DNA from: Escherichia coli | Lineage (GTDB): Bacteria; Pseudomonadota; Gammaproteobacteria; Enterobacterales; Enterobacteriaceae | Assembly: GCF_013315695.1 (NCBI RefSeq) | Contig: NZ_CP054353.1 | Strand: one strand, 5' to 3' | DNA: 64,000 bases | In this document: positions 1 to 64,000 of the stretch, piece by piece | Numbering within the stretch: position 1 is the stretch's first letter | How the letters are laid out: every line of letters starts with the position of its first letter | Made by a program: the position numbers and the translations under genes | The notes under the pieces: generated by a model | The model's input: the letters and a program-made list of their open reading frames with translations, nothing else | Databases searched by the model: none | Told to the model about the DNA's origin: nothing

Positions 1-79
1 CACCAGAAAGGCGCTTAAGAAACGGGTGATGCTGCCAACTTACTGATTTAGTGTATGATGGTGTTTTTGAGGTGCTCCA

Positions 80-355
80 GTGGCTTCTGTTTCTATCAGC
101 TGTCCCTCCTGTTCAGCTACTGACGGGGTGGTGCGTAACGGCAAAAGCACCGCCGGACATCAGCGCTATCTCTGCTCTCACTGCCGTAAAACATGGCAAC
201 TGCAGTTCACTTACACCGCTTCTCAACCCGGTACGCACCAGAAAATCATTGATATGGCCATGAATGGCGTTGGATGCCGGGCAACAGCCCGCATTATGGG
301 CGTTGGCCTCAACACGATTTTACGTCACTTAAAAAACTCAGGCCGCAGTCGGTAA
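80..355 (+). CDS. insA: IS1 protein InsA (91 aa)
   Basis: ORF track 91 aa [16 protein letters not shown]...; recognised InsA sequence. Confidence 0.9.
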
Positions 356-777
356 CCTCGCGCATACAGCCGGGCAGTGACGTCATCGTCTGCGCGGAAA
401 TGGACGAACAGTGGGGCTATGTCGGGGCTAAATCGCGCCAGCGCTGGCTGTTTTACGCGTATGACAGGCTCCGGAAGACGGTTGTTGCGCACGTATTCGG
501 TGAACGCACTATGGCGACGCTGGGGCGTCTTATGAGCCTGCTGTCACCCTTTGACGTGGTGATATGGATGACGGATGGCTGGCCGCTGTATGAATCCCGC
601 CTGAAGGGAAAGCTGCACGTAATCAGCAAGCGATATACGCAGCGAATTGAGCGGCATAACCTGAATCTGAGGCAGCACCTGGCACGGCTGGGACGGAAGT
701 CGCTGTCGTTCTCAAAATCGGTGGAGCTGCATGACAAAGTCATCGGGCATTATCTGAACATAAAACACTATCAATAA
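274..777 (+). CDS. insB: IS1 InsB reading frame (167 aa); transposase is made as InsAB by -1 frameshift
   Basis: ORF track 167 aa [16 protein letters not shown]...; overlaps insA 3' end as in IS1. Confidence 0.9.
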
Positions 778-846
778 GTTGGAGTCATTACCGGATTTTC
801 TTAACCCGTACTATACACATAGGGGCAATGATAAAAGGTGGCAAAA

Positions 847-942
847 ATGAATGTTTCCAGTAGAACTGTAGTACTGATAAATGTCTTTGCTGCTGTTGGT
901 TTGTTTACTCTTATCTCTATGAGATTTGGCTGGTTTATTTGA
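847..942 (+). CDS. yncL: Small membrane protein YncL (31 aa)
   Basis: Hand-translated ATG..TGA: MNVSSRTVVLINVFAAVGLFTLISMRFGWFI; position next to patD as in K-12. Confidence 0.6.
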   Translation: MNVSSRTVVLINVFAAVGLFTLISMRFGWFI

Positions 943-1038
943 TGTAGTGATTTTGCACGCAGCACGTACTGTCAGAGAAATCAGTGCTCTGACAGTACGC
1001 AAGATCATCTCATACTCTTACGATCTGCAATATTATCC

Positions 1039-2463
1039 TTAATGTTTAACCATGACGTGGCGGACGACGGTGTAATCCTCCAGCCCATAAAGTGACATAT
1101 CCTTGCCGTAACCAGAAAGTTTCTGCCCACCGTGCGGCATTTCACTTACCAGCATGAAATGGGTATTGACCCAGGTACAACCATATTGCAGCCGCGCGCT
1201 GACGCGATGCGCCCTGCCCACATCTTTCGTCCATACCGAGGATGCAAGTCCGTACTGACTGTCATTCGCCCAGTTCACCACCTGTTCTTCGTTGTCGAAG
1301 AGCGTAACACTCACTACCGGACCAAATACCTCTTTTTGCACGATGGCATCATCCTGTAATGCGCCAGCCAGTAGCGTCGGCGCATAGTAATAGCCATTAC
1401 CCTTGCGCTTTTCACCACCGGTGATCACTTTGATGTGCCCTGTCGCTTTCGCCTCTTCTACCGCCTTGCTGACGCGTTCGAGATGCGCCAGCGAGCTTAA
1501 AGGTCCAAGCTCCGTAGACTCGTCAGCCGGTGCACCCGATTTTAACGTTGCCACCGCAGCACCGAGTTTTTCCACCAGCGTATCGTAAATGCCTTTTTGC
1601 GCGTAGATCCGACAAGCCGCTGTACAATCCTGTCCGGCATTGTAATAGCCAAAAGTACGTACACCTTCGACCACTGCTTCAATATCCGCATCATCAAAAA
1701 CAATCACTGGCGCTTTGCCACCAAGTTCCATATGAGTACGCTTAATCGACGGCGCGGTATGGCTGATGATGTGCTCGCCGGTGGCGATAGAGCCCGTCAG
1801 CGACACCATCCGCACTTTAGGATGTCCGGTCAGCGGATCGCCCACCGTTTTGCCTCTGCCAAACAGTACGTTAATCACGCCTGCCGGGAAGATATCTTTC
1901 GCCAGCTCTGCCAACTTCAACGCGGTCAGCGGGGTAATTTCTGATGGTTTAAGCACTACGCAGTTCCCTGCCGCCAGCGCCGGAGCCAGTTTCCACGCGG
2001 CCATCATCAGCGGATAATTCCACGGTGCGATAGAAGCCACGACCCCCAACGGATCGCGACGGATCATCGAAGTATGACCTTCAAGATATTCACCTGCCGC
2101 CAGACCATTCAGACAGCGCGCCGCACCCGCGAAAAAGCGAAAGACATCGACAATCGCCGGGATTTCATCATTGAACGCACTATGCAGTGGTTTGCCACAA
2201 TTACGGGACTCCAGTTCGGCAAAAACCTGACCATTTTCTTCGATAACATCAGCCAGTTTCAGCAGACATTCCGCACGCACTTTCGGCGTGGTTTGCCCCC
2301 ATTCGGCAAATGCTGCATCTGCCGCGCGCACAGCAGCATCGACCTGCTCTGCGGATGCCTCGGCAATCTCCAGTAAAACGTCCCCCGTTGCCGGATTATA
2401 GACAGGCTGTTTTTCCCCTTCGCCGCTAACCAGTTCTCCGTTAATCAGTAACTTATGTTGCAT
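1039..2463 (-). CDS. patD: Gamma-aminobutyraldehyde dehydrogenase (474 aa)
   Basis: [30 protein letters not shown]...; aldehyde dehydrogenase family, recognised as PatD/YdcW. Confidence 0.9.
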
Positions 2464-2484
2464 AGCATATTCCTGTATCAGTGG

Positions 2485-3279
2485 TTATTGACCATTGTCG
2501 CCTTCGCGGGTTAGCCACCAGGCTCCCAGGATCGGCAAGGTTGTTACCAACATAACCAGCAGTGCCACGACGTTGGTTACCGGTACATCACGTGGTCGCC
2601 CAAGCTGATTGAGTAACCACAACGGTAACGTTCGTTCATGACCTGCCGTAAAAGTCGTAACGATGATTTCATCGAACGACAAAGCAAACGCCAGCATTCC
2701 TCCTGCCAGTAGCGCCGAACTGAGATTCGGCAACACTACGTAGCGGAAGGTTTGCCAGCCATTGGCCCCAAGATCCATTGACGCCTCAACCAGACTCCAC
2801 GAGGTGCGGCGAAAACGGGCGATGACATTGTTAAACACCACCACTACGCAAAAAGTCGCATGGCCGACCACGATGGTGAAAAATCCCGGCTCCAGATTGA
2901 TGGTTTTAAAGGCGGTTAATAGCGCCAGACCAGTGACAATGCCCGGCAGCGCAATGGGCAGCAGCAGTAACAGCGAAATGGCATTTTTGCCGAAAAAGTC
3001 TCGTCGCCACAGCGCAGCAGCTGCCAGCGTCCCTAACACCAGCGCGATTAATGTCGCCAGCGCTGCCACTTTAAGTGACAGTGTCACGGAATCAAGAATA
3101 TCACTACGCTGTGCTGCCACGCTAAACCAGCGCAGCGTCAGGCCTTGCGGTGGAAAACTAAACGCCGCATCTTCAGTGTTAAATGCATAGGCGGCGATAA
3201 TCAGGATAGGAAAATGTAGGAAAACTACGCCGCCCCAGGCCGCCAGTTTGAGGAAAAACGGTGCGCGTTCAGAGTGCAT
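2485..3279 (-). CDS. ydcV: ABC transporter permease (264 aa)
   Basis: Multi-pass membrane ORF in ydcSTUV operon order. Confidence 0.85.
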
Positions 3280-4210
3280 CGAACGCTCCCAGACGTTTCA
3301 CGAACGCCAGGTACAGTGCGATGAGAACAATCGGCACCAGGGTGAATGCCGCCGCCATCGGCATATTGCCAATCGCTCCCTGCTGGGAATAAACCATATT
3401 GCCGATAAAATATCCTGGCGGGCCAACCAGTTGCGGGACGATAAAATCACCCAGTGTGAGTGAGAAGGTAAAGATAGAGCCAGCGGCAATACCCGGGATC
3501 GCCAGCGGCAACACTACATAGCGGAAAGTTTGTCTAGGACGAGCGCCAAGATCAGCCGACGCCTGCAACAATGACGGCGGCAAACGCTCCAGCGCTGCCT
3601 GCACCGGCAGGATCATGAACGGCAGCCAGATATAAAGAAACACGAGAAAGCGTCCCAGTCCTGACGTTGACAGCGTATTGCCGCCCACCGCCGGTAGTGT
3701 GAGAAACGCCGTGAGTAGTGGCTCCAGCCCAAGATGCTGTAAAAACCACTGCGCTACACCGTCTTTAGCCAGCAATAATGTCCAGGCATAGGCTTTAACA
3801 ATGTAGCTTGCCCACATGGGTAACATTACCGCAATGTAGAAGAACGCTTTCATTTTTCCGCTGGTATAGCGCGCCATATACCACGCCATTGGAAAAGCCA
3901 GAATGGCGCTGGCGATAGTGACTGCCACAGCCATAATCAGCGTGCGGAGAATGATGTCGTAATTCGCCGGATTAAACAGCGCACGGATATTGGCCAGCGT
4001 CAGTTCCGGCGTTACCGACATGGTGAAATCGTCAAAGGTATAAAAGCCCTGCCATAACAGCGTTAGCAGCGAGCCAAAATAGACAATGCCAAACCACATT
4101 AGCGGGCCAAGCAGCAGTAAAAACAGCCCCAGCCCCGGATTACGCCAGAAGAAACCGGAAACCTTACCCAGACCTGGACGTGAAGGTGATTGCAATACAT
4201 TCATCGCCAT
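3269..4210 (-). CDS. ydcU: ABC transporter permease (313 aa)
   Basis: Multi-pass membrane ORF; overlaps ydcV start; operon synteny. Confidence 0.85.
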
Positions 4211-5224
4211 TCACCTCTCCTCAACCAGCGGCACCATCACATCACGCGACCAGGAAACCATCACCTGTTGACCGGGCGTGAGCGTATTGGGTAAGTCTTC
4301 GCCCGTTACATTTGCCTGGCTAACCAGCAGTTTTTCTCCACCGCTAAGTTTCAGTTCAAAACGTGTGGCTGCCCCCTGATATTGCACCGCCTGAATCGTG
4401 CCATTAGCCTGCACTTCGCCGGGGATGTTGAAGCGGATATGTTCCGGTCGCAGGGCGAAGCTTCCCGTCATGCCACAAAGTTTGTCTGCCATCAGTGCAT
4501 CAAAAACATTCGATGTCCCGACGAACCCGGCAACAAACGGCGTGCGCGGGCGCATATAGAGATCGCGCGGGGAATCGACCTGCTCAATGCGTCCATTATT
4601 GAAAACCGCCACACGATCGGACATCGATAACGCTTCGCCCTGATCGTGGGTAACGAAGATAAAAGTGATACCGAGAGACTGTTGCAGCTTTTTCAGTTCC
4701 AGTTGCATCTGCTCACGCAATTTGAGATCCAGTGCGCCGAGCGGTTCATCCAACAGCAATACGCGCGGTTCATTCACCAGTGCTCTGGCAATAGCAACCC
4801 GTTGGCGCTGACCACCAGAAAGTTGTGACGGTTTACGTTGCTGTACAAACCCCAACGCCACTTTCTCCAGCGCCTCCTGCGCCATCGCATGCCGCTGCTT
4901 TTTATTCACGCCTTTGACCATCAGCCCATAGGCGACATTGTCAAGAATCGACATATGCGGGAATAGCGCGTAGTCCTGAAAGACAGTATTCACGTCCCGC
5001 TCCCACGGTGGCAGATTGCTGGCGGGTTTACCAAAGATAGAGATAGCCCCGCCGGAAAGTTGTTCGAATCCAGCAATCAGGCGCAGGCAGGTGGTTTTGC
5101 CGGAACCGGACGGCCCCAGCATAGAGAAGAACTCACCATCTTTTATCGCAATACTGACGCCATCTACTGCGCGCACGTCACCGTACAACCGTGAGACGTT
5201 GTCAAACTCCACTGCGTACGTCAT
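4211..5224 (-). CDS. ydcT: ABC transporter ATP-binding protein (337 aa)
   Basis: Walker A GPSGSGKTT, signature LSGGQRQR, Walker B LLLDEP in translation. Confidence 0.9.
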   Translation of the reverse strand: MTYAVEFDNVSRLYGDVRAVDGVSIAIKDGEFFSMLGPSGSGKTTCLRLIAGFEQLSGGAISIFGKPASNLPPWERDVNTVFQDYALFPHMSILDNVAYGLMVKGVNKKQRHAMAQEALEKVALGFVQQRKPSQLSGGQRQRVAIARALVNEPRVLLLDEPLGALDLKLREQMQLELKKLQQSLGITFIFVTHDQGEALSMSDRVAVFNNGRIEQVDSPRDLYMRPRTPFVAGFVGTSNVFDALMADKLCGMTGSFALRPEHIRFNIPGEVQANGTIQAVQYQGAATRFELKLSGGEKLLVSQANVTGEDLPNTLTPGQQVMVSWSRDVMVPLVEER

Positions 5225-5241
5225 AAAACACCCCAGCGAAG

Positions 5242-6387
5242 TTAGCGACCACCCATAATGGCAATGTAATCCTGCGTCCAGCGACTGTAGGGAACAAACT
5301 TGCCCCCTTCTGCTATAGGCGTTTTCCAGAAGGCGATTTTATCGAAATAGTTAAAACCGTTTGTTTCACAACCTTTCTCGCCTAATAACGGACTGGCTTT
5401 ACACCCTTGCGGCACTACTGGTAGCGAGCCAAACCAGGCCGCCACATCGCCCTGCACTTTTGGGGTTAATGACCAGTTCATCCATTTGTAGGCGCAAACC
5501 GGATGTTTCGCTTCGCTATGTAGCATGGTGGTATCAGCCCAACCGGTAACGCCCTCCTTCGGGAAAACGGTAGCGACAGGCTGGCCTTCGGCTTTCAGGG
5601 CGTTGGCCTGATAGGGCCATGCACTGGAAGCAACCACACCCTCGTTTTTGAAATCGCTCATTTGCACGGTAGTGTCATGCCAGTAGCGATGGATCAAACT
5701 ATGTTGATCGCGCAGCACTTTCAGCACCGCCTGGTACTGTTCTTCGGTGAGTTGATACGGATCGCTGATGCCCAACTGTGGCTGAGTGGCTTTAACGAAC
5801 AACGCAGCGTCCGCAATGTAGATAGGGCCATCATAAGCCTGAACGCGGCCTTTATTGCTCTTGCCGTCCGGCAGATTCTGCTCAACAAAAACCACTTGCC
5901 AGCTATTCGGCGGCGTCGGGAAGGTTTTAGTGTTGTACATCAGCAGGTTCGGCCCCCATTGGTAAGGTGTGCCGTAAACTTTGCCGCCAACGTTAAACCA
6001 GTCGCCTTTAACCACGCGCGGATCGAGCGCTTTCCAGTTGGGAATCAATGCGGTATTAATCGGCTGCACGCGTTTGCCCATAATCAGGCGCAGCGAGGCA
6101 TCGCCGGATGCCGTAACCAGATCGTAACCCCCTTTGGTCATCAGACTGACCATTTCATCGGAAGTCGCGGCGGTTTTCACATTCACCGCGCAGCCTGTCT
6201 CTTTTTCGAATTGCGTTACCCAGTCGTATTGTTTATCAGTTTGTCCGCGTTCGATGTATCCCGGCCAGGCGATAATATCCAGTCGCCCTTCCGGTTTATC
6301 TAAATTGGTAGGCGGTTCGGCGGCGTGAGCGGTCATTATTGTCATGGTGAGCGCACACAGGCTGCTGCGGGCAAATATCTTGCTCAT
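5242..6387 (-). CDS. ydcS: Periplasmic substrate-binding protein of polyamine-type ABC transporter (381 aa)
   Basis: Signal-peptide-like N terminus; operon synteny with ydcTUV. Confidence 0.85.
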   Translation of the reverse strand: MSKIFARSSLCALTMTIMTAHAAEPPTNLDKPEGRLDIIAWPGYIERGQTDKQYDWVTQFEKETGCAVNVKTAATSDEMVSLMTKGGYDLVTASGDASLRLIMGKRVQPINTALIPNWKALDPRVVKGDWFNVGGKVYGTPYQWGPNLLMYNTKTFPTPPNSWQVVFVEQNLPDGKSNKGRVQAYDGPIYIADAALFVKATQPQLGISDPYQLTEEQYQAVLKVLRDQHSLIHRYWHDTTVQMSDFKNEGVVASSAWPYQANALKAEGQPVATVFPKEGVTGWADTTMLHSEAKHPVCAYKWMNWSLTPKVQGDVAAWFGSLPVVPQGCKASPLLGEKGCETNGFNYFDKIAFWKTPIAEGGKFVPYSRWTQDYIAIMGGR

Positions 6388-6631
6388 AAGGTCTTACTCC
6401 TGTCGTAATTAATTGTTCAGCCGCCGTGCCGTAAAAATATCTCCTTGTTTAACCATAGACGGCGGCTAGCAGGCACACCTTCGCCCCTGAGAAAATTTAA
6501 TCAGGTTGTGAGCTACCGCGCATTATGCCCTCTGTAAGGTTATCTTCTGGAGTATAGACAAGGAGTTAGGAAATATGACTGCTATTCGAAATTCATATTA
6601 CCCATCCTGAGAGGAATTAAATTAAACGCTA

Positions 6632-8038
6632 TTACAGCCGTTCTTGAATAAGTTTGCCTAATTGTTTTACCGCCTGTTCTTCACGTTCTCCCCACTGCCA
6701 CGCGGTATTAAAACGAAAAAAACGTGACCAGTTTTCACCGGTAGAAAACATTTTACCCGGCGCAATACTGATATGATGCGTCAGTGCCACCAGGCTTAAT
6801 TCTCCTGCATCTAACGGCTCGGGGAGCTCCAGCCAGAGAAAATAACCGCTGTCATTGTGATGAATTTTGACTTCCGCAGGCAGATAACGCAGCAAAGCCT
6901 GCCAGGCGCGTTGTTTACGTTCCGCAAGCTGGCGACGCAGACGACGAAGATGAGCATCGTATCGGCGAGTAGAAAGGTAATCCACCAGCGCAAGCTGCAT
7001 CGGTGAGCTGGTGGAAAGCGTACTCATCAACTGCAAGCGTTGAATTTTACGTGCATGTTTTCCGGCGGCGACCCAACCAATACGAAAACCAGGCACCAGA
7101 CATTTCGAAAACGAAGAGCAATGCAAAACACCATCGTGGTGATCCCACGCTTTCGCAGGCAGCGGTTTTTCCCGTCCAAAATAAAGTTCGCTGTAAACGT
7201 CATCTTCAATCAGCGTTACGTTGTACTGATTGAGCAACGCCACCAGTTGTGCTTTTTTTTGCGGTGTTAAGGTAAATCCGAGTGGATTCTGGCTATTAGT
7301 CATCAGCCAGCACGCTTTCACCGGATACTCCTGCAACGCCAGTTCCAACGCCTGAAGATCTATCCCTTCTTTAACATCCGTCGCCACTGATAACGCTTTC
7401 AGCCGTAGCCGTTCCAGCGCCTGCAACGCGCCATAGAAACAAGGATTCTCTACTATCACCCAATCGCCCGGTTCAGTGACCGCTTGTAAACTGAGGTTTA
7501 ATGCCTCTAACGCCCCGACGGTAATGACAATTTCATCAGGAGAAATAGTGATGCCCTGTAAGGCATAGCGACGAGCAATAGCCTGACGCAGTTCTGCGTT
7601 TCCTGGCGGTAAGTTTTCAATCACGCTCATCGCCGTGGCGGTTTTGCTTACCTGCGCCAGCGAGCGGTTTAGTTGTTGGAGGGGGAAAAGTCGCGGGTCG
7701 GGAAAGGCCGAGGCAAACGGAACGACCGACGGATCGCGACTGGCCTGCAACATATCAAAAATATAAGTGTTGATATCGACTGCTTCATCTCGAGTGACTG
7801 GAATGACTGGCGCTTTCGGCATTTTTATTGCCTGTGGCGCAACGTAATAACCCGACTGCGGTCGTGCGATAATATATCCCTGACTTTCGAGCAACTGATA
7901 GGCATGGCTCACGGTCATAAAGCTCATGCCAGAAAGTGCCACCTGGTCACGCAACGAAGGCAAACGATCTCCGGGTTGCCAGATACCCGACGCAATCTGC
8001 TCGCGTAATTGTTCTGCAAGCTGCTGGTATTTTTTCAT
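6632..8038 (-). CDS. ydcR: MocR/GntR-type regulator with aminotransferase-like domain (468 aa)
   Basis: N-terminal HTH region plus long PLP-fold-like domain; synteny. Confidence 0.85.
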   Translation of the reverse strand: MKKYQQLAEQLREQIASGIWQPGDRLPSLRDQVALSGMSFMTVSHAYQLLESQGYIIARPQSGYYVAPQAIKMPKAPVIPVTRDEAVDINTYIFDMLQASRDPSVVPFASAFPDPRLFPLQQLNRSLAQVSKTATAMSVIENLPPGNAELRQAIARRYALQGITISPDEIVITVGALEALNLSLQAVTEPGDWVIVENPCFYGALQALERLRLKALSVATDVKEGIDLQALELALQEYPVKACWLMTNSQNPLGFTLTPQKKAQLVALLNQYNVTLIEDDVYSELYFGREKPLPAKAWDHHDGVLHCSSFSKCLVPGFRIGWVAAGKHARKIQRLQLMSTLSTSSPMQLALVDYLSTRRYDAHLRRLRRQLAERKQRAWQALLRYLPAEVKIHHNDSGYFLWLELPEPLDAGELSLVALTHHISIAPGKMFSTGENWSRFFRFNTAWQWGEREEQAVKQLGKLIQERL

Positions 8039-8147
8039 TATCGAATCGTTATTATGTGCAGGTGATTCGGCAGTCTATATCAGTTGTTAAAAATGACAAC
8101 TTTTCATTAACTGTTATCAAACCATCACCAGCGATAACTCCTTGCCT

Positions 8148-8183
<36 letters not shown>

Positions 8184-8358
8184 TTACCTCCGTGTGTAAT
8201 GTGCTCGAAAATAGCACTAAATCGCCGCAACGGCAGAATGCTATGCAAAATCAGGAAGGAAGATTCCAGAATTTCTTTGCGCTAATTTGCAAAACTGAAT
8301 AATAACCTCAAGAAACGATCGGCATCATAGCGTCAAAAGGTTAGAAAAAGGTGGCGGG

Positions 8359-8589
8359 ATGTTTTCGAAGGCGTTATCGGTTGTCTTATTAACGTGTGCA
8401 CTGTTCTCAGGACAACTCATGGCAGGGCACAAAGGACATGAATTTATGTGGGTAAAGAATGTGGATCATCAGCTGCGTCATGAAGCGGACAGCGATGAAT
8501 TGCGTGCTGTGGCGGAAGAGTCGGCGGAAGGTTTGCGCGAGCATTTTTACTGGCAAAAATCGCGCAAACCAGAAGCGGGACAGCGTTGA
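8359..8589 (+). CDS. yncJ: Secreted small protein YncJ (76 aa)
   Basis: ORF MFSKALSVVLLTCALFSGQLMAGHKGHEF...; signal peptide; synteny. Confidence 0.7.
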   Translation: MFSKALSVVLLTCALFSGQLMAGHKGHEFMWVKNVDHQLRHEADSDELRAVAEESAEGLREHFYWQKSRKPEAGQR

Positions 8590-8600
8590 GTCATTTGTTG

Positions 8601-8632
8601 CCGGATACGGCGTAACGCCTTACCCGGCCGAC
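8601..8632. repeat. REP (repetitive extragenic palindromic) element
   Basis: GCCGGATACGGCGTAACGCCTTACCCGGCC resembles the REP consensus, just downstream of yncJ. Confidence 0.5.
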
Positions 8633-8680
8633 AATATCATGCAGATTTGATAAGTTGTGAGTAACCAGAAAACTGGCGTT

Positions 8681-10684
8681 TTACCCTTTTCGCTTCGGCA
8701 ATGTTTTCAGCAGATCATCCGGACTTACGGATGCCACTACGCTTCCCGGTAACGGCATTTTCAGTATGTGATTTTTGATTTTGCCAATGACGTGCATCTC
8801 GCATGGGCGGCAATCAAACTTTAGCGTTAATACTTCATCGCCGTTAACCAGTTGCATTGGCGTTGCCTTCCAGCTTTTGATATTGCCTTTCGCCTGTTTC
8901 GGGCACAGATTAAAGGCAAAGCGCAGACAATGCTTGGTGATCATCACCGGGACTTCGCCCTTCTCTTCATGTGCCTCATACGCCGCGTCAATCAGCTGCA
9001 CACCATAGCGATGATAAAATTCACGCGCTTTCTGGTTGTATACGTTCGCGAGGAAACTCAGATGCGTTTGCGGATAAACCGGCGCAGGATCAGCAACCGG
9101 TTTACGGCTGCCCCGCTGGTAACCGGCAAGACGTGCAGCATCCAGCATGTCGGCGGCTTCACGGCGGAACTGGTTTAACAGACTGTTTGGTACAAACAGC
9201 GCACCCGGCAAATTAATTTGCACATCGCGGGCGTAATAGATGGTTTGCCCCAGTTTTGCCAGACCATCCTTTAGATTGTTCATTGCTTTTTCGGCGTTAT
9301 TGGCTTCGTCGAACTGCCCGTCCAGCGTATGCGTGATGCTGACACCCTCTTCACTGGTGAGGGTCAGAATCAGTTGTTCCTGCCAGCCGCCCAGTTCAAT
9401 GTCTACCGCCACCCGACGTTCGCTGGAGGTTTTTGTCAGTGCCTGCTGCCAGTTATGATCAAGATTACGGTTTAGTGGGTGATGCGGGCGAATTTTGTGC
9501 AAATCTGCTGGCATTTCATTGGGCCAGACGCGGTACTGATTTTCTCCGGTTTTCTCGACCGTATTGGCACGAAAGCCGACGACTTCACGTTTAATCATCA
9601 CGTTCAGGCCATCGCCATTTGCCAGTGGTTCGGAAACGGCAACATCGAGATGATCTTTCGCCACTTTCAATACTTCACCCACCGGCAGGCCGATAAATTT
9701 CGGCGAATCGAACGCGCCAATATCGCCTTTACGGGCATTCACAAAATAATCTGTGCTACCACGGTGGAAAGTCTTTTCCGTCGATGGAACAAAGAAATGT
9801 TCAGTACGACCTGATGAAGCACGCGTCAGATCGCCACGTTCTTCAATAATGGCATCCAGCATCTGGCGATAATGGGCGGTGATATTCTTCACGTAGCTCA
9901 TATCTTTGTAACGCCCTTCAATCTTGAAGGAGCGTACGCCAGCATCAATCAGCGCGCCGAGGTTGGCAGTCTGATCGTTATCTTTCATCGACAGCAGATG
10001 TTTTTCATAGGAAACCACCCGCCCCTGATCGTCTTTCAATGTGTATGGCAAACGGCACGCCTGCGAGCAATCGCCACGGTTGGCGCTACGCCCTGTTTGC
10101 GCATGAGAAATGTAGCACTGACCCGAATAGGCCACGCACAGTGCGCCATGAATAAAGAATTCAATGGTCGCGTCCGTGGCCTGGTGAATCGCGCGGATCT
10201 GCTCAAGATTCAGCTCTCGCGCCAGCACAATCTGCGTAAAGCCAACATCAGAGAGGAACTTCGCTTTTTCTACTGTGCGAATATCGCACTGCGTACTGGC
10301 GTGCAGTTCAATCGGCGGAATATCAAGTTCCAGAATCCCCATATCCTGAACAATCAGCGCATCGACGCCGGTCTGGTAGAGGTCAGTAATCAGCCGTTGC
10401 GCGGGTTCCAGCTCATCATCATGCAAAATTGTGTTAAGCGTGACGAAAATTTTTGCACCATAACGATGGGCAAATGGCACCAGCTCGGCAATATCTTTCA
10501 GGCTATTACTGGCATTATGACGGGCACCAAAACCAGGGCCGCCGATATAAACAGCATCGGCACCGTGCAAAATAGCTTCGCGGGCAATGGCGGCATCGCG
10601 TGCCGGACTTAACAGTTCAAGACGATGAGAAGATACGGTCACTTTCTTATCCAGTAGCTGAAAAATGGCGGCTATTTTAGCCAC
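8681..10684 (-). CDS. ydcP: Peptidase U32-family protein YdcP/RlhA (ORF 667 aa; K-12-length start would be near 10642)
   Basis: Long ORF recognised as YdcP; start codon choice uncertain. Confidence 0.85.
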   Translation of the reverse strand: MAKIAAIFQLLDKKVTVSSHRLELLSPARDAAIAREAILHGADAVYIGGPGFGARHNASNSLKDIAELVPFAHRYGAKIFVTLNTILHDDELEPAQRLITDLYQTGVDALIVQDMGILELDIPPIELHASTQCDIRTVEKAKFLSDVGFTQIVLARELNLEQIRAIHQATDATIEFFIHGALCVAYSGQCYISHAQTGRSANRGDCSQACRLPYTLKDDQGRVVSYEKHLLSMKDNDQTANLGALIDAGVRSFKIEGRYKDMSYVKNITAHYRQMLDAIIEERGDLTRASSGRTEHFFVPSTEKTFHRGSTDYFVNARKGDIGAFDSPKFIGLPVGEVLKVAKDHLDVAVSEPLANGDGLNVMIKREVVGFRANTVEKTGENQYRVWPNEMPADLHKIRPHHPLNRNLDHNWQQALTKTSSERRVAVDIELGGWQEQLILTLTSEEGVSITHTLDGQFDEANNAEKAMNNLKDGLAKLGQTIYYARDVQINLPGALFVPNSLLNQFRREAADMLDAARLAGYQRGSRKPVADPAPVYPQTHLSFLANVYNQKAREFYHRYGVQLIDAAYEAHEEKGEVPVMITKHCLRFAFNLCPKQAKGNIKSWKATPMQLVNGDEVLTLKFDCRPCEMHVIGKIKNHILKMPLPGSVVASVSPDDLLKTLPKRKG

Positions 10685-10714
10685 AAGCGCGACGTTGCGA
10701 AATAGTTTTCCCGC

Positions 10715-11251
10715 TTAACTGCGCGGGTAATGGATGAGGGAATGAAAATGTACGGTTTGCTCCCCTCCATTACGATAGACATGCGTGACGTCTGCAGCAA
10801 ATCGAGCGCCTTCCCCACAATTAAGGCTCTGCCATTCACCATCAACGCACAGATCAAGTTGTCCATCAATGACGACAACATGTTCGATTACTCCCTTCTC
10901 ATGGGGCGTCGATTCACTTATTGCACCGGGTGCCATCTGAATCGAGAAGTGTTCAAAGCAGAGTTGTGGATCATAAGGAAACAGCGAAGTGATCACCATC
11001 GCCTGCTGTTGCGGATCATAAACTGAAGGCGTAGCGGACTGCGGCGGAGAAATAAATGTCGAAAATGGCACATTCAACCCGGTGGCAATTTTCCATAATG
11101 TCGCGACCGTCGGGCTGGACTCATTACGCTCAATCTGCCCTAACATCGCTTTAGAAACGCCTGTCGCTTCTGCCAGTCGCGAAAGACTCCAGCCGCGCTG
11201 CTGACGTAGTTGTTTAAGTGTGGTGGATAAAAAGCGAGTGAGATTTTCCAT
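10715..11251 (-). CDS. ydcN: XRE-family HTH regulator with C-terminal cupin domain (178 aa)
   Basis: N-terminal LKQLRQQRGWSLSRLAEATGVSKAMLGQIERNESSP HTH motif. Confidence 0.8.
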   Translation of the reverse strand: MENLTRFLSTTLKQLRQQRGWSLSRLAEATGVSKAMLGQIERNESSPTVATLWKIATGLNVPFSTFISPPQSATPSVYDPQQQAMVITSLFPYDPQLCFEHFSIQMAPGAISESTPHEKGVIEHVVVIDGQLDLCVDGEWQSLNCGEGARFAADVTHVYRNGGEQTVHFHSLIHYPRS

Positions 11252-11342
11252 GTGACTCCTCCGGCAAAGCGGAAGTTTATCACTTGTGCGTTATAACGGA
11301 CAAATGCTACGGTACCTGTACGCTATAACGCACGAGGTGACC

Positions 11343-12515
11343 ATGCGTCTGTTTTCTATTCCTCCACCCACGCTACTGGCGGGGTTTCTGGCGGTATTAA
11401 TTGGCTACGCCAGTTCAGCGGCAATAATCTGGCAAGCAGCGATTGTCGCCGGAGCCACCACTGCACAAATCTCTGGCTGGATGACGGCGCTGGGGCTGGC
11501 AATGGGCGTCAGTACGCTGACTCTGACATTATGGTATCGCGTACCTGTTCTCACTGCATGGTCAACGCCTGGCGCGGCTTTGTTGGTCACCGGATTGCAG
11601 GGACTAACACTTAACGAAGCCATCGGCGTTTTTATTGTCACCAACGCGTTAATAGTCCTCTGCGGCATAACGGGACTCTTTGCTCGTCTGATGCGCATTA
11701 TTCCGCACTCGCTTGCGGCGGCAATGCTTGCCGGGATTTTATTACGCTTTGGTTTACAGGCGTTTGCGAGCCTGGATGGTCAATTTACGTTGTGTGGCAG
11801 TATGTTGCTGGTATGGCTGGCAACCAGGGCCGTTGAGCCGCGCTATGCGGTAATTGCCGCGATGATTATTGGGGTCGTGATCGTTATCGCGCAAGGTGAC
11901 GTTGTCACAACTGATGTTGTCTTTAAACCCGTTCTCCCCACTTATATTAGCCCTGATTTTTCGTTTGCTCACAGCCTGAGCGTTGCACTCCCCCTTTTTC
12001 TGGTGACGATGTCATCGCAAAACGCACCGGGTATCGCAGCAATGAAAGCAGCCGGGTATTCGGCTCCTGTTTCGCCGTTGATTGTGTTTACTGGATTGCT
12101 GGCACTGGTTTTTTCCCCTTTCGGCGTTTATTCCGTCGGTATTGCGGCAATCACCGCGGCTATTTGCCAAAGCCCGGAAGCGCATCCGGATAAAGATCAA
12201 CGTTGGCTGGCCGCTGCCGTTGCAGGCATTTTCTATTTGCTCGCAGGTCTGTTTGGTAGTGCCATTACCGGGATGATGGCTGCCCTGCCCGTAAGTTGGA
12301 TCCAGATGCTGGCAGGTCTGGCGCTGTTGAGTACCATTGGCGGCAGTTTGTATCAGGCGCTGCATAATGAGCGTGAGCGCGACGCGGCGGTGGTGGCATT
12401 TCTGGTAACGGCAAGTGGATTGACGCTGGTCGGGATTGGTTCTGCGTTTTGGGGATTAATTGCCGGAGGCGTTTGTTACGTGGTGTTGAATTTAATCGCT
12501 GACAGAAACCGATAA
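11343..12515 (+). CDS. ydcO: BenE-family inner membrane transporter
   Basis: Multi-pass membrane ORF; start set at MRLFSIPPP inside the longer track ORF 11286..12515. Confidence 0.8.
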   Translation: MRLFSIPPPTLLAGFLAVLIGYASSAAIIWQAAIVAGATTAQISGWMTALGLAMGVSTLTLTLWYRVPVLTAWSTPGAALLVTGLQGLTLNEAIGVFIVTNALIVLCGITGLFARLMRIIPHSLAAAMLAGILLRFGLQAFASLDGQFTLCGSMLLVWLATRAVEPRYAVIAAMIIGVVIVIAQGDVVTTDVVFKPVLPTYISPDFSFAHSLSVALPLFLVTMSSQNAPGIAAMKAAGYSAPVSPLIVFTGLLALVFSPFGVYSVGIAAITAAICQSPEAHPDKDQRWLAAAVAGIFYLLAGLFGSAITGMMAALPVSWIQMLAGLALLSTIGGSLYQALHNERERDAAVVAFLVTASGLTLVGIGSAFWGLIAGGVCYVVLNLIADRNR

Positions 12516-12516
12516 T

Positions 12517-12541
12517 AAAAAGCGCCATCTAACGATGGCGC
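12517..12541. terminator. Bidirectional stem-loop between convergent ydcO and ydcL
   Basis: AAAAA GCGCCATC TAAC GATGGCGC; T-run on minus strand. Confidence 0.5.
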
Positions 12542-12549
12542 GGCTGGAA

Positions 12550-13218
12550 TTACTTTTTGTTAACGTCAAACATGGTGGCATCGGTCGCCATGTCATCAAT
12601 AACTTGTTTAATATTTTCGAAAGCCATTGGCGTACTTTCGTTATTCAGGTCTTTACCTTCGCCCTGACGAACGACTTTGATAACCGGTTTATTAGTCGCT
12701 GCATCAATCAGCTCACCTTCAAAATAGAGGCGAGTATCCATGGTACGGTGGCCTGTAGCCATTTGCGTCCCCGCAACCACTAATGCAACAGGAACCACTT
12801 CATAGAATTGCAGCCCTTCTTTGCTGGTATCTACACCGGTAATGGCCCCACGGAAAATCAGACTACGCGGCCCAGCGGTGGTAACCAGTGGTTTACGCTG
12901 CGCTATCGCTTCTTTCATTTCGGTGTTGGTATAGTTCAAAATTTTATCCAGAACTTTCTGCCCTACCTGGGTAGAAGGTTTTGGTACCGGATAATAAGTG
13001 ATTGGGTTCCAGACGATGCTGTCATATTTGCTTTGATCAAAACTCGGGTCTACCCAACGTAAAACAGGTTTACCTGTTGCTGAGGTTGTTTCTTTTAAAT
13101 CAGAGTAATTGTTTAAAAAACCAGAATATTTATCTGGCTGGGTGATTTTAGAGGCACAACCAGACAGAGCCAACAAGCCGCATAAAGCTGCAACTTTCGC
13201 AAATGATGTGGTACGCAT
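12550..13218 (-). CDS. ydcL: Lipoprotein YdcL (222 aa)
   Basis: Lipobox LALSGC near N terminus; synteny. Confidence 0.8.
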   Translation of the reverse strand: MRTTSFAKVAALCGLLALSGCASKITQPDKYSGFLNNYSDLKETTSATGKPVLRWVDPSFDQSKYDSIVWNPITYYPVPKPSTQVGQKVLDKILNYTNTEMKEAIAQRKPLVTTAGPRSLIFRGAITGVDTSKEGLQFYEVVPVALVVAGTQMATGHRTMDTRLYFEGELIDAATNKPVIKVVRQGEGKDLNNESTPMAFENIKQVIDDMATDATMFDVNKK

Positions 13219-13520
13219 GAATAGTTTCCTGAGATGATTATATTACTTTTTAAGTTATAGCAAAAAGCACCGCTTCGTGTTGTGGCAAAAAAAGTGTTGG
13301 TGAAAATAAATTTTTCAGCCCCTTTTCAGACGACATAGTCAATGCCGAAAAAGGGGCTAAGTCAATCATCAGTAGTTAAATATCAGTGCGTTAATCTGAT
13401 GAAAAACTTCGACTACCGTGATTAATTTCACATCCTTTTGATTAAAAATATGCTTACCGAAAAGAAGAACAGTAAACCATCTCAGCGTGGGGAATTTTCA
13501 CGCGCTTTGTTCTTACCGGA

Positions 13521-14114
13521 TCATTTTTTACGTGCCAGCATCGTGGCGAAACGCAGTTTAATACGATTACCGTTGGCGTCGGTGCGGTGCAGCTCGCCGA
13601 CGTCTTCATTGTATTTCACCCTCTCCCAGCCTTCGTAATATCGACGTAATTCTCCCTCTTTGAAGGCAAACGGGAAGCCGACGGTACATGGATAATCAGC
13701 GGTATCCATCGCCGCCACAATCAGGTTGTAACCACCAGGTTTAGTGCAACGTTGCATATTGGCAATCAGCCCTGGGATGGTTTTAGCCTCAAGGAACATC
13801 AGCACCACAGTCGAAAGAATAAAATCGTACTGTCCATCAAATGTGAGGTTATTCAGATCAACGACCCGAGTGTGTAAATTATCCAGATTTTCAATAGATT
13901 TAATGCGCTCAACGTTGGCGATACTCATGGCATTTTTATCCCATGCGTCAACATCATAACCATTGGCTGCCAGGTAAAGACTGTTACGACCATTGCCACA
14001 GCCCAGATCCAGCGTTTTACCCGGTTTAACCACTTTCACCGATTCCAGTACTTCAGAGTGTGTGCGGGTTAATTCATATTTATCAGTAAAATAGTTTTCG
14101 TCACGAATGATCAT
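13521..14114 (-). CDS. tehB: Tellurite resistance SAM-dependent methyltransferase (197 aa)
   Basis: SAM-binding motif [15 protein letters not shown]; recognised TehB. Confidence 0.9.
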
Positions 14115-15103
14115 TCTTTGTCCTCTGCTTTCATTAAAACGGCGCGCTCGGTTCTGACTAACAATTTTCCCTGCATCAGAAGCGCAAAAGTACGGATGAG
14201 CAGTATTGCAATAATAAAATTGGTAAAGATAAACAGCGGCACCGCCAGCGTATGGAAAAATCCATTATCGCTGCCACTCCCCAGATGCAAACCGGTGGTT
14301 GCCAGTGCAGATACGCCGAACGAGAAACTCCAGAATGAAGCATTAAATGGCTGGGAGAGATACCATGGCATCAGACGTAGCATAAACAGCAGTTGCAGCA
14401 GTCCATAACCGAAAAGCATTTTCGCCAGCGTGTCACCCTCGCCGCCGTTGACGCTCAGCCAGGCACTACAGGCCACCAGCGCAGGAGCGAGCTGAATGCC
14501 GAGTGATGTCCTCAGTGCCGTGGGTAATTCTCCCGAACTGCGCAGACGCTGCAAGATCACCGGTTCCAGGCTTAGCCATGAGAAAACGCCTGCGCCTAAA
14601 AACACCAGACCGGCGTCGGTGTAGCCCAACGCACCACAGGCCATTGCGCTGATAAAGTTGTTGGCAACTGTCGGCAGATACAGTCCAGGCGTGGTAGCTT
14701 CTTCAGGGTGAGATCCGCGCCATAATCCCGCAGTTTGCCAGGCGGCATAAGCCAACTGAACCACGACACCAAAACTGAACAGGCACACCGCCAGTGGGCG
14801 AAACCACGGAACAAAACCAATCGCCACCAGCATCGTCGTTGCCGGAAACAAACTCACAAAACTGCTCAGCACTGGATGGCGCACTTCTGCCAGCACGCTA
14901 TGCGGAAAGCGTATGAGTCGGGTAATAAATGCGCCAGTCAATAATCCCCAGATGATCATCGCCAGAATCACCAGCCCATCCCCCAACCAGTGGCTGACCT
15001 GCCAAACCTGGCTGGCATAGCGCCAGGCAAATCCCATCCCTATCGTCCCCAACACAATACCAAAGTAGCCTGCCGGCAAATTGAGCACTTTATCGCTCTG
15101 CAT
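14111..15103 (-). CDS. tehA: Tellurite resistance membrane protein TehA (330 aa)
   Basis: Start set at [15 protein letters not shown] within longer ORF 14111..15211; 4-bp overlap with tehB. Confidence 0.85.
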
Positions 15104-15226
15104 CTTCTTACTCATTTTGTTTAATTTATAAAGTATATTTGAAATGCATTTTATGGAATTTTCTCGAGCATAGCCAGAGCCGCAGAATTTGCTACGGTTA
15201 TAGTAAGTCACCTGTGGGAAAACGCT

Positions 15227-16207
15227 ATGCGCAAATATCGTCTAAGTGAAGAACAGCGAGCCTTTAGTTATCAGGAAGATGGCACTAAAAAAAATGTGTT
15301 ATTACGGCAGATTATCGCCATTAGCGATTTTAACGATGTGATAGCAGGAACCGCTGGCGGCTGGATCGATCGCGAAACGGTGTTAGCACAGGAAGGAAAT
15401 TGCTGGATTTACGACCAGAATGCTATTGCGTTCGGCGGAACGGTGATTTCCGGGAATACGCGTATCACCGGCACCAGCGTGCTGTGGGGAGAGGTTTACG
15501 CAACGGATAATGTCTGGATCGATAATAGTGAAATCAGCCAGGGTGCATATATAAGTGACAGTGTCACCATTAGTGACTCATTAGTTTGCGGTCAATGTAG
15601 AATATTTGGTCACGCCTTAATTGATCAACATTCTATGATCGTCGCCGCACAAGGCTTAACGCCCGACCATCAACTCCTGCTACAAATTTATGATCGCGCG
15701 AGGGTTAGCGCCTCGCGGATTGTCCACCAGGCACAAATTTATGGCGATGCCGTCGTCCGGTATGCTTTTATTGAACATCGCGCCGAAGTTTTTGATTTTG
15801 CCAGTATTGAGGGTAATGAAGAGAACAACGTCTGGCTATGCGATTGTGCTAAAGTCTACGGTCACGCGCAGGTGAAAGCTGGCATAGAAGAAGATGCCAT
15901 TCCGACGATTCATTACAGTTCGCAGGTGGCGGAATATGCCATTGTGGAAGGTAATTGTGTGTTAAAACATCATGTCTTGATTGGCGGAAATGCCGTGGTA
16001 CGTGGCGGACCGATTCTGCTCGACGAGCACGTTGTCATACAAGGTGAGAGCCGTATTACAGGTGCGGTGATAATTGAAAACCATGTGGAGTTAACCGACC
16101 ACGCCGTCGTTGAAGCCTTTGATGGCGACACGGTTCATGTCCGTGGTCCAAAAGTCATTAACGGCGAGGAGCGCATTACGCGAACGCCGCTGGCAGGGTT
16201 ATTGTGA
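15227..16207 (+). CDS. ydcK: Uncharacterised protein YdcK (326 aa)
   Basis: Repetitive beta-helix-like sequence; synteny. Confidence 0.8.
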
Positions 16208-16738
16208 ATCGATAATACGCGCGTATAAGTTCACATCATCATAGGCATCATTCAGAAACTCAGCCTGTTTCAGGCAACCTTCAAGGATAAAACCATTGCG
16301 CAAAGCGACCTGGTTGCTTTGCGGATTGTCCACCCGACATTTGATCACGAAGCGTCTAAGTTCACCAGACTGAGCGTAATGATGAATCAATGCCTGCAGC
16401 GCCTGAGAAATGATCCCCTGCCCCTGATGAGATTCGTCCAGCCAGTAGCCGATTTCAGCGGTTTTATTCAGTGGTTCAATACGATTAAACGAGATAACGC
16501 CGATAAGTTCATCTTCTTTGAAAATCATGAACATTTTGGCATATCCGCGTTGATGCAACATTACATTGCCCTGCACCGTTTTTCGCGTGTCCTCTTCACT
16601 TTGAACAAACTGCGGCCAGTTTAGCGACTGCTGTAGCCAGGTTCTATTTTTACAGATTAACTGATAAAGAGGTGTGACATGACTTTCTGCAACAGCATGT
16701 AATTCAAGTGATTCACTTACTTTTATCGTTTCGGTCAT
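16199..16738 (-). CDS. rimL: Ribosomal-protein-serine acetyltransferase RimL (179 aa)
   Basis: GNAT-fold sequence; start set at [14 protein letters not shown]. Confidence 0.85.
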
Positions 16739-16800
16739 CTTATCTCCAGTCACTCCATGCAGTTGTTAAAAAAGCCGCCTGGCTGGCGGCTTAGGAAAGT

Positions 16801-17025
16801 TTACACCTCTTTGACGCTCTCCTGCTGCAGGATTTTGAGCATCTCATCTTTTAACTGTAGCTTTTGTTTTTTCATGCGGACCACTTCCGCATTGTACCCT
16901 CGACCGTCGGAACCTTCCTTTCTGGCAATTTCATGATCAAGTTTATTGTGTTTATCGAACAAGGACATAAAGCGAGGATTTTCGTTTTTCAGACGGGATA
17001 TTAAATCTCGATATTCTGGAAACAT
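16801..17025 (-). CDS. ydcH: Small protein YdcH (74 aa)
   Basis: Start set at MFPEYRDLISRLKNENPRFM; stem-loop downstream. Confidence 0.75.
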   Translation of the reverse strand: MFPEYRDLISRLKNENPRFMSLFDKHNKLDHEIARKEGSDGRGYNAEVVRMKKQKLQLKDEMLKILQQESVKEV

Positions 17026-17164
17026 ACGCACTCCCTGTTAGTGGCTGACAAGGTGTATCTGAAATACACACCATCAGATTACTCATTTAACTTAGGGAAA
17101 AATGCGAGCGGGATCGTGTTTAACCAGACGGCACCTCCCGAAGAAGGTGCCGAAGAAAAAACGA

Positions 17165-18820
17165 TTAACTCATCACGCGGTCGTCAACATACTGACGTTT
17201 ATCGGGCGCTGGCGGGAAATACTGATACAGCCATGTTTCACTGATAGCGTCGCCCTGACAACGCAGATACATCCGCATATCGACCGGATCAGTGGAGTCC
17301 GAAGTCGGATACCAGTCAAACTGAATACGATAACCATCAATGGGTTCAATATAGAGAATTTCGATTTGCTTCGCTTCCCCACTGGAAAGCGTAATCACCG
17401 GCTCAATGCCTTTTGGCGCGGCAGCTTTCAGATCACCACCAACGAAATCGACGGCAAAACGACGCGCCCATTTTTCGGGATAGTGTTCACCTGGAGCCCA
17501 ACCTTCCGGGAAACCACCCATGCCGGTACGCGTCGCCATAACGCGCGCTAATGGGCAATGAACAGGCGGTTGCGCACTCCAGTACAGACGATACTGGAAT
17601 GCAAACTCATCACCCGCTTTTACAGCTTTTTCTGGCTGCCAGAAGCAGACAATGTTATCCAGCGTTTCGCCCGTTGTTGGGATTTCCATCAGGCCGATGG
17701 TGCCCTTACCCCACTTGTTACGCGGTTCCACCCACAGACTTGGGCGTTTGTTATACCAGCCCATAATGTCCTGATAATGGGAGAAATCACGATCCAGTTG
17801 CAATAAACCAAACCCTTTCGGGTTGTTGTCGGTGTAAGCATTGAACTGCAATTTTTGCGGATTGTTCAGCGGACGACAAATCCACTCGCCGTTGCCCCGC
17901 CACATGGACAAACGATCAGAGTCATGGATTTGCGGATGAATGGTGTCGCACATCCGACGTTCATTAGTACCGCAGCTGAACATACTGGTCATCGGCGCAA
18001 TGCCCAGCTGTTTAATGTCTTTGCGCGCATACAGGTGATTTTCCACATCCATAATCACCTGACTTTTCTCGCAATGGATAGTGAACTTATAGGCACCAGT
18101 AATGCTGGCGCTATCGAGCAACGCATAAACGGTAAAGGTGGTTGCCCCCGGTTTTACCGTATCAAACCAGAAGGCGGTAAAGTCGGGGAACTCTTCTTTA
18201 CTGTCGGTGTAAGTGTCGATCGCCAGGCCGCGAGCCGATAGACCGTATTGATATGTGTCGTCAACGGCGCGGAAATAACTCGCACCGAGGAATGATACGA
18301 CATCACGGCGCGCCAGTTCGGGGGCTTTAAACACGCGAAAACCGGCAAAACCGAGATCGCTTTGCCCTTCTAATTGTTTGGTATCAACACCCGCATCGTT
18401 GTATTTGAACAACTCCGGGCGAAAGTGAATTTCACGCGCCAGATGTGTTGCGGGATCTACAGAAAACATACGAACGCGGCGACGGAATCCCATTCCCATA
18501 TGGAAGAACTGAGCGTCCAGTTGACGGTTCTCAACGTTATGCCAGAGCGATTTTTCGGCGTCGTATTGAATACTGTTATAAGCCTGCGGCGTCATTGTCG
18601 CCAGAGTGTCAGGTAACGGACGCGGCGCACCACGCCACGCTGTTTGCGCTAAGTCGTGCGCCATTGACTGTAGAATGGAGAAGTCAAAACGCTGGGTTTG
18701 CCCGTCGGCAATATCAGAATCTGCCGCGAATGCCGCCTGAGAAAAAAGAGAAGCAATGCCGCTGGTACCGCACACGGCGGCCATAGCCATTGAACCTTTA
18801 ATAAATCGTCTACGATCCAT
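17165..18820 (-). CDS. opgD: Glucans biosynthesis protein D (551 aa), Tat-exported
   Basis: Twin-arginine motif [10 protein letters not shown]; recognised OpgD/MdoD. Confidence 0.9.
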
Positions 18821-19044
18821 ACCTGAAAGTGAGTCCTTCTGGTGTTGTGAATGGTCCCGCGCTGAACGTTTTCAGCGGCAAGAAAGTGCTTATTTATGAC
18901 CGCTCACTCTAGACAATATTTATTAATAATCCAATTGTTGAACTGAGAGAATATGCATAAATCGGCAATTTTTTTATGTCGATGGGATGAGCCTGATTCG
19001 TTTGTAAAATCAGGCAAATTTTTGCAAAGGCGGATGGTCAGAAT

Positions 19045-20388
19045 TTAAAGCAAACCACAGCGACGTTTACTGCGTTCTTCCGCTTCCTGATAAAGCTGGA
19101 ACTCATCCAAAACCGGGCAGCCCAACGCCTGCTCAAATGCTTCGCGACTGGCATTACCGTGACTGCGTGCCTGCGTTTCATTACCCAGATTTGACTGGAA
19201 GATCCCCGCCGCGCTAACAGGCAAGAAATCTTCATAGGTAATGGGTTGCGCCACTACCCAACCACGTTCAATTAAGGGCTGTGGATCGTCTCCGGGATGA
19301 ATCGCCTGACGATGCGCCTCACCTGAAGGCGTCAGACGGTACCGGAACCATGCCAACCCTTGCTGACGCATTAAAAACTCACTGTCAGGAAAAGTGCGGA
19401 AGGTTTCCTGTAAATGCATTTGGTGAGTGAGATTATCCTGCCCGGTTCCAGCGTTCCGCAGTAGATCATCATACAGTTGTCGTCCTTTCGGCGTTAATGC
19501 CACGCCACGCTGCTCTATTTCACCAAAGCGCGCGGTATGCGTGCCCTGTTTCTGCCCTGCAAACAACACCGTCTCTTCCAGTGCTTTAAAGCTGGTCTGG
19601 CGTAGTAAAATAGGTACCTCGCGGCGCGGCGGCCCTTCGATCAGAATTTTGGGTTCAATCCCGCATTCAGGCATCATCGACTGCACCCGGTCAATATCCA
19701 GCGTACGTGGCGTCAGGTGGTTGATATGGCATCCAGGAAAACAGACCACATCAGCAATCAACCGATGTTCGTTGTGCAAGGCGCGATAGGTTTCTTCATC
19801 TACCGTTGCTGACTGGTGCCAACGAAACGTTTCCAGGGCTTCCTGCACAAACTCCTGTGCCTGTGTTTCGTTAAAACCGCCCCGCTGCTCATACTCCTCT
19901 AACAGTTGTCGACAACGTGGGGTGAAGATATCGCGCTGACGCAGAATCTCCGCCGCTTTCTGGCGCAAAAATTCGTTCTCGATAAGCTCAAGGCGGAGTA
20001 ATGAGGTAAAAACGCGGAAGGGATTACGCGCCAGAGAAGCATCATCAATGGGCCGAAATGCTGTGGAATGTACCGGCACTCCCGCCTGCGAGAGATCGTA
20101 ATAGCTCACCGGGTACATCCCCATAATGGCAAACATCCGCCGAAGAGTAGCAAGCTCTTGTGCAGTCCCAACACGAATCGCCCCATGACGTTCAACATTC
20201 AGTCGCGCCAGCTCGTCTGCATTTACCATTTTTTCGTGCAGTTGAGGATTGTTTTCCAGCACAGCCAGATTCACATCAGCTACCAGTTCCAGCAGCGTGC
20301 CGTACTGCGGAACTTCTTGCTGGTACATGGCTGACATTGCCTGCGAAAACTGTTCCCGAATCTCATCCGCCGTGATGCTGTTCGCCAT
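19045..20388 (-). CDS. ydcJ: Uncharacterised protein YdcJ (447 aa)
   Basis: ORF and synteny. Confidence 0.8.
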   Translation of the reverse strand: MANSITADEIREQFSQAMSAMYQQEVPQYGTLLELVADVNLAVLENNPQLHEKMVNADELARLNVERHGAIRVGTAQELATLRRMFAIMGMYPVSYYDLSQAGVPVHSTAFRPIDDASLARNPFRVFTSLLRLELIENEFLRQKAAEILRQRDIFTPRCRQLLEEYEQRGGFNETQAQEFVQEALETFRWHQSATVDEETYRALHNEHRLIADVVCFPGCHINHLTPRTLDIDRVQSMMPECGIEPKILIEGPPRREVPILLRQTSFKALEETVLFAGQKQGTHTARFGEIEQRGVALTPKGRQLYDDLLRNAGTGQDNLTHQMHLQETFRTFPDSEFLMRQQGLAWFRYRLTPSGEAHRQAIHPGDDPQPLIERGWVVAQPITYEDFLPVSAAGIFQSNLGNETQARSHGNASREAFEQALGCPVLDEFQLYQEAEERSKRRCGLL

Positions 20389-20604
20389 AGTGTCTGCCTC
20401 CAGTGGTCAGTAATCTGGAGTGTAGGTAACCGCATTCACTCCGGCGGGAAGAATTTACAAACTGTGATCTCGCCGCGAAAACATCAATATTATCCATTTT
20501 GCTGTAACATAATTGCTTTAATTGTTAATAATATTTTGCAATCAAGTTATCATAATCAAACAACTTCACTTGTCAGCGACACCGCTTCGTTTTTAACATC
20601 GCTT

Positions 20605-21528
20605 ATGGAAAAAAATAGTCTGTTTAGTCAGCGCATCCGTTTGCGCCACCTTCATACATTCGTAGCTGTCGCACAACAAGGAACTTTGGGGCGCGCGGCT
20701 GAAACCCTTAATTTGAGTCAACCTGCGCTCTCTAAGACATTGAATGAACTGGAGCAGCTGACGGGCGCTCGCTTGTTTGAGCGTGGTCGTCAGGGGGCGC
20801 AACTTACCTTACCCGGCGAACAATTTTTAACGCATGCAGTCAGAGTTCTTGACGCCATCAACACTGCTGGACAGTCGCTTCATCGTAAAGAAGGTCTTAA
20901 TAATGATATCGTCAGGGTTGGTGCACTACCTACTGCGGCACTGGGGATATTACCTTCGGTTATAGGTCAGTTTCATCAGCAACAAAAAGAGACGACCTTG
21001 CAAGTTGCGACAATGAGTAACCCTATGATTCTGGCGGGTTTAAAAACCGGGGAAATCGATATCGGCATTGGTCGGATGTCAGATCCTGAACTGATGACCG
21101 GGCTTAATTACGAACTGCTGTTTCTTGAATCGCTGAAGCTGGTTGTCCGCCCCAATCATCCGCTACTTCAGGAGAACGTAACGCTAAGCCGGGTGCTGGA
21201 ATGGCCGGTCGTTGTATCACCAGAAGGCACTGCGCCACGCCAGCATTCAGATGCATTAGTGCAGAGCCAGGGATGTAAAATTCCTTCGGGTTGTATCGAA
21301 ACGCTGTCTGCTTCGCTATCTCGTCAACTTACGGTTGAATACGACTACGTGTGGTTTGTCCCTTCTGGCGCTGTAAAAGACGACCTGCGTCATGCCACGC
21401 TGGTGGCCCTGCCTGTTCCGGGACATGGTGCAGGCGAACCGATTGGAATACTGACCCGCGTAGATGCGACGTTCTCTTCTGGTTGCCAGTTGATGATTAA
21501 CGCTATTCGAAAATCAATGCCGTTCTGA
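20605..21528 (+). CDS. ydcI: LysR-family transcriptional regulator (307 aa)
   Basis: HTH LRHLHTFVAVAQQGTLGRAAETLNLSQPALSKTL; start set at MEKNSLF inside longer track ORF. Confidence 0.8.
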   Translation: MEKNSLFSQRIRLRHLHTFVAVAQQGTLGRAAETLNLSQPALSKTLNELEQLTGARLFERGRQGAQLTLPGEQFLTHAVRVLDAINTAGQSLHRKEGLNNDIVRVGALPTAALGILPSVIGQFHQQQKETTLQVATMSNPMILAGLKTGEIDIGIGRMSDPELMTGLNYELLFLESLKLVVRPNHPLLQENVTLSRVLEWPVVVSPEGTAPRQHSDALVQSQGCKIPSGCIETLSASLSRQLTVEYDYVWFVPSGAVKDDLRHATLVALPVPGHGAGEPIGILTRVDATFSSGCQLMINAIRKSMPF

Positions 21529-21566
21529 AAGGTGAAGGGATCTGTCGATCCCTTCCTTGAACATTT

Positions 21567-23207
21567 TCACACCGTAGCGAAACTAACTGGTTCACCCGCT
21601 CCGCGAGGTTCTGCCGACACAGTATGTTTGTTCAGACGGAATACGTCCACCGCCTCAGTTAATCGTGCCGCCTGTTCTTCAAGGGACACCGCCGCCGCTG
21701 AGGCCTCTTCTACCAGAGAAGCATTCTGTTGCGTCACCTTATCCATTTCAGAAATCGCCTGGCTAACCTGCGTTATGCCTCTACTTTGTTCATCCGAGGC
21801 GGCGGCGATTTCCTGCATGATATGTGTGACACTCGCGACGGCATCAACAATAGTGCTCATGGTTTTCCCTGCCGTTGCCACCTCATCCGACCCCAGGTCA
21901 ATTAACCTGACTGATTCACTGATCAAGCCTTCAATCTCTTTCGCCGCCTGAGCGCTGCGGCTTGCGAGTGTCCGTACTTCGCTGGCGACAACGGCAAATC
22001 CACGTCCTTGCTCACCCGCTCGCGCGGCTTCAACGGCAGCATTCAGTGCCAGAATATTCGTCTGGAAAGCAATACTGTTGATGACGGCGGTGATCTCGGA
22101 AATTTTCTTCGAACTCGTGGAGATAGCGCCCATCGTTTTTACTACACCGGAAACCGTCTGCCCGCCATCGCTGGCTTTAATAGAAGCCTCCTGCGCCAGT
22201 TTGCTGGCATGATGCGCGTTATCTGCATTCTGTTTCACCGTCGCAGTGAGTTGCTCCATGCTGGCGGCAGTTTGTTCAATTGCCGCCGCTTGTTCTTCGG
22301 TGCGAGATGAAAGGTCCGCATTGCCAGCGGAAATTTCGCTGGTGCCACGATAAATCTCTTCCGCGCCCTGTCGAACGGTCCCTACAGTCATCCCCAGTGA
22401 ATGCTGCATTTGCTGTAAATGACGACTTAAGCGACCGATTTCATTACGACCCGCCGGTTCATCATTCATCGTCAGATCGCCACTGGCGATTTTTTCAATC
22501 CGTTGTGCGGCATGTTGCAGTGGACGAATGACGATCCGACGTAGCACTATAAATGTTATCAGCGTCATGACCAGGGCAAGCACAAACGCGCCAATCATGA
22601 ACATCCCACCCAGGCGGGTGCGCTGATGGGCCAGTTCCGCCAGTTGGTTGGCTCTGGTGCTACGTATCTTAACGGCTTTGCTCAAAATATCGGTATAAGC
22701 ATTATCCAGCGGTCGGATCTGCTCACTTTCATGATTGATAATCGCTTCAAACATGCCATTTTTGGCATATTTCAACATCGGTTGCATACCCGTGATATAA
22801 GCCTGGAAGCGTTGATTTAATTCAGTGTCGAGGGCTTCATCAGCAGGTGTTTTCACCGACCGATTCTGATAAGCACGATAACCTTGCTGCGACTGTTTAA
22901 TCTCCGATTCGGCTTGCGCAATATTTCGCTTCATTGCTTCCATTTCCGCAATACGACTCGCTGCCCCGGCCTGAATCATATTGATCCGGGCTGAACGCAA
23001 AAAATCTGAACTGTTCGCTAACCCGGTCCGAATCTCAATCTCCGCAGTAACATCACGCTGATCGCGATCGGCCTGCCAGAGGAAATAGCCAGCCAGAGCA
23101 GAACTTAATGCGAATAGAACTAAGATACCGCCAAGAATGCAGGCAAATAACGGAACCAGCCTGATGTGATGCAAAAAACCTAATCGCTGTGAGGGAGTTG
23201 TATTCAT
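21567..23207 (-). CDS. trg: Methyl-accepting chemotaxis protein III (546 aa)
   Basis: MCP signalling domain with methylation-site sequence context; recognised Trg. Confidence 0.9.
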
Positions 23208-23479
23208 TACCGTTGTCTCTCGTCCAGGTTTACTCCTGATAGAAAGTCATCGGCACTTGACGGTAATTACTTATGACCAAAAACCTCTTTGCGTCACATT
23301 TTTACAACAATTATGGCAGAGAAGAATAATGCCATTGGAATGAAGAGAGTAACGAACGGCTAAACCGAATGACGAAAAATTCTGGAAAACAGCACGCAAT
23401 TTCGTCAAGTGATTATTTTCGTCCCTAAGGAAACCTCATAGGATGCCTGCGGGTGCCTGAGACTTTCTGTTTTCAGGCT

Positions 23480-23538
23480 AACCGGGAATCAGAAAGACGA
23501 AGGCCCCGACCGATATTTCTATCAACCGAGGCCAACGA

Positions 23539-23545
<7 letters not shown>
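23480..23545 (-). ncRNA. sokB: Putative SokB antisense RNA (position approximate)
   Basis: Inferred from hok/sok organisation: antisense to the mokB leader; not resolved directly in sequence. Confidence 0.3.
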
Positions 23546-23746
<201 letters not shown>

Positions 23747-23817
23747 GGGCAAGCGCGGGGATTTTCCCCGCGCATCTGACTAGCGGATTCATTTTCTCAT
23801 GGCACCCCTTTTACACT

Positions 23818-23991
23818 TCAGTTAGTACATGTTTTTTTCGATGCACTAATAGAACCATCATTACAGACAAATTTGCCGCCTGCCGTACAGTGTGAGATTC
23901 CCCCTTTCGAACCAGAACAGGGTTTGCGCCCGGCATCGGCATAAAAGGAAACAAGCGTTCCCATAACCAAGATAAGTGCCAGTTTTTTCAT
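23818..23991 (-). CDS. ydcA: Small secreted cysteine-rich protein YdcA (57 aa)
   Basis: Hand-translated MKKLALILVMGTLVSFYADAGRKPCSGSKGGISHCTAGGKFVCNDGSISASKKTCTN. Confidence 0.7.
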   Translation of the reverse strand: MKKLALILVMGTLVSFYADAGRKPCSGSKGGISHCTAGGKFVCNDGSISASKKTCTN

Positions 23992-24161
23992 ATAACCTCC
24001 ATGGTTTATCGAATCTTATGTTCGATTTGAACGTTATACGCTGGTTTATTTTGATACCGTTGATGAGATCAAAGATCGGGTGAATTGATTAAAGATAAGC
24101 CAGATGGACGTATAGACAAGGATTATGGTTTTATTTGTCATACAAATAAATATAATAGGCG

Positions 24162-24225
24162 CTTCCGATGTAGGCCCGTATTCTTCGCCTGTACCACGGG
24201 TCGGTTTTAGTACAGGCGTTTTCTT
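24162..24225 (+). ncRNA. rydC: RydC small RNA (pseudoknot sRNA)
   Basis: CTTCCGATGTAGGCCCGTATTCTTCGCCTGTACCACGGGTCGGTTTTAGTACAGGCGTTTTCTT between ydcA and cybB, matching my recollection of RydC. Confidence 0.6.
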
Positions 24226-24235
24226 TAAATATCCT

Positions 24236-24766
24236 TCAGGAACGTTTACGCGGCATCATGCGTAGAAGTGTGTTGTCCTTCCAGAAATAGTGGTGTGCCA
24301 GTGCAGCCGCAGCGTGCAACCCGATGACAAAATATCCCAGATTCGCCAGCGTTTCATGCCACGACTTTAAGCTATCAACCCGTTCGAAATTGGCCTCTGA
24401 AGCGTAAGGCATCGTCATACCAAACGCAAACCACGGGTTGCCCCGGTTATACATCATCACCAAACCAATCACCGGCAGCGCAATAAACAGGAGATAAATC
24501 ACCAAATGGCCCAAATGCGCCAGTCCCGTCATCATCGGTTTTGGCTTAGGTATAATCGGCGGGGTTGGGTATTTCAGCCTTAACAAAAGACGAACCACCA
24601 TCAGTACGAGAATTGAGATGCCACAGGAAACATGAATCATGTTGATGAGGGGCCGATCGCTACGTGGGAAGAAACCACGAAACTCCATTGCGCAATACGC
24701 TGCGATAACCAGCAAAAAGACCAGCCAGTGAATGCTGATTTGTAACCTTGAGTATTTATTTTCCAT
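24236..24766 (-). CDS. cybB: Cytochrome b561 (176 aa)
   Basis: Start set at MENKYSRLQISIHWLVF; membrane protein. Confidence 0.9.
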   Translation of the reverse strand: MENKYSRLQISIHWLVFLLVIAAYCAMEFRGFFPRSDRPLINMIHVSCGISILVLMVVRLLLRLKYPTPPIIPKPKPMMTGLAHLGHLVIYLLFIALPVIGLVMMYNRGNPWFAFGMTMPYASEANFERVDSLKSWHETLANLGYFVIGLHAAAALAHHYFWKDNTLLRMMPRKRS

Positions 24767-24954
24767 AACATTTCCTGCTTTAAAACAATTTGCCGTTAAC
24801 ATAACGGGCTTTTCTCAAAATTTCATTAAATATTGTTCACCCGTTTTCAGTACGTTACGTTTCACGGCAAGAATGTAGATTGCCCATCCCGCCATCCTGG
24901 TCTAAGCCTGGAAAGGATCCATTTTCATCCGAACGTTCCTGACAGGAGAAGACC

Positions 24955-25956
24955 ATGAGTAAAGTTGGTATTAACGGTTTTGGTCGTATCGGTCGACTGG
25001 TGTTGCGTCGATTACTTGAAGTCAAAAGCAACATAGACATTGTCGCTATTAATGATCTCACTTCCCCAAAAATTCTCGCCTACCTGCTGAAACATGATTC
25101 AAACTACGGACCGTTCCCCTGGAGCGTTGATTTTACGGAAGATTCACTTATCGTTGATGGGAAAAGTATCGCGGTTTACGCCGAAAAAGAGGCTAAAAAT
25201 ATTCCGTGGAAAGCGAAAGGCGCAGAAATCATTGTCGAATGTACTGGCTTTTATACCTCCGCCGAGAAATCGCAGGCGCATCTCGATGCTGGCGCGAAGA
25301 AGGTGTTGATTTCCGCCCCTGCCGGTGAAATGAAAACTATCGTTTATAACGTCAATGACGACACTCTGGATGGCAACGATACCATTGTTTCCGTGGCGTC
25401 ATGCACCACTAACTGTCTTGCACCGATGGCCAAAGCCTTGCACGACAGTTTCGGAATAGAAGTCGGCACGATGACGACCATTCATGCCTATACCGGCACT
25501 CAGTCACTGGTGGATGGTCCGCGAGGTAAAGATCTACGCGCTTCACGTGCAGCGGCAGAAAATATCATTCCCCACACTACAGGTGCGGCAAAAGCCATTG
25601 GTCTGGTGATCCCGGAACTGAGCGGCAAACTGAAAGGTCATGCGCAACGCGTGCCGGTGAAAACAGGTTCGGTCACTGAGCTGGTGTCCATTCTCGGAAA
25701 AAAAGTGACTGCCGAAGAGGTGAATAACGCACTTAAACAAGCAACCACCAATAACGAGTCATTTGGTTATACCGATGAAGAAATAGTCTCTTCCGATATC
25801 ATTGGCAGCCATTTCGGTTCGGTGTTTGATGCCACGCAAACGGAAATTACCGCCGTGGGCGATTTACAACTGGTGAAAACGGTCGCCTGGTACGATAACG
25901 AATATGGCTTCGTCACACAGCTCATTCGCACCCTCGAAAAATTCGCTAAACTCTGA
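24955..25956 (+). CDS. gapC: Glyceraldehyde-3-phosphate dehydrogenase C, intact 333-aa frame
   Basis: NAD-binding [10 protein letters not shown] at N terminus; full-length uninterrupted ORF. Confidence 0.9.
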
Positions 25957-25964
25957 CGCACACA

Positions 25965-25986
25965 GGCGGAGGAAAAAACCTCCGCC
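25965..25986. terminator. Bidirectional terminator between convergent gapC and aldA
   Basis: GGCGGAGG AAAAAA CCTCCGCC. Confidence 0.6.
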
Positions 25987-25997
25987 TCTTCCACTCA

Positions 25998-27437
25998 TTA
26001 AGACTGTAAATAAACCACCTGGGTCTGCAGATATTCATGCAGGCCATGTTTACCATCTGCGCCGCCAATACCGGATTTACGCCATCCGGCGTGGAAGCCT
26101 TGCATAGCTTCGAAGTTTTCACGGTTGATGTAAGTTTCACCAAACTTCAGCCCTTTAATGGCTTTCATCGCGACGTTCAGATTTTGGGTATAGATTGATG
26201 AGGTCAGGCCGTAATCACTATCATTCGCCATTGAGATAGCCTCTTCCAGCGTATCAAATGCGACCACCGGCAGAACCGGGCCAAAGGTTTCCTCATGCAT
26301 AATCGACATTTCCTGGCGAACATCCAGCAGCAATGTCGGCGGATAATAATATCCTTTCCCCTCTACCGCTTTGCCACCCAACGCCACTCTCGCCCCTTCT
26401 TCTACTGCGCGCGCCACTTTTTGCTCAACCCTTTCCAGCGCCGCGGCGTTAATCAACGGTCCCATCGCAATGTCGTTGCGTTCAGCGGGGTTACCAAATT
26501 GAACCGCTTGCATCGCTTCACCCAACCGATTGACAAACTGATCATAAATGCCTTTCTGTACATAAACACGTTCTGCACAGTTACACACTTGCCCACTATT
26601 AATGACGCGTGAATCAACGATGGCTTTGACTGCCAGTTCAAGATCGGCATCGTCCATTACGATAGCCGGTGCTTTACCCCCCAGTTCCAGGCACACTTTG
26701 GTGATGTTTTTCGCCGCAGTCGCCATAATCTTTTCACCTGCAGAGACGCTGCCTGTCATACTGACCATTGCGACCTTTGGGTTACCCGCCAGTTCTTGCC
26801 CAACGGTTTCACCACGCCCCAGAACAAGGTTAAACACGCCGCGCGGAAGGCCTATTTCATCGACGATTTTGGCGAATGCAATCGCATTGTTTGGCGTAAA
26901 TTCACTGGGTTTAATGACGATGGTATTACCGGTCAAAAGAGCGGGAGCCATTTTGCGGGCAATGAGGAAGAACGGGAAGTTCCACGGCAGAATGCCGGTA
27001 GTCACGCCAAGCGCACGTTTAAACAGAAGAATATTTTCTCCTGGACGATCGCTTTGAATAATCTCGCCTTCATAACGCCGTGCCCACTCCGACATGTAAT
27101 CGATATAGTCCGCAGTAAAAGCCACTTCGACTTCAGCCAGCTGCTGGATCTTACCCCCTTCTTCAACAATCAGCGCACTGATTTCACTGGCGCGTTCGCG
27201 GATCCCGGCGGAGATTTTGCGCAACCAACTGGCGCGTTCAATAGCAGGCAACGCTTCCCATTCTGGTTGTGCACGTTCTGCTGCATCGATTGCCTTACGG
27301 ACATCCTCGGCCTGACCATCGGGAATGCGGGAAATGACAGCCTCTGTTGCAGGGTTTACCACATCAATCCATGCGTCTCCACGCCAGGTAACAAACTGTC
27401 CATCAATATACATAGGATGTTGAACGGGTACTGACAT
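25998..27437 (-). CDS. aldA: Lactaldehyde dehydrogenase (479 aa)
   Basis: ORF MSVPVQHPMYIDGQFVTWRGDAWIDVVNPATE...; aldehyde dehydrogenase family. Confidence 0.9.
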   Translation of the reverse strand: MSVPVQHPMYIDGQFVTWRGDAWIDVVNPATEAVISRIPDGQAEDVRKAIDAAERAQPEWEALPAIERASWLRKISAGIRERASEISALIVEEGGKIQQLAEVEVAFTADYIDYMSEWARRYEGEIIQSDRPGENILLFKRALGVTTGILPWNFPFFLIARKMAPALLTGNTIVIKPSEFTPNNAIAFAKIVDEIGLPRGVFNLVLGRGETVGQELAGNPKVAMVSMTGSVSAGEKIMATAAKNITKVCLELGGKAPAIVMDDADLELAVKAIVDSRVINSGQVCNCAERVYVQKGIYDQFVNRLGEAMQAVQFGNPAERNDIAMGPLINAAALERVEQKVARAVEEGARVALGGKAVEGKGYYYPPTLLLDVRQEMSIMHEETFGPVLPVVAFDTLEEAISMANDSDYGLTSSIYTQNLNVAMKAIKGLKFGETYINRENFEAMQGFHAGWRKSGIGGADGKHGLHEYLQTQVVYLQS

Positions 27438-27633
27438 GAGCGACTCCTGTGATTTATATGTTTGTTTTTAGTAAATACATTGTTAATTAACATCAATCAT
27501 CAGAGAGACGGCATCATGAAAGGACAATTCTGTGAAGGGCTTCATAAAAACAAGTGTAAAAGGAATAAGAGGCAGAAATAAAAGGCAGGAGTTATGCCCG
27601 TTTGCAAACAAGTGGTTCACAAACGGGCAATTT

Positions 27634-28434
27634 TTAACGTAACGAGCGACTTTCCATCGCCTCGATGAGCACCGCATCGTGTTTCAGCGTTTGCCATGCC
27701 TGGATGACTTCTGCCGGAAAATCAACGTGAACGATAAAATCTCGCCCGCGGGGACCGTAGCCATCGCTATCATCGTGTAAACGCGGCAGCTCGCCAGTGA
27801 GTAGTGATAGATAACGCTCAACCGGCCATAATCCTTGTAACTGATTAATAAAGATTACACTGTCTGCGTTATTTCCTAACTGAGGAACGAATCCGGGATA
27901 ACTTAACCAGCGTGGTGCATCGGGATTGTCCCCGGTCATACGGCGGAACGTCGCCATCGTGCGCCGCTGCATGGTGGGGTCCTGAACAACGATAGCTGTG
28001 TGAACTCGTTCTACGGCCTGATTCAATAGCGCGATGCTAAAGCGTGCGTTTTCACCGCAGTTTGTTGACTGGTCTTCAATCCAGATTTTTTCATGCGGAA
28101 TGTGCCAGAACTGATGAGCGATATCCGCCAGGATGGTAGCTTCAGCTCTGCCAGTGGTGCGGATAGTGTTGTAGTGCGGATGCTGTGCGATGGCGCTATA
28201 CAAAAAAGTTGTCGAGTGACCGATACCACCACTAATCAGTAAAGGAATTTGCTGATCGCGGGCAATCTTACATGCCGCATCGATAGTCGGCATAACCGCA
28301 TTGCCTGCAAGGATCACGCAATCGGCCTGATACGGCACCTCACCGGAGAAATCATCCTGCGCCAGCCACTGACCGATAACATTTATGGCATCTATGGTTG
28401 CCGGCGAAAGCGTCGGAAACGGGGTAATGTTCAT
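27634..28434 (-). CDS. ydcF: DUF218-family protein YdcF (266 aa)
   Basis: ORF and synteny. Confidence 0.8.
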
Positions 28435-28706
28435 GGTTCCTCCTTATCGTTCCCTTAAGAATACTGCGTGAGATAATAGTGAGAAGCGGAGCACTCTGAA
28501 AGGAGGAAGTCGTATTTCCTTAACTACCACTCCGCAAGCCTGACATATCTTTTAAGGAAATGCTGTAGATAAACATTATTCATCTTGCAGCAGAGAATTG
28601 TATTTTTCTGAACTCCTGAATTTTTTCCCATACCGTTTTTAGAATTAATAAAAAACCCGGCGCTAAATGCTTACCGGGTTTTAGATTTATCAGGCAAATA
28701 GCAGTG

Positions 28707-31700
28707 TTAACCGCTAATCTGCTCCATCGCCTGCAAAATACGCTTATCTGAAATCGGATAAGGCGTACCAAGTTGTTGAGCGAAGTAACTAACGCGCAAC
28801 TCTTCTATCATCCAACGGATCTCTTTCACGTCTTCATCCTCACGACGTGCGGGCGGCAGTTTGTTGATCCATTGCTGCCACGCCTGCTGGACGTTTTCGA
28901 CTTTCAGCATCTGAGCACGGTCACGATGCGGATCAACCGCCAGTTTTTCCAGTCGTTTTTCAATCGCCTGCAAATAACGCAGCGTGTCGCCCAACCGTTT
29001 GAAGCCGTTACCAGTGACAAAACCGCGATATACCAACCCGCCCATCTGCGCTTTAATGTCAGAAAGCCCCAGCGCCATAGTCATATCCACCCGCCCTTTC
29101 AGACGTTTATTGATATTGAACACCGCAGTGAGGATTTGCTCGACCTGCTTCGCAATATCCACCACCGTGTCGTTCAGTTCAGCACGGACTTTTTCATGCA
29201 GCGCAGCAAAGCCTTCTTCCGTCCAGACCGGGCCACCATTGGCGTCGATCAGTTGATCCACCCCGCAGGAGATACAGTCGTCGATCAGCTCCAGCACTTT
29301 GCCATACGGGTTAAAGTACAGCCCCAGCTTGGCTTTGTTCGGTAACTTTTCATGCAAATATTTGATCGGCGATGGAATATTCAGCAGCAGTAGACGGCGA
29401 AGACCGTTCCACATTGCCTGCTTTTGTTCCAGCGGATTATCAAACAATTTGATTGCCACACTGTCGCGTTCATCCACCAGCGCTGGCCACGCCTTCACTT
29501 TATAGTTGCCACGCTTCTGTTCGTAGCTTTCCGGCAGCTGACCAAAACTCCAGATATGTAAGCCGCTCTGCTCGATACCGTCATCCGCCACCGCAGACAG
29601 CGTTTCCTGCACTTTGCCTTTCAGCGCATCTTTCAGATCTTGTAGAGAGCGCCCTTCTTTTAGCTTCTTGTTTTTGTCATCCACCACGCGGAAGGTGATT
29701 TTCAGGTGATCAGGCACCTGATCCCAGTGCCAGTCTTCGCGGTCAACGGTAACACCGGTCATCCGCCGTAACTCGCGCTCAAGACTGTCGAGCAACGGTA
29801 ACTCCAGCGGTTTGACGCGGCCTAAAAACGCTTCGGCATAGTTTGGCGCAGGTACAAAATTACGGCGTACCGGTTTCGGCAACGATTTAATCAGAGCAAT
29901 CACCAGTTCGCGGCGCAGGCCGGGGATTTGCCATTCAAACCCGCTCTCTTCTACCTGATTAAGCAGCGGCAGCGGGATATGCACAGTCACACCGTCAGCA
30001 TCCGCGCCGGGCTCAAACTGATAGCTCAAACGCAGCTTGAGATTGCCCTGATGCCAGAAGTTCGGATAATCCAGCTTGCTGATTTTTTCCGCCCCTTCTT
30101 TGATCAACATGCTCTTTTCAAAGTTGAGCAAATCAGGCGTTTCGCGGCTGACTTTTTTCCACCAGCTATCGAAGTGACGAGCGGAGATTACATCGTGGCG
30201 GATGCGCTGGTCGTAGAACTCAAACAACGTTTCGTCATCAACCAGAATATCGCGGCGACGTGATTTGTGTTCCAGCTCTTCCACTTCGGCCCGCAGTTTC
30301 AGGTTTTCACGGAAGAATGCGTGACGCGTCTGCCAGTCACCTTCCACCAGAGCGTGGCGAATAAAGAGTTCACGACATAACGCCGGATCGATCTGGCTGT
30401 AGTTGACCTTGCGCGCAGCAACAATCGGCAAACCATAAACAGTGACTTTTTCCGTTGCCATCACCGCGCCCTGCGCCCGTTCCCAGTGCGGTTCGCTGTA
30501 GGTGCGTTTAATCAAATGCTGAGCAACGGGTTCTACCCATTCCGGGTCGATACGCGCAGCAATGCGCCCCCACAGGCGGCTGGTTTCTACCAGTTCCGCC
30601 ACCATTACCCATTTCGGCGGCTTTTTAAATAAGCCGGAACCGGGGAAAATGGAGAAACGCGCGTTACGTGCGCCGGTATATTCTTGTTTATCGGCATCTT
30701 TCATGCCGATATGGGAAAGCAAACCGGTCAGTAAGGCGATGTGAATTTCGCGATACTCCGCCGGTTCGCTGTTAACCGGAATGCCAAGTTCTTTCACTAC
30801 CTGACGCAACTGGGTGTAGATATCCTGCCATTCGCGCACGCGCAGATAGTTGAGATAATCGGTACGACACAGGCGACGGAAGGCGTTGGAAGAAAGCGCC
30901 TTTTGCTGCTCGCCAAGATAATTCCACAGATTTACAAACGCGAGGAAGTCGGATTCTTTGTCGTGGAAGCGACGATGTTTTTCGTCCGATGCCTGCTGTT
31001 TATCCATCGGACGCTCGCGCGGATCCTGAATGGAGAGCGCGGACGTGATAATCATCGCCTCACGCACGCAGCCATGTTTCTGCGCTTCCAGCACCATACG
31101 CGCCAGACGAGGATCGACAGGCAATTGCGAAAGCTGGCGACCGAGCGGCGTCAGTTTATAGGCGCTGGCCTGTTCATCCGTGGTGATCGCGCCCAGTTCT
31201 TCGAGCAGACGCACGCCATCCTGGATATTGCGTTTATCCGGTGCTTCAACAAACGGGAACGCAGCGATATCGCCCAGCCCCAGCGCAGTCATCTGCAAAA
31301 TAACCGAGGCCAGGTTGGTACGCAGAATCTCCGGATCGGTAAATTCCGGGCGCGAAAGGAAATCGTCTTCGGAATAGAGACGAATACAGATCCCTTCGGA
31401 CACACGACCACAGCGGCCTTTACGCTGATTGGCAGACGCCTGCGAAATGGGTTCAATCGGCAAACGCTGCACTTTGGTGCGATAGCTGTAGCGGCTGATA
31501 CGCGCTGTACCGGGGTCGATAACGTATTTAATACCCGGTACGGTCAGCGAGGTTTCCGCGACGTTGGTCGCCAGCACAATGCGCCGTCCACTGTGCGACT
31601 GGAAGACGCGGTTCTGTTCGCTGTTCGAAAGCCGCGCATAAAGCGGCAAGATTTCCGTATGGCGTAAGTTCAGCTTGTTCAGCGCATCGGCGGTATCGCG

Positions 31701-32609
31701 AATTTCTCGCTCGCCGCTCATAAAAATCAGAATGTCGCCAGGGCTTTCCTGGCTCAGTTCGTCTACGGAATCAAAAATCGCCTGCAACTGGTCGCGCTCG
31801 GTGTCATCAGCTTCTTCAACAATCGGGCGATAACGCACCTCCACCGGATAGGTACGACCGGAGACTTCGATAATCGGCGCATTATTAAAGTGGCGCGAAA
31901 AGCGTTCCGGGTCGATAGTCGCGGAAGTAATAATGATTTTTAGGTCAGGACGCCGCGGCAGCAACTCTTTCAAATAGCCGAGCAGAAAATCGATATTCAG
32001 GCTGCGTTCGTGCGCTTCGTCAATAATGATGGTGTCGTACTGCATCAGCAGGCGGTCTTGCTGGATCTCTGCCAGCAGGATACCGTCGGTCATCAGCTTG
32101 ACCATCGTGTTATCACTTACGTGATCGCTGAAACGCACTTTGTAACCGATGCAACCGCCCGGCTCCGTTTTCAGCTCTTCCGCAATACGGTTAGCCACCG
32201 TTCGTGCCGCCAGGCGACGCGGTTGGGTATGACCGATCAGCCCTTTAATACCGCGCCCCAGCTCCATACAGATTTTCGGTAGCTGAGTCGTTTTACCGGA
32301 ACCGGTTTCCCCGGCGACGATCACCACCTGGTGATCACGAATCGCGTCGAGAATGTCCTGCTTTTTCTGACTAACCGGCAAATTGTCGGGATAAGTGATT
32401 TCCGGTCGTGCCGCTTCACGCAGCAGTACTTTCCCTGCCGCCTGGTCAATCTCTTTCGCCATCTCCTGGAAAATGGCCTGTTGTGCATCAGGATTTTTAA
32501 CCTTCTTAACACCGTGCAGACGGCAAGAAAAACGCTGTCTGTCGCGCAGCATCAGCGAATCCAGCCGCTGCTGCAAGGCCGTAAAGGTCAATTTTTGTTG
32601 TTCTGTCAT
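28707..32609 (-). CDS. hrpA: ATP-dependent RNA helicase HrpA (1300 aa)
   Basis: DEAH-box motifs GETGSGKTTQ, DEAHER, SAT in translation. Confidence 0.9.
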   Translation of the reverse strand: MTEQQKLTFTALQQRLDSLMLRDRQRFSCRLHGVKKVKNPDAQQAIFQEMAKEIDQAAGKVLLREAARPEITYPDNLPVSQKKQDILDAIRDHQVVIVAGETGSGKTTQLPKICMELGRGIKGLIGHTQPRRLAARTVANRIAEELKTEPGGCIGYKVRFSDHVSDNTMVKLMTDGILLAEIQQDRLLMQYDTIIIDEAHERSLNIDFLLGYLKELLPRRPDLKIIITSATIDPERFSRHFNNAPIIEVSGRTYPVEVRYRPIVEEADDTERDQLQAIFDSVDELSQESPGDILIFMSGEREIRDTADALNKLNLRHTEILPLYARLSNSEQNRVFQSHSGRRIVLATNVAETSLTVPGIKYVIDPGTARISRYSYRTKVQRLPIEPISQASANQRKGRCGRVSEGICIRLYSEDDFLSRPEFTDPEILRTNLASVILQMTALGLGDIAAFPFVEAPDKRNIQDGVRLLEELGAITTDEQASAYKLTPLGRQLSQLPVDPRLARMVLEAQKHGCVREAMIITSALSIQDPRERPMDKQQASDEKHRRFHDKESDFLAFVNLWNYLGEQQKALSSNAFRRLCRTDYLNYLRVREWQDIYTQLRQVVKELGIPVNSEPAEYREIHIALLTGLLSHIGMKDADKQEYTGARNARFSIFPGSGLFKKPPKWVMVAELVETSRLWGRIAARIDPEWVEPVAQHLIKRTYSEPHWERAQGAVMATEKVTVYGLPIVAARKVNYSQIDPALCRELFIRHALVEGDWQTRHAFFRENLKLRAEVEELEHKSRRRDILVDDETLFEFYDQRIRHDVISARHFDSWWKKVSRETPDLLNFEKSMLIKEGAEKISKLDYPNFWHQGNLKLRLSYQFEPGADADGVTVHIPLPLLNQVEESGFEWQIPGLRRELVIALIKSLPKPVRRNFVPAPNYAEAFLGRVKPLELPLLDSLERELRRMTGVTVDREDWHWDQVPDHLKITFRVVDDKNKKLKEGRSLQDLKDALKGKVQETLSAVADDGIEQSGLHIWSFGQLPESYEQKRGNYKVKAWPALVDERDSVAIKLFDNPLEQKQAMWNGLRRLLLLNIPSPIKYLHEKLPNKAKLGLYFNPYGKVLELIDDCISCGVDQLIDANGGPVWTEEGFAALHEKVRAELNDTVVDIAKQVEQILTAVFNINKRLKGRVDMTMALGLSDIKAQMGGLVYRGFVTGNGFKRLGDTLRYLQAIEKRLEKLAVDPHRDRAQMLKVENVQQAWQQWINKLPPARREDEDVKEIRWMIEELRVSYFAQQLGTPYPISDKRILQAMEQISG

Positions 32610-32800
32610 AACGTTAGTGGGCAGTAGGCTGCCTGATTAATTTTCTTTTAAATGATAGATATAGAGTACCACATCGCGGCTTTCTATGCGTTGTTCAATA
32701 AATTCGAACATAGGCTTCGATTTATTGCGCTATCTCTGTGGCAGGATTGTGAATAAAGTGTCAGCAAGCAACGGGGCATCGCCCATTCAAACATCTATAA

Positions 32801-33415
<615 letters not shown>

Positions 33416-33429
33416 CCGGACACGATCTT

Positions 33430-33459
33430 GATGTGGACTGTAGATATTCAGTCCACATC
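33430..33459. terminator. Stem-loop between convergent azoR and ynbD
   Basis: GATGTGGACT ... AGTCCACATC inverted repeat. Confidence 0.5.
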
Positions 33460-33468
33460 TCAATCCGC

Positions 33469-36532
<3,064 letters not shown>

Positions 36533-36547
36533 TTTCTCTATTTTCCT

Positions 36548-37444
36548 TCAGTAACAGCAGTAGCGAATAAAATAAAAAAATACCGGAGCGGTGAAAATTA
36601 ATGAGTCAATCCTGTCAAGGAGTCCGCCATGTCCTGGTAATAGTTTTCCACTATCTTTAACACCAATATCTCGTTTGATGGCTGACATCACTACATCGCC
36701 GCAAAAACCACTTACCCCAATCAGTAACCCCGCCAATAATGCCTGCCAGGCGTTTAAGGGTGTCAATAACGGTCCAATGATCATCGACGCTATCATGGTG
36801 GTGATTACGCCGCCCATCAGACCTTCCAGTGTTTTTCCCGGGCTGACTTTGGGGACCACTTTTCTTCTGCCGCAGGATTTTCCCCATAAATACTGTGCAA
36901 TATCGTTTGACTCGGTTAATGCCAAAAGAAATAACACCAGTAACGCCCCGCCCTGGATATTTGTGGTTGGCAACATTAATAACCAGGCGGCATGACTCAA
37001 GGCGAAAACGGTCATTATCCAGCCACAAAAAATGGCACTCACGGTATGCAGAAAACCAGAGGGGTCACCCACTAAAACTCGCCAGGTGGCTAATATCAGA
37101 AACCCAGCCAAAGGTATAAATAACAGAAACAGCTCAAAGCAATTAAAACCGATAAGCAAATAGTTAAGAGGAATACCCCAATATAACCAACGCGGAAAAT
37201 GTACGGATATAAGCGTACAATATTCTTTCAATGCCAGAAAACTTATCAGCGCAAAAAACGTCAACGTCATCCAGCGTGGACCTGAAATCACCATTGAAAA
37301 ACAAATGACGATGCCCCACCAGGTACGAATACGTAATGTAACCTCACCCCCTTTTCCCTCCGGTAACCGCCATATCAGAAAACGGTTTATCAGCGTTGCT
37401 AAAATTAACAACGCGAAAAGTGTTGCCAGAGATTTTTCCAGCAT
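36548..37444 (-). CDS. ynbB: CDP-diglyceride synthetase (CdsA)-family membrane protein (298 aa)
   Basis: Multi-pass membrane ORF; synteny. Confidence 0.8.
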   Translation of the reverse strand: MLEKSLATLFALLILATLINRFLIWRLPEGKGGEVTLRIRTWWGIVICFSMVISGPRWMTLTFFALISFLALKEYCTLISVHFPRWLYWGIPLNYLLIGFNCFELFLLFIPLAGFLILATWRVLVGDPSGFLHTVSAIFCGWIMTVFALSHAAWLLMLPTTNIQGGALLVLFLLALTESNDIAQYLWGKSCGRRKVVPKVSPGKTLEGLMGGVITTMIASMIIGPLLTPLNAWQALLAGLLIGVSGFCGDVVMSAIKRDIGVKDSGKLLPGHGGLLDRIDSLIFTAPVFFYFIRYCCY

Positions 37445-38049
37445 TATCTTTCAGCACTCATCAGGAGCACACTTCGACAACGATTAATCGCAGTCCAGAG
37501 AAGCAAAATTGAAGCAATGCTCCATAAAAGATTATTCCATTGCATCCACTGTGGATAAATGGCAACAGCCAGCCCCCACAACCCAAATATTAACGCACGA
37601 TCGCTTTTGCCGAATGGACCGGCATAACTGCGAATACCGTTAATCGTCTGCGCGAGTAAACCGCAAAACTCAGTTAATATGGTGCAAAATAACATGAGTA
37701 TTACGAGTGATGCGTTACTTTCCGGTAAAAATAAAAACGGTAAATAAAGCGCAATATCGGAAATAACATCGCCAGTTTCATTCAAAATCGCCCCAAGACG
37801 TGTTTGCTGATTGCACTCACGCGCCATCATGCCATCCAGCGCATTGAGCGCCATACGGATAAAAAGCACGATAGGCAATAGCAAAAAGAGGATGGGTTGT
37901 GCCACCAACATCAACAGCAATCCGGTAAGAAGAGAAAGCGCCAGTGCAGCAAGAGTGATGTGATTCGCTGTAACATGGTGCTTATTAAGCCAAAACATCG
38001 TCGGCCTTAACAGCGACTGAAAGAGCGGTTTTATCTGGTAGAGCGTCAT
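37444..38049 (-). CDS. ynbA: CDP-alcohol phosphatidyltransferase-family membrane protein (201 aa)
   Basis: Start set at MTLYQIKPLF; motif DGMMARE... consistent with CDP-alcohol phosphatidyltransferase. Confidence 0.8.
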   Translation of the reverse strand: MTLYQIKPLFQSLLRPTMFWLNKHHVTANHITLAALALSLLTGLLLMLVAQPILFLLLPIVLFIRMALNALDGMMARECNQQTRLGAILNETGDVISDIALYLPFLFLPESNASLVILMLFCTILTEFCGLLAQTINGIRSYAGPFGKSDRALIFGLWGLAVAIYPQWMQWNNLLWSIASILLLWTAINRCRSVLLMSAER

Positions 38050-38219
38050 TATCAATCCTTGATAATTCGGTTTGCGCTATGGTGCATCAATTCCCCTGAC
38101 GGAGATATCGCAACACGCCGCTTCATTAAAAATTCAGAATATATCAAGGTATTGGGGACTCACCGTCAGGAATGATTATCCCCAATAAATCAAGTGGTTA
38201 AAAATTATTACGCTGTTAT

Positions 38220-38597
38220 TCAATACAACTCATTAAGTTTTCTCATCGCTTGTTCCCGTATTGCGCGCGTCTTACCGTTAAGCGCCAGCTGGCGGACTAA
38301 ATCCAGTTCAGGGTTAACAAGCTCTAACGCCAGCAAAGGATCACGTTTCAGCCTCGCCTTCAATACATCAACTGGGAAACGGGGATCATTCATCGCCATA
38401 ATCCACCACTCGGGATCAATTTCTGCCGCTAGTGCCGCAGACGGTGTATGGCGATTGTTAAGTGCGCCGAACTTGAAAAATGTAAGATTGCTTTTCGCCA
38501 GCGTACTCCACCATATACGATCCGGTTGTTTTGCCAGTTTATCCAGTTGCGCTAATGCATCGGAGTCAAGTGCATAATAAACACGTAACGCTTCGTT
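38220..38597 (-). pseudogene. ydbD: 3' remnant (125 codons) of a gene truncated by IS1; ydbD by synteny
   Basis: Minus-strand frame open from the IS1 junction (38597) to stop at 38220, with no start codon. Confidence 0.5.
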
Positions 38598-38652
38598 GGT
38601 GATGCTGCCAACTTACTGATTTAGTGTATGATGGTGTTTTTGAGGTGCTCCA

Positions 38653-38928
38653 GTGGCTTCTGTTTCTATCAGCTGTCCCTCCTGTTCAGCTACTGACGGG
38701 GTGGTGCGTAACGGCAAAAGCACCGCCGGACATCAGCGCTATCTCTGCTCTCACTGCCGTAAAACATGGCAACTGCAGTTCACTTACACCGCTTCTCAAC
38801 CCGGTACGCACCAGAAAATCATTGATATGGCCATGAATGGCGTTGGATGCCGGGCAACAGCCCGCATTATGGGCGTTGGCCTCAACACGATTTTACGTCA
38901 CTTAAAAAACTCAGGCCGCAGTCGGTAA
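38653..38928 (+). CDS. insA: IS1 InsA
   Basis: Translation identical to copy 1 InsA. Confidence 0.9.
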
Positions 38929-39350
38929 CCTCGCGCATACAGCCGGGCAGTGACGTCATCGTCTGCGCGGAAATGGACGAACAGTGGGGCTATGTCGGGG
39001 CTAAATCGCGCCAGCGCTGGCTGTTTTACGCGTATGACAGGCTCCGGAAGACGGTTGTTGCGCACGTATTCGGTGAACGCACTATGGCGACGCTGGGGCG
39101 TCTTATGAGCCTGCTGTCACCCTTTGACGTGGTGATATGGATGACGGATGGCTGGCCGCTGTATGAATCCCGCCTGAAGGGAAAGCTGCACGTAATCAGC
39201 AAGCGATATACGCAGCGAATTGAGCGGCATAACCTGAATCTGAGGCAGCACCTGGCACGGCTGGGACGGAAGTCGCTGTCGTTCTCAAAATCGGTGGAGC
39301 TGCATGACAAAGTCATCGGGCATTATCTGAACATAAAACACTATCAATAA
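38847..39350 (+). CDS. insB: IS1 InsB reading frame
   Basis: Translation identical to copy 1 InsB. Confidence 0.9.
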
Positions 39351-39505
39351 GTTGGAGTCATTACCACTTGAACCGATAATAAACGCAGAAATTCTATTTT
39401 GTAGCTCATTGTTGCCTCCTGTGTGAATTGTTCGAATCTACCAGGCTGCGATGAAAGAAGTCGTGTAGTAGAGAGCTATACCCGCAACAAGCGGGGCAGA
39501 CGTTC

Positions 39506-39829
39506 TTATTTCTGTAACCATTTTCCGTTAATGCCCTGCACATATTCTCCTGATTTAGCGCGAGCTACGAGCTTTTGCCCGGCAAGTTTCGCGATATCAT
39601 CTACCGACACATTATTTTGCTTTGCCAGTTGTTGATAGCTCGCTTTACGTTCGGCATTAATGTCGGTTACTAATTTCTCTGTTTCAGCATCTGTTTTCAG
39701 CGCAACCAGATAACCATAAAATGTTTCCCCTACCCGCCCCTGAGTTCTGGCTTCATCCAGAGTCAATGCCATTACATTGCTGCTTACCAAGCCAACAAGA
39801 AATGCACAAAGAAGTAATGTTCTTTTCAT
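39506..39829 (-). CDS. ydbL: DUF1318-family periplasmic protein YdbL (108 aa)
   Basis: Start set at MKRTLLLCAFLVGL; signal peptide. Confidence 0.8.
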   Translation of the reverse strand: MKRTLLLCAFLVGLVSSNVMALTLDEARTQGRVGETFYGYLVALKTDAETEKLVTDINAERKASYQQLAKQNNVSVDDIAKLAGQKLVARAKSGEYVQGINGKWLQK

Positions 39830-39836
39830 CATCACC

Positions 39837-40022
39837 TCAAAAAAGATCGCTACGGGTCTCAAGCAGCTCTTCGACATCTTTGTCTGCCTTGATGATGATC
39901 TCATGCTCAATTTTAACGTTCATATTGATAGTGATCGGTTCCTTAGGTGCAGCGACTTCAATGCGAGGCGTACAGCCAACCAGCATAAAAGATGACGTCA
40001 ACGCAGCCAGTAAAATTTTCAT
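39837..40022 (-). CDS. ynbE: Lipoprotein YnbE (61 aa)
   Basis: MKILLAALTSSFMLVGC lipobox. Confidence 0.8.
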   Translation of the reverse strand: MKILLAALTSSFMLVGCTPRIEVAAPKEPITINMNVKIEHEIIIKADKDVEELLETRSDLF

Positions 40023-42658
40023 TGTTTTTCCTCACACTCTTTTCCTTGCGGACAGTCATTTCCCGGCAGACGCGCGTTCTGCTCCAGCCATGCCTGGAGA
40101 TTATCGCCAAAGCGTAAACTGCGCCACAGCGTAAAAATATTCTCTTCATGATGGTAATTAAGATTTACCGTACCGCTTTTACCATCAACGCGACTGGTAC
40201 CTGTAATGTTGGCCTGCATGGTTAATAAACCGAGATTATCTAAATTAATTTTTGTCGATGAACGGCTAATTTCCATATAGCGCAACCAGTTAATTGCTGA
40301 ACCCGCGGTCATATTGTCTTTCACCACCGCATCTGCGGTGTCTTTATCCAGCCGCAAGGTCATCGGCCCGCTATTTGCCAGCCAGCCGTCTTTCACTATC
40401 CATTTTTCGTTGTTTAGCCATAACGGCAATGCACCACTAAATGCCCCGGACATGGCGAATTGTTTCGGATTGACGGCGCTAACCAGTTCGCTGGAGGAAA
40501 GATTATTCAGCCGCAACAGCGCCGGGTCATGTTGCGGCATACGTAATTGTTTCATCAGCACGTTACCGCCTAACACATCAACGCTAACATCAGTCAACAG
40601 CAATGGTTCTTCTTCAGTCCACGGATAACGACCTTGCAAATCAGCCGTAATATTTTTCGCTGTCACCAGATTAATCACTTCGGCAATTCGCAACGTAACG
40701 GGGCCGCGAGTCCCCAGATGCCAGGCTCCATCGGCAAAACGGAAAGGCAGGACAAAATCGACACCGTTAACCTGATTATCTGGCATCCAGGCACTACCGC
40801 CTTTCAACACACCGTGCCCTCCCGCGCGGAATCCTTGTTCAGGCGCAGCAGAAAATGCGACCTGGGCATATAGTTCGCCATCGCGTAAGTTCATCTTCCA
40901 GTCGGGTGGCACCAGCGGCTGGAATACGGTCAGTGATTGTTTAGGCCACCAGGCGTTACCGCGCAGACGAATACCGTCCCAGCGACCATTTACCCGAACC
41001 GGGCCAATCTCACCAGCATGTAAATCGCCTTTAAAGAGGAAATACGTCGGATCGCGTCCATCGACGCTAAATTTTAAGGTTGATGGCGGTAACACACTGC
41101 CGCCAGTGAACAGCGTTTGCCCGGCGTCCAGTGACAGCGCGCCGCTAAAGGAGGGATGCTGTGCGTCACGTACCCAGACGACGGGCTTGTCGAGAATTAG
41201 TCGCGGCTTTTCAACCGTCATCGTACCGTATTGTAACTGGTCGAAACCGGTGGAGAGATCGGTCAGCGTAATCGTGCTGTCATGCCACTCACCCTTTCCT
41301 GCGACATCCCAGGTGGCATTCATCGGTGTAAAACTGCCTTTTCCCCAGTAGCGCCACTGCCAGCGGCCAGCGTCAGGGAGAAAATCATTCGCCAGTCCAT
41401 CCATATGCAGCACGAAATCGCCCAGTTCATTTTCATGCGCCTGCAAAATGGCCTGCAAACGTCCGTCAACACCACGTTGGGTGACTTTTACACCCGCTAA
41501 AGGCCAGCGGATTTCATCGATGTCCAGCGAATCAATGACTCTTCCCTTTGAACGAAGTAACGCGCCTGGCTCAAAGGTCAACGTTGGGTCAGACAGACTT
41601 CCACTTAGCTGCGCAGGTAAACGGGCATATAAAATGAGGTCCGCCTGTTTCGCTTCACCGGTCAGTTGCATAGGCAGCTGGCTGTTATCCATGCTTAATT
41701 TTCCTGGGCCAAAATTAAGCACCGCGTTGCCTTTACCCGCTTGCCCCTGGGTCAGCACACTCAGTCGTCCGCTGACCAGAGCGTTCTCGAGCCCTGCCTG
41801 CCAGTTGTCGACTTTGACACCCAGTCGGCCACTCAAAGGAAAACCTGCATACGGCCAGCTCCAGCGACCATCGCTTACGGTCAATTGTTGACGAGTAATT
41901 TGCCACGGCAAATCGAGCAACGGATCGCCGTTATCCCGTGCCAGCACGATCAATTGCCCGCTATTTTCCTGCCAGTCCAGCTCTGCATCCACCAGTGACG
42001 GTTCCTGCGGCAAGTTTAACGTCGCAGTAGCATGCCCACTTACCGGAAGTCCATCCGGCACGAGCGGCATAGTAAATTCCCCCTCCAGTTTAACCGGCGG
42101 CTGATTTTCAAACGCGACGACATCCAGTTCGCTGACTGTAAGTTGTTGCCCTTTCAGCTGGCCTTGAAATTTAACTTTTTCGCCCTGATAACGCAGTTGC
42201 TGGATATCGGAGGTTAATGCGAGAGAGAGTTTTCCCTGCCATTCCTGCCAGGGAGAAAAAATCAGTTTATCGATATTGATCCAAGTGTTAGGCAACATGG
42301 CCTGCCACTGCGCGAGGTTTTTTGGAGCGGCTGGCGATTGCTCCGTCTGCGGCAATTTCGCCAGACAAGTAGAATCAAGTTCTACCGTGCCGACGTTCAA
42401 TAACCAGCGGCTGGGATGTGAAAGGCTGGCGTTGGTGATATGCGCAAGCTGACAATCTCCCACCAGATAACGGAGATCGGGAATGATTAAACCTTTACGC
42501 GTAATGCGTGGGCTTTCATCTAATGCAATACGTGTCCCGAGCGGTAGCCAGATGCCCGCCAGCGTGGGAACCCACAGCCCGAGCGTCATCAGCAGCGTCA
42601 ACGGCACAAGAATAATCAGTAATAACAGCGCGAGAACGGCTTTATATTTACCCAGCAT
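40019..42658 (-). CDS. ydbH: AsmA-like large membrane-anchored protein YdbH (879 aa)
   Basis: N-terminal TM segment then long soluble region; ydbH-ynbE-ydbL cluster. Confidence 0.85.
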   Translation of the reverse strand: MLGKYKAVLALLLLIILVPLTLLMTLGLWVPTLAGIWLPLGTRIALDESPRITRKGLIIPDLRYLVGDCQLAHITNASLSHPSRWLLNVGTVELDSTCLAKLPQTEQSPAAPKNLAQWQAMLPNTWINIDKLIFSPWQEWQGKLSLALTSDIQQLRYQGEKVKFQGQLKGQQLTVSELDVVAFENQPPVKLEGEFTMPLVPDGLPVSGHATATLNLPQEPSLVDAELDWQENSGQLIVLARDNGDPLLDLPWQITRQQLTVSDGRWSWPYAGFPLSGRLGVKVDNWQAGLENALVSGRLSVLTQGQAGKGNAVLNFGPGKLSMDNSQLPMQLTGEAKQADLILYARLPAQLSGSLSDPTLTFEPGALLRSKGRVIDSLDIDEIRWPLAGVKVTQRGVDGRLQAILQAHENELGDFVLHMDGLANDFLPDAGRWQWRYWGKGSFTPMNATWDVAGKGEWHDSTITLTDLSTGFDQLQYGTMTVEKPRLILDKPVVWVRDAQHPSFSGALSLDAGQTLFTGGSVLPPSTLKFSVDGRDPTYFLFKGDLHAGEIGPVRVNGRWDGIRLRGNAWWPKQSLTVFQPLVPPDWKMNLRDGELYAQVAFSAAPEQGFRAGGHGVLKGGSAWMPDNQVNGVDFVLPFRFADGAWHLGTRGPVTLRIAEVINLVTAKNITADLQGRYPWTEEEPLLLTDVSVDVLGGNVLMKQLRMPQHDPALLRLNNLSSSELVSAVNPKQFAMSGAFSGALPLWLNNEKWIVKDGWLANSGPMTLRLDKDTADAVVKDNMTAGSAINWLRYMEISRSSTKINLDNLGLLTMQANITGTSRVDGKSGTVNLNYHHEENIFTLWRSLRFGDNLQAWLEQNARLPGNDCPQGKECEEKQ

Positions 42659-42865
42659 GGGTAGTTAATATCCTGATTTAGCGAAAAATTAAGCATTCAA
42701 TACGGGTATTGTGGCATGTTTAACCGTTCAGTTGAAGGTTGCGCCTACACTAAGCATAGTTGTTGATGAATTTTTCAATATCGCCATAGCTTTCAATTAT
42801 ATTTGAAATTTTGTAAGATATTTTTAGTAGCTTAAATGTGATTCAACATCACTGGAGAAAGTCTT

Positions 42866-43855
42866 ATGAAACTCGCCGTTTATAGCACAAAACAGTACGA
42901 CAAGAAGTACCTGCAACAGGTGAACGAGTCCTTTGGCTTTGAGCTGGAATTTTTTGACTTTCTGCTGACGGAAAAAACCGCTAAAACTGCCAATGGCTGC
43001 GAAGCGGTATGTATTTTCGTAAACGATGACGGCAGCCGCCCGGTGCTGGAAGAGCTGAAAAAGCACGGCGTTAAATATATCGCCCTGCGCTGTGCCGGTT
43101 TCAATAACGTCGACCTTGACGCGGCAAAAGAACTGGGGCTGAAAGTAGTCCGTGTTCCAGCCTATGATCCAGAAGCCGTTGCTGAACACGCCATCGGTAT
43201 GATGATGACGCTGAACCGCCGTATTCACCGCGCGTATCAGCGTACCCGTGACGCCAACTTCTCTCTGGAAGGTCTGACCGGCTTTACTATGTATGGCAAA
43301 ACGGCAGGCGTTATCGGTACCGGTAAAATCGGTGTGGCGATGCTGCGCATTCTGAAAGGTTTTGGTATGCGTCTGCTGGCGTTCGATCCGTATCCAAGTG
43401 CGGCGGCGCTGGAACTCGGTGTAGAGTATGTCGATCTGCCAACCCTGTTCTCTGAATCAGACGTTATCTCTCTGCACTGCCCGCTGACACCGGAAAACTA
43501 CCACCTGTTGAACGAAGCCGCCTTCGATCAGATGAAAAATGGCGTGATGATCGTCAATACCAGTCGCGGTGCATTGATTGATTCTCAGGCAGCAATTGAA
43601 GCGCTGAAAAATCAGAAAATTGGTTCGTTGGGTATGGACGTGTATGAAAACGAACGCGATCTGTTCTTTGAAGATAAATCCAACGACGTAATCCAGGATG
43701 ACGTATTCCGTCGTCTGTCTGCCTGCCACAACGTGCTGTTTACCGGGCACCAGGCATTCCTGACAGCAGAAGCTCTGACCAGTATTTCTCAGACTACGCT
43801 GCAAAACTTAAGCAATCTGGAAAAAGGCGAAACCTGCCCGAACGAACTGGTTTAA
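42866..43855 (+). CDS. ldhA: D-lactate dehydrogenase, fermentative (329 aa)
   Basis: NAD-binding GVIGTGKIG; recognised LdhA. Confidence 0.9.
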   Translation: MKLAVYSTKQYDKKYLQQVNESFGFELEFFDFLLTEKTAKTANGCEAVCIFVNDDGSRPVLEELKKHGVKYIALRCAGFNNVDLDAAKELGLKVVRVPAYDPEAVAEHAIGMMMTLNRRIHRAYQRTRDANFSLEGLTGFTMYGKTAGVIGTGKIGVAMLRILKGFGMRLLAFDPYPSAAALELGVEYVDLPTLFSESDVISLHCPLTPENYHLLNEAAFDQMKNGVMIVNTSRGALIDSQAAIEALKNQKIGSLGMDVYENERDLFFEDKSNDVIQDDVFRRLSACHNVLFTGHQAFLTAEALTSISQTTLQNLSNLEKGETCPNELV

Positions 43856-43862
43856 TCTTGCC

Positions 43863-43890
43863 GCTCCCCTGCATTCCAGGGGAGCTTATT
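43863..43890 (+). terminator. Rho-independent terminator after ldhA
   Basis: GCTCCCCTG CATTC CAGGGGAGC followed by T-rich tract. Confidence 0.6.
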
Positions 43891-43965
43891 CAGATAATCC
43901 CCAAAGACCTTTCATCCTCTATTCTTAAAATAGCCCTGAGTCAGAAACTGTAATTGAGAACCACA

Positions 43966-44388
43966 ATGAAGAAAGTAGCCGCGTTTGTTGCGCTAAGCCT
44001 GCTGATGGCGGGATGTGTAAGTAATGACAAAATTGCTGTAACCCCAGAACAGCTACAGCATCATCGCTTTGTGCTGGAAAGCGTAAACGGTAAGCCCGTG
44101 ACCAGCGATAAAAATCCGCCAGAAATCAGCTTTGGTGAAAAAATGATGATTTCCGGCAGCATGTGTAACCGCTTTAGCGGTGAAGGCAAACTGTCTAATG
44201 GTGAACTGACAGCCAAAGGACTGGCAATGACCCGTATGATGTGCGCCAACCCACAGCTTAATGAACTCGATAACACCATTAGCGAAATGCTGAAAGAAGG
44301 TGCACAAGTGGATCTGACCGCGAACCAGTTAACGCTGGCGACCGCGAAACAGACATTAACTTATAAGCTGGCGGATTTAATGAATTAA
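43966..44388 (+). CDS. hslJ: Heat-shock lipoprotein HslJ (140 aa)
   Basis: Start set at MKKVAAFVALSLLMAGC lipobox. Confidence 0.85.
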   Translation: MKKVAAFVALSLLMAGCVSNDKIAVTPEQLQHHRFVLESVNGKPVTSDKNPPEISFGEKMMISGSMCNRFSGEGKLSNGELTAKGLAMTRMMCANPQLNELDNTISEMLKEGAQVDLTANQLTLATAKQTLTYKLADLMN

Positions 44389-44651
44389 TAGCTGCCACAG
44401 CTCCCGGCGGCAAGTGACTGTTCGCTACAGCGTTTGCCGTTGGGTAATGCACACATCCCAATCGCCGTACCATCCAGTTGACGGGCAACAGAAAGCGAAC
44501 CGCCGATCATTGCACAATTTGCTTCTCCACTACTGGACATCGACGCTTTTAAACCTGGCGCTACGTGCGCCGCAGTCGCCTGCTGAACAGGTTCACTATT
44601 ACACGCCGACAATAATAAAGCGGCACACCCTACCCAAAACGCTGCTCGCAT
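44385..44651 (-). CDS. ydbJ: DUF333-family lipoprotein YdbJ (88 aa)
   Basis: LLLSACNS lipobox; synteny. Confidence 0.75.
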   Translation of the reverse strand: MRAAFWVGCAALLLSACNSEPVQQATAAHVAPGLKASMSSSGEANCAMIGGSLSVARQLDGTAIGMCALPNGKRCSEQSLAAGSCGSY

Positions 44652-44923
44652 CTTTTCTTCCTCTGATCTTCAAGCCAAACGACACCGCCATAAATAATAG
44701 GCAGCACAGAGGGCGACGTCGAGAGCTGTCCTGCGCGTTGCCCCGCATTTTTACTTTTTTATGGCTATTTTTTGCCCTCTGTTTGATCAAAACATTCATT
44801 ACGCTGATGTGGGGGACACAAAAGCGAAAATGCAGAAGAAAGCCATTTGCTAAAATTGAAGGATTACTACTGGGCGCGCAGCAATTTCGTGCGCCCCTCA
44901 TTTGCGCAATGTAAGGGTGTCAT

Positions 44924-47900
44924 ATGATTACTATTGACGGTAATGGCGCGGTTGCTTCGGTGGCGTTTCGCACCAGTGAAGTTATCGCCATCTACCCTAT
45001 TACCCCCAGTTCCACGATGGCAGAACAGGCTGATGCCTGGGCCGGAAACGGCTTGAAGAACGTTTGGGGAGACACACCACGCGTGGTTGAAATGCAGTCG
45101 GAAGCGGGTGCTATCGCTACCGTGCATGGCGCTTTGCAGACGGGTGCCCTTTCAACATCGTTTACGTCATCGCAGGGTTTGCTGCTGATGATCCCGACGC
45201 TGTACAAACTGGCAGGCGAACTGACGCCATTTGTCCTGCATGTAGCGGCACGTACCGTTGCCACACATGCACTCTCTATTTTTGGCGATCATTCCGACGT
45301 TATGGCGGTGCGCCAGACGGGTTGCGCGATGTTGTGTGCGGCTAACGTCCAGGAAGTGCAAGACTTTGCTCTCATTTCGCACATCGCAACGCTGAAGAGC
45401 CGCGTGCCATTTATTCATTTCTTTGATGGTTTCCGCACGTCCCACGAAATCAATAAAATTGTCCCGCTGGCCGATGACACTATTCTTGATCTCATGCCGC
45501 AGGCCGAAATTGATGCTCATCGCGCCCGGGCGCTCAACCCGGAACATCCGGTGATCCGCGGTACGTCCGCCAATCCTGACACTTATTTCCAGTCTCGCGA
45601 AGCCACCAACCCCTGGTACAACGCGGTCTATGACCATGTTGAACAGGCGATGAATGATTTCGCTGCCGCGACAGGTCGTCAGTATCAACCGTTTGAGTAT
45701 TATGGGCATCCGCAAGCGGAACGGGTGATTATCCTGATGGGCTCAGCCATTGGCACCTGTGAAGAAGTGGTTGATGAATTGCTAACCCGTGGCGAAAAAG
45801 TCGGCGTGCTGAAAGTTCGCCTGTACCGTCCCTTCTCCGCCAAACACTTGCTACAAGCTCTGCCGGGATCCGTACGCAGCGTGGCGGTACTGGACAGAAC
45901 CAAAGAACCCGGTGCCCAGGCAGAACCGCTCTATCTGGATGTGATGACCGCACTGGCAGAAGCCTTTAATAATGGCGAGCGCGAAACCCTGCCCCGTGTC
46001 ATTGGTGGGCGCTATGGTCTTTCATCCAAAGAATTTGGCCCGGACTGTGTACTGGCGGTATTTGCCGAGCTCAACGCGGCTAAACCGAAAGCGCGCTTTA
46101 CGGTTGGTATTTACGATGATGTGACCAATCTGTCACTGCCGTTGCCGGAAAACACCCTGCCAAACTCGGCGAAACTTGAAGCCTTGTTTTATGGCCTTGG
46201 TAGTGATGGCAGCGTTTCCGCGACCAAAAACAATATCAAGATTATCGGTAATTCCACGCCGTGGTACGCACAGGGCTATTTTGTTTACGACTCCAAAAAG
46301 GCGGGCGGCCTGACGGTTTCTCATCTTCGTGTGAGCGAACAGCCGATTCGTTCCGCTTATCTGATTTCCCAGGCTGATTTTGTTGGCTGCCACCAGTTGC
46401 AGTTTATCGATAAATATCAGATGGCTGAACGTTTAAAACCTGGCGGCATTTTCCTGCTCAACACGCCGTACAGCGCAGATGAAGTATGGTCGCGCTTGCC
46501 GCAGGAAGTTCAGGCCGTGTTAAACCAGAAAAAAGCGCGCTTCTATGTGATTAACGCGGCGAAAATCGCCCGCGAATGTGGCCTGGCGGCCCGTATTAAT
46601 ACCGTCATGCAGATGGCTTTTTTCCATCTTACGCAAATTCTGCCTGGCGATAGCGCCCTCGCAGAATTGCAGGGTGCGATTGCCAAAAGTTACAGTAGCA
46701 AAGGCCAGGATCTGGTGGAACGCAACTGGCAGGCTCTGGCGCTGGCACGTGAATCCGTAGAAGAAGTTCCGCTGCAACCAGTAAATCCGCACAGCGCCAA
46801 TCGACCGCCAGTGGTTTCCGATGCCGCCCCTGATTTCGTGAAAACCGTAACCGCGGCGATGCTCGCCGGGCTTGGTGATGCCCTCCCCGTTTCGGCGCTG
46901 CCGCCAGACGGCACCTGGCCGATGGGCACCACGCGCTGGGAAAAACGCAATATCGCCGAAGAGATCCCCATCTGGAAAGAGGAACTCTGCACCCAATGTA
47001 ACCACTGCGTCGCTGCTTGCCCACACTCAGCTATTCGCGCAAAAGTGGTACCGCCTGAAGCGATGGAAAACGCCCCTGCCAGCCTGCATTCGCTGGATGT
47101 GAAATCGCGTGATATGCGCGGGCAGAAATATGTCTTGCAGGTGGCTCCGGAAGATTGCACGGGTTGTAACCTGTGCGTCGAAGTTTGCCCGGCGAAAGAC
47201 CGTCAGGATCCAGAGATTAAAGCCATCAATATGATGTCGCGGCTGGAACATGTCGAGGAAGAGAAAATCAATTACGACTTCTTCCTGAATTTACCAGAAA
47301 TCGATCGCAGCAAACTGGAACGTATTGATATTCGTACATCGCAACTGATTACACCGCTGTTTGAATATTCAGGTGCTTGCTCTGGTTGTGGCGAGACGCC
47401 GTATATTAAATTGCTGACTCAGCTCTATGGCGATCGGATGTTGATCGCTAACGCTACGGGTTGTTCTTCAATTTATGGTGGTAACCTGCCCTCCACACCA
47501 TATACCACTGATGCCAACGGTCGTGGACCGGCATGGGCGAACTCGCTGTTTGAAGATAACGCCGAATTCGGCCTTGGTTTCCGCCTTACGGTCGATCAAC
47601 ACCGTGTCCGCGTGCTGCGTCTGCTGGATCAATTTGCCGATAAAATCCCGGCGGAATTACTGACTGCGTTGAAATCAGACGCTACGCCAGAGATTCGTCG
47701 TGAACAGGTTGCAGCTTTACGCCAGCAACTCAACGATGTTGCCGAAGCACATGAACTGCTACGTGACGCAGATGCTCTGGTGGAAAAATCAATCTGGCTG
47801 ATTGGTGGTGACGGCTGGGCTTACGATATCGGCTTTGGTGGTCTGGATCATGTATTGAGTTTGACGGAAAACGTCAACATTCTGGTGCTGGATACGCAAT

Positions 47901-48448
47901 GCTATTCCAACACCGGTGGTCAGGCGTCGAAAGCGACACCGCTGGGTGCAGTAACTAAGTTCGGCGAGCACGGCAAACGTAAAGCGCGTAAAGATCTTGG
48001 CGTCAGTATGATGATGTACGGTCATGTTTATGTGGCGCAGATTTCTCTCGGCGCGCAGCTGAACCAGACGGTGAAAGCGATTCAGGAAGCGGAAGCGTAT
48101 CCGGGACCATCGCTGATCATTGCTTATAGCCCGTGTGAAGAGCATGGTTACGATCTGGCTCTCAGCCACGACCAGATGCGCCAACTCACTGCTACCGGCT
48201 TCTGGCCGCTATATCGCTTCGATCCTCGTCGTGCCGATGAAGGCAAACTGCCGCTGGCGCTGGATTCACGCCCGCCGTCAGAAGCACTGGAAGAAACGTT
48301 ACTTCATGAGCAACGTTTCCGTCGTCTGAATTCGCAGCAGCCAGAAGTGGCAGAACAGTTATGGAAAGATGCTGCAGCTGATTTGCAAAAACGCTATGAC
48401 TTCCTGGCACAAATGGCCGGAAAAGCGGAAAAAAGCAACACCGATTAA
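44924..48448 (+). CDS. ydbK: Pyruvate:flavodoxin oxidoreductase (1174 aa)
   Basis: 4Fe-4S ferredoxin CxxCxxCxxxCP motifs and TPP-binding region in translation. Confidence 0.9.
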   Translation: MITIDGNGAVASVAFRTSEVIAIYPITPSSTMAEQADAWAGNGLKNVWGDTPRVVEMQSEAGAIATVHGALQTGALSTSFTSSQGLLLMIPTLYKLAGELTPFVLHVAARTVATHALSIFGDHSDVMAVRQTGCAMLCAANVQEVQDFALISHIATLKSRVPFIHFFDGFRTSHEINKIVPLADDTILDLMPQAEIDAHRARALNPEHPVIRGTSANPDTYFQSREATNPWYNAVYDHVEQAMNDFAAATGRQYQPFEYYGHPQAERVIILMGSAIGTCEEVVDELLTRGEKVGVLKVRLYRPFSAKHLLQALPGSVRSVAVLDRTKEPGAQAEPLYLDVMTALAEAFNNGERETLPRVIGGRYGLSSKEFGPDCVLAVFAELNAAKPKARFTVGIYDDVTNLSLPLPENTLPNSAKLEALFYGLGSDGSVSATKNNIKIIGNSTPWYAQGYFVYDSKKAGGLTVSHLRVSEQPIRSAYLISQADFVGCHQLQFIDKYQMAERLKPGGIFLLNTPYSADEVWSRLPQEVQAVLNQKKARFYVINAAKIARECGLAARINTVMQMAFFHLTQILPGDSALAELQGAIAKSYSSKGQDLVERNWQALALARESVEEVPLQPVNPHSANRPPVVSDAAPDFVKTVTAAMLAGLGDALPVSALPPDGTWPMGTTRWEKRNIAEEIPIWKEELCTQCNHCVAACPHSAIRAKVVPPEAMENAPASLHSLDVKSRDMRGQKYVLQVAPEDCTGCNLCVEVCPAKDRQDPEIKAINMMSRLEHVEEEKINYDFFLNLPEIDRSKLERIDIRTSQLITPLFEYSGACSGCGETPYIKLLTQLYGDRMLIANATGCSSIYGGNLPSTPYTTDANGRGPAWANSLFEDNAEFGLGFRLTVDQHRVRVLRLLDQFADKIPAELLTALKSDATPEIRREQVAALRQQLNDVAEAHELLRDADALVEKSIWLIGGDGWAYDIGFGGLDHVLSLTENVNILVLDTQCYSNTGGQASKATPLGAVTKFGEHGKRKARKDLGVSMMMYGHVYVAQISLGAQLNQTVKAIQEAEAYPGPSLIIAYSPCEEHGYDLALSHDQMRQLTATGFWPLYRFDPRRADEGKLPLALDSRPPSEALEETLLHEQRFRRLNSQQPEVAEQLWKDAAADLQKRYDFLAQMAGKAEKSNTD

Positions 48449-48476
48449 ATGCTCTGGATAAGGATCATCCAATTCT

Positions 48477-48571
48477 AAAAAAAAGCCCGGACGACGGTTC
48501 GGGCTTGTCTCATTATTTGTTGGATAAACAGTAACAAGGGTCCAACAGAAAATAATCTTTGTGACAATAAA
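48477..48571 (-). ncRNA. micC: MicC small RNA (OmpC-repressing), with its intrinsic terminator
   Basis: Minus-strand GTTATATGCCTTTATTGTCACA... 5' seed, ending in hairpin GCCCGAACCGTCGTCCGGGC plus T-run; between ydbK and ompN as in K-12. Confidence 0.6.
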
Positions 48572-48838
48572 GGCATATAACCCGCGAAGAATAACGCATC
48601 ACTATTTAAATGTATAATTTTTATTTTGTATATGTCGCCAACAATATATTCACCAGACTTATTATCATTTCAGAAGAATTATTTGATTAAGGTTTTACTT
48701 AAGGCGTAACAAATAATATTTATCGTCTAACTGAACTTCTCCTTTAGGATGCTTTCACTCCCCGAAATGGGGATAAAAGGCAAGGTGATGCTGCCAACTT
48801 ACTGATTTAGTGTATGATGGTGTTTTTGAGGTGCTCCA

Positions 48839-49114
48839 GTGGCTTCTGTTTCTATCAGCTGTCCCTCCTGTTCAGCTACTGACGGGGTGGTGCGTAACGG
48901 CAAAAGCACCGCCGGACATCAGCGCTATCTCTGCTCTCACTGCCGTAAAACATGGCAACTGCAGTTCACTTACACCGCTTCTCAACCCGGTACGCACCAG
49001 AAAATCATTGATATGGCCATGAATGGCGTTGGATGCCGGGCAACAGCCCGCATTATGGGCGTTGGCCTCAACACGATTTTACGTCACTTAAAAAACTCAG
49101 GCCGCAGTCGGTAA
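48839..49114 (+). CDS. insA: IS1 InsA
   Basis: Translation identical to copy 1 InsA. Confidence 0.9.
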
Positions 49115-49536
49115 CCTCGCGCATACAGCCGGGCAGTGACGTCATCGTCTGCGCGGAAATGGACGAACAGTGGGGCTATGTCGGGGCTAAATCGCGCCAG
49201 CGCTGGCTGTTTTACGCGTATGACAGGCTCCGGAAGACGGTTGTTGCGCACGTATTCGGTGAACGCACTATGGCGACGCTGGGGCGTCTTATGAGCCTGC
49301 TGTCACCCTTTGACGTGGTGATATGGATGACGGATGGCTGGCCGCTGTATGAATCCCGCCTGAAGGGAAAGCTGCACGTAATCAGCAAGCGATATACGCA
49401 GCGAATTGAGCGGCATAACCTGAATCTGAGGCAGCACCTGGCACGGCTGGGACGGAAGTCGCTGTCGTTCTCAAAATCGGTGGAGCTGCATGACAAAGTC
49501 ATCGGGCATTATCTGAACATAAAACACTATCAATAA
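49033..49536 (+). CDS. insB: IS1 InsB reading frame
   Basis: Translation identical to copy 1 InsB. Confidence 0.9.
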
Positions 49537-49551
49537 GTTGGAGTCATTACC

Positions 49552-50357
49552 TCGATTACGGACGTAATTATGGCGTAATGTACGACATCGAAGGCTGGAC
49601 CGATATGCTGCCTGAATTTGGCGGTGACTCTTATACCAATGCAGACAACTTTATGACTGGTCGTGCCAACGGCGTCGCGACTTATCGTAATACTGATTTC
49701 TTCGGTCTGGTAAATGGTCTGAACTTCGCAGTGCAGTATCAAGGTAACAACGAAGGTGCCAGTAATGGTCAGGAAGGCACCAACAACGGACGTGATGTTC
49801 GCCATGAAAACGGTGACGGCTGGGGTCTTTCCACAACATATGATTTAGGCATGGGCTTTAGCGCTGGTGCGGCATACACCTCATCTGACCGCACCAATGA
49901 CCAGGTTAACCATACTGCGGCAGGTGGTGATAAAGCAGACGCGTGGACTGCTGGGCTAAAATACGATGCTAACAATATTTACCTGGCAACCATGTATTCA
50001 GAAACACGTAACATGACCCCGTTTGGCGACAGCGATTATGCAGTTGCGAACAAAACCCAGAACTTTGAAGTTACTGCACAGTACCAGTTTGATTTTGGTC
50101 TGCGTCCGGCAGTCTCTTTCCTGATGTCTAAAGGCCGTGACCTTCACGCTGCCGGTGGTGCAGACAACCCGGCAGGTGTTGATGATAAAGATCTGGTTAA
50201 ATACGCCGATGTTGGCGCGACTTACTATTTCAACAAAAATATGTCCACCTACGTTGACTATAAAATCAACCTGTTGGATGAAGATGACAGCTTCTACGCT
50301 GCCAACGGCATCTCTACCGATGATATTGTCGCTTTAGGTCTGGTTTATCAGTTCTAA
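49552..50357 (+). pseudogene. ompN: 3' portion of outer membrane porin gene truncated by IS1; ompN by synteny
   Basis: Frame open from the IS1 junction (..[15 protein letters not shown]..) to a porin-type C terminus LGLVYQF; N-terminal ~110 codons and promoter missing. Confidence 0.75.
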
Positions 50358-50365
50358 ATCCTCCT

Positions 50366-50389
50366 GCCCGCTGTTATGGCGGGCTTTTT
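50366..50389 (+). terminator. Rho-independent terminator after ompN remnant
   Basis: GCCCGC TGTTATG GCGGGC TTTTT. Confidence 0.65.
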
Positions 50390-50416
50390 CTGCTTATTCT
50401 TCCTCCTTTGATCTAA

Positions 50417-50932
<516 letters not shown>

Positions 50933-50939
50933 CACTAAC

Positions 50940-50964
50940 GCCCGCACATTGCTGCGGGCTTTTT
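50940..50964 (+). terminator. Rho-independent terminator after uspF
   Basis: GCCCGCA CATTGC TGCGGGC TTTTT. Confidence 0.65.
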
Positions 50965-51421
50965 GATTCATTTCGCAAATGTGCTGACATTTTCCCCTCT
51001 AATCCGTACCATACACGCCACAGTTTTTATATCAGATTTCTTATGCTGGGCGTTCCGGCATGACGCATACTCTTCTGATGCCATATAACGAATTGAGTCG
51101 CTTTTAAATGTCGCAAAATCAAGAAATTAGTAAGAAAGAACAATACAACCTGAACAAGTAAGGGCAAAAATCACAACTCTCTGACTCATAAGTATTTTAC
51201 TTATTTTTCAATGTGTTAAATATCATCAGCGACAACAATAAGCTACGATAACCCACTCTTTTTTTGCCCCTTTTTTGCCCCTTTTGCAGCGCTTTGCCCC
51301 ATTTTTGCCATCAACAATTTTCCTCATCAAGTCATTTCAAAGCCTAATAGGTGCCCTACTTTTTTCCTCAGTACCACGTCGCCAGCAGGAAACAACCTAA
51401 TCCCGGTTCGGATCTAAAATT

Positions 51422-51440
51422 GCTAATGATAATCATTTTC
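51422..51440 (+). promoter_or_regulatory. Fur box upstream of sitA
   Basis: GCTAATGATAATCATTTTC versus consensus GATAATGATAATCATTATC. Confidence 0.75.
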
Positions 51441-51462
51441 ATTTTGTATTGCTTATGCTATA

Positions 51463-51484
51463 AAACATAGCCGTTGCTATGTTT
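51463..51484 (+). promoter_or_regulatory. MntR operator upstream of sitA
   Basis: Perfect palindrome AAACATAGC CGTT GCTATGTTT, matching the MntR box form. Confidence 0.7.
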
Positions 51485-51516
51485 GTTCTAATTTTGCTCA
51501 CTATAGGTACTAAATT

Positions 51517-52431
51517 ATGTACTCAATAAAAAAAGTAACCATGCTCTTGGGGTGCCTCGCCCTCACCTGCTCGATCGCATTTCAGGCGAGTGCAACTGAA
51601 AAATTCAAGGTCATTACAACATTTACCATCATCGCAGATATGGCCAAAAACGTGGCTGGAGATGCTGCAGAAGTCTCATCCATAACCAAGCCCGGTGCAG
51701 AAATTCATGAGTATCAGCCTACCCCTGGCGATATTAAACGTGCGCAGGAGGCACAACTGATTCTCGCCAATGGTATGAATCTGGAATTGTGGTTCCAACG
51801 CTTTTACCAGCATCTTAATGGGGTTCCAGAAGTAATTGTCTCTTCGGGTGTGACGCCAGTAGGGATCACTGAAGGCCCCTATGAGGGCAAACCTAACCCC
51901 CATGCCTGGATGTCGCCAGATAATGCTCTGATTTACGTCGATAATATTCGTGATGCGTTGATAAAATACGATCCGGCAAATGCACAAACCTACCAACGTA
52001 ATGCCGATACTTATAAAGCCAAGATTACCCAAACCCTTGCCCCCCTGCGTAAGCAGATTGCTGAACTCCCTGAGAATCAGCGATGGATGGTCACCAGTGA
52101 AGGGGCTTTTTCTTATCTCGCACGCGATTTGGGGCTAAAAGAGCTTTATCTGTGGCCGATTAATGCCGATCAACAAGGCACGCCGCAGCAGGTACGTAAG
52201 GTTGTTGATATGGTGAAGAAAAATCATATCCCGGCAGTCTTTAGCGAGAGTACGATTTCCGATAAACCAGCGCGTCAGGTTGCGCGTGAAACCGGCGCGC
52301 ACTACGGCGGTGTACTCTATGTCGATTCCCTGAGCACAGAAAACGGCCCGGTACCTACGTATATCGACCTTCTGAAGGTTACTACCAGTACGCTGGTACA
52401 GGGAATTAAAGCCGGGAAAAGGGAGAAATAA
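51517..52431 (+). CDS. sitA: Periplasmic Mn/Fe-binding protein of Sit ABC transporter (304 aa)
   Basis: Signal peptide plus metal-binding lipoprotein-9-like sequence; first gene of a four-gene transporter operon. Confidence 0.85.
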
Positions 52432-53258
52432 TGATGCAATCTGCGGGCATTGTCGTTAATGATGTTACTGTCACCTGGCGTAACGGGCACACAGCACTGC
52501 GCGATGCATCCTTCACAGTACCAAGTGGATCTATTGCCGCTCTGGTTGGGGTAAACGGTTCCGGAAAATCGACGTTGTTTAAAGCGATTATGGGATTTGT
52601 GCGTCTGACCAGCGGAAAGATATCTGTTCTGGGTATTCCCACGCGACAGGCGCTACAGAAAAACCTGGTTGCCTACGTCCCTCAGTCAGAAGAGGTTGAC
52701 TGGTCATTTCCTGTACTAGTGGAAGATGTGGTGATGATGGGCCGCTATGGGCACATGGGTATGTTGCGTATAGCCAAAAAGAGGGATCGTCAGATTGTCA
52801 CCGATGCGCTGGAACGTGTCGATATGGTGGATTTTCGCCATCGACAAATCGGCGAGCTTTCCGGTGGACAAAAGAAACGCGTCTTTCTGGCGAGAGCGAT
52901 TGCACAGCAGGGTGATGTGATCCTGCTGGATGAACCTTTTACCGGCGTTGATGTGAAAACCGAAGCGAAAATCATCAGCCTGTTGAGGGAGTTACGCGCG
53001 GAAGGCAAGACGATGCTTGTCTCAACGCACAATCTCGGCTCAGTCACGACATTTTGCGATTATACGGTCATGGTCAAAGGCACCGTCCTGGCAAGCGGGC
53101 CGACAGACACCACTTTTACAGCCGAGAACCTGGAGCTGGCTTTTAGCGGCGTACTGCGCCATGTCACACTTAACGCCTCGGAAGAAAGCATTATTACTGA
53201 CGATGAACACCCTTTTGTGGCACATCGACCGTCAGCGGTGCAGAGGGAAGCAAGATGA
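52431..53258 (+). CDS. sitB: Sit transporter ATP-binding protein (275 aa)
   Basis: Walker [10 protein letters not shown], signature LSGGQKKR, Walker B ILLDEP. Confidence 0.85.
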
Positions 53259-54112
53259 ACGTGCTACTGGAACCCTTCAGCTATGAATATATGCTCAATG
53301 CGATGTGGGTCTCGGCGATGGTCGGCGGTCTCTGCGCTTTCCTGTCATGCTATCTGATGCTAAAAGGCTGGTCGCTGATTGGCGATGCGCTGTCGCACTC
53401 TATTGTCCCGGGTGTTGCGGGGGCATATATGCTGGGGCTTCCGTTTTCTCTGGGAGCCTTCTTTTCCGGCGGACTGGCAGCGGGCAGCATGCTGTTTCTT
53501 AACCAACGCACTCGCTTAAAAGAAGATGCCATCATCGGCCTGATCTTCTCCTCCTTTTTTGGCCTGGGGCTGTTTATGGTGTCATTGAACCCGACATCCG
53601 TGAACATTCAGACCATCGTCCTAGGCAATATTCTGGCAATCGATCCGGCGGATATCCTGCAACTCACTATCATTGGCATTCTCTCGATCATCGTGCTTTT
53701 TTTCAAATGGAAAGATCTTATGGTGACCTTTTTCGACGAGAATCACGCCCGTGCTATTGGATTGCATCCGGGCAGATTAAAAATCCTCTTCTTCACCCTG
53801 CTGTCGGTTTCGACCGTTGCGGCGCTGCAAACGGTTGGTGCCTTTCTGGTGATCTGTCTGGTGGTGACTCCCGGTGCAACAGCATGGTTGTTAACCGATC
53901 GTTTTCCCCGCCTGCTCATAATTGCTGTAACTATTGGCAGTGTAACCAGTTTCCTCGGCGCGTGGGTCAGTTACTTTCTGGACGGCGCGACAGGTGGAAT
54001 CATCGTGGTGGCGCAGACACTGCTGTTTCTTTTAGCATTTGTATTTGCGCCCACCCATGGGCTTTTGGCAAATCGTCGGCGTGCGCATAAAGCGCTGGAG
54101 GATCGCTCATGA
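53255..54112 (+). CDS. sitC: Sit transporter permease (285 aa)
   Basis: Multi-pass membrane ORF overlapping sitB end. Confidence 0.85.
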
Positions 54113-54966
54113 TGGCATTATTACTGGAGCCACTGCAGTTCACCTTTATGAGTCACGCACTGCTGATTTCACTGGTAGTTTCCATACCCTGTGCGCTGCT
54201 GTCGGTCTTTCTGGTCCTGAAAGGTTGGGCACTGATGGGTGACGCGATGAGTCATGCGGTTTTTCCTGGCATCGTGCTTGCCTGGATTCTGGGGTTACCT
54301 CTGGCTACAGGGGCATTTATCGCCGGAGTATTCTGCGCGGTGGCGACGGGATACCTGAAAGACAACAGCCGAATCAAGCAAGATACAGTGATGGGGATTG
54401 TTTTTTCTGGCATGTTTGCCGCAGGTCTGATCTTGTATATTGCAGTCAAACCAGACATACATCTTGACCATATTCTTTTCGGCGACATGCTCGGGGTAAC
54501 CATCGGCGATATAATCCAGACGATGATTATTGCCGGGCTGGTTACACTTGTTATTAGCGTAAAATGGCGGGATTTTTTGCTGTTCAGCTTTGATTATCAA
54601 CAGGCGCAGGTAAGCGGTTTGCATACGCGATGGCTGCATTATGGGCTGCTGTGCATGGTTTCCCTGACCATTGTGGCGACGCTGAAAGCAGTAGGTATCA
54701 TTCTCTCCATTTCTCTGCTCATTGCGCCTGGCGCCATTGCGGTACTCCTGACACAACGCTTTCATATTGCACTCCTACTGGCGACTGGCATATCGGTAAT
54801 AGTCTCAATGACTGGTGTTTGGCTGTCCTTTTTTATCGACAGCGCACCCGCTCCGACGATTGTCGTCTTATTCGCGGTTGTGTTCATCATGACGTTTACC
54901 GTTATCAGTTTCAACGCACGCACAAAGGGAAACGCTCATAGACAGGATCTGTTATCCCCCAATTAG
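54109..54966 (+). CDS. sitD: Sit transporter permease (285 aa)
   Basis: Multi-pass membrane ORF overlapping sitC end. Confidence 0.85.
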   Translation: MMALLLEPLQFTFMSHALLISLVVSIPCALLSVFLVLKGWALMGDAMSHAVFPGIVLAWILGLPLATGAFIAGVFCAVATGYLKDNSRIKQDTVMGIVFSGMFAAGLILYIAVKPDIHLDHILFGDMLGVTIGDIIQTMIIAGLVTLVISVKWRDFLLFSFDYQQAQVSGLHTRWLHYGLLCMVSLTIVATLKAVGIILSISLLIAPGAIAVLLTQRFHIALLLATGISVIVSMTGVWLSFFIDSAPAPTIVVLFAVVFIMTFTVISFNARTKGNAHRQDLLSPN

Positions 54967-55417
54967 CACAACATCCGAGGGCAGCATTGTCCGCTAGTAC
55001 ACTGCAGTCCAGAAAGTCATGGGCGGACGTTGGGAGGAGGCGCTAATCCTTTCATACAAAAAATATGTAAAATCAATAACGGCTGTAAATCATTCAATAC
55101 TCGCACTATCGGAAGTTCACCAGCCAGCCGCAGCACGTTCTTGCATACGACGTGTCTGCGGTTTCAACTTCACCAGTCCACCAATCACGATGGACAGTGC
55201 CAAGACAGCACTAGCAAAAACAGGAAATTAGCAGTCTCAGCAGAACACCGACCAGACGGTGAAGAAACAAAAAAGGATACGCAAAGGGGCCGCAGTTCCC
55301 GATTGATAAAAAAGCCAGCTTATGCGCTTTTTTTTCATGTATTATTAAGTATTGGTTAGCGTCTTTTTAATCAGAACTTTAAAGACAAGCCATTTGTAAG
55401 AAAACCGACAGATTCGG

Positions 55418-56233
55418 TTGACAAGCAGGAGTAATACTTTGGACATAAGAAAAGATTTGGAATCAGTAGCCCAATATATAAGTAGACTGTTATCGATAGG
55501 GTACGAATTTAGCCGTTTTGATAAAGACTGGGTCCATTTAAAAAATGAAGAGGATTTTCGTTTTATTTCAAGAATACCATTTGCAACACGGAATAAAGTG
55601 GAAGCAGTATATGCGGAAGGCAGAGATATGGCACTTTATATGTCTGATGAGTTACTATCCATTAATAGTGATTTCAGTAAATTTCCAACGTTGACAGCTA
55701 TTATCGAAAGATTCAAGGACACTTGGGTTTATGGTAATTATGATTCGGAAGTGCCAAATATAGCTAAAAAAACATGCGAAGAAAATGCAGTTCAGCTTTG
55801 GTCTGTAGAACAGATGTGTTCCTTATTCAAAAAGCAAGAACAACTATTAGCAGCAGTACGTATCACATTGCAGATGCTACAAGATAGTGACCTATACAAG
55901 ATGGAGAATGGTTTACCTCTTATGAAACAAGAAGCTAATATTCATGTCAGTGGAATTTCCGGTTCTAGTATCAATATACATTCTTCAGGTGCTACGGCAA
56001 CTACTACGACAAATTATAATGAGCCCACAATATTTAATGAAATGATTGAGGCAATAAAATCGAAAAACTTTGATGGCGCGACAGAATCACACCTTATAGA
56101 TAATGTACAGGCACTGGCAGCCAGTCACCAAAGCGGCTGTTTTAAAGAAGCATATAAGGACTTTATTAATAATGTATCTGCACACATTACAGTATTTACT
56201 CCATTTCTTGCTGGCATATCATCTTTACTATAA
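55418..56233 (+). CDS. Hypothetical protein, AT-rich orphan ORF (271 codons from TTG; a TTG at 55439 has better Shine-Dalgarno spacing)
   Basis: Long open frame in a visibly low-GC segment; AGGAG at 55427..55431; no family recognised; Ser/Thr-rich linker SGISGSSINIHSSGATATTTTN. Confidence 0.55.
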   Translation: MTSRSNTLDIRKDLESVAQYISRLLSIGYEFSRFDKDWVHLKNEEDFRFISRIPFATRNKVEAVYAEGRDMALYMSDELLSINSDFSKFPTLTAIIERFKDTWVYGNYDSEVPNIAKKTCEENAVQLWSVEQMCSLFKKQEQLLAAVRITLQMLQDSDLYKMENGLPLMKQEANIHVSGISGSSINIHSSGATATTTTNYNEPTIFNEMIEAIKSKNFDGATESHLIDNVQALAASHQSGCFKEAYKDFINNVSAHITVFTPFLAGISSLL

Positions 56234-56778
56234 AATAAGTGACAGATACATTAATACATAACGAAAAATCTTTTTAGCTACTCATTCATATCAATAGTGC
56301 CCTACCATAGGGCACATTATTCGTGGAACTCGTTTATGACAAAAGAATTTTGATGGTCTGCCTGATGCAACAGATATAATTCTGGGAGTGTTGAGTAAGA
56401 GTATTCACCGGCGCTCAACACAAATGCCAGCAAGCACGAGAAAGAGCAGGTAAGCCTGAGTGTTCAGGAAATGTTTGAAAAGGCTAATATGTGGCTGGTT
56501 TCAGATTAAACGCCTTGAACCGTCATATTACTTAAGTACAATCCGCCTAGACTAGCAATCATTCAATAGTAGCACTATCGAGCGCTCGCCAGTCGAGCGC
56601 AATCATGCTCCTTGCATACGGCGTGCAGCATATCACAAAACGATTACGCCATGACGGACTGCAGGCTACTCAATATCTGGCTCGATTAGCGTATTGGCAT
56701 GATTTAACAGACCCCGGCGCTTATTCCCAGCAACCTGAAGCGGCACCTCTTCCTGTGTTGCGTTTACAACTCCCTTTT

Positions 56779-57087
56779 TCACCCACGATTAACCAACAGC
56801 CAGACCAGCAGACAAGCCACCACCGGCACAGAAAAATCCATCAGGCTTGCCACATCCCACACGCGCGGATCAAAACCACCCCACCACGGCATATTCATAC
56901 GCTTGCCATGCCCGAACATTTCAATCCAGCGATATTCTGCCTGGGTATGTTCACGAGCAATGAAGAACGTACAACCGGCTATCGCCCCGTAAGCCCAGTT
57001 TCCGGTAAAAAGACCAACCAGTACCTGCGCAGCCACAGCACAAAGTGCATGAAGGAAAGGTGTTATATCCATTTTCATCCTACCCAA
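56779..57087 (-). CDS. Hypothetical small membrane protein (102 aa; may start at MKMDITPF, 57075)
   Basis: Two hydrophobic segments (AVAAQVLVGLF..., VPVVACLLVWLLV); overlapping plus-strand 161-aa ORF is low-complexity. Confidence 0.5.
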   Translation of the reverse strand: MGRMKMDITPFLHALCAVAAQVLVGLFTGNWAYGAIAGCTFFIAREHTQAEYRWIEMFGHGKRMNMPWWGGFDPRVWDVASLMDFSVPVVACLLVWLLVNRG

Positions 57088-57148
57088 TAAAACGAGGCGC
57101 TCGGCCCCTTAATATTATTTAGACGCAAGCGTCGGTAATGACTCCAAC

Positions 57149-57652
57149 TTATTGATAGTGTTTTATGTTCAGATAATGCCCGATGACTTTGTCATGCAGC
57201 TCCACCGATTTTGAGAACGACAGCGACTTCCGTCCCAGCCGTGCCAGGTGCTGCCTCAGATTCAGGTTATGCCGCTCAATTCGCTGCGTATATCGCTTGC
57301 TGATTACGTGCAGCTTTCCCTTCAGGCGGGATTCATACAGCGGCCAGCCATCCGTCATCCATATCACCACGTCAAAGGGTGACAGCAGGCTCATAAGACG
57401 CCCCAGCGTCGCCATAGTGCGTTCACCGAATACGTGCGCAACAACCGTCTTCCGGAGCCTGTCATACGCGTAAAACAGCCAGCGCTGGCGCGATTTAGCC
57501 CCGACATAGCCCCACTGTTCGTCCATTTCCGCGCAGACGATGACGTCACTGCCCGGCTGTATGCGCGAGGTTACCGACTGCGGCCTGAGTTTTTTAAGTG
57601 ACGTAAAATCGTGTTGAGGCCAACGCCCATAATGCGGGCTGTTGCCCGGCAT
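57149..57652 (-). CDS. insB: IS1 InsB reading frame
   Basis: Translation identical to copy 1 InsB. Confidence 0.9.
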
Positions 57653-57846
57653 CCAACGCCATTCATGGCCATATCAATGATTTTCTGGTGCGTACCGGGT
57701 TGAGAAGCGGTGTAAGTGAACTGCAGTTGCCATGTTTTACGGCAGTGAGAGCAGAGATAGCGCTGATGTCCGGCGGTGCTTTTGCCGTTACGCACCACCC
57801 CGTCAGTAGCTGAACAGGAGGGACAGCTGATAGAAACAGAAGCCAC
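57571..57846 (-). CDS. insA: IS1 InsA
   Basis: Translation identical to copy 1 InsA. Confidence 0.9.
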
Positions 57847-57925
57847 TGGAGCACCTCAAAAACACCATCATACACTAAATCAGTAAGTTGGCAGCATCAC
57901 CCCCGGCGTTAAGGGGAGAGATAAG

Positions 57926-58060
57926 ATGGTGCATTACGAAGTAGTTCAGTATTTGATGGATTGTTGCGGTATCACTTACAACCAGGCTGTGCAGGCTTTA
58001 CGCAGCAACGCCTGGGATCTCTGGCAGGCAGAAGTCGCTATACGTAGCAACAAGATGTGA
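57926..58060 (+). CDS. ydaG: Rac prophage small protein, YdaG-like (44 aa)
   Basis: Hand-translated MVHYEVVQYLMDCCGITYNQAVQALRSNAWDLWQAEVAIRSNKM; name assigned from length and position. Confidence 0.5.
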   Translation: MVHYEVVQYLMDCCGITYNQAVQALRSNAWDLWQAEVAIRSNKM

Positions 58061-58070
58061 GATTCGCAAA

Positions 58071-58226
58071 ATGCAAAAAATCGACCTCGGCAACAACGAA
58101 TCCCTGGTGTGCGGCGTGTTCCCCAACCAGGATGGAACGTTCACTGCCATGACGTATACCAAAAGCAAAACATTTAAAACCGAAACTGGTGCGCGCCGAT
58201 GGTTGGAGAAGCACACAGTAAGCTAA
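58071..58226 (+). CDS. ydaF: Rac prophage small protein, YdaF-like (51 aa)
   Basis: Hand-translated MQKIDLGNNESLVCGVFPNQDGTFTAMTYTKSKTFKTETGARRWLEKHTVS. Confidence 0.5.
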   Translation: MQKIDLGNNESLVCGVFPNQDGTFTAMTYTKSKTFKTETGARRWLEKHTVS

Positions 58227-58711
58227 CGATTAAAACGTCTACTCCTGCTGTTCCAGAATAACTTCATAAAATGGGAGTATTTTTCGGTGACGAGATAATA
58301 AGAACAGTTTGCGCTATCACTCTGATGTTGAATGATGCCCTTCCGTTCTAATTTTTTCATAACCGGGTTACGGCAAGGAGAAGTGATAATAAGATTTCCT
58401 GTTTTAAGGAAATCTTTAAATACAGCGATTTCTTTCTCAGATAAACGAAGCAATACTCGTTGCTCTGGTAGTAATGAATAATGCTTTTGAATATGTGCTC
58501 GCAATCTTGAGAAGGAAATGGCGACCACGAAAGAAAAGGCAAAAACGATAATCTGAAAGAGCCAAGGTATTTCAGTATAAGCATTGAATGCGACAGTAAA
58601 CTCTTTCGGTATCAGCCAGAGAGTGAGACCAAAAATGATAATCGTATACATAAGTCTTTCGAGTGGCTCGTTAGCAAAAAGTTTCAATAATGGAGTAGAT
58701 ACATCCAACAT
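58223..58711 (-). CDS. sieB: Superinfection exclusion protein B, Rac prophage (162 aa)
   Basis: Start set at MLDVSTPLLKLFANEPLERLMYTIIIFGL within longer track ORF. Confidence 0.8.
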   Translation of the reverse strand: MLDVSTPLLKLFANEPLERLMYTIIIFGLTLWLIPKEFTVAFNAYTEIPWLFQIIVFAFSFVVAISFSRLRAHIQKHYSLLPEQRVLLRLSEKEIAVFKDFLKTGNLIITSPCRNPVMKKLERKGIIQHQSDSANCSYYLVTEKYSHFMKLFWNSRSRRFNR

Positions 58712-59151
58712 ATCAATAACTCTCAACTGTAAGGGTATTGAAATGTTAACACAAGCTCTCGCTGTAGGGGTATAGCCGAGACCACCGAAGCCCGGAGGTG
58801 GTGAAATAAAACCGGGCACAACACGAAGGCGCATTTCCGATATCCATAAAGAGTCGGTCTTGTCTGTTAAATTTAAATGGTGGGAGTGCGCCTCCGGTTG
58901 TAAATAACGACATTGCTGTGTGTAGTCCTGGCGGCATCAGTTTTTTCTTGAAGTTCGGCTGATGTCCGCCCTTTTTTAAGTGAATTTTGTGATGCGGTGA
59001 ATGCGGCTAAGCGCACGTGGCACAGTTAAAAGTCATGTTAGTCCTTATTGGTTTGGGTGGGAAAGCCGACTGTAATTGTTAACTGGTTGCAGTCACCTGG
59101 AGGCACCAGGCACCGCATCAACAAAGTTCATTTGTAAAAATGGAGATAATT

Positions 59152-59373
59152 ATGATTGCACATCACTTCGGAACTGATGAAATACCACGTCAGTGTGTGA
59201 CTCCTGGCGATTATGTTCTTCATGAAGGCCGGACATATATTGCCTCGGCAAACAATATTAAAAAGCGAAAACTATATATTCGTAACCTGACCACAAAAAC
59301 ATGCATTACTGACCGCATGATTAAAGTCTTCCTCGGTCGTGATGGTTTACCTGTAAAGGCGGAGTCATGGTGA
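59152..59373 (+). CDS. kilR: Cell-division inhibitor KilR, Rac prophage (73 aa)
   Basis: [38 protein letters not shown]... Confidence 0.8.
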
Positions 59374-59543
59374 TGACTAAGAAAATAAAATGTGCTTACC
59401 ACCTTTGCAAAAAAGACGTTGAAGAAAGCAAAGCTATTGAAAGAATGCTTCACTTCATGCACGGGATTTTATCAAAAGACGAACCGAGAAAATATTGCAG
59501 TGAATCTTGTGCCGAAAAAGACCAGATGGCACATGAACTTTAA
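59373..59543 (+). CDS. ydaE: Rac prophage small zinc-finger-like protein YdaE (56 aa)
   Basis: Hand-translated [56 protein letters not shown]; start overlaps kilR stop. Confidence 0.6.
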   Translation: MTKKIKCAYHLCKKDVEESKAIERMLHFMHGILSKDEPRKYCSESCAEKDQMAHEL

Positions 59544-59617
59544 TTAATTGACTATTCGAAACTGAATTTATGCCAGAAATGGCAGGTATTCGCTCAACCT
59601 TAATTAAGGAGAAAAAC

Positions 59618-59893
59618 ATGATTACCAATTATGAAGCCACTGTTGTAACTACCGATGACATTGTTCACGAGGTGAATCTGGAAGGAAAGCGCATTGGCTA
59701 CGTAATTAAAACAGAAAATAAAGAAACCCCATTCACTGTGGTTGATATCGATGGTCCATCAGGCAACGTAAAAACACTTGATGAAGGTGTCAAAAAAATG
59801 TGCCTGGTGCATATCGGAAAGAATCTGCCCGCAGAAAAAAAAGCCGAATTTCTGGCAACTCTAATTGCAATGAAATTAAAAGGTGAAATCTGA
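59618..59893 (+). CDS. racC: Rac prophage protein RacC (91 aa)
   Basis: Start set at MITNYEATVVTTDDIVHEVNLEGKRIGYVIK. Confidence 0.75.
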   Translation: MITNYEATVVTTDDIVHEVNLEGKRIGYVIKTENKETPFTVVDIDGPSGNVKTLDEGVKKMCLVHIGKNLPAEKKAEFLATLIAMKLKGEI

Positions 59894-59994
59894 AAGAAAT
59901 AGCCTGCGTATGGCGCAGGCTATGAACAGTGTGTATCCGGCAAGATCATTCACTGAACAAAACGAATTTTAATCTGAGTTGAGGTTAAAAAACA

Positions 59995-62595
59995 ATGAGC
60001 ACAAAACCACTCTTCCTGTTACGGAAAGCGAAAAAATCATCCGGTGAACCTGACGTCGTCCTGTGGGCAAGCAACGATTTTGAATCGACCTGTGCCACTC
60101 TGGACTACCTGATCGTTAAGTCAGGTAAAAAACTGAGCAGCTATTTTAAAGCTGTTGCCACGAATTTTCCTGTCGTTAATGACCTGCCCGCTGAAGGTGA
60201 GATCGATTTTACCTGGAGTGAACGCTATCAACTCAGCAAAGACTCCATGACATGGGAACTAAAACCGGGAGCAGCACCAGACAACGCTCACTATCAAGGC
60301 AATACCAACGTCAACGGCGAAGACATGACTGAGATTGAGGAGAATATGCTACTCCCAATTTCTGGCCAGGAACTGCCCATTCGTTGGCTTGCTCAACACG
60401 GCAGCGAAAAACCGGTAACGCACGTTTCACGCGACGGACTCCAGGCATTACACATTGCTCGGGCTGAAGAACTACCGGCTGTTACTGCCCTGGCTGTTTC
60501 CCACAAAACCAGCCTGCTCGACCCGCTGGAAATTCGCGAACTCCACAAACTGGTTCGTGACACTGACAAAGTTTTCCCTAATCCTGGTAATTCAAACCTG
60601 GGACTGATAACTGCTTTTTTCGAAGCATACCTGAACGCTGACTACACCGATCGAGGACTGCTGACAAAAGAGTGGATGAAGGGTAATCGTGTTTCACACA
60701 TCACTCGCACGGCTTCCGGTGCTAATGCTGGCGGCGGAAACCTCACCGATCGCGGCGAAGGTTTCGTACACGATCTGACGTCACTGGCGCGCGACGTAGC
60801 CACTGGCGTACTGGCCCGTTCAATGGATCTGGACATCTATAACCTTCATCCGGCACACGCTAAACGCATTGAGGAAATTATCGCTGAAAATAAACCGCCC
60901 TTTTCTGTTTTCCGCGACAAATTCATCACCATGCCTGGCGGGCTGGATTATTCCCGCGCCATCGTGGTTGCGTCCGTAAAAGAAGCACCAATTGGGATCG
61001 AGGTCATCCCCGCGCACGTCACTGAATATCTGAACAAAGTACTGACTGAAACCGATCATGCCAACCCTGATCCGGAAATCGTGGATATTGCCTGCGGTCG
61101 CTCCTCTGCCCCGATGCCGCAGCGAGTAACAGAAGAAGGAAAACAGGATGATGAAGAAAAACCGCAACCATCTGGAACAACGGCAGTTGAACAGGGAGAG
61201 GCTGAAACAATGGAACCGGACGCAACTGAACATCATCAGGACACGCAGCCGCTGGATGCTCAGTCACAGGTAAATTCTATTGATGCGAAATATCAGGAAC
61301 TGCGGGCAGAACTCCATGAAGCCCGGAAAAACATTCCATCAAAAGATCCTGTCGATGCCGATAAATTGCTTGCTGCATCACGTGGTGAATTTGTTGACGG
61401 AATTAGCGACCCGAACGATCCGAAATGGGTAAAGGGGATCCAGACTCGCGATTGTGTGTACCAGAACCAGCCAGAAACGGAAAAAACCAGCCCGGATATG
61501 AATCAACCTGAGCCAGTAGTGCAACAGGAACCGGAAATAGCCTGCAATGCCTGCGGCCAGACTGGCGGGGATAACTGCCCTGACTGTGGTGCGGTGATGG
61601 GCGACGCAACATACCAGGAAACATTCGATGAAGAGAGTCAGGTTGAAGCTAAGGAAAATGATCCGGAGGAAATGGAAGGCGCTGAACATCCGCACAATGA
61701 GAATGCTGGCAGCGATCCGCATCGCGATTGCAGTGATGAAACTGGCGAAGTCGCAGATCCCGTAATCGTAGAAGACATAGAGCCAGGTATTTATTACGGA
61801 ATTTCGAATGAGAATTACCACGCGGGTCCCGGTGTCAGTAAGTCTCAGCTCGATGACATTGCTGATACTCCGGCACTATATTTGTGGCGTAAAAATGCCC
61901 CCGTTGACACCACAAAGACAAAAACGCTCGATTTAGGAACCGCTTTCCACTGCCGGGTACTTGAACCGGAAGAATTCAGTAACCGCTTTATCGTAGCACC
62001 TGAATTTAACCGCCGTACAAACGCCGGAAAAGAAGAAGAGAAAGCGTTTCTGATGGAATGCGCAAGCACAGGAAAAACAGTTATCACTGCGGAAGAAGGC
62101 CGGAAAATTGAACTCATGTATCAAAGCGTTATGGCTTTGCCGCTGGGGCAATGGCTTGTTGAAAGCGCCGGACACGCTGAATCATCAATTTACTGGGAAG
62201 ATCCTGAAACAGGAATTTTGTGTCGGTGCCGTCCGGACAAAATTATCCCTGAATTTCACTGGATCATGGACGTGAAAACTACGGCGGATATTCAACGATT
62301 CAAAACCGCTTATTACGACTACCGCTATCACGTTCAGGATGCATTCTACAGTGACGGTTATGAAGCACAGTTTGGAGTGCAGCCAACTTTCGTTTTTCTG
62401 GTTGCCAGCACAACTATTGAATGCGGACGTTATCCGGTTGAAATTTTCATGATGGGCGAAGAAGCAAAACTGGCAGGTCAACAGGAATATCACCGCAATC
62501 TGCGAACCCTGTCTGACTGCCTGAATACCGATGAATGGCCAGCTATTAAGACATTATCACTGCCCCGCTGGGCTAAGGAATATGCAAATGACTAA
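59995..62595 (+). CDS. recE: Exodeoxyribonuclease VIII (RecE), full-length 866 aa
   Basis: 866-aa ORF with acidic central region and C-terminal nuclease domain; directly followed by overlapping recT. Confidence 0.9.
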
Positions 62596-63397
62596 GCAAC
62601 CACCAATCGCAAAAGCCGATCTGCAAAAAACTCAGGGAAACCGTGCACCAGCAGCAGTTAAAAATAGCGACGTGATTAGTTTTATTAACCAGCCATCAAT
62701 GAAAGAGCAACTGGCAGCAGCTCTTCCACGCCATATGACGGCTGAACGTATGATCCGTATCGCCACCACAGAAATTCGTAAAGTTCCGGCGTTAGGAAAC
62801 TGTGACACTATGAGTTTTGTCAGTGCGATCGTACAGTGTTCACAGCTCGGACTTGAGCCAGGTAGCGCCCTCGGTCATGCATATTTACTGCCTTTTGGTA
62901 ATAAAAACGAAAAGAGCGGTAAAAAGAACGTTCAGCTAATCATTGGCTATCGCGGCATGATTGATCTGGCTCGCCGTTCTGGTCAAATCGCCAGCCTGTC
63001 AGCCCGTGTTGTCCGTGAAGGTGACGAGTTTAGCTTCGAATTTGGCCTTGATGAAAAGTTAATACACCGCCCGGGAGAAAACGAAGATGCCCCGGTTACC
63101 CACGTCTATGCTGTCGCAAGACTGAAAGACGGAGGTACTCAGTTTGAAGTTATGACGCGCAAACAGATTGAGCTGGTGCGCAGCCTGAGTAAAGCTGGTA
63201 ATAACGGGCCGTGGGTAACTCACTGGGAAGAAATGGCAAAGAAAACGGCTATTCGTCGCCTGTTCAAATATCTGCCCGTATCAATTGAGATCCAGCGTGC
63301 AGTATCAATGGATGAAAAGGAACCACTGACAATCGATCCTGCAGATTCCTCTGTATTAACCGGGGAATACAGTGTAATCGATAATTCAGAGGAATAA
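62588..63397 (+). CDS. recT: Single-strand annealing protein RecT (269 aa)
   Basis: Start set at [28 protein letters not shown]; overlaps recE stop (ATGACTAA). Confidence 0.9.
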
Positions 63398-63453
63398 TTC
63401 AGCCTGGCGGTGTAATGCACCGCCAACTTGAAATATTTTTTATGAGAAAAATT

Positions 63454-63648
63454 ATGAGATATGACAATGTTAAACCATGTCCATTTTGTGGTTGTCCATC
63501 AGTAACGGTGAAAGTCATTTCAGGATATTACCGAGCGAAGTGTAACGGATGCGAATCCCGAACCGGTTATGGTGGAAGTGAAAAAGAAGCACTCGAAAGA
63601 TGGAATAAACGAACCACTGGAAATAATAACGGAGGTGTTCATGTATAA
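63454..63648 (+). CDS. ralR: Restriction alleviation protein RalR/Lar (64 aa)
   Basis: Start set at MRYDNVKPCPFCGCPSVTVKV; Cys-rich motif. Confidence 0.7.
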   Translation: MRYDNVKPCPFCGCPSVTVKVISGYYRAKCNGCESRTGYGGSEKEALERWNKRTTGNNNGGVHV

Positions 63649-63829
63649 AATTACCGCCACTATTGAAAAGGAAGGTGGCACTCCTACTAACTGGACAAGA
63701 TATTCAAAATCTAAACTAACGAAATCAGAATGCGAAAAAATGCTCTCAGGTAAAAAAGAAGCAGGCGTTTCCAGAGAGCAGAAAGTAAAACTGATAAATT
63801 TTAATTGCGAGAAACTTCAGTCCTCGTGA
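63641..63829 (+). CDS. ydaC: Rac prophage protein YdaC (62 aa)
   Basis: Start set at MYKITATIEKEGGTPTNW, overlapping ralR stop. Confidence 0.6.
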   Translation: MYKITATIEKEGGTPTNWTRYSKSKLTKSECEKMLSGKKEAGVSREQKVKLINFNCEKLQSS

Positions 63830-63928
63830 ATTGCATTGTATTCAAATTAAAACTTCATAGCTGATTATTAATAATCAACATCGGGCGTCAATTTCAGTCT
63901 AACATTGGCGCCTGCCAGAGGTGATGCG

Positions 63929-64000
63929 ATGGCACAAGTAATCTTTAATGAAGAGTGGATGGTTGAATACGGCCTGATGCTTCGCACTGGTCTGGGGGCC
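63929..64000 (+). CDS. xisR: Rac prophage excisionase-like protein, 5' partial (runs off window end)
   Basis: ATG at 63929: MAQVIFNEEWMVEYGLMLRTGLGA... Confidence 0.5.
   Translation, partial: MAQVIFNEEWMVEYGLMLRTGLGA

Follow-up and report, generated by a model that had tools for sequence, protein, structure and literature searches.

A known sitABCD manganese/iron importer operon with predicted Fur and MntR operators as cargo of an IS1-reduced Rac-type prophage in Escherichia coli

Next to uspF, where Escherichia coli K-12 carries part of the Rac prophage, the 64-kb stretch of E. coli DNA analysed here (64,000 nucleotides, hereafter the window) harbours a four-gene metal-transporter operon, and the question thereby raised is what these genes import, how they are likely to be controlled, and by what route they came to occupy this position. 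The coordinates of the relevant features are collected in Table 1.

Four open reading frames were found exactly where such an operon had been predicted, arranged in the order binding protein, ATPase, permease, permease, and forming a single coupled operon (51517-54966) in which the ORF coordinates overlap by 1, 4 and 4 nt at the sitA/sitB, sitB/sitC and sitC/sitD junctions respectively. Their proposed Mn/Fe identity was borne out by 100% identity between the operon and RefSeq-annotated sitABCD DNA, and by the match of SitB to the equivalog model 'manganese/iron ABC transporter ATP-binding protein'; the SitB translation displays in addition a Walker motif, the LSGGQ signature and the Walker B sequence ILLDE. 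Pfam assigned SitA to the ZnuA fold, SitB to ABC_tran, and both SitC and SitD, which are 38% identical to one another, to ABC-3, while SitA also matched phrog_8216. No NCBIfam model scored above its cutoff with SitA, SitC or SitD, the names of which were taken from near-identity to annotated genes and from structural relatives. Judged by its sequence, the operon is an ordinary and already known SitABCD/YfeABCD-type Mn/Fe ABC importer, and its initial description as virulence-associated rather than novel agrees with four published accounts (PMC3852070, PMC7545054, PMC8970401, PMC9928086).

Table 1. Features of the uspF-sit-IS1 region, in window coordinates
Feature	Coordinates	Strand	Description and basis
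uspF, chromosomal flank gene	50498..50932	+	NF011581 UspF equivalog, 302.6 bits (cutoff 166), matching ORF residues 25-168; identical DNA so annotated in RefSeq
uspF terminator-like hairpin	50940..50959	+	seven pairs, six of them G-C, then TTTTTG
attR of Rac-type prophage (ttcC, duplicate of ttcA 5' end)	51108..51158	+	K-12 alignment to ttcC
Retained Rac right arm	51159..51310	+	98.5% K-12 alignment, ending exactly at 51310
sit regulatory region	51311..51516	+	found with the operon in all contexts examined
Fur box	51422..51440	+	GCTAATGATAATCATTTTC, 17/19 to consensus
Putative sigma-70 promoter	51436..51464	+	-35 TTTTCA 51436-51441, 17-nt spacer, -10 TATAAA 51459-51464; read by eye
Putative MntR operator palindrome	51463..51484	+	AAACATAGC-N4-GCTATGTTT, exact match
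sitA	51517..52431	+	304 aa, periplasmic Mn/Fe-binding protein; PF01297, 291 bits
sitB	52431..53258	+	275 aa, ABC ATPase; NF011630 equivalog, 589.8 bits (cutoff 393)
sitC	53255..54112	+	285 aa, permease; PF00950 ABC-3, 279 bits
sitD	54109..54966	+	285 aa, permease, SitC paralogue; PF00950, 254 bits
Candidate weak operon terminator	55128..55161	+	14-pair hairpin then TTTC; RNA fold
Orphan ORF	55439..56233		264 aa
IS1 truncating the prophage	57134..57901	-	100% match to IS1 copies; no target-site duplication

Among solved structures the closest relative of SitA is YfeA (418.9 bits over residues 24-297), others being MntC (353 bits), the Salmonella entry 5jg7 (288.7 bits), which is the solved N-terminal domain of a 'Fur regulated Salmonella iron transporter', and E. 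coli ZnuA (51.2 bits). H64, H129, E195 and D270 of SitA lie, in the YfeA alignment, within motifs conserved with YfeA, which we take to be the metal ligands of the YfeA and PsaA structures. The original prediction had named better alignment to ZnuABC as grounds for abandoning the Mn/Fe designation; the scores pointed the opposite way (YfeA 419 bits, ZnuA 51 bits). A zinc-specific importer of the ZnuABC type is nevertheless suggested by the Pfam family of SitA, PF01297, which carries the name ZnuA, and by weak NCBIfam matches to AztABC and ZnuA/ZnuB, every one of them below cutoff, with the ZnuA and ZnuB models reaching 69-78 bits against cutoffs of 268-284. The two systems do have in common the ABC importer superfamily and the fold family of the binding protein, but identities with the E. 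coli proteins amount to just 22% for ZnuA and SitA (66 bits, pairwise), 31% for ZnuC and SitB and 27% for ZnuB and SitC, and none of the ZnuABC hallmarks (His-rich loop, three-His site, single permease) was found: SitA has a His-His-Glu-Asp set, with Glu195 as third ligand where ZnuA has His, it lacks the His-rich loop of ZnuA, and two permease genes are present here rather than one. On scores, ligand set, loop and permease count the zinc reading was ruled out at the sequence level, its probability being next to nil. As a Mn/Fe importer, this copy would be expected to carry Mn2+ and Fe2+, as the systems of APEC, Shigella and Salmonella are known to do (PMC3852070).

The regulatory region upstream of sitA is common to phage 21 and the strain 536 prophage from 51331 onwards, and to IncF plasmids from about 51315. 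The near-consensus Fur box predicted at 51422..51440 was recovered there with two mismatches relative to the 19-bp consensus GATAATGATAATCATTATC, and proved to be the sole site in the 64-kb window with three or fewer mismatches, as against 0.01 expected from shuffled sequences; prophage, phage and plasmid copies keep its core but differ in the spacer alongside. The putative -10 hexamer TATAAA is invariant in a six-sequence alignment, and the Fur box would overlap only the presumed -35. A consensus promoter scan listed no sigma-70 promoter at the Fur and MntR boxes, and the proposed -35/-10 spacing in the IncF variant would be 15 nt, for which reasons the hexamer assignment is uncertain. Neither fur nor mntR is present in the window.

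The second predicted element, a 'perfect' MntR palindrome, was confirmed as an exact match in its 9-bp arms (AAACATAGC-CGTT-GCTATGTTT), but perfection does not extend to the 4-bp spacer CGTT, which is asymmetric. Nothing else in the window matched when up to three mismatches were allowed (0.03 expected). With the K-12 mntH promoter sequence itself serving as the reference for the MntR box, the half-sites proved identical to those upstream of K-12 mntH. A survey of the exact palindrome, for which 80 loci were fetched from species-representative genomes, returned 34 enterobacterial loci, and in all 34 it stood just upstream of either mntH (30) or a sitA homologue (4). The order Fur box, MntR box, sitA is retained in sit homologues in which SitA is only ~74% identical, and likewise in the prophage, phage 21 and plasmid copies, in which the spacer between the two boxes diverges.

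A palindrome of this kind might alternatively work at the RNA level, as an attenuator or terminator hairpin, and not as an operator bound by a protein, and the terminator scan did list it, as a 9-pair stem with a 4-nt loop followed by a T-rich tail. However, only three of the nine stem pairs are G-C, and the IncF variant AAACATAGT breaks one pair without any compensating change. Across many genera the mntH and sit promoters keep the half-site sequence itself unchanged but differ in the spacer, a pattern that fits sequence-specific protein recognition. Published work, moreover, assigns MntR repression to both mntH and sit, describes sitABCD and mntH alike as repressed by Fur and MntR, and reports Mn-dependent MntR binding or repression for Salmonella and Shigella sit (PMC3852070, PMC8970401). 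A hairpin function is on this evidence highly improbable, and an MntR operator is the preferred assignment.

As regards location, homology to K-12 extends from uspF across attR and on into the Rac right arm for 152 bp, ending at 51310. Positions 51115-51157 match the start of ttcA (attL) in MSB1_4I, a near-identical genome, at 40 of 43 positions, and TTTTTGCCCC-type direct repeats at 51262-51310 (repeat family D1) are possibly integrase arm-type sites. The K-12 Rac segment from racR to ynaM (11482-26806 of locus L002) stands where the window has 51311-57901, in keeping with the proposal that the operon sits where K-12 has one end of Rac; homology to K-12 Rac resumes at 57902, with the genes from ydaG towards int. 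Since attR and 152 bp of Rac arm lie outside it, the sit module is to be read, from the order of these segments, as cargo inside a Rac-type prophage, some 152-153 bp inward of attR.

The operon had been placed on an island between uspF and the Rac remnant, but its separateness from the prophage does not hold, given the intervening attR and Rac arm. An independent genomic island inserted outside the prophage would accord with the 'PAI sit' of reviews, for which several chromosomal locations are reported (PMC7545054), and with the occurrence of the module outside phages on IncF plasmids, where it is IS1-flanked. Against this, in SPF_0923, an undeleted prophage at the uspF locus, sitD is immediately followed by genes for tail-fibre assembly and tail, the genes downstream of sit in the window belong to phage family phrog_1443 or are DinI-like, and the place of the module in phage 21, adjoining the side tail fibre genes, is equivalent. 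The module was found to have neither an integrase nor direct repeats nor a target duplication of its own, and the 46-55% G+C of the sit genes is not anomalous and thus lends no compositional support to an island. An origin independent of the prophage is accordingly rated quite unlikely, and prophage cargo remains the favoured reading.

Module boundaries are marked by a repeat element (55031-55161) that contains the candidate terminator hairpin: homology to the SPF_0923 prophage record stops at 55161, and sequence resembling the element lies upstream of sit in strain 536 and again at 56557-56601. Rfam detected no RNA family in 50900-57200, its matches in the window (MicC, RalA, Sok and RydC) all lying elsewhere. 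On the far side of the module, IS1 has removed the middle of the Rac-type prophage, the order of the IS1 events being a reconstruction. A composite transposon was considered and rejected: target-site duplications are lacking at all four IS1 copies, and native chromosome forms the outer flanks, which indicates insertions and deletions in situ rather than a transposed unit. No complete E. coli genome in RefSeq contains the exact IS1/ompN junction.

Across 5426 complete E. coli genomes the sit module was present in 2336, and at least 80% of the uspF-attR-sit stretch in 526; the arrangement is thus still a common one. The contexts of the module comprise phage 21, icd-site prophages, including that of strain 536, and IncF plasmids. 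DNA identity of the module is 97.3% with phage 21 and 97.1% with the strain 536 prophage copy; among the IncF plasmid matches listed, most are at ~96.8% and the best at 98.3%. As expected of a moron, it lies inside the att boundary, takes an equivalent tail-fibre-end position in phage 21, strain 536 and SPF_0923, and is accompanied in every context by its own promoter region, the Fur/MntR region. In LF82, sitABCD has been described as a moron operon of prophage Perceval (PMC9928086).

The IS1-bounded remnant (48784-57901) also retains the orphan ORF, which gave no Pfam, PHROG or NCBIfam match and no PDB fold match. Its homologues are scattered across Gammaproteobacteria, and the two contexts examined for its relatives were phage-associated or primase-carrying (Toprim/DUF927) elements. 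That the remnant keeps, besides sit, a second, uncharacterised cargo gene acting as a putative new single-gene phage-exclusion or defence factor is a tentative suggestion, and a rather doubtful one.

Taken together, a single account very probably holds: a SitABCD cluster A-I Mn/Fe importer under predicted dual Fur/MntR control, carried as a phage moron and stranded by IS1. In the periplasm, SitA would capture Mn2+ or Fe2+ with His64, His129, Glu195 and Asp270 and hand the ion to a heterodimeric SitC/SitD permease, with transport powered by the SitB ATPase. All four translationally coupled genes lie behind one regulatory region, in which the Fur box overlaps the presumed -35 and the MntR palindrome the presumed -10 and start site; from these positions, Fe2+-Fur and Mn2+-MntR would each be predicted to block transcription, and the operon would be switched on where both metals run short, host tissue being one such setting. 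Operon and regulatory region together are lysogenic-conversion cargo of lambdoid phages; IS1 has deleted the carrier's genes for replication, lysis and structure, and the cargo is left fixed in the chromosome.

SitABCD is a fitness and virulence factor of E. coli, Shigella and Salmonella, contributing Mn and Fe acquisition and oxidative stress resistance in the host, and the Salmonella SPI-1 system is the founding member of the family. The present copy changes nothing in that established picture, its value being that of a precise map: operon and Fur/MntR region move as one ~3.65-kb unit among lambdoid phages, prophages at different att sites and IncF plasmids, and in this lineage the deletion of the Rac-type carrier by IS1 has left the unit stranded in the chromosome. 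The Salmonella operon, to which the 5jg7 match of SitA attests a likeness, is similarly under Fur and MntR repression (PMC8970401, PMC3852070) but is encoded on SPI-1 rather than a prophage, as indicated by a title cited in PMC3852070. YfeABCD of Yersinia pestis, which supplies the closest solved structure to SitA, with conserved ligand motifs, is like Sit a Mn/Fe importer (PMC3852070), but differs in that a separate MntR operator is predicted here. The K-12 mntH promoter likewise places a Fur-like box and then AAACATAGC-N4-GCTATGTTT immediately before the gene, but with AAAG in place of CGTT as spacer, and mntH is a core gene for an NRAMP proton symporter. Closest of all are the E. coli and Shigella sitABCD copies described as 'PAI sit', as the Perceval moron and as phage 21 b-region cargo, which have the same genes, Fur/MntR boxes and tail-fibre neighbourhood, whereas the carrier here is of Rac type, located at ttcA/uspF and not at icd, and mostly deleted by IS1.

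The operon named in the original prediction was recovered as four ORFs on one strand (table below), with junctions TAATG, ATGA and ATGA, so that the sit genes are translationally coupled, and with good Shine-Dalgarno sequences for sitB, sitC and sitD and a weak one for sitA. Many complete E. coli chromosomes matched the DNA of 50900-55500 at 100% identity, and in these the genes bear the RefSeq names sitA, sitB, sitC and sitD; the G+C content of the genes (46-55%) was ordinary. The observation is confirmed and its interpretation supported, including the statement that the system is known rather than novel, the biology of sitABCD having been described already.

Coordinates of the sit operon, its neighbours and other features of the window
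Feature	Coordinates	Strand	Remarks
IS1 (four in 64 kb)	25-792, 38598-39366, 48784-49551, 57134-57901		last copy inverted
Sok antitoxin RNA (hokB locus)	23451-23602		Rfam, above gathering score
RydC sRNA	24162-24225		Rfam, above gathering score
MicC	48469-48584		intact
ompN	49552-50357		first ~118 codons absent
attR (ttcC)	51108-51158		duplicate of ttcA 5' end
TTTTTGCCCC-type direct repeats	51262-51310		three to four
Fur box	51422-51440		GCTAATGATAATCATTTTC
Candidate -35	51436-51441		TTTTCA
Candidate -10	51459-51464		TATAAA
Putative MntR palindrome	51463-51484		AAACATAGC CGTT GCTATGTTT
sitA	51517-52431	+	ORF, 304 aa
sitB	52431-53258	+	ORF, 275 aa
sitC	53255-54112	+	ORF, 285 aa
sitD	54109-54966	+	ORF, 285 aa
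~110-bp hairpin sequence	55031-55161, 56557-56625		ends in 14-pair hairpin
45-nt direct repeat	55088-55132, 56557-56601		flanks orphan ORF
Orphan ORF	55439-56233	+	264 aa, TTG start after AGGAG
phrog_1443 gene	56779-57087	-	small membrane-like protein, 196.7 bits
RalA antitoxin RNA	63647-63825		Rfam, above gathering score

Pfam searches assigned SitA to the ZnuA-fold binding proteins (291 bits), SitB to ABC_tran, and SitC (279 bits) and SitD (254 bits) to the ABC-3 permeases, the last two being paralogues with 38% identity. SitB exceeded the cutoff of the 'manganese/iron ABC transporter ATP-binding protein' equivalog of NCBIfam (589.8 bits; cutoff 393). Among solved structures, SitA scored highest against YfeA of Yersinia pestis (418.9 bits), followed by MntC of Synechocystis (353 bits); a 'Fur regulated Salmonella iron transporter' fragment gave 288.7 bits, and for E. 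coli ZnuA the score was only 51.2 bits. The SitA motifs EIH64EY, NPH129AW, TSE195GA and YVD270SL were conserved with YfeA, and we take H64, H129, E195 and D270 to be the His-His-Glu-Asp ligands of Mn/Fe-type proteins, as in the YfeA and PsaA structures. Direct comparison with K-12 ZnuA, ZnuC and ZnuB gave identities of 22%, 31% and 27%, SitA had no counterpart of the ZnuA His-rich loop, and the position of Glu195 is His in ZnuA; a ZnuABC-type zinc importer, a better fit to which would have refuted the original prediction, was rejected on these grounds. The structural scores, SitB equivalog, ligand motifs and low Znu identities therefore leave the predicted Mn/Fe class standing.

Both regulatory elements expected upstream of sitA were present. 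The near-consensus Fur box agreed with the 19-bp consensus at 17 positions and was the sole site in the window (0.01 matches expected at three mismatches or fewer), as was the putative MntR palindrome (0.03 expected). With the K-12 mntH upstream sequence itself as the reference, the 9-bp half-sites of the palindrome proved identical to those of mntH, directly 5' of which lie a Fur-like box and then the palindrome (TTGATAATCATTCTC...AAACATAGCAAAGGCTATGTTT). When a collection of species-representative genomes was scanned for exact copies of the palindrome, 87 stretches were reported, 80 of which were taken as loci; in all 34 enterobacterial loci among these 80 the palindrome closely preceded either mntH (30) or a sitA homologue (4), and the remaining 46 were from unrelated taxa. 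Alignment of six E. coli-type copies (the window, the strain 536 prophage, phage 21, two IncF plasmids and a species-representative genome) indicated conservation of the Fur core, TATAAA and palindrome around a variable between-box spacer, the IncF variant having a single half-site change (AAACATAGT). In the sit homologues of Enterobacter, Cedecea and Dryocola (SitA ~74% identical), the half-sites were unchanged, the spacer was different, and a Fur-like box (AAATGATAATTATTTGC) lay directly upstream. In these three promoters (loci L023, L025 and L045) the MntR box is followed at once by another palindrome (TATAGCAATTGCTATA), a shorter one that the E. coli-type promoter lacks and that may be a second MntR site.

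Repression of both sitABCD and mntH by Fur and by MntR is described in reviews and in a Salmonella study (PMC3852070, PMC8970401). Candidate promoter hexamers can be proposed at the sit boxes, where a consensus promoter scan gave no report of TTTTCA/TATAAA; with these hexamers, Fur would occupy the -35 and MntR the -10/+1 region. Judging from homologues, SitA would most likely capture Mn2+ or Fe2+ in the periplasm, SitC and SitD with SitB would import the delivered metal, and Fe-Fur and Mn-MntR would independently shut off transcription.

The predicted location, an island between uspF and the Rac remnant, calls for one refinement. Alignment with K-12 gave two homology blocks around sit: the first, comprising ompN, uspF, ttcC and 152 bp more of the Rac right arm, ended at 51310, and the second restarted at 57902, right after the inverted IS1, from ydaG onward towards int. 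The attR segment matched the ttcA start (attL) of a near-identical genome at 40/43 positions. The sit module (operon plus regulatory region), at 153 bp from attR, is therefore within a Rac-type prophage, and the operon is prophage cargo rather than a free-standing island beside Rac, with attR and 152 bp of Rac arm between uspF and the module. Direct repeats ~105-150 bp inside attR, common to K-12 Rac, may be integrase arm-type binding sites; the module starts just past this cluster, exactly where K-12 homology stops.

None of the four IS1 copies in the window had a target-site duplication, which, with their number in 64 kb, suggests that the region was shaped by deletions that IS1 caused next to itself or by recombination between copies, one apparent loss being that of the Rac-type prophage between ydaG and the tail-fibre end. 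The window was colinear throughout with E. coli MSB1_4I, the sole difference being a 362-bp deletion, adjoining the IS1 copy at 48784-49551, that removes the ompN 5' end; the exact IS1/ompN junction, which MicC adjoins, was found in no complete RefSeq E. coli genome. The Sok, RydC and RalA matches were to be expected, all being features of the core genome or of Rac.

Between sitD and a DinI-like pseudogene, on the IS1 side of sitD, an AT-rich stretch (36-37% G+C) carries an orphan ORF with no match in Pfam, PHROG or NCBIfam; its 85 homologues are spread patchily over the Gammaproteobacteria. Two relatives examined for context occupied phage-associated or primase-carrying (Toprim/DUF927) element settings, and 8/25 family members weakly matched the PADLOC candidate PDC-M14B (best E 1e-4). 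A confident AF2 model (pLDDT 84.5), helical with a disordered linker at 163-193, had no PDB fold match. The gene may be uncharacterised phage-exclusion or defence cargo. The DinI-like pseudogene and the phrog_1443 gene are further cargo of this stretch. The ~110-bp hairpin sequence, found 3' of sitD and again 1.47 kb further on, also precedes the sit module of the strain 536 prophage (L005 19896-20009), and seems to be a boundary where cargo modules have recombined repeatedly at the tail-fibre end of phages.

Of 5426 complete E. coli genomes, 2336 had 80% or more of the operon (51400-54966), with 1682 matching places on chromosomes and 1061 on plasmids, and 526 had 80% or more of the stretch from uspF through attR to sit (50900-55500). 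In PLSDB, 1025 plasmid records contained 80% or more of the module (51311-54986), and IS1 flanks it on IncF plasmids. Phage records with at least 80% of the module numbered 27, and SitA matches phrog_8216. The undeleted arrangement is represented by the record 'Salmonella phage SPF_0923', a 98.2% match to window positions 49552-55161, with tail-fibre assembly, tail-fibre and tail genes directly after sitD; because it includes a ydbK fragment, ompN and uspF, it is probably a prophage extracted together with adjoining host DNA. 'PAI sit' has been reported at several chromosomal sites (PMC7545054), and sitABCD of the LF82 prophage Perceval has been described as a moron operon (PMC9928086). Phage 21 and the strain 536 prophage also have the phrog_1443 gene, placed between sitD and the side tail fibre genes. 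In strain 536 the module (window 51331-54986, 97.1%) is at the end of a lambdoid prophage at icd, and in classical phage 21 it has the side tail fibre genes on one side and attP/int on the other.

Follow-up and report, generated by a model that had tools for sequence, protein, structure and literature searches.

The attachment site attP of phage lambda, whose layout is established knowledge (Landy reviews), is served by a heterobivalent integrase with an N-terminal arm-binding domain and carries a short motif on both of its arms (P1 and P2; P′1–P′3). For the Rac prophage of Escherichia coli K-12, Liu et al. (2015; PMC4632033) defined the core, the change to TtcA and the binding of XisR to a 294-bp fragment, and the term "arm" does not occur in the searched text of that paper. 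Integrases with the domain PF12167 have been classified as the "IntBPP-1 subgroup", with the named members called putative integrases (Smyshlyaev et al. 2021; PMC8138268). The searchable literature, with older subscription papers lying outside it, gave no description of a TGCCCC arm consensus or of arm-type sites in 933W, and on DUF3596/PF12167 it held the classification paper only. For the LF82 prophage Perceval, the sitABCD operon has been called a moron (PMC9928086), and a literature search for a mapped sitA promoter in Shigella gave nothing usable.

Here we analyzed a short repeat tract upstream of sitA in a 64,000-nucleotide stretch of E. coli DNA (assembly GCF_013315695.1, contig NZ_CP054353.1), hereafter called the window. 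An earlier note, made from the sequence alone, had taken the tract for a feature of the sitA promoter. From comparison with related prophages, we consider it likely that the tract instead belongs to the attachment site of a Rac-type prophage in ttcA, where it would form the distal group of arm-type integrase-binding sites on the int-distal (P) arm.

Structure of the repeat tract

The repeat with a period of 11 bp that had been read from the letters was confirmed, both by the letters themselves and by Tandem Repeats Finder. The program returned a perfect array of period 11 at 51260–51285 (2.4 copies, 100% match, score 52, consensus TTTTTTGCCCC) and a looser enclosing array, also of period 11, at 51261–51309 (4.8 copies, 72% match, score 45). 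On direct reading of the letters, the tract occupies 51259–51310, which puts the range of 51258–51309 given in the earlier note one base off at each end: position 51258 is a C, the run of seven Ts begins at 51259, and the last unit, ATTTTTGCCA, ends at 51310. The exact sequence TTTTGCCCC occurs twice in the 64-kb window, both times within the tract.

The three TGCCCC copies and a degenerate TGCCAT (Table 1) have start-to-start spacings of 11, 19, and 11 bp. The degeneracy of this fourth site counts against the arm-site reading. At least four iterations of a T-run followed by GCCCC had been counted in this stretch. The repeats are real, but the third unit, TTTTGCAGCGC, is better read as a spacer between two pairs of sites, since it varies more between lineages than any other unit and is missing from MB50; at the equivalent place, 933W and phi315 have a non-site spacer in an 11/20/11 spacing. 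The GCCCC of pair 1 was invariant or nearly so in 12 Rac-type lineages, and the position and spacing of this pair are homologous to those of the pairs in 933W, phi315, Klebsiella RCIP0098, and Aeromonas pAEv1818. Pair 2 was likewise conserved in the alignment of Rac-type lineages, and it is the only pair kept in pAPEC-O2-ColV. In these alignments, it is the TGCCCC hexamers, paired at an 11-bp spacing, that are conserved, and not the T-run.

Within the window, TGCCCC-N5-TGCCCC with at most one mismatch occurs once, in the tract, against 0.37 occurrences expected. This single-window count is indecisive on its own, and it is the comparison of integrase loci described below that is decisive.

Table 1. 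Positions in the window of the repeat tract, the attachment site, and neighboring features
Feature	Position	Strand	Basis and remarks
ttcA 5′ fragment ("ttcC" remnant of prophage insertion)	51109..51158	+	ATG at 51109, 16 codons, TAA just past the att block
Exact IHF consensus AATCAAGAAATTA	51117..51129	+	Search with WATCAANNNNTTR; IHF binding predicted
26-bp att identity block (core region) AAGAAAGAACAATACAACCTGAACAA	51132..51157	.	Common to both prophage ends; 1 occurrence in the window
Inverted motif-like copy GGGCAAAAA (= TTTTTGCCC on the minus strand)	51162..51170	-	Inverted-repeat search; 4 bp from the att block
Candidate IHF-like site TTTCAATGTGTTA	51206..51218	+	Read from the sequence; 1 mismatch to WATCAANNNNTTR; after a T-rich stretch; putative
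Putative arm-type site pair 1, TTTTTTTGCCCC TTTTTTGCCCC	51259..51281	+	TGCCCC at 51265-51270 and 51276-51281, 11 bp apart
Inter-pair spacer (unit 3 of the earlier note)	51282..51292	+	Variants ACGGCG, ACAGCG, GCAGTG, GCAGCA
Putative arm-type site pair 2, TTTGCCCC ATTTTTGCCAT	51293..51311	+	TGCCCC at 51295-51300, degenerate TGCCAT at 51306-51311
Module boundary: outer end of the conserved att arm, start of sit-associated sequence	51310..51314	.	Rac-type similarity stops here
sitA regulatory region (context, outside the tract)	51421..51484	+	Fur-box-like sequence at ~51421-51445; MntR-type palindrome AAACATAGC-N4-GCTATGTTT at 51463-51484
sitABCD operon, cargo (moron) just inside the int-distal prophage end	51517..54966	+	ORFs; annotated identical locus in E. 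coli 7/2
sieB	58223-58834	-	Pfam SieB
recE	59995-62595		Pfam Exonuc_VIII
recT	62531-63397		Pfam RecT

Location at a prophage end in ttcA

We then placed the tract in its neighborhood. Upstream of it are an IS1 copy, the ompN gene that this IS1 has truncated, and uspF followed by its terminator; the order into the prophage is uspF, the ttcA 5′ fragment, the 26-bp att block, and the tract. In E. coli genomes that have no prophage at this site, the match to the window ends at about 51157, in annotated ttcA. The att block is annotated as attB/attP in phage Rac-SA53, and an identical block lies 76–101 nt past the intR stop codon in K-12; strand exchange takes place somewhere within these 26 bp. Since the block ends at 51157, the DNA from 51158 onward is prophage, and the tract, 107–153 bp from the block, lies inside the prophage end at ttcA. 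Phage 683R6, which we considered as an attP-form Rac-like phage, was rejected because it is in prophage form and followed by ttcA.

The gene order farther in matches that of K-12 Rac (recE-recT-ralR-rcbA-xisR-intR-ttcA). The window thus contains a Rac-like remnant of about 14 kb, with the xis/int/ttcA end expected just past position 64,000; the integrase gene of this prophage is presumed to lie there because recE and recT are ordered as in K-12 Rac.

Between the att block and the tract, two further elements were noted. The inverted motif-like copy next to the block was nearly invariant in the 12 Rac-type lineages, and no equivalent of it was seen in the 933W-type phages examined; it could belong to a core-type site or be coincidental. 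The candidate IHF-like site lies midway between core and tract and was conserved in the alignment of Rac-type lineages.

An explanation at the RNA level was rejected: an Rfam search of 50900–51600 gave no match above threshold, its sole result being a sub-threshold STnc310 match on the uspF terminator (E = 0.56, 19 vs 40 bits). A scan for sigma-70 promoters found nothing convincing in or adjoining the tract, and its sole minus-strand match, at 51219–51191, was at the level of shuffled sequence.

The same motif on both arms of attP and across related integrases

The IntR protein of K-12 Rac has both an N-terminal Arm-DNA-bind_2 domain (PF12167, 91 bits) and a catalytic domain, and all the relatives that we examined have PF12167. 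With this domain combination, IntR is heterobivalent and must have arm-type sites in attP. A PDB sequence search returned no structure covering this arm domain.

To describe attP as a whole, we rebuilt it from the int side of K-12 and the far side of the window, with positions counted from the center of the 26-bp block. Directly after the intR stop codon, K-12 and Rac-SA53 both read TAG-TTGCAAAG-TTTGCCCCC-AA-TTTGCCCC, and TTTGCCCCC-AA-TTTGCCCC directly past the intR stop was also found in pAPEC-O2-ColV. This int-side sequence contains two TGCCCC copies 11 bp apart, in the same orientation as the sites of the tract. The resulting Rac-type geometry has int-side sites at −78 and −67 and far-side sites at +120, +131, +150, and +161. 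The motif is therefore the same on both arms and distinct from the core, the 26-bp block being without TGCCCC. In the reconstructed attP, the int-side arm also has an equivalent, exact IHF consensus, AATCAACAAATTA, 15 bp from the att block and between the int-side pair and the core.

The comparison was extended to relatives whose integrases are 54–74% identical, from Klebsiella, Salmonella, Pectobacterium, Pluralibacter, Yersinia, Serratia, Lelliottia, and Enterobacter, and to phages whose integrases are about 43% identical to IntR (phi315 of the 933W type, mEp460, Klebsiella RCIP0098, and Yersinia YP3). A TGCCC[CT]-N5-TGCCCC pair was present at 12 of 12 integrase loci (43–74% identity) against 0.003 expected in 44.7 kb, the loci being phylogenetically related and hence fewer than 12 separate events. 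At all 12, the pair lies on the int-sense strand and starts between −60 and +10 from the int stop codon. It is present even where the target and its flanks are unrelated to ttcA (Yersinia, Serratia, and Lelliottia), and it is kept both in non-coding DNA (IntR type) and where a C-terminal extension of the int ORF covers it (933W type). As a control, we searched a 49-kb stretch of E. coli 7/2, in which the sole such pair lay at the 3′ end of an integrase gene. The TGCCCC hexamer was invariant in 40 of the 42 sites compiled, and the preceding T-run was not conserved. A scan of IMG/VR with IntR gave 80 loci that were nearly identical, most of them cut off at the int stop codon, and was uninformative for distant footprinting.

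The far arm varies in the number of sites (Table 2): in 933W, phi315, and the Klebsiella and Aeromonas phages, one to three pairs stand across the core at a distance of about 200–210 bp. In 933W, with annotated 7-bp att cores, the int-side pair starts 89 and 78 bp from the core end, and the three pairs of the int-distal end stand at +129/+140, +160/+171, and +191/+202.

Table 2. TGCCCC-type sites on the two arms of attP in Rac-type and related elements
Element	Int side	Far arm
Window / Rac type	Pair 11 bp apart	Four sites, 11/19/11
phi315	Pair 11 bp apart	Four sites (two pairs), 11/20/11
933W	Pair 11 bp apart	Three pairs
Klebsiella RCIP0098	Pair	One pair, 207 bp from the int-side pair
Aeromonas pAEv1818 (35% identity)	GCCCCA pair	One GCCCCA pair, 208 bp from the int-side pair
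phiCTX (31% identity, Pseudomonas)	GTTCCCA pair	GTTCCCA pair

In phiCTX, the GTTCCCA pairs have the same 11-bp spacing and flank a tRNA-like core in the same orientation, so that the layout is kept while the motif is changed. The arm domain is 46–48% identical to IntR across the family, whereas identity in the core-binding domain falls to 23–31%; a conserved arm domain next to a diverged core-binding domain fits a common arm motif combined with different cores. Motif and geometry thus follow the integrase across unrelated cores, and the motif changes where the arm domain has diverged.

Integrase or excisionase as the binding protein

We considered whether the repeats could be sites for XisR, the recombination directionality factor with the domain DUF1233. 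Lambda Xis binds the tandem sites X1, X1.5, and X2 in the P arm, and the tract, whose direct repeats follow one another at helical spacing and also lie in the int-distal arm, would be their analog. A DUF1233 excisionase accompanies every integrase of the family that we examined, and for this reason co-occurrence cannot separate Int from Xis. In an electrophoretic mobility shift assay, His-tagged XisR shifted a 294-bp fragment, AttR, and did not shift a 291-bp fragment, AttM (Liu et al. 2015; PMC4632033). We mapped the primers of that study on K-12, which placed AttR at L001 3103–3396, AttM at L001 3227–3517, and the tract at L001 3328–3379. The bound fragment does include the tract, but the unshifted AttM contains the whole tract as well, together with the rest of the arm (PMC4632033 and our mapping), so the tract is insufficient for XisR binding.

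The motif pair also occurs in the int-proximal arm, where a Xis of the lambda type does not bind. A heterobivalent integrase needs arm sites, and no other repeated motif conserved across the integrase family was found in the loci compared. We do not class the repeats as excisionase sites, on the basis of one published assay whose negative fragment ends at the core edge. That assay, together with the motif on the int-proximal arm, favors Int over XisR as the binder, and we regard XisR sites as an unlikely explanation of the tract.

Relation of the tract to the sit operon

The position of the tract suggests another explanation, namely a cis-element of the sitA promoter such as a bent or UP-like element acting from far upstream, a site for H-NS nucleation, or an array of activator sites. 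The distance of about 110 bp to a Fur-box-like sequence had been given correctly. We take this sequence and the palindrome that follows it to be Fur and MntR boxes on the basis of the consensus sequences for these regulators. Curved AT-rich DNA upstream of promoters can affect transcription, and the T-tracts here are strongly phased, with curvature predicted. H-NS is mentioned as a regulator of Rac excision (Liu et al.; PMC4632033). The arm is carried by 1,528 of 5,426 complete E. coli genomes; most of these 1,528 align over its full length, and in 494 it is contiguous with sitA.

Against a promoter element, the tract proved to be independent of sit. K-12, with a Rac prophage free of sit genes, aligns with the window at 99% between uspF and 51310, where the match stops; its Rac has the tract unchanged and ynaM and ydfK downstream instead of sit. 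Among the 12 Rac-type lineages aligned, the arm is conserved from the core to the last unit, and the lineages diverge from one another immediately beyond, so that similarity among Rac, Rac-SA53, and the window ends exactly at the distal edge of the tract. Conversely, typical ColV-plasmid sit loci match the window only from about 51304, where the last unit survives as a diverged trace, and the chromosomal sit locus of the Nissle type that we compared has nothing resembling the array. The Fur-box-like sequence and the MntR-type palindrome are still conserved in these plasmid and Nissle-type loci. Across relatives, TGCCCC follows integrases, not sit, and the T-run is not conserved.

The tract therefore does not travel with sit from context to context, and its earlier assignment to the sitA promoter was not supported. 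The sit loci compared are not identical in this respect: the array is absent from typical ColV and Nissle-type loci. Judged from these comparisons, the tract belongs to the att module and not to the sit module, and we consider a role as a sitA promoter element improbable. Its position upstream of sitA reflects the place where the cargo was inserted and does not in itself argue for a regulatory role, although the bent array, if bound by protein, might still affect sitA transcription.

Bending and variation in unit number

T-runs of 7, 6, 4, and 5 nt begin at 51259, 51271, 51282, and 51302, and their centers repeat every 10–12 bp. In a parameter-free phasing score, the tract reached 3.88 of 4, the highest value in the window (top 0.02%), with a maximum at a period of 10.5. 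The sequence has the pattern of phased A/T-tracts (at least 3–4 tracts of at least 4 nt at ~10–11 bp). An intrinsic bend is predicted for the tract and is likely; it could help to fold the arm. The bend is not the conserved feature, since relatives use A-rich or mixed spacers. Of the functions that the earlier note had suggested, a DNA-bending array is thus likely as a secondary property, with curvature predicted. The suggestion of a binding-site array stands insofar as the tract is an array of putative sites, but these would serve a prophage integrase at the att site and not sit regulation.

The third suggestion was of a slippage-prone tract that affects promoter spacing. Variants in unit number do exist: PKF8 has 11 bp more, with one extra TTTTTTGCCCC; MB50 has 9 bp less; pAPEC-O2-ColV has 30 bp less, leaving one pair; and 933W has a 31-bp duplication of a pair relative to phi315. 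The tract is too far upstream for an effect on promoter spacing, however; as more than 100 bp separate it from the Fur and MntR boxes, changes in unit number cannot alter the spacing of the core promoter. Indels were seen in 3 of the 12 Rac-type lineages sampled, always as gains or losses of whole sites or pairs, and every Rac-type lineage aligned keeps at least one pair.

These features could also be taken to mean that the tract is curved or slippage-prone filler, a degenerate minisatellite with no specific protein partner, given its period-11 repeats, its top phasing score in the window, and whole-unit indels of +11, −9, and −30 bp. The indels are rare, however, and leave whole sites and pairs intact. 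In addition, it is the T-runs that vary in relatives and the hexamer that does not, and the motif recurs at a fixed place by the int stop codon in unrelated contexts, which makes filler DNA highly improbable.

Finally, there is a negligible chance that the minus strand of the tract codes for a segment of a small Gly/Lys-rich protein. The window has a 34-aa minus-strand ORF at 51226–51330, and PGAP places a "hypothetical protein" CDS across the tract in BL21(DE3), MB50, and PKF8. No such CDS is annotated in K-12 or strain 7/2, however, the peptide is a low-complexity read-through of the repeats, and the length and ends of the ORF differ between strains, with the +11-bp variant shifting the frame. 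We rejected it as coding; the disruption of its frame among otherwise conserved copies argues against it.

Proposed function and implications

The reading of the tract as arm-type integrase sites draws on its location, the motif on both arms, the motif and geometry shared across the family, the motif switch in phiCTX, the arm domain, and the phasing of the T-tracts. We propose that the two TGCCCC pairs, with an 11-bp spacing inside each pair and about 30 bp from one pair to the next, would be bound by the N-terminal arm-binding domain (PF12167) of IntR, while its core-binding and catalytic domains would hold the core. In the attP of the free phage, the matching pair adjoining the int stop codon would stand on the opposite side of the core, about 70–80 bp from it. 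Bends of the IHF type, to which the intrinsic bend of the four phased T-tracts presumably contributes, would fold the arms back into an intasome for integration and excision, for which the sites would be needed. In the window, the site belongs to the prophage end (B-O-P) of the Rac-like remnant of about 14 kb with sitABCD as its cargo.

The attachment site is of an ordinary kind; what we did not find described is the motif of the integrase family. The family-wide rule of TGCCCC pairs is the most useful by-product of this analysis. It offers a testable arm-site consensus for a large integrase family, with pairs at about −80/−70 and at +120 to +170 from the core, and it covers Rac, Qin, Stx phages of the 933W type, and phages of Klebsiella, Yersinia, and Aeromonas, as well as phiCTX with a changed motif. 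Such a consensus could help to delimit the minimal attP for integration vectors and to annotate prophage ends.

For studies of sitABCD regulation in Shigella and E. coli, it matters that a repeat upstream of a promoter is reassigned to a prophage attachment site. Constructs that span 51259–51311 bring in putative integrase sites together with a predicted bend, rather than elements that control sit. In this arrangement, sit is cargo immediately inside the att arm. One ColV plasmid retains a complete attP-form junction, which points to the capture of sit from an excised Rac-like phage.

More speculatively, TGCCCC(A) pairs at 11 bp might be a hitherto undescribed arm-site code of the whole PF12167 (IntBPP-1) family, including Rac, Qin, and Stx phages of the 933W type. 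The number of far-arm pairs (one in pAPEC-O2-ColV, two in Rac and phi315, three in 933W) might then tune integration and excision, and occupancy by Int or the bent array might couple sit expression to the recombination state of the prophage. We think this extension doubtful as it stands.

Comparison with known attachment sites

The tract resembles phased A-tract bent DNA of the kinetoplast type in its four T-tracts of 4–7 nt with a maximum at 10.5 bp. It differs in that the tracts here are spacers between putative protein sites, and that their curvature is predicted and unconserved in relatives.

With lambda attP, the Rac-type site shares a heterobivalent integrase with an N-terminal arm-binding domain and a short motif on both arms. 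Tandem copies about one helical turn apart lie by the 3′ end of int and others 110–160 bp out on the opposite arm; the stretch from the core to the int-side sites contains an IHF consensus, and attP spans about 240 bp. The two differ in the motif, TGCCCC(A) here as opposed to C/AAGTCACTAT in lambda, and in the arm domain, which is PF12167 (IntBPP-1 subgroup) here and of the lambda type there. Unlike in lambda, the sites form strict 11-bp pairs, one to three in the far arm, and are set in phased T-tracts; binding to them is predicted.

With attL and attR of K-12 Rac, the window shares the att site itself, the target in ttcA, and the 26-bp block; the tract in the window is 99% identical to the attR-side arm of K-12. 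Unlike in K-12 Rac, the prophage of the window has sitABCD directly past the arm.

The attachment sites of 933W-like Stx phages and of the Qin type share the PF12167 arm domain, a DUF1233 Xis, and TGCCCC pairs at the 3′ end of int, and those of the 933W/Stx type also have two to three pairs in the int-distal arm at about equal distances. They differ from the Rac type in core and target (a 7-bp core in 933W), in an int-side pair that lies inside the C-terminal extension of the int ORF, and in sites that are followed by A-rich spacers where those of the window are T-rich.

Implied XisR-binding determinant and the ttcA 5′ end

To place AttR, the fragment shifted by XisR, and AttM, the fragment that was not, we mapped onto K-12 the primers that Liu et al. 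2015 (PMC4632033) used for EMSA. AttR contains 124 bp of uspF-ttcC-core DNA that AttM lacks, and this primer mapping implies that the XisR-binding determinant lies within, or straddles, the AttR-only DNA. The placement was unexpected: in contrast to the lambda paradigm, the implied determinant would be on the bacterial/core side and not on the phage arm. On the int side, the phage arm carries its own substitute ttcA 5′ end (MQENQQITKKEQYNLNK... versus native MSQNQEISKKEQYNLNK), and insertion therefore restores an intact but altered ttcA, as reported by Liu et al. 2015 (PMC4632033). An IHF consensus was located inside the mimicked ttcA coding stretch in both the phage and the native versions.

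Coordinates of the features discussed in the window and in comparison sequences
Feature	Sequence	Coordinates	Strand
AttR-only DNA	K-12 (L001)	3103-3226	
AttR-only DNA	window	51034-51157	
ttcA 5′ fragment (ttcC remnant)	window	51109-51158	
ttcA start	K-12 (L005)	4846-4797	
attP-form junction	pAPEC-O2-ColV (L003)	2258-2700	
attP-form junction	DLL7555 (L011)	1-461	
Prophage	E. coli 7/2 (L004/L112)	1791552-1849025	
78-bp segment between tract and Fur box	window	51331-51408	
MntR-type palindrome	window	51463-51484	
Small ORF across tract	window	51226-51330	minus
Small ORF across tract	L012	340-513	
Small ORF across tract	L007	340-504	
Small ORF across tract	L008	369-524	
IS1 copies	window	274-777, 38847-39350, 49033-49536, 57149-57652	
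Remaining ompN porin ORF	window	49578-50357	
GTTCCCA pairs	phiCTX (L113)	int stop +45 to +236	

Att junctions and a possible origin of the sit region

A complete attP-form junction was found 5′ of the plasmid sitA in pAPEC-O2-ColV (NC_007675.1), where the last ~40 nt of intR are followed by the int-side pair (two TGCCCC 11 bp apart), the 26-bp att identity block and the far (int-distal) arm, here with one pair only. This junction upstream of sitA suggests that the plasmid sit region was taken up from an excised (circular) Rac-like phage. E. coli DLL7555 (NZ_CP186931.1) has an attP form within a chromosome: the att block and a far arm bearing the T-run/TGCCCC tract come straight after a truncated integrase pseudogene, an arrangement possibly derived from tandem or rearranged Rac-like prophages. 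Separately, the NC_007675.1 record contains an N-run gap, with vector-like ACTAGTGAATTC just before it.

The prophage of E. coli 7/2 (NZ_CP023820.1) starts with the identical Rac-type arm and sit, and its other end carries Qin-type genes (ydfO, cspI, cspB, relBE, dicB), not intR/ttcA, with a 426-aa mEp460/Qin-type integrase adjoining rspB. It looks like a Rac/Qin hybrid, or the product of an inversion between two prophages. The cores at its two ends do not match, so it should be unable to excise.

A 78-bp segment lying between the tract and the Fur box was ~90% identical to DNA located at ~25.3-26 kb in phage 21, in LF82 phage Perceval and in a number of lambda/Rac recombinant phages. Similar sequence comes after the att arm in K-12 Rac and mEp460 and is present upstream of the Nissle sit locus. 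These relatives suggest that sit entered a common lambdoid 'b-region' segment adjoining attP. The MntR-type palindrome upstream of sitA, AAACATAGC-N4-GCTATGTTT, with a T-rich run after it, was marked as resembling a terminator in the consensus scan; the palindrome almost certainly serves as an operator, not a terminator.

Small ORF call and IS1 copies

PGAP annotated a 'hypothetical protein' overlapping the tract in BL21(DE3), MB50 and PKF8. Reading through the repeats yields its Gly/Lys-rich product, and because frame and ends are not conserved, the small ORF is probably a spurious call and not a real gene. The window also contains four IS1 copies with identical 167-aa InsB-type ORFs, a load typical of Shigella-like genomes; one copy truncates ompN, and another lies inside the prophage remnant.

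Number and motif of proposed arm sites in related phages

The right end of 933W contains three TGCCCC pairs, resulting from a 31-bp tandem duplication (TTTTGCCCCAATAGTGCCCCAAACAACCACA), and phi315 contains two; arm-site copy number therefore differs among Stx phages. In phiCTX (Y13918.1), a tRNA-like core (GGTGAGATTCGAACTCA) has GTTCCCA pairs with 11-bp spacing on either side. As candidate arm-type sites of the phiCTX integrase, these pairs differ in motif from those of the enterobacterial members of the integrase family.

Follow-up and report, generated by a model that had tools for sequence, protein, structure and literature searches.

Organization of the locus

The window, i.e., the whole stretch of 64 kb of Escherichia coli DNA that was analysed, contains in this order the sitABCD operon, a first copy (E1) of an element of about 100 nt, an ORF of 264 aa together with a dinI pseudogene (dinI'), a second copy of the element (E2), and a remnant of the tail fibre assembly gene tfa (Table 1). 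The stop codon of sitD is situated 96 nt from E1, and a tblastn search with DinI on the left flank of E1 (55013-55062) gave no match. The sequence to the right of E1 matches at 88.5% that of a prophage at the prfC site (L132), where it is followed by a different cargo gene (DUF4760). The coordinates of the tfa remnant are approximate, because it is not annotated in the identical locus L001. IS1A takes the place of the tail fibre genes and of the greater part of the prophage, and connects the region with the left half of a Rac-like prophage; in strain MS 196-1, a tail fibre gene is found at the position of IS1A instead.

Table 1. Features of the region around the repeat pair (positions in the window).
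Position	Strand	Feature	Evidence
54109..54966	+	sitD, last gene of the sitABCD iron/manganese transporter operon; leftward-transcribed cargo module left of E1	ORF list; RefSeq annotation of the identical locus L001
55013..55062	+	lambda-type left flank of E1, common to lambda (ea31 to element) and single-copy sit alleles; not recognisably dinI	alignment; megablast matches start at query 114 = 55013
55063..55165	+	E1, intact copy of subfamily A	covariance model, 122.8 bits; RNAfold minimum-energy structure P1 + P2, z=-3.52; covariation
55166..55316	+	about 150 nt conserved right of E1, ending in an A/T-rich hairpin-like run	megablast query 168-417 = 55067-55316; context in L132
55439..56233	+	264-aa cargo ORF (271 codons from TTG 55418)	ORF list; RefSeq; GC profile
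56297..56315	+	terminator-like hairpin GTGCCCTACCATAGGGCAC, 64 nt past the ORF stop codon	consensus scan (total number of sites not above that in shuffled sequence)
56323..56509	+	frameshifted dinI-like pseudogene of subfamily-B type, C-terminus ...EMFEKANMWLVSD-stop	RefSeq annotation of identical L001, 7424-7610
56532..56630	+	E2, degenerate hybrid copy, starting 23 nt past the dinI' stop codon	covariance model, 76.4 bits; RNAfold z=-0.79
56640..56770	-	3'-end remnant of tfa, convergent with the cargo modules	around 84% homology to L139, L140 and L002, which have a partial tfa at the corresponding position in RefSeq
56779..57072	-	97-aa conserved phage protein accompanying tail fibre genes, function not assigned	phrog_1443, E=7e-59; RefSeq
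57149..57846	-	IS1A	ORF list; RefSeq annotation

The initial annotation had described imperfect direct repeats of about 70-75% identity at 55088..55160 and 56557..56625, and both the repeats and their coordinates proved to be accurate. A repeat search returned 55088-55132 against 56557-56601 (45 nt, 76%) and 55140-55158 against 56611-56629 (19 nt, 74%), and gapped blastn between the two flanks of the ORF yielded a single alignment, 55088-55156 against 56557-56625 (52/69 = 75%, 2 gaps), which at E=1e-7 lies well above chance, all remaining matches between the flanks having E-values of at least 0.37. A 24-nt core pattern occurs at only 2 sites in the 64 kb (both strands, up to 3 mismatches; chance expectation 0.04), and 0 of 100 shuffles contained 2 matches. 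With a covariance model from around 100 related copies, two strong sites and no others were obtained in the window, at 55063-55177 (122.8 bits) and at 56532-56645 (76.4 bits), and from the boundaries of these matches the homology reaches around 25 nt further in 5' direction than originally noted. E1 and E2 are 67-75% alike.

The 264-aa ORF

The repeats had been said to flank an AT-rich orphan ORF of 271 codons (55418..56233). The ORF is present, RefSeq placing its start at ATG 55439, and it is indeed AT-rich (GC 0.33-0.38 in the ORF region vs 0.44-0.55 in the flanks); however, the repeats also enclose the dinI pseudogene, and the ORF is no orphan, as 85 homologues (around 31-76% identity) were found. 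An inverted repeat at its GC borders (55317-55344 and 56252-56279; 20/28 complementary) is no better than 15 other chance-level pairs in 4 kb. The ORF is present in 104 E. coli genomes at an identity of at least 99%, all 104 carriers sharing one allele; MSB1_4I and 7/2 are examples of carrier strains.

The predicted protein is made up of two domains and a disordered Ser/Thr/Gly linker, and all its secondary structure is helical (AlphaFold mean pLDDT 86). Among its matches in AFDB, the N-terminal domain is fused to TIR, restriction-endonuclease and AbiTii-named proteins; the ORF may be regarded as a putative defence-like accessory gene. PADLOC gave one weak match (PDC-M14B, E=0.0017); searches in Pfam, NCBIfam and PHROGs gave none, and a fold search in PDB returned generic helical bundles only. 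Membership in the AbiTii family of Pfam was considered and rejected, since no Pfam match was obtained with the ORF or with its 38 aligned homologues; the likeness consists of a fold-level similarity to AFDB entries so named (E=3e-8) and one UniRef name only.

Structure of the element

The element is composed of a short stem (P1), a near-invariant loop of 24-35 nt (AAUCAUUCAAUACUCGCACUAUCG...), and a G+C-rich hairpin (P2) of 11-14 bp with the conserved loop UCUUGCAUACG. Where the dinI-like gene is intact, the element usually begins at its stop codon, on the side of the prophage that adjoins attR, and in the window as well as in many phages it is situated between attR/dinI and the tail fibre genes. 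In E1, P1 is formed by around 55081-55085 paired with 55121-55125, the near-invariant loop includes 55088-55111, and P2 (55126-55139 paired with 55149-55163) is followed by the tail UUUCAACUU.

Both stems covary: 90.7% of cells are paired vs 23-53% for slid controls, 14 of the 18 pairs are changed on both sides, and the observed values were reached by 0 of 500 shuffles, these pair counts coming partly from an alignment fitted to the covariance model and from many copies that are mutually related; an independent MAFFT alignment exhibits the same trend. RNAfold z-scores are -3.52 for E1, -0.79 for E2, -2.9 for the lambda copy, and -4.7 for a chromosomal copy in the spacer between ecpE and ykgJ. 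In P2, GU pairs outnumber AC pairs (83 vs 30), and at least 5 T within the 9 nt after P2 are found in 39 of 104 copies, the equivalent A-run on the opposite side in 4 of 104. P1 shows no such strand bias (27 vs 22) and could thus be a feature at the DNA level.

In many copies, P2 looks like a terminator, and many copies are without a good U-run after it. The terminator consensus scan called neither E1, in which the tail UUUCAACUU is weak, nor E2, in which the stem is broken; the loop of E1, of 9-11 nt, exceeds the limit of the scan. Covariation, strand asymmetry and T-runs are what would point to a role of the element in termination or as RNA. The near-invariant loop of 24-35 nt exceeds the needs of a terminator and may have some function beyond termination.

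A scan of Rfam 15 with the 3' 14 kb of the window and three related loci returned no family for the element, only sub-threshold matches to CssrB on the opposite strand (22-29 bits vs a threshold of 76). In the literature searched for small RNAs, none is described at the 3' ends of dinI or in the ecpE-ykgJ spacer; EcsR2 sits in the adjacent yagU-ykgJ spacer, and a preprint on the Pas sRNA mentions neither dinI nor tail fibre genes. The element was also considered as coding for a small peptide, but this was rejected, since the core is invariant without a third-position pattern and the annotated antisense ORFs differ completely between the two subfamilies described below.

Distribution and flanking sequences

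The element is found in 5412 of 5426 complete E. coli genomes, at 19201 places (median 3, maximum 11 per genome), and in 195 phage records, among them lambda (24162-24271, in its b region), HK97 and phi80. IMG/VR loci contain 92 distinct variants of the core, and the exact core occurs in Escherichia and Citrobacter as well as in one Raoultella metagenome-assembled genome. The phages carrying it have unrelated integrases and attachment sites (lambda att, ydfJ, yecE, mlrA, prfC, dusA). The chromosomal ecpE-ykgJ spacer carries a copy, too (E1 matches at 86.7% over 90 nt; 108 bits with the covariance model), together with a frameshifted dinI remnant; K-12 possesses this copy and one in Qin. Two apparent peculiarities were dismissed: the two places in PhiR42_1 are an artefact of a terminally redundant record, and matches with the order dinI-element-ykgJ in O104:H4 and cM8a, which could have indicated a prophage seated in ecpE-ykgJ, are phage-borne copies at yecE and mlrA. 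The latter are consistent with ykgJ having been captured as cargo and do not demonstrate use as attL/attR.

Among 129 copies, 19 clusters of left flanks and 44 clusters of right flanks occur in 65 combinations, and an identity of 76% is retained in the element even if the flanks on both sides are down at the baseline of unrelated sequences (around 55%). The element is hence a conserved island between otherwise unrelated flanks, with mosaic junctions at its edges. Alleles of the sit region lose their homology to the window at 55161 or at 54986. The initial annotation had proposed to look for alleles with one repeat copy and no ORF. Single-element alleles without the 264-aa ORF exist; however, no precise empty site was found, since the single-copy alleles PF9285, EcPF14 and SW07164 diverge from the element onward. 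The closest of them, PF9285, is identical over 51500-54522 and across sit, has 20 mismatches in 55041-55154, and is only around 82-84% identical in the element and to its right.

More than one copy at a locus is not confined to the window. In L132, the order is dinI, element, DUF4760, humD', dinI, Panacea pair, element, tfa, and two copies each are found in L028, L079 and L096; in all four loci, the paired copies are dissimilar (70-86% alike). In lambda, ea47 has the full copy on one side and a partial copy consisting of P2 only on the other.

Two subfamilies and a hybrid copy

Copies of subfamily A follow dinI ORFs ending in DTWESADEWFVH, copies of subfamily B dinI-like ORFs ending in MFEEADMWLVSD. 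E1 is a pure, intact copy of subfamily A and no hybrid. In E2, the 5' part belongs to subfamily B, with private changes, whereas its 3' end and right flank match what is found next to tfa, in a subfamily-A context, in other prophages as well as in lambda, the partial copy of lambda having the same right flank. E2 ranks 102nd among 103 full-length matches of the covariance model, and its outer P2 is unpaired, as the 3' arm lacks 4 nt and is continued by the right flank CATATCACAAAACGAT, which is of the subfamily-A type; its alignment to L139 contains a 4-nt gap.

E1 and E2 are each closer to copies in other phages than to one another, and since they belong to different subfamilies, they would never have been one sequence in this locus. 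Judged from the sequences, their 75% identity is a matter of old paralogy. The place occupied by the ORF is an ordinary prophage cargo slot and no freshly duplicated insertion site.

Origin of the repeat pair

The repeat pair is probably best explained (with a probability of around 0.7) as two independent copies of one conserved element of lambdoid prophages, i.e., as ordinary prophage mosaicism at a conserved junction. The earlier suggestion of a cassette inserted by recombination between related prophage sequences is thereby retained in part: prophage sequences do meet at mosaic junctions and E2 is a hybrid, whereas E1 is not, and the fall in GC that marks the cargo starts only around 150 nt to the right of E1, away from the repeat.

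According to the mechanism we propose, P2, on the dinI-sense strand, would end leftward-transcribed accessory units, such that these would not run into the convergent tail fibre genes. With a copy in nearly every lambdoid prophage, the element would offer shared homology for exchanging and stacking cargo modules, by homologous recombination or, in some phages, by integrases. In the window, three modules would have been stacked: the sit operon would have been joined just 5' of E1, and the module of ORF and dinI' would have been joined to a resident tfa-side element by a crossover inside P2, i.e., by recombination within the element, as the hybrid nature of E2 suggests; this crossover would have left E2 structurally broken.

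Beyond its part in such mosaicism, we tentatively consider that the element (P1, near-invariant 35-nt loop, P2) is a hitherto unrecognised structured non-coding RNA with a function of its own, derived from the 3' ends of dinI-like and other leftward prophage transcripts, and at the same time a universal linker of cargo, a possibility that for now is rather doubtful. If it were true, the element might, for instance, act in retroregulation or, as a 3'-UTR RNA, by binding a protein or by base-pairing, and lambdoid prophages would in addition use it throughout as the connecting piece for exchanging and stacking genes of virulence and defence; it would follow that the "chromosomal" copy between ecpE and ykgJ would be the fossil end of a prophage and not the source of the phage copies.

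It is unlikely that E1 and E2 are attL and attR of a lambda-like element which integrated site-specifically into a prophage-borne att site and later decayed to the ORF and dinI'. According to Nakamura et al. (2021, PLoS Pathog, PMC8112680), lambda-like phages are integrated in other prophages via an att sequence of 96 bp with homology to the ykgJ/ecpE spacer, a spacer which the element matches; moreover, the composition of E2, with B on its left and A on its right, is that expected of an attR from a type-B attP and a type-A attB, and a dinI next to E2 would be the normal right end of such a phage. However, E1 should then be the reciprocal hybrid (A on its left, B on its right), whereas it is pure subfamily A, and the junction in E2 is 4 nt out of register. 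Furthermore, the 1.4-kb interval between E1 and E2 contains neither an integrase nor another phage gene according to the ORF list and the RefSeq annotation, only the 264-aa ORF and the dinI pseudogene, and E1 is followed on its right by sequence also present in a prophage with other cargo and no integrase. The pairs in four other loci are likewise dissimilar paralogues around cargo only. The initial idea of a duplicated attachment-like site thus has some basis in the homology of the element to the ecpE-ykgJ spacer, the stated origin of the att sequence attB-in-PP_2, but not as far as a duplication is concerned, the copies representing two old subfamilies.

Quite unlikely, too, is a mainly DNA-level site, in which P2 would represent a pair of inverted core-type binding sites of an integrase or another recombinase, the covariation would result from symmetric protein binding, and the repeats would matter only as recombination sites. 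The reported use of the element as an att sequence, its proximity (within around 200-300 bp) to int and attP in both HK97 and a Qin-like phage, and the missing strand bias of P1 would fit such a site, and the invariant loop could be bound by a protein; yet P2 has 83 GU vs 30 AC cells and T-runs on one strand only, and the element is situated at the stop codons of dinI-like genes, with which it has co-diverged. Its presence in phages with unrelated integrases and attachment sites makes a single cognate recombinase unlikely.

Finally, a local target-site or tandem duplication caused by insertion of the ORF and diverged to 75%, for which the direct orientation of repeats bracketing an AT-rich gene might speak, or a mere chance similarity, is highly improbable, since chance is excluded by the blastn E-value, the shuffles of the core pattern and the covariance model, and E1 and E2 belong to different subfamilies tied to different dinI families, each being nearer to copies of other phages, while the at least 99% identity of the ORF in its 104 carriers indicates so recent an assembly that 25% divergence could not have arisen in place.

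In the window, the repeat pair hence delimits accessory modules (sit, a defence-like gene and an inactivated dinI) that are stacked where a decayed Rac-like prophage ends, and constitutes no new kind of mobile cassette. The element itself merits study. In other phages, the cargo delimited by it comprises T3SS effectors (nleC), toxin-antitoxin and defence-like genes, ykgJ, ea47 of lambda and the sit transporter; as it delimits cargo slots across phages, it could be used for a systematic discovery of prophage cargo. If the covarying structure and the invariant loop reflected an RNA or protein-binding function, this would be an overlooked feature of very well-studied phages, including lambda.

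Comparison with known systems

Among the known systems nearest to the element is attB-in-PP_2, a 96-bp att sequence in lambda-like prophages with around 81% homology to the ykgJ/ecpE spacer of E. coli, which was regarded as a piece of chromosome that a few phages had acquired and employed for integration (PMC8112680). Judged by its location and its ecpE-ykgJ homology, the published sequence being contained in figures only (S6, S9), the element very probably is attB-in-PP_2. Both have a similar length (around 100 nt), are situated at the cargo (effector) end of lambda-like prophages and share the homology to ykgJ/ecpE, and the phage records PPyecE_EH1910 (with annotated dinI and nleC) and Stx2_12E129_yecE of that study carry the element. 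There are, however, some differences: the element described here is found in nearly all E. coli genomes as well as in lambda, HK97 and phi80, is tied to the 3' ends of dinI and possesses covarying stems, and its copies in this window do not flank an integrated phage, no attL/attR pair with an integrase being present.

As in the case of lambda sib/tI, a hairpin element on the leftward strand just beyond int-attP, the element of HK97 directly follows the annotated sib site; the two are unlike in sequence, and in lambda the full copy is found between ea31 and ea47, at a distance of 3 kb. In comparison with small RNAs derived from 3'-UTRs, the element, known here from its sequence alone, has no match in Rfam and in many copies no good U-run, whereas it shares with them a conserved single-stranded stretch that precedes a terminator-like hairpin where a protein-coding gene ends.

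For lambdoid phages, Hendrix, Juhala, Clark and colleagues have reportedly described morons as well as conserved boundary sequences. Like a moron, the 264-aa ORF is an extra gene of deviant base composition between conserved phage sequences near the tail fibre genes, with a GC content of 0.33-0.38 vs 0.44-0.55, a terminator-like hairpin at 56297-56315, and absence from single-element alleles. As with the boundary sequences, the mosaic joints are situated at short conserved stretches on the borders of modules. Different from both, the border found here is a specific structured element of around 100 nt with a near-invariant core across many types of phages, which goes beyond a homology of gene ends.

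Results

The repeat pair and its two subfamilies

The imperfect direct repeats described in the initial annotation are genuine: in gapped blastn between the flanks of the ORF, 55088-55156 matches 56557-56625 at 52 of 69 positions (75%, two gaps, E=1e-7), and all remaining flank-to-flank matches have E values of at least 0.37. A 24-nt core is found in the 64 kb at just these two sites (0.04 expected by chance), and R1, a covariance model from related copies of the element, yields exactly two strong sites in the window, E1 at 55063-55177 (122.8 bits) and E2 at 56532-56645 (76.4 bits). The interpretation originally attached to the pair was right in part.

Copies of the element belong to subfamily A (GGAAAUCAUUC..., with CCGCAGCACGU... 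in the second hairpin, P2) or to subfamily B (GGCAAUCAUUC..., P2 CCGCAAUCAUGC...). Upstream of A-type copies mostly dinI-like ORFs ending in DTWESADEWFVH are situated, upstream of B-type copies ORFs ending in MFEEADMWLVSD, so that element and upstream gene have diverged together. Of the two copies in the window, E1 is A-type and intact, located 96 nt past sitD without dinI and with a lambda-type left flank; E2 is B-type and stands behind a dinI that is likewise B-type and decayed. The 75% identity between E1 and E2 thus reflects old paralogy and not decay after a local duplication, and the pair, for which a duplicated attachment-like site had been proposed, is not the product of duplication by insertion. 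Paired copies in four other loci (L028, L079, L096, L132) are 70-86% identical, and old paralogy applies there too.

E2 is a hybrid and bears the footprint of a slightly out-of-register crossover within the element. Towards 5' it is of subfamily B and has several private changes; its 3' arm is 4 nt short after GGCGUG and passes into CAGCAUAUCACAAAACGAU. This right flank also follows tfa-adjacent A-type copies in PF9285 and in locus L054, as well as a P2-only partial copy between lambda ea47 and tfa. The private changes create a new perfect 7-bp hairpin (GCGCUCG/CGAGCGC), which might compensate for the broken P2 or be a product of chance; four private substitutions give the perfect GCGCTCG-CCAGT-CGAGCGC, a hairpin that other subfamily-B copies do not possess.

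Alleles and surroundings

The ORF is present in 104 of 5426 genomes, in every one with at least 99% identity, and 103 of the 104 carriers share the whole 54900-57150 arrangement. In other sit-carrying genomes, homology breaks off at one of two points: 55161, where P2 has its 3' end, or 54986, shortly after sitD. The search for an empty site revealed no precise single-copy allele, but mosaic joints at both element edges instead. The closest single-element allele, PF9285 (order sitD-element-tfa'-97 aa-tail fibre), is identical to the window over 51500-54522, with 6 mismatches to 55003, 20 in 55041-55154, and about 84% identity on the tfa side; because it diverges both in the element and on the tfa side, it does not represent a precise empty site. 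Among 129 copies, 19 left-flank and 44 right-flank clusters occur in 65 combinations, and the element is 76% identical even where both flanks are at the unrelated baseline.

At the attR-side end of this decayed lambdoid prophage, accessory modules are stacked, and the repeat pair lies at their borders. Concerning the suggested cassette inserted by prophage recombination, the joining of modules by recombination at a conserved junction is the part that is supported. No integrated phage is bracketed by the pair now. The modules would have been assembled through recombination at this conserved junction element, which is also reported as a secondary att site.

Strain MSB1_4I has a sequence identical to this region of the window. 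The tail fibre genes, together with most of the prophage, are replaced by IS1A, through which the end bearing sit and the cargo is linked to a Rac-like prophage, of which the left half is present; strain MS 196-1 shares this cargo region and has a tail fibre gene at the position of the IS. At precisely the borders where GC drops around the ORF there is an inverted repeat, imperfect (20/28 complementary) and no stronger than other chance-level pairs in the region.

Positions of features in the window and in compared loci
Feature	Position	Strand	Remark
ompN-uspF-sitABCD	sitD end 54966		left of repeat region
Inverted repeat	55317-55344 / 56252-56279		around ORF
264-aa ORF	55439-56233	+	271 codons if from 55418
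Frameshifted DinI-like gene	56323-56509		RefSeq annotation of MSB1_4I equivalent
New E2 hairpin	56580-56600
97-aa phage gene	56779-57072	-
IS1A	57149-57846
Second IS1A	L001 (identical to window) 1-275		upstream of ompN
ydaF, sieB, kilR, racC, recE, RalA sRNA			Rac-like left half, beyond IS1A
DicF-like, STnc100-like	58917-59159	+	37.6 and 37.7 bits, both sub-threshold; between sieB and kilR
RalA antitoxin sRNA	63647-63825	-	full score, 225 bits
Weak CssrB matches	55129-55191; L007 2563-2627; L130 2566-2634	-	opposite P2
Lambda copy	24162-24271		between ea31 and ea47
Lambda (J02459) partial copy	L006 4113-4215; L003 4650-4752		between ea47 and tfa
HK97 copy			directly after annotated sib site, between int-attP and tfa
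phi80 copy			fills gap from dinL/dinI to convergent tail fibre gene
Stx and effector phage copies			between dinI and nleC
BLK16 ecpE-ykgJ spacer	L130 2320-2614		core-genome copy
sodC; ompC copy	L142 27691-28218; 32809-33942		cM8a prophage at mlrA
Reverse transcriptase island	L133 1-8750; L134; L135		between yagU and paoA

Predicted structure of the element

On the dinI-sense strand (+ in the window), the element comprises four parts: P1, a 6-7-bp stem (GGCUGG/CCAGCC); a near-invariant loop enclosed by it (AAUCAUUCAAUACUCGCACUAUCG...); P2, an 11-12-bp hairpin; and the conserved 11-nt P2 loop (UCUUGCAUACG). Aligned with MAFFT alone, the copies show 83% pairing in the P1 core and inner P2, vs 23-58% with the 3' partners slid. 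In the model-based alignment of 106 copies, which leans towards the model, 90.7% of cells pair (23-53% slid), 14 of 18 pairs exhibit both-sided changes, and no shuffle reached the observed values. P2 contains 83 G-U vs 30 A-C cells, and at least five T within the 9 nt after it are found in 39 of 104 copies, the mirror-image A-run in 4; on this G-U excess and the one-sided T-runs, P2 has the appearance of a + strand RNA hairpin and, in many copies, of a terminator. P1 is free of such a strand bias (27 vs 22). Single-sequence folds give P1 and P2 for E1 (z=-3.5), the chromosomal copy (z=-4.7) and lambda (z=-2.9); for E2 they were not recovered (z=-0.8). No Rfam family matches the element; opposite P2, weak matches to CssrB (Shigella chromosomal sRNA B) reach 22-29 bits vs a gathering threshold of 76.

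Distribution and cargo

The E1 homologue starts at the stop codon of intact dinI-like genes in other prophages. The element occurs in 195 phage records, a pattern scan of IMG/VR gave 120 loci with 92 distinct core variants, and sensitive blastn located it in 5412 of 5426 complete E. coli genomes (19201 places; median 3, maximum 11 per genome). The chromosomal copy lies in the ecpE-ykgJ spacer; K-12 has a further copy at the Qin end, adjoining ydfJ. Among species representatives, the exact core is found in Escherichia and Citrobacter and once in a Raoultella metagenome-assembled genome, matches on a few very short contigs of other taxa being probably contaminants.

What occupies the slot right of the element varies between phages: the 264-aa ORF in the window, ykgJ in cM8a and O104:H4, ea47 in lambda, nleC in PPyecE, ynfT-ydfK-pin in Qin-like phages, an acetyltransferase in L096, XRE and ImmA/IrrE pairs and a GIY-YIG-like protein in L028 and L079, and a DUF4760 gene, with a Panacea-domain pair further on, in L132. 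In the second, partial lambda copy only the P2 hairpin is present (29 bits), and CATATCACAAAACGAT comes after it; a full and a partial copy thus flank ea47, an arrangement similar to that around the ORF of the window.

Initially termed an orphan, the ORF has 85 homologues (about 31-76% identity) in Pseudomonas, Vibrio, Enterobacter, Serratia, Klebsiella and others. Pfam, NCBIfam and PHROG contain no family for it, and PADLOC gave a single weak match. Its confident AlphaFold model (pLDDT 86) has two helical domains with a disordered linker between them; AFDB contains fusions of the N-terminal domain with a restriction endonuclease and with a TIR-type ADP-ribosyl cyclase, and AbiTii-named proteins have it as well. 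An E. coli homologue of 58% identity is located beside a reverse transcriptase and a SMEK_N protein near yagU/ykgJ, with element copies nearby. For the 264-aa ORF, a putative role in defence or abortive infection is a reasonable guess. The island of this homologue (reverse transcriptase of 613 aa) carries on its far edge an extra element copy besides that of ecpE-ykgJ.

Comparison with a published attachment site

In lambda-like prophages, Nakamura et al. 2021 (PMC8112680) described, at the end with the effector genes, a 96-bp "attB-in-PP_2" into which other lambda-like phages integrate. By their account it is about 81% identical to the ykgJ/ecpE spacer; in some phages, among them Sp15 at mlrA and those with nleC at yecE, the homologous stretch extends to 309 bp. 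The element studied here agrees with that description in where it lies, how long it is and what it is homologous to; records from that study contain it, and it is very likely the same site.

In E. coli BLK16, the core-genome copy is preceded by a frameshifted dinI-like remnant. The cM8a prophage, which carries dinI-element-ykgJ, provides additional examples of cargo, with sodC and a copy of ompC located among the tail genes. Because a frameshifted dinI-like remnant lies just upstream of the chromosomal copy in the ecpE-ykgJ spacer (tblastn E=3e-6) and dinI-element-ykgJ forms part of the cargo of phages at yecE and mlrA, this copy, and with it the whole spacer, may be a fossil prophage end, which suggests transfer from phage to chromosome, the reverse of the direction proposed by Nakamura et al.

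Follow-up and report, generated by a model that had tools for sequence, protein, structure and literature searches.

The window, a stretch of 64,000 nucleotides of Escherichia coli DNA (contig NZ_CP054353.1), carries the sitABCD iron/manganese transporter operon at 51517 to 54966 on the plus strand (assigned from open reading frames and RefSeq names) and, downstream of it, a coding sequence at 55439 to 56233 on the same strand. The coding sequence has a TTG start and specifies 264 amino acids plus a stop codon; it was delimited by the ORF list, the RefSeq annotation of strain 7/2, the alignment of homologues and purifying selection. In RefSeq, which has the same sequence from E. coli strain 7/2, it is WP_000354607.1, a 264-aa 'hypothetical protein'. 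An earlier note on this DNA had described an uninterrupted plus-strand frame of 271 codons, counted from the first TTG (55418 to 56233), between the sit island and prophage DNA. The frame is present in the ORF list and sitD ends at 54966, in agreement with that position, but the length of 271 codons belongs to the open frame and not to the protein. The TTG at 55418 lies upstream of a Shine-Dalgarno sequence, AGGAG (55427 to 55431, plus strand, read from the sequence), which is located 7 nt 5' of the TTG at 55439. Given this spacing, the RefSeq start and the homologues, which are nearly all 264 aa long and align from the residue encoded by TTG 55439, translation almost certainly begins at TTG 55439 and the protein is 264 aa long rather than 271. 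Start codons of TTG or GTG, as in the window gene, were found in 4/5 homologous genes examined, the fifth (Pseudomonas, L004) being called with an ATG at a longer start that gives 295 aa.

The GC content of the ORF was 35.6% (GC3 27.5%) as compared to 50.4% for sitABCD, 49.2% for the window and about 50% for the flanks, which bears out by calculation the low-GC segment seen earlier. When the window gene was compared with five homologues, pN was 0.15-0.29 and pS was 0.74-0.95 (saturated), and dN/dS was about 0.12 in the sole pair where it could be computed. Given that pN is far below pS and that dN/dS is about 0.12, the frame is more than a chance occurrence and the gene is real and under purifying selection. 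Conservation beyond this strain, whose absence together with that of a transcript would have spoken against the reading offered in the earlier note, was found across Gammaproteobacteria. The gene is uncommon among E. coli and nearly clonal there: 104/5426 complete genomes have it, each with one copy of >=99% identity, and at least 100 genomes share an identical, intact ORF. A tblastn search of phage and plasmid collections did not find the gene. A terminator-like hairpin from the consensus scan lies at 56297 to 56315 (plus strand), 64 nt 3' of the stop codon and with a weak T-run, the number of such hairpins being not above the shuffled expectation, and a promoter scan, which was uninformative, gave no clear promoter for the gene.

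The prophage-end cargo slot

The space between sitD and the gene contains a conserved non-coding element (55013 to 55335) that forms the left boundary of the slot and is present in about 1100 other E. coli genomes, with partial matches in 1237 genomes. An alignment of 7 copies showed an invariant core of about 80 nt (about 55086 to 55164) with the hairpin CCGCAGCACGT-N9-ACGTGnCTGCGG, and a search of Rfam with the element gave sub-threshold matches only. On the other side of the gene there is a frameshifted pseudogene of the DinI-like family (56323 to 56509, plus strand; coordinates converted from the RefSeq annotation of strain 7/2, where the sequence is identical), and 3' of this pseudogene the repeat finder and the alignment located a second, degenerate copy of the core at 56555 to 56625. 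The two copies account for the bracketing direct repeats reported earlier (55088 to 55154 and 56557 to 56625, 76-93% identical), and from the alignment the right-hand repeat is readable as a degenerate second boundary core, at the position 3' of dinI that it also has in other prophages.

In strain 7/2 the order is sitABCD, the window gene, the frameshifted DinI-like gene and a small reverse-strand gene, after which come genes of a lambdoid prophage (tail fibre, Lom and J). In the window an IS1A element with insA and insB (57134 to 57901, minus strand, approximate ends; ORFs and the annotation of strain MSB1_4I, a 100% match), which is the IS1 of the earlier note, lies about 900 bp downstream of the ORF, where it severs the tail-fibre end of the prophage and connects that end with a Rac-type remnant (ydaF, sieB, kilR and recE). 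Across the IS1A junction, which only 2/5426 complete genomes contain, the sequence of strain MSB1_4I is the same as that of the window.

In other E. coli genomes a DinI-like gene stands before the element, and variable cargo extends from the element to the tail-fibre genes. Alternative cargo identified in this slot by PADLOC included a type II REase (1.5e-233) with a methyltransferase, a type IV methyl-directed REase (1415 bits), PD-T4-3 (2e-140) and an Aga helical-REase-like protein (1e-26). Because the conserved core lies upstream of the window gene and known defence systems occupy the slot in other strains, the position of the gene is, as judged from these comparisons, that of cargo in a prophage-end defence hotspot. 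A named hotspot on the dinI side was not found in the literature, and Tai systems lie at other phage positions (PMC11364771). In strains 1303 and NQ3 the slot is occupied by an unannotated pair of genes for proteins of 344 aa and 252 aa.

Protein anatomy and the modular head

The AlphaFold2 model, built from a 49-sequence alignment, had a mean pLDDT of 89.7 and reproduced the layout that had been read from the sequence, i.e. a helical N-terminal part (residues 1-156), a Ser/Thr-rich linker (157-196), a second helical part (197-262) and a hydrophobic end (248-264). The head domain, taken as residues 1-157 (55439 to 55909, plus strand) from the model and the alignment invariants, is all-alpha with a pLDDT of 91-97 and contains the conserved motifs W31-x-H-L-K-N-x-E38-D39-F, Y58-x-x-G61-R62-D and L152-Y-K-x-E156-N-G. 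It is followed by the linker (residues 158-196; 55910 to 56026, plus strand), which consists of 50% S/T/N/G, has a pLDDT of about 58 and carries the conserved motif SGxSGSSININSxGA, and by three modelled tail helices (residues 197-264, with the bundle at 197-262; 56027 to 56230, plus strand). Linker and tail helices together make up a C-module of roughly 100 aa (residues about 165-264).

At the extreme C-terminus lies a hydrophobic and uncharged helix, AHITVFTPFLAGISSLL (residues 248-264; 56180 to 56230, plus strand), with a Kyte-Doolittle value of 1.51. Across 139 family members the last 17 residues had a mean Kyte-Doolittle value of 1.34 +/- 0.31 and carried about 0.4 charged residues; the terminal hydrophobic segment was followed by a median of 1 residue. 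The maximum Kyte-Doolittle 19-mer of the window protein, which is located at the extreme C-terminus, was 1.53 and is thus below the usual transmembrane threshold of >=1.6; insertion into the membrane, if it occurs, may be conditional or of the tail-anchored type. The fold of the model was uninformative on function. No match to the window protein was obtained in Pfam, NCBIfam or PHROGs, in a profile search of solved-structure sequences, or among phage genomes and viral structures, and no enzymatic domain was recognisable in its tail.

The gene had been called an orphan of no recognisable family, and neither part of that description survived the searches. In the indexed search 62 clusters (90% identity level) matched over the full length at 40-99% identity, with members in Escherichia, Enterobacter, Klebsiella, Serratia, Edwardsiella, Pseudomonas, Stutzerimonas, Pseudoalteromonas and Celerinatantimonas as well as in metagenomes. 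An exhaustive search of 1.84 billion cluster representatives with a profile of the whole protein retrieved 1071 clusters (50% identity) at E <= 1e-3, 247 of them at E <= 1e-10. The protein hence belongs to a large conserved family, though one that is named in no curated library. For many of the best 150 profile matches, which were proteins of 300-740 aa, the similarity was confined to residues 1 to about 160. The roughly one thousand 50%-identity clusters found by the full-length profile were reached mostly via the head, and re-analysis of 210 retrieved proteins identified the head in 207 and the window-type C-module in 100.

The tails carried by the shared head clustered into at least 32 unrelated classes among the about 200 family hits examined. 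Pfam effectors among them were TIR, TIR_2, SEFIR, a CAP12/Pycsar-type TIR, a CHAT protease and PNP_UDP_1 (nucleosidase). Matches by PADLOC were the C-terminal domain of PDC-S54 (1e-74), which has a D...ExK-like motif and is nuclease-like, bSEFIR (3e-51), a TIR of the PDC-S66/ThsB/RT-TIR type (2e-32), PDC-S35 (2e-16) and the PDC-M60C/PN-superfamily effector. About 15 of the tail classes have plain transmembrane helices (Kyte-Doolittle 1.7-3.0). A further group is AbiTi-like (clear examples being P0154 and P0085) and ends in glycine-rich hydrophobic helices, and several of these tails match PDC-M14B (to 1.6e-10) and AbiTi (3e-8). The C-module was also found behind a different head (P0195) and by itself in small proteins, one of which sits in an island with REase-ARP, SLFN/AlbA_2 and KAP NTPase genes.

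These findings show that the head is a modular domain that carries defence-type effectors in relatives of the window protein. No model in Pfam, NCBIfam, PHROGs or PADLOC covers residues 1-157, and no Pfam match over the head was obtained in 45 relatives scanned. The arrangement resembles that of known single-chain defence proteins which combine a sensor with a swappable effector (bSEFIR, PDC-S54, PDC-S35, PDC-S66 and ThsB-like TIR), given that the same effector domains occur on the window-family head in relatives; these known families have different N-terminal parts, however, and none of their models spans head residues 1-157. In single-chain immune proteins, where an invariant domain is likewise coupled to exchangeable killing domains, the invariant part senses or regulates, and by analogy this would be the role of the head.

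Relation to AbiT and PDC-M14

A profile of divergent family members retrieved six proteins with a Pfam AbiTii match, in which the PADLOC AbiTii domain corresponds to residues 1-185 (1e-38 to 1e-52). One class of tails found on the window-family head (class B; P0086, P0099, P0159, P0167 and P0179) is 38-55% identical to residues 186-295 of these AbiTii proteins, with E-values down to 6e-38. Because this tail class is common to both, the window-family head and AbiTii are, as far as the alignments indicate, alternative heads on one and the same tail class. The two heads are not demonstrably homologous: the window protein and 45 relatives gave no match to Pfam PF18864 or PADLOC AbiTii, and hhalign of the head against the AbiTii domain returned probabilities of 0.5-1.7%. 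The model of an AbiTii protein (pLDDT 73, shallow alignment) has an alpha+beta head with five beta-strands, as opposed to the all-alpha head of the window protein, and an alpha+beta AbiTii head has also been described (PMC3710099).

In other respects the AbiTii-domain fused proteins of Proteobacteria are built like the window family, with a head of about 160-185 aa, an N/Q/S/G-rich linker of low confidence and 3-4 helices, and both end in a hydrophobic C-terminal helix rich in small residues. Both heads are also joined to enzymatic effectors, which in the case of AbiTii are HEPN domains (PMC3710099). The AbiT system of Lactococcus lactis consists of two genes, encoding AbiTi (127 aa) and AbiTii (213 aa), whereas the window system is a single gene with head and tail in one chain and with the DinI-like pseudogene as the downstream feature. 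Given that AbiTi corresponds to the tail alone and AbiTii to the head alone, AbiT could be a split form of the head-plus-tail architecture of the window family. The mechanism of AbiT is unknown (PMC13064643).

The window C-module forms a tail class separate from class B, and a tie to the tails of the PDC-M14B or AbiTi type is weak and suggestive only. The PADLOC AbiTi model gave no match on the window protein. Pfam and PADLOC searches had been proposed in the earlier note as a way to classify the protein; Pfam gave nothing, and PADLOC gave one weak match, to PDC-M14B, in which residues 170-258 align with profile positions 149-239 (E 1.7e-3, 16 bits). For several family members the E-values of this match ranged from 2e-4 to 2e-3, those of the homologues being 2e-4 to 4e-4. 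Direct homology of the window tail to the AbiTi-like tails was not supported by hhalign with a narrow profile (probability 3.8-5.8%), and the 63% obtained with a broad profile is suggestive. A published HHblits comparison matched WP_000354607.1 to an AbiTii-domain protein with 36% coverage and a probability of 96.2% (PMC13092281). A coverage of 36% is about the size of the C-module, on which the match may lie.

PDC-M14B is an unvalidated two-gene phage defence candidate in PADLOC-DB v2. It is similar to the window protein in length (profiles of 261-276 aa as compared to 264 aa), and relatives with the window-family head match it at up to 1.6e-10, but the match of the window protein itself is marginal, is restricted to the C-terminal third and does not extend to the full-length profile. 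The PDC-M14A partner was not found in the window or beside the family members examined (L002, L004 and L005), and no mention of the PDC-M14 candidate was found in the literature.

Proposed function of the gene and its significance

In other genera, prophages or integrase islands harbour the homologues, with AAA_15/AAA_21 ATPases, BrnT/BrnA, methyltransferases and R-M genes in the vicinity, and one member that combines the head with a TIR domain adjoins TIR, Macro, YAcAr and helicase genes. The exact window protein, WP_000354607.1, is listed as a 'Putative novel defense gene' in Table S10 (sheet 'uncharacterized_clusters') of the DefensePredictor study (Science 2026, PMC13092281), where its log-odds have a mean of 6.59, an sd of 0.84 and a range of 5.15-7.56, the strict threshold being 4 (PMC13092281). 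Of the 94 high-scoring units cloned there, 45% were validated, with a higher rate at higher log-odds (PMC13092281). The protein is absent from Tables S6-S8 of cloned/validated units and is given no domain analysis or name there (PMC13092281), and the accession was not found in the main texts of the literature. In architecture and context the gene resembles known defence proteins, and a predictor has already flagged it, but its head is unnamed in all the libraries queried. No description of the exchange of this head with AbiTii was found.

The earlier note had suggested horizontally acquired cargo of the defence, abortive-infection or toxin kind, and four independent computational lines now point in this direction, with defence itself still a prediction. 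Because the slot holds known defence systems, the head is fused to defence effectors in relatives, the homologues lie in prophages or defence islands and a published predictor score exists for the exact protein, the window gene is most likely a single-protein phage-defence gene. For the more specific proposal of a single-chain, AbiT-like abortive-infection protein that combines a new sensor head with an AbiTi-like and probably membrane-acting tail, we consider the chances to be about even.

We infer from these comparisons a defence function, a sensor role of the head and an action of the tail on the membrane, and a possible course of events is as follows. The protein would be a self-contained anti-phage cargo of a lambdoid prophage, encoded at its tail-fibre end. 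Its head (residues 1-157), the constant part, would keep the protein inactive and respond to a phage cue, and the C-module (residues about 165-264) would be the exchangeable effector, in the window member one without an enzymatic domain. A trigger would free the terminal hydrophobic helix, the freed helix would insert into or assemble in the inner membrane, and the infected cell would be depolarised before phage progeny are made. In this form the architecture would be that of an AbiTii head and an AbiTi tail fused in one chain, with a different and unnamed head. A broader generalisation, which we put forward tentatively and regard as rather doubtful as a whole, is that the head is an unnamed phage-sensing module of a large single-chain abortive-infection family with at least 30 effectors, that AbiT is a split form of this family, and that the AbiTi-type tail, including the window variant, is a conditional membrane-inserting killer. 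If so, there would for the first time be an entry point into the mechanism of AbiT, which has been unknown since 2002.

The gene could instead be one half of a two-gene system whose partner was lost in E. coli, in which case the window copy would be an inactive or differently acting leftover. A co-directional gene for a protein of 229-239 aa follows within 71-387 nt in 3/6 independent contexts, and one of these downstream genes carries DUF4145, a HEPN-type domain (PMC3710099), and one weakly matches the HEPN region of Csx1. Lactococcal AbiT and PADLOC PDC-M14 both consist of two genes as well, and the next feature in the window is a pseudogene. The three downstream neighbours have no similarity to one another, however, which led us to reject a conserved downstream partner, and none of them matches a PDC-M14 model. 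Stand-alone copies are found in two lineages of E. coli and also in Enterobacter, and head and tail are already joined in one chain that is equivalent to both AbiT genes, so that a lost partner appears improbable. As regards a type II toxin-antitoxin pair, no co-directional ORF abuts the window gene and the neighbours of the homologues are not conserved.

A similarly small probability is assigned to a prophage moron with a role other than defence, be it in lysogenic conversion, host fitness, sit-linked virulence or as a membrane or lysis-timing factor. Prophage-end slots also carry non-defence genes (e.g. ydfK and ynaM in strain 144), the gene adjoins the virulence-associated sitABCD transporter and its tail, as stated above, lacks a recognisable enzymatic domain, all of which would fit such a role. 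The shared head is, however, fused to TIR, SEFIR, CHAT, nuclease-like and nucleosidase domains, of a kind common in immune effectors but not in conversion genes, and the homologues occur without sit in unrelated genera and the protein has no match in phage genomes or viral structures.

The polarity of the protein might also be the reverse, with a toxic or enzymatic conserved head and with variable C-termini acting as sensors, localisers or regulators. In CapRel-type systems, which offer a precedent, the toxin is constant and the sensor variable, and the strictly conserved polar head residues R4, D6, K35, E38, D39, Y58, R62, N76 and E156 could form an active or binding site. We regard this as distinctly unlikely. 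The same holds for a decaying or non-functional remnant. The locus is scarred (the frameshifted DinI-like gene, the duplicated boundary repeats and the IS1-mediated deletion that truncates the prophage) and the scan gave no clear promoter, but the ORF is intact and identical in so many genomes, the Shine-Dalgarno sequence is intact and the family is under strong purifying selection.

Should the prediction of a single-protein phage-defence gene fail, the gene would be another prophage accessory gene. If it is true, the widespread head, which Pfam, NCBIfam, PHROGs and PADLOC v2 all lack, would provide a marker for finding defence genes, and the natural fusions (to TIR, SEFIR, CHAT, nuclease-like and nucleosidase domains and to membrane helices) would be a ready set for the study of how one sensor is coupled to many effectors. 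The core of about 80 nt after dinI-like genes marks a prophage-end cargo slot that about one in five complete E. coli genomes possess and in which further systems could be sought. The swap of head and AbiTii on shared tails would suggest that AbiT is a separately encoded head and tail, which would make its mechanism directly testable.

Conserved boundary of the cargo slot

A conserved non-coding element lies at 55013-55335 of the window, with its core at about 55086-55164, and it was also found at six other E. coli loci (L013-L018); a degenerate copy is present at 56555-56625. The invariant core of about 80 nt (AAATCATTCAATACTCGCACTATCGGAAGTTCACCAGCCArCCGCAGCACGTTCTTGCATACGACGTG) includes a terminator-like hairpin. 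In E. coli prophages the element is preceded by dinI-like genes, and about 1100 of 5426 E. coli genomes have it at the tail-fibre end of a prophage, as the left boundary of a variable cargo slot. In our literature search no paper was found that names the hotspot marked by this element after dinI-like genes.

Two overlapping open reading frames of 70 and 109 codons (55019-55359, + strand) fall within the element and are probably not genes, because the element is left without annotation in nearly all genomes. An Rfam match to CssrB on the opposite strand (55129-55191) was sub-threshold, at 23 bits versus a gathering score of 76.

The cargo types observed in the slot beside the element include restriction enzymes of types II and IV as well as PD-T4-3. 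In E. coli 1303 (L014, 4443-5477 and 5576-6334) and strain NQ3 (L015, 4440-5474 and 5573-6331) the same slot, at the prfC locus, is occupied by two co-directional hypothetical genes of 344 and 252 aa. Neither gene was matched by PADLOC in either strain, and the pair is possibly a further uncharacterised two-gene cargo.

The IS1A junction

An IS1A copy (about 57134-57901) stands in place of the tail-fibre genes present in strain 7/2 and brings a Rac-type remnant carrying ydaF, sieB, kilR, ydaE, racC and recE (57926-62595) directly against the sit/prophage end. Given that, among 5426 complete genomes, only two, MSB1_4I and OZ547117, have this exact junction, it was probably produced by a recent IS1-mediated deletion or rearrangement.

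Variants and neighbours of the candidate defence gene

The gene under study at 55439 and four of the five examined homologues (L002, L005, L007 and L008, position 8001) start with TTG or GTG instead of ATG, which could hold down expression of a potentially toxic protein. Three homologues are followed on the 3' side by genes of 229-239 aa (L002, 8903-9607; L004, 9276-9995; L005, 8873-9562) that are unrelated to each other; one of the three has a DUF4145 (HEPN-type) domain and another a weak match to the HEPN part of Csx1. They may act as second effectors that vary between homologues, or they may just be adjoining cargo. The family also has a second lineage in E. coli, with 57% identity (L007, 8001-8801, protein P0036; P0040 is similar). 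It has no partner gene and lies elsewhere in a lambdoid prophage, with the replication/early genes on one side and the Q/lysis genes on the other.

Head, extensions and AbiT

Four relatives (P0149, of 449 aa, P0192, P0199 and P0208) carry an extra N-terminal extension ahead of the all-helical head. The 136 residues preceding the head in P0149 resemble a response-regulator receiver, and Pfam Response_reg was detected in 1 of 25 long relatives scanned, which hints that the head can come under phosphorelay control.

The tail is common to AbiTii-domain proteins (P0290-P0295) and members of the new head family (P0086, P0099 and P0167), with 38-55% identity, and PADLOC AbiTi matches were obtained on P0154 and P0085. 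In the lactococcal abortive-infection system AbiT, AbiTii is the counterpart of the head and AbiTi that of the tail. AbiT thus looks like the head-plus-tail protein in split form, with separate genes in Lactococcus, whereas in Proteobacteria the AbiT-type head and tail are joined in a single chain.

Follow-up and report, generated by a model that had tools for sequence, protein, structure and literature searches.

The window analysed here is a 64,000-nt stretch of Escherichia coli DNA, and the ORF listing places in it, on the minus strand, an open reading frame of 102 codons that runs from a TTG at 57087 to its stop at 56779. The ORF faces a plus-strand "orphan" ORF at 55418..56233, confirming the convergent arrangement reported in an earlier note on this sequence. 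That note had also described the two as adjacent, but a frameshifted dinI-like pseudogene and a total of 545 nt separate them. On its other side, upstream of the small ORF, lies a copy of IS1. The features of the locus are listed below, with the source of each in brackets.

55439..56233, plus strand: the "orphan" ORF, which has 264 aa if begun at the RefSeq ATG and 271 codons if begun at TTG 55418 (ORF listing, RefSeq)
56297..56315, plus strand: terminator-like hairpin after the 264-aa ORF (consensus scan)
56323..56509, plus strand: frameshifted DinI-like pseudogene between the convergent ORFs (RefSeq annotation of the identical sequence)
56779..57072, minus strand: coding sequence of the 97-aa predicted membrane protein, stop codon included (ORF listing, PHROG, RefSeq, dN/dS, AlphaFold2)
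57073..57087, minus strand: in-frame 5-codon extension to the TTG, with TAGGA at 57078..57082 (sequence, PHROG and RefSeq starts)
57094..57108, minus strand: terminator-like GC hairpin with a T run, placed after the old fibre stop and before the ribosome-binding site that serves the 97-aa gene (consensus scan, alignment to strain 7/2)
57115..57133, minus strand: 19-nt remnant, the 3' end of a 346-aa Peptidase_S74 tail-fibre gene, with its stop codon at 57115..57117 (alignment to strain 7/2)
57134..57901, minus strand: IS1, 768 bp, with insA and insB codirectional with the 97-aa gene (ORFs, RefSeq IS1A family transposase, ends and flanks read)

The protein had been given 102 residues in the earlier note. 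The ORF of 102 codons exists, but its true start is most likely the ATG at 57072, which would give a protein of 97 aa (56779..57072), since the PHROG profile alignment begins at residue 6 of the ORF and not at the TTG, the RefSeq annotation of the identical sequence starts at this ATG (97 aa, WP_001405873.1), and a Shine-Dalgarno motif, TAGGA, can be read in the sequence 5 nt 5' of it. The 5-codon extension at 57073..57087 is probably not translated.

The IS1 junction and the history of the locus

The window region is 100% identical to the corresponding part of E. coli MSB1_4I, where the order is ompN, uspF, sitABCD, the 264-aa hypothetical gene, the dinI pseudogene, the 97-aa gene, IS1, ydaF, sieB, kilR, racC, recE and recT. 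In 100 other genomes, strain 7/2 among them, the same left part runs on into an intact lambdoid prophage, and in 7/2 the map order is the 97-aa gene, the 346-aa tail-fibre gene, a 93-aa gene, more fibre genes, lom, J and the rest of the prophage. The 346-aa fibre protein of this strain matches Pfam Peptidase_S74 with 52.8 bits. Homology between the window and the 7/2 prophage stops exactly at the IS1 end, between 57133 and 57134, and beyond IS1 the window carries a Rac-type early region, against a Qin-type one in 7/2.

The 9-bp flanks of IS1 are unlike each other (gcaagcgtc and cccggcgtt) and show no target duplication, so the junction is the product of a deletion or rearrangement and not of a simple insertion. 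As the alignment to 7/2 shows, IS1 has replaced everything upstream of the 97-aa gene save 19 nt of the fibre gene and has joined the gene to the Rac-type early region. Between the element and the TTG there are 46 nt, and between it and the ATG at 57072 there are 61; the earlier note had given 47 bp.

The earlier note had also proposed that IS1 could supply or disrupt the promoter of the gene. The second half of this proposal is the one that holds: because the rearrangement removed the upstream fibre gene together with the entire late operon, the 97-aa gene would have lost its native source of transcription. As for the first half, a consensus scan found no sigma-70-like site upstream on the minus strand, and a hybrid promoter formed with the IS1 end was looked for at the junction, by eye and by the same kind of scan, and discarded. 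The 97-aa gene is now probably silent, or expressed solely through read-through from IS1. The hairpin at 57094..57108, between the old fibre stop and the ribosome-binding site, has a perfect stem in strain 7/2, with a single G/A difference between the two sequences at 57095.

The phrog_1443 family and its predicted fold

The 97-aa protein belongs to phrog_1443, as given by a full-length profile match (E 8.6e-59, 196.7 bits, ORF residues 6-101 against profile positions 1-96 of 97) and by its occurrence in phage and prophage genomes. The protein of the window is identical to RefSeq WP_001405873.1, a hypothetical protein, and 100% identical genes are annotated in E. coli MSB1_4I and 7/2; WP_000355360.1, also hypothetical, falls in the same PHROG, as does gp24 of phage 21 (CPT_21_24), a "putative membrane protein" that occupies the same slot at the end of the tail-fibre module as the window gene. 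What distinguishes the window gene from these catalogued members is its context and not its protein, with the fibre genes lost through IS1 and extra cargo before sitD.

Of 5,426 complete E. coli genomes, 1,911, about a third, have the gene, often in several copies and at 3,869 places in all; it is also found in 67-75 phage records, phage 21 among them, and in 356 IMG/VR stretches, the last figure coming from a query with the alignment of closer relatives (alignment A1) and covering close E. coli relatives only. An exhaustive HMMER search gathered relatives from across Proteobacteria, which at 50% identity fall into 331 clusters and are all about 90-130 aa long, and a species-level genome scan found the family in Gamma-, Beta-, Alpha- and Deltaproteobacteria. 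When 44 distinct E. coli alleles were each compared with the window allele, the mean dN/dS was 0.13, a value indicating purifying selection. The phrog_1443 match, the copy number in E. coli, this dN/dS and the 331 clusters together show that the 97-aa gene is real and intact rather than a chance ORF. We consider its identity and its genomic history almost certain. As a finding, the ORF itself is ordinary, being an already catalogued hypothetical prophage protein.

Scans of the window protein and 69 relatives with Pfam, NCBIfam and PADLOC returned sub-threshold, hydrophobicity-driven matches only, for example to the PhoR N-terminal domain. Against the 97-aa protein, the PADLOC-DB defence models gave 0 families at E <= 1 and toxin HMMs gave no match, and a literature search found no paper or experiment on the phrog_1443 family.

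The description of the product as a small membrane protein is borne out by both hydropathy and the AlphaFold2 helices. Two hydrophobic segments had been counted in it, and hydropathy does give two, an N-terminal stretch of 40 residues and a C-terminal one; the AlphaFold2 model, however, obtained from a 69-sequence alignment with a pLDDT of 97.2 and a pTM of 0.82, places helices at residues 4-23, 26-53 and 74-96, so that three membrane-associated helices are predicted rather than two. Residues H8, R40, E41, Q44, A45, E46, R58, W72 and P83 are invariant or near-invariant family-wide. The polar loop between helices 2 and 3 (REHTQAEYRW…MPWWGGFD) is nearly invariant, and among the closer relatives the block IAREHTQAEYRWI…NMPWWGGFD is invariant. 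The C-terminus consists only of N-R-G.

Averaged over the family, the number of K+R residues is 0.58 in the N-terminus, 0.10 in the turn between helices 1 and 2, 5.38 in the loop (residues 40-73) and 0.59 in the C-terminal tail. Because positive charges are concentrated in the loop, the positive-inside rule predicts a topology with the N-terminus and the loop in the cytoplasm and the C-terminus outside. The annotators of phage 21 gave a different topology for gp24, with 2 TMDs and both termini inside. A Foldseek comparison of the pLDDT-97 model with the PDB yielded no fold relative and a profile search of PDB sequences no relative of the protein, and in a fold search of BFVD only two short uncharacterised phage proteins matched.

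Genomic position of the family and the neighbouring cargo ORF

In intact phages, the 97-aa gene is the last gene of the receptor-binding-protein module, directly 3' of a tail-fibre or tailspike gene, and this upstream gene most often carries the self-cleaving chaperone domain Peptidase_S74. In E. coli-type prophage loci from IMG/VR, an S74-type fibre ORF, in its 346-aa or 234-aa form, ends no more than 150 nt upstream at 70 of 80 loci, and the arrangement of phage 21, with a 93-aa phrog_1361 gene directly upstream, is found at 7 of the 80. Across species-level loci, J, Stf or S74 proteins are encoded within 5 kb upstream at 13 or more of 39, a lower bound obtained by BLAST, and S74 itself is upstream at only 7 of 49 diverse loci. 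An exclusive tie to Peptidase_S74 fibres was considered and set aside, as other types of receptor-binding protein lie upstream in phage 21, Gally and Comamonas.

The slot recurs in phages of different build. In lambdoid phages it is that of the Stf modules. In the P22-like phage Gally, the family gene sits between the tailspike gene and int and is preceded by a terminator-like hairpin and a weak promoter-like site; in the P2/VP882-like phiHAP-1, it is flanked by the tail-fibre assembly gene and the sheath gene, in the position that the conversion gene fun(Z) takes in P2; and in a Comamonas prophage it follows a gpJ of 2,520 aa. In HP1-like prophages of Aeromonas media and Leclercia, the gene starts directly at the stop of a Peptidase_S74 fibre gene or overlaps with it. 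Among virulent or large phages, the family gene comes after a spike with Tail_spike_N and S74 domains in E. coli phage 6947, between two spikes in Cobetia phage Carin-5 and before a beta-helix spike in the Aeromonas jumbo phage ACP1, and in a Desulfovibrio MAG it adjoins an S74 fibre gene. In the lambdoid and HP1-like prophages, the gene is packed behind the late genes with gaps of 0-42 nt, and no promoter of its own was detected there.

Stand-alone copies also exist outside phages. In several Aeromonas species, an intact copy occupies one and the same non-phage position in conserved synteny, in the order pirin, family gene, RIO1 and two lipid A acyltransferase genes, in a neighbourhood that is otherwise heterogeneous. 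In sphingomonads the family gene follows ligA or a DAHP synthase gene, and in Leclercia it follows LysR or GNAT genes.

This wider sampling bears directly on the plus-strand neighbour, since the convergent pair had been suggested to form a functional unit. Such a two-gene system, with the 97-aa protein and the product of the 271-codon ORF acting as toxin and immunity or as effector and partner, is hardly credible in view of the co-occurrence counts, which refute it. The two genes do adjoin in 103 E. coli genomes, but these share one arrangement that is at least 99% identical throughout. The 271-codon ORF is present in 104 genomes, all at least 99% identical and a single lineage, compared with 1,911 for the 97-aa gene, which is found about 37 times more often without the ORF than with it; and among 30 E. 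coli prophage loci for which over 1.5 kb of downstream sequence was available, a single one has the ORF. Conversely, the 264-aa protein belongs to a separate family, found in Pseudomonas, Vibrio, Enterobacter, Stutzerimonas and others, with a taxonomic range unlike that of the 97-aa family, and none of 7 loci of its homologues (three homologous proteins in other taxa, one locus being in Enterobacter mori) has a relative of the 97-aa gene. Base composition differs as well, at about 35% GC for the ORF and 50-53% (about 52%) for the 97-aa gene, and the dinI pseudogene and the 545 nt that keep the two apart also argue against a pair. The earlier note had named two observations that would speak against pairing, no co-occurrence with the neighbour and a confident assignment to a common prophage protein family, and both are what we found, the family being phrog_1443.

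No 271-codon ORF intervenes in phage 21 or E. coli Nissle, where the 97-aa gene has sitD as its convergent neighbour, and elsewhere the DNA downstream of the gene contains pinR, a reverse transcriptase with a SLATT protein, other hypotheticals or sitDCBA. Intact DinI-like genes are found at the same prophage end in UTI89, strain 410 and PhiR63_1. Taken together, the comparison indicates that the 264/271-aa ORF and the dinI pseudogene are cargo inserted between the 97-aa gene and sitD, and that the 271-codon ORF is unrelated AT-rich cargo and no partner of the 97-aa gene.

Candidate roles of the 97-aa protein

Our preferred reading is that the 97-aa protein would be an envelope-level accessory factor that travels with the receptor-binding cassette and may keep related phages from adsorbing to or entering the host cell, through superinfection exclusion or conversion, a role that would exclude both lysis and any action with the 271-aa ORF. 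The slot after receptor-binding genes, its match with known conversion slots, the precedent of exclusion genes and the stand-alone copies are what suggest it; PMC8594841 suggests that genes for superinfection exclusion lie alongside receptor-binding genes, 3' of gpJ homologues. Stand-alone chromosomal copies persist, which also disfavours a function in virion assembly only or in lysis only. Two observations point the other way: that the gene is packed so closely after late genes, and that no promoter for it was detected, speaks against a moron expressed in the lysogen, and the predicted location of the conserved loop is the cytoplasm, whereas adsorption is blocked elsewhere. Furthermore, since the gene sequence is almost invariant while the receptor-binding proteins encoded upstream vary, the protein cannot be a receptor-specific blocker. 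By analogy with known systems, a mechanism of the exclusion or conversion type is possible but doubtful, whereas the account as a whole, comprising identity, IS1 history and an envelope accessory role, is the best explanation we have and is held tentatively, somewhat short of an even chance. About a quarter of the weight is left for explanations outside those considered.

Known phage proteins in comparable positions resemble the 97-aa protein in part. Cor and Llp sit in the outer membrane as lipoproteins and mask FhuA. Like the 97-aa gene, the genes of Cor (phi80, N15, T1) and Llp (T5) encode small envelope proteins, adjoin a receptor-binding gene and are inherited as part of a cassette (PMC8594841 and general knowledge). 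The likeness is one of gene position only, as the 97-aa protein is a predicted polytopic inner-membrane protein that stays invariant beside varying receptor-binding proteins. It carries no lipobox: the candidate H8-A9-L10-C11 has Leu at -1, and C11 varies (A, I, V) in relatives. P2 fun(Z) shares the slot of the phiHAP-1 family gene, but it is 528 aa long and on the opposite strand. The slot between tailspike and integrase that holds the Gally gene is occupied by gtrABC in P22 and by oac in Sf6; GtrA, GtrB, GtrC and Oac, however, are larger, belong to known families and have no sequence relationship to the 97-aa protein. HK97 gp15, a moron-encoded inner-membrane superinfection-exclusion protein, is likewise small and encoded in the tail gene region of a lambdoid phage, but it has 62 aa and its gene lies between the tail chaperone and tape-measure genes. 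Homology to gp15 was rejected (hhalign probability 0.3%, 4 aligned columns). The Tfa and gp38 chaperones were also discarded as relatives, there being no Pfam or PHROG chaperone match and the 97-aa protein being predicted to be membrane-embedded and not soluble, as was the gp27 chaperone of Alteromonas phage V22, which is soluble and unrelated.

A role as accessory to tail-fibre maturation would have the protein act late in infection on the upstream fibre or spike, its cytoplasmic loop tethering, orienting or processing S74 fibres or the released chaperone domain. The S74 fibre ORF within 150 nt at 70 of the 80 E. coli prophage loci fits this, as do the S74 adjacency in Aeromonas and Leclercia (abutting or overlapping), in phages 6947 and Carin-5 and in the Desulfovibrio MAG, the position between two fibre or spike genes in Carin-5 and ACP1, and the prediction that the conserved loop is in the cytoplasm, where fibres fold. 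However, the upstream gene is of another kind in phage 21 (an Stf with a lectin-like end and the phrog_1361 gene), in Gally (a tailspike) and in Comamonas (gpJ), and intact stand-alone copies are kept at non-phage chromosomal loci. To our knowledge, no membrane step in fibre assembly has been described. Moreover, S74 fibres bring their own chaperone, as discussed in PMC7289586, and we regard the maturation role as rather unlikely. We consider it more improbable still that the protein is a small envelope-modifying enzyme or inhibitor acting in lysogenic conversion, whose His/Arg/Glu cluster would bind or alter a lipid-linked intermediate and thereby change the surface glycans that the fibres recognise. 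Here the residues H8, R40, E41, E46, R58 and D79 are suggestive, being invariant or nearly so in the closer relatives of alignment A1, all but D79 conserved family-wide, and located at the ends of helices 1, 2 and 3 in the AlphaFold2 model; the gene also occupies classical conversion slots, between tailspike and int as in P22-like phages and between the tail-fibre assembly gene and the sheath gene as in P2-like ones, and two lipid A acyltransferase genes lie near the Aeromonas chromosomal copy. Nevertheless, a protein of 97 aa would make an unusually small enzyme, the searches revealed no enzyme family or fold resembling it, conservation of H42 and D79 does not extend to the wider family, and the rest of the Aeromonas neighbourhood is heterogeneous.

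The earlier note had suggested a holin-like or small effector membrane protein, and we judge a holin or lysis-timing function very improbable. The protein is small, has three predicted helices and is encoded in a late operon, one of 69 family members has a weak Phage_holin_8 match (E 0.0036), and there are familiar parallels: in phage T7 the holin gene 17.5 comes right after the tail-fibre gene 17, and lambda S has three TMDs. The 97-aa protein is similar in size to the class I holins and T7 gp17.5, sharing three helices with lambda S and the position after a fibre gene with gp17.5. Against this, the HMM comparison with Pfam, PHROGs and NCBIfam gave no match of the 97-aa protein to any holin family, and in the loci read the gene never adjoins an endolysin or spanin gene, its neighbours being tail-fibre genes and cargo. 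The prophage of strain 7/2 has a holin of its own, in a full lysis cassette (essD, ydfR, rrrQ, rzpQ) about 27 kb away. In addition, the 34-residue invariant polar loop is unlike holins, the charged C-terminal tail of class I holins seems to be absent, and the chromosomal copies in Aeromonas are conserved, which would be unexpected for a lethal pore former. In the Comamonas prophage a lysis cassette was sought next to the homologue, and the three genes that follow it have no lysis annotation.

Returning to the envelope accessory reading, its interest lies in the family and not in the ORF of the window, which carries little weight, since it was stranded by an IS1 rearrangement and its pairing with the 271-codon ORF is an accident of cargo insertion. 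It is conceivable, although we would not call it likely, that phrog_1443 is a previously unrecognised component of phage receptor-binding cassettes, a three-helix inner-membrane protein with an invariant motif on the cytoplasmic side, domesticated as a stand-alone chromosomal gene in Aeromonas and sphingomonads and acting by a mechanism not yet described. If so, phrog_1443 would be inherited together with fibre and tailspike genes, above all those with Peptidase_S74, across siphoviruses, podoviruses, myoviruses and virulent phages, and it would provide either a general barrier against phage entry, set at the inner membrane, or a membrane-dependent step of fibre maturation. The linkage to receptor-binding proteins together with an invariant motif that has no known relative makes a modestly interesting lead for experiment, and the family is a reasonable target, as it is common in E. 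coli, has no Pfam family or structural relative and is linked to receptor-binding proteins in unrelated phage lineages. A known role would improve the annotation of a very common prophage gene and would inform the engineering of tail-fibre cassettes.

Fibre-module neighbours of the 97-aa gene

In lambdoid fibre modules, the Stf gene is accompanied by a phrog_1361 gene, whose 92-93-aa product may be an assembly factor of the fibre, and in the phage 21 arrangement this gene lies immediately 5' of the 97-aa membrane-protein gene (phrog_1443). On the other side, BL21(DE3) and UTI89 both carry the remnant of a tail-fibre assembly gene 20 nt 3' of the 97-aa gene. This remnant suggests that an older Stf-Tfa module gave way, via recombination, to the present fibre module, whose last gene is the 97-aa gene. 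The corresponding features, in the coordinates of each comparison locus (L), are:

L002 10866-11147 and L003 5710-5988, phrog_1361 gene
L010 3814-3924 and L011 3814-3933, tail-fibre assembly gene remnant, N-terminus missing

In the window, we also observed an ORF on the strand opposite to the 97-aa gene, which it overlaps completely:

56605-57090, + strand, 161-codon ORF

With its high content of Pro, His and Gln, this is most likely a shadow ORF and no gene.

The IS1 junction and the Aeromonas chromosomal copies

The IS1 copy at window 57134-57901 forms the junction between the final 19 nt of a tail-fibre gene and an early region of Rac type (44-aa ORF, ydaF, sieB, kilR, racC, recE and recT), and it lacks a target-site duplication, its flanks being gcaagcgtc versus cccggcgtt. 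The structural, lysis and regulatory parts of the prophage are all gone from this IS1-joined arrangement. In E. coli strain 7/2, the left part is otherwise identical to that of the window and leads into a prophage whose early region is of Qin type.

Outside phages, several Aeromonas species carry an intact family member at a single syntenic chromosomal locus, with a pirin gene on one side and RIO1 together with two lipid A acyltransferase genes on the other:

L005, L101-L103 and L108, around 6001-6309, Aeromonas chromosomal family member

This chromosomal copy has an Arg-rich C-terminal tail, which the phage copies lack.

Cargo at the prophage end

The prophage end next to the 97-aa gene carries further genes, listed here with those of two related prophages:

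Window 52431-54966, sitB, sitC and sitD
Window 55439-56233, 264-aa ORF, AT-rich (~35% GC)
Window 56323-56509, DinI-like pseudogene, frameshifted
L013 (strain 410) 3896-5795, reverse transcriptase and SLATT-domain gene, directly 3' of the 97-aa gene
L142 (strain 7/2) 37730-39369, Kiwa KwaB-like gene, inside the prophage

Intact DinI-like genes occupy this end in the related prophages of UTI89, strain 410 and PhiR63_1. The prophage in the window carries the sitABCD iron/manganese transporter as cargo, and so do phage 21 and the E. coli Nissle prophage; according to one paper, 70% of the lambda-like phages of E. coli from the infant gut have it (PMC6969025). Defence-type cargo is also borne by this prophage family, in strains 410 and 7/2; the strain 410 copy of the 97-aa gene is inactivated.

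The 264-aa ORF, which converges on the 97-aa gene, had no Pfam family, and its PADLOC hit, the defence candidate PDC-M14B, was weak (E 0.0017). Homologues occur in Pseudomonas, Vibrio and Enterobacter, some within prophages, and UniRef gives a distant one the name 'AbiTii domain-containing'. The 264-aa ORF could be a defence-type gene carried as stand-alone cargo.
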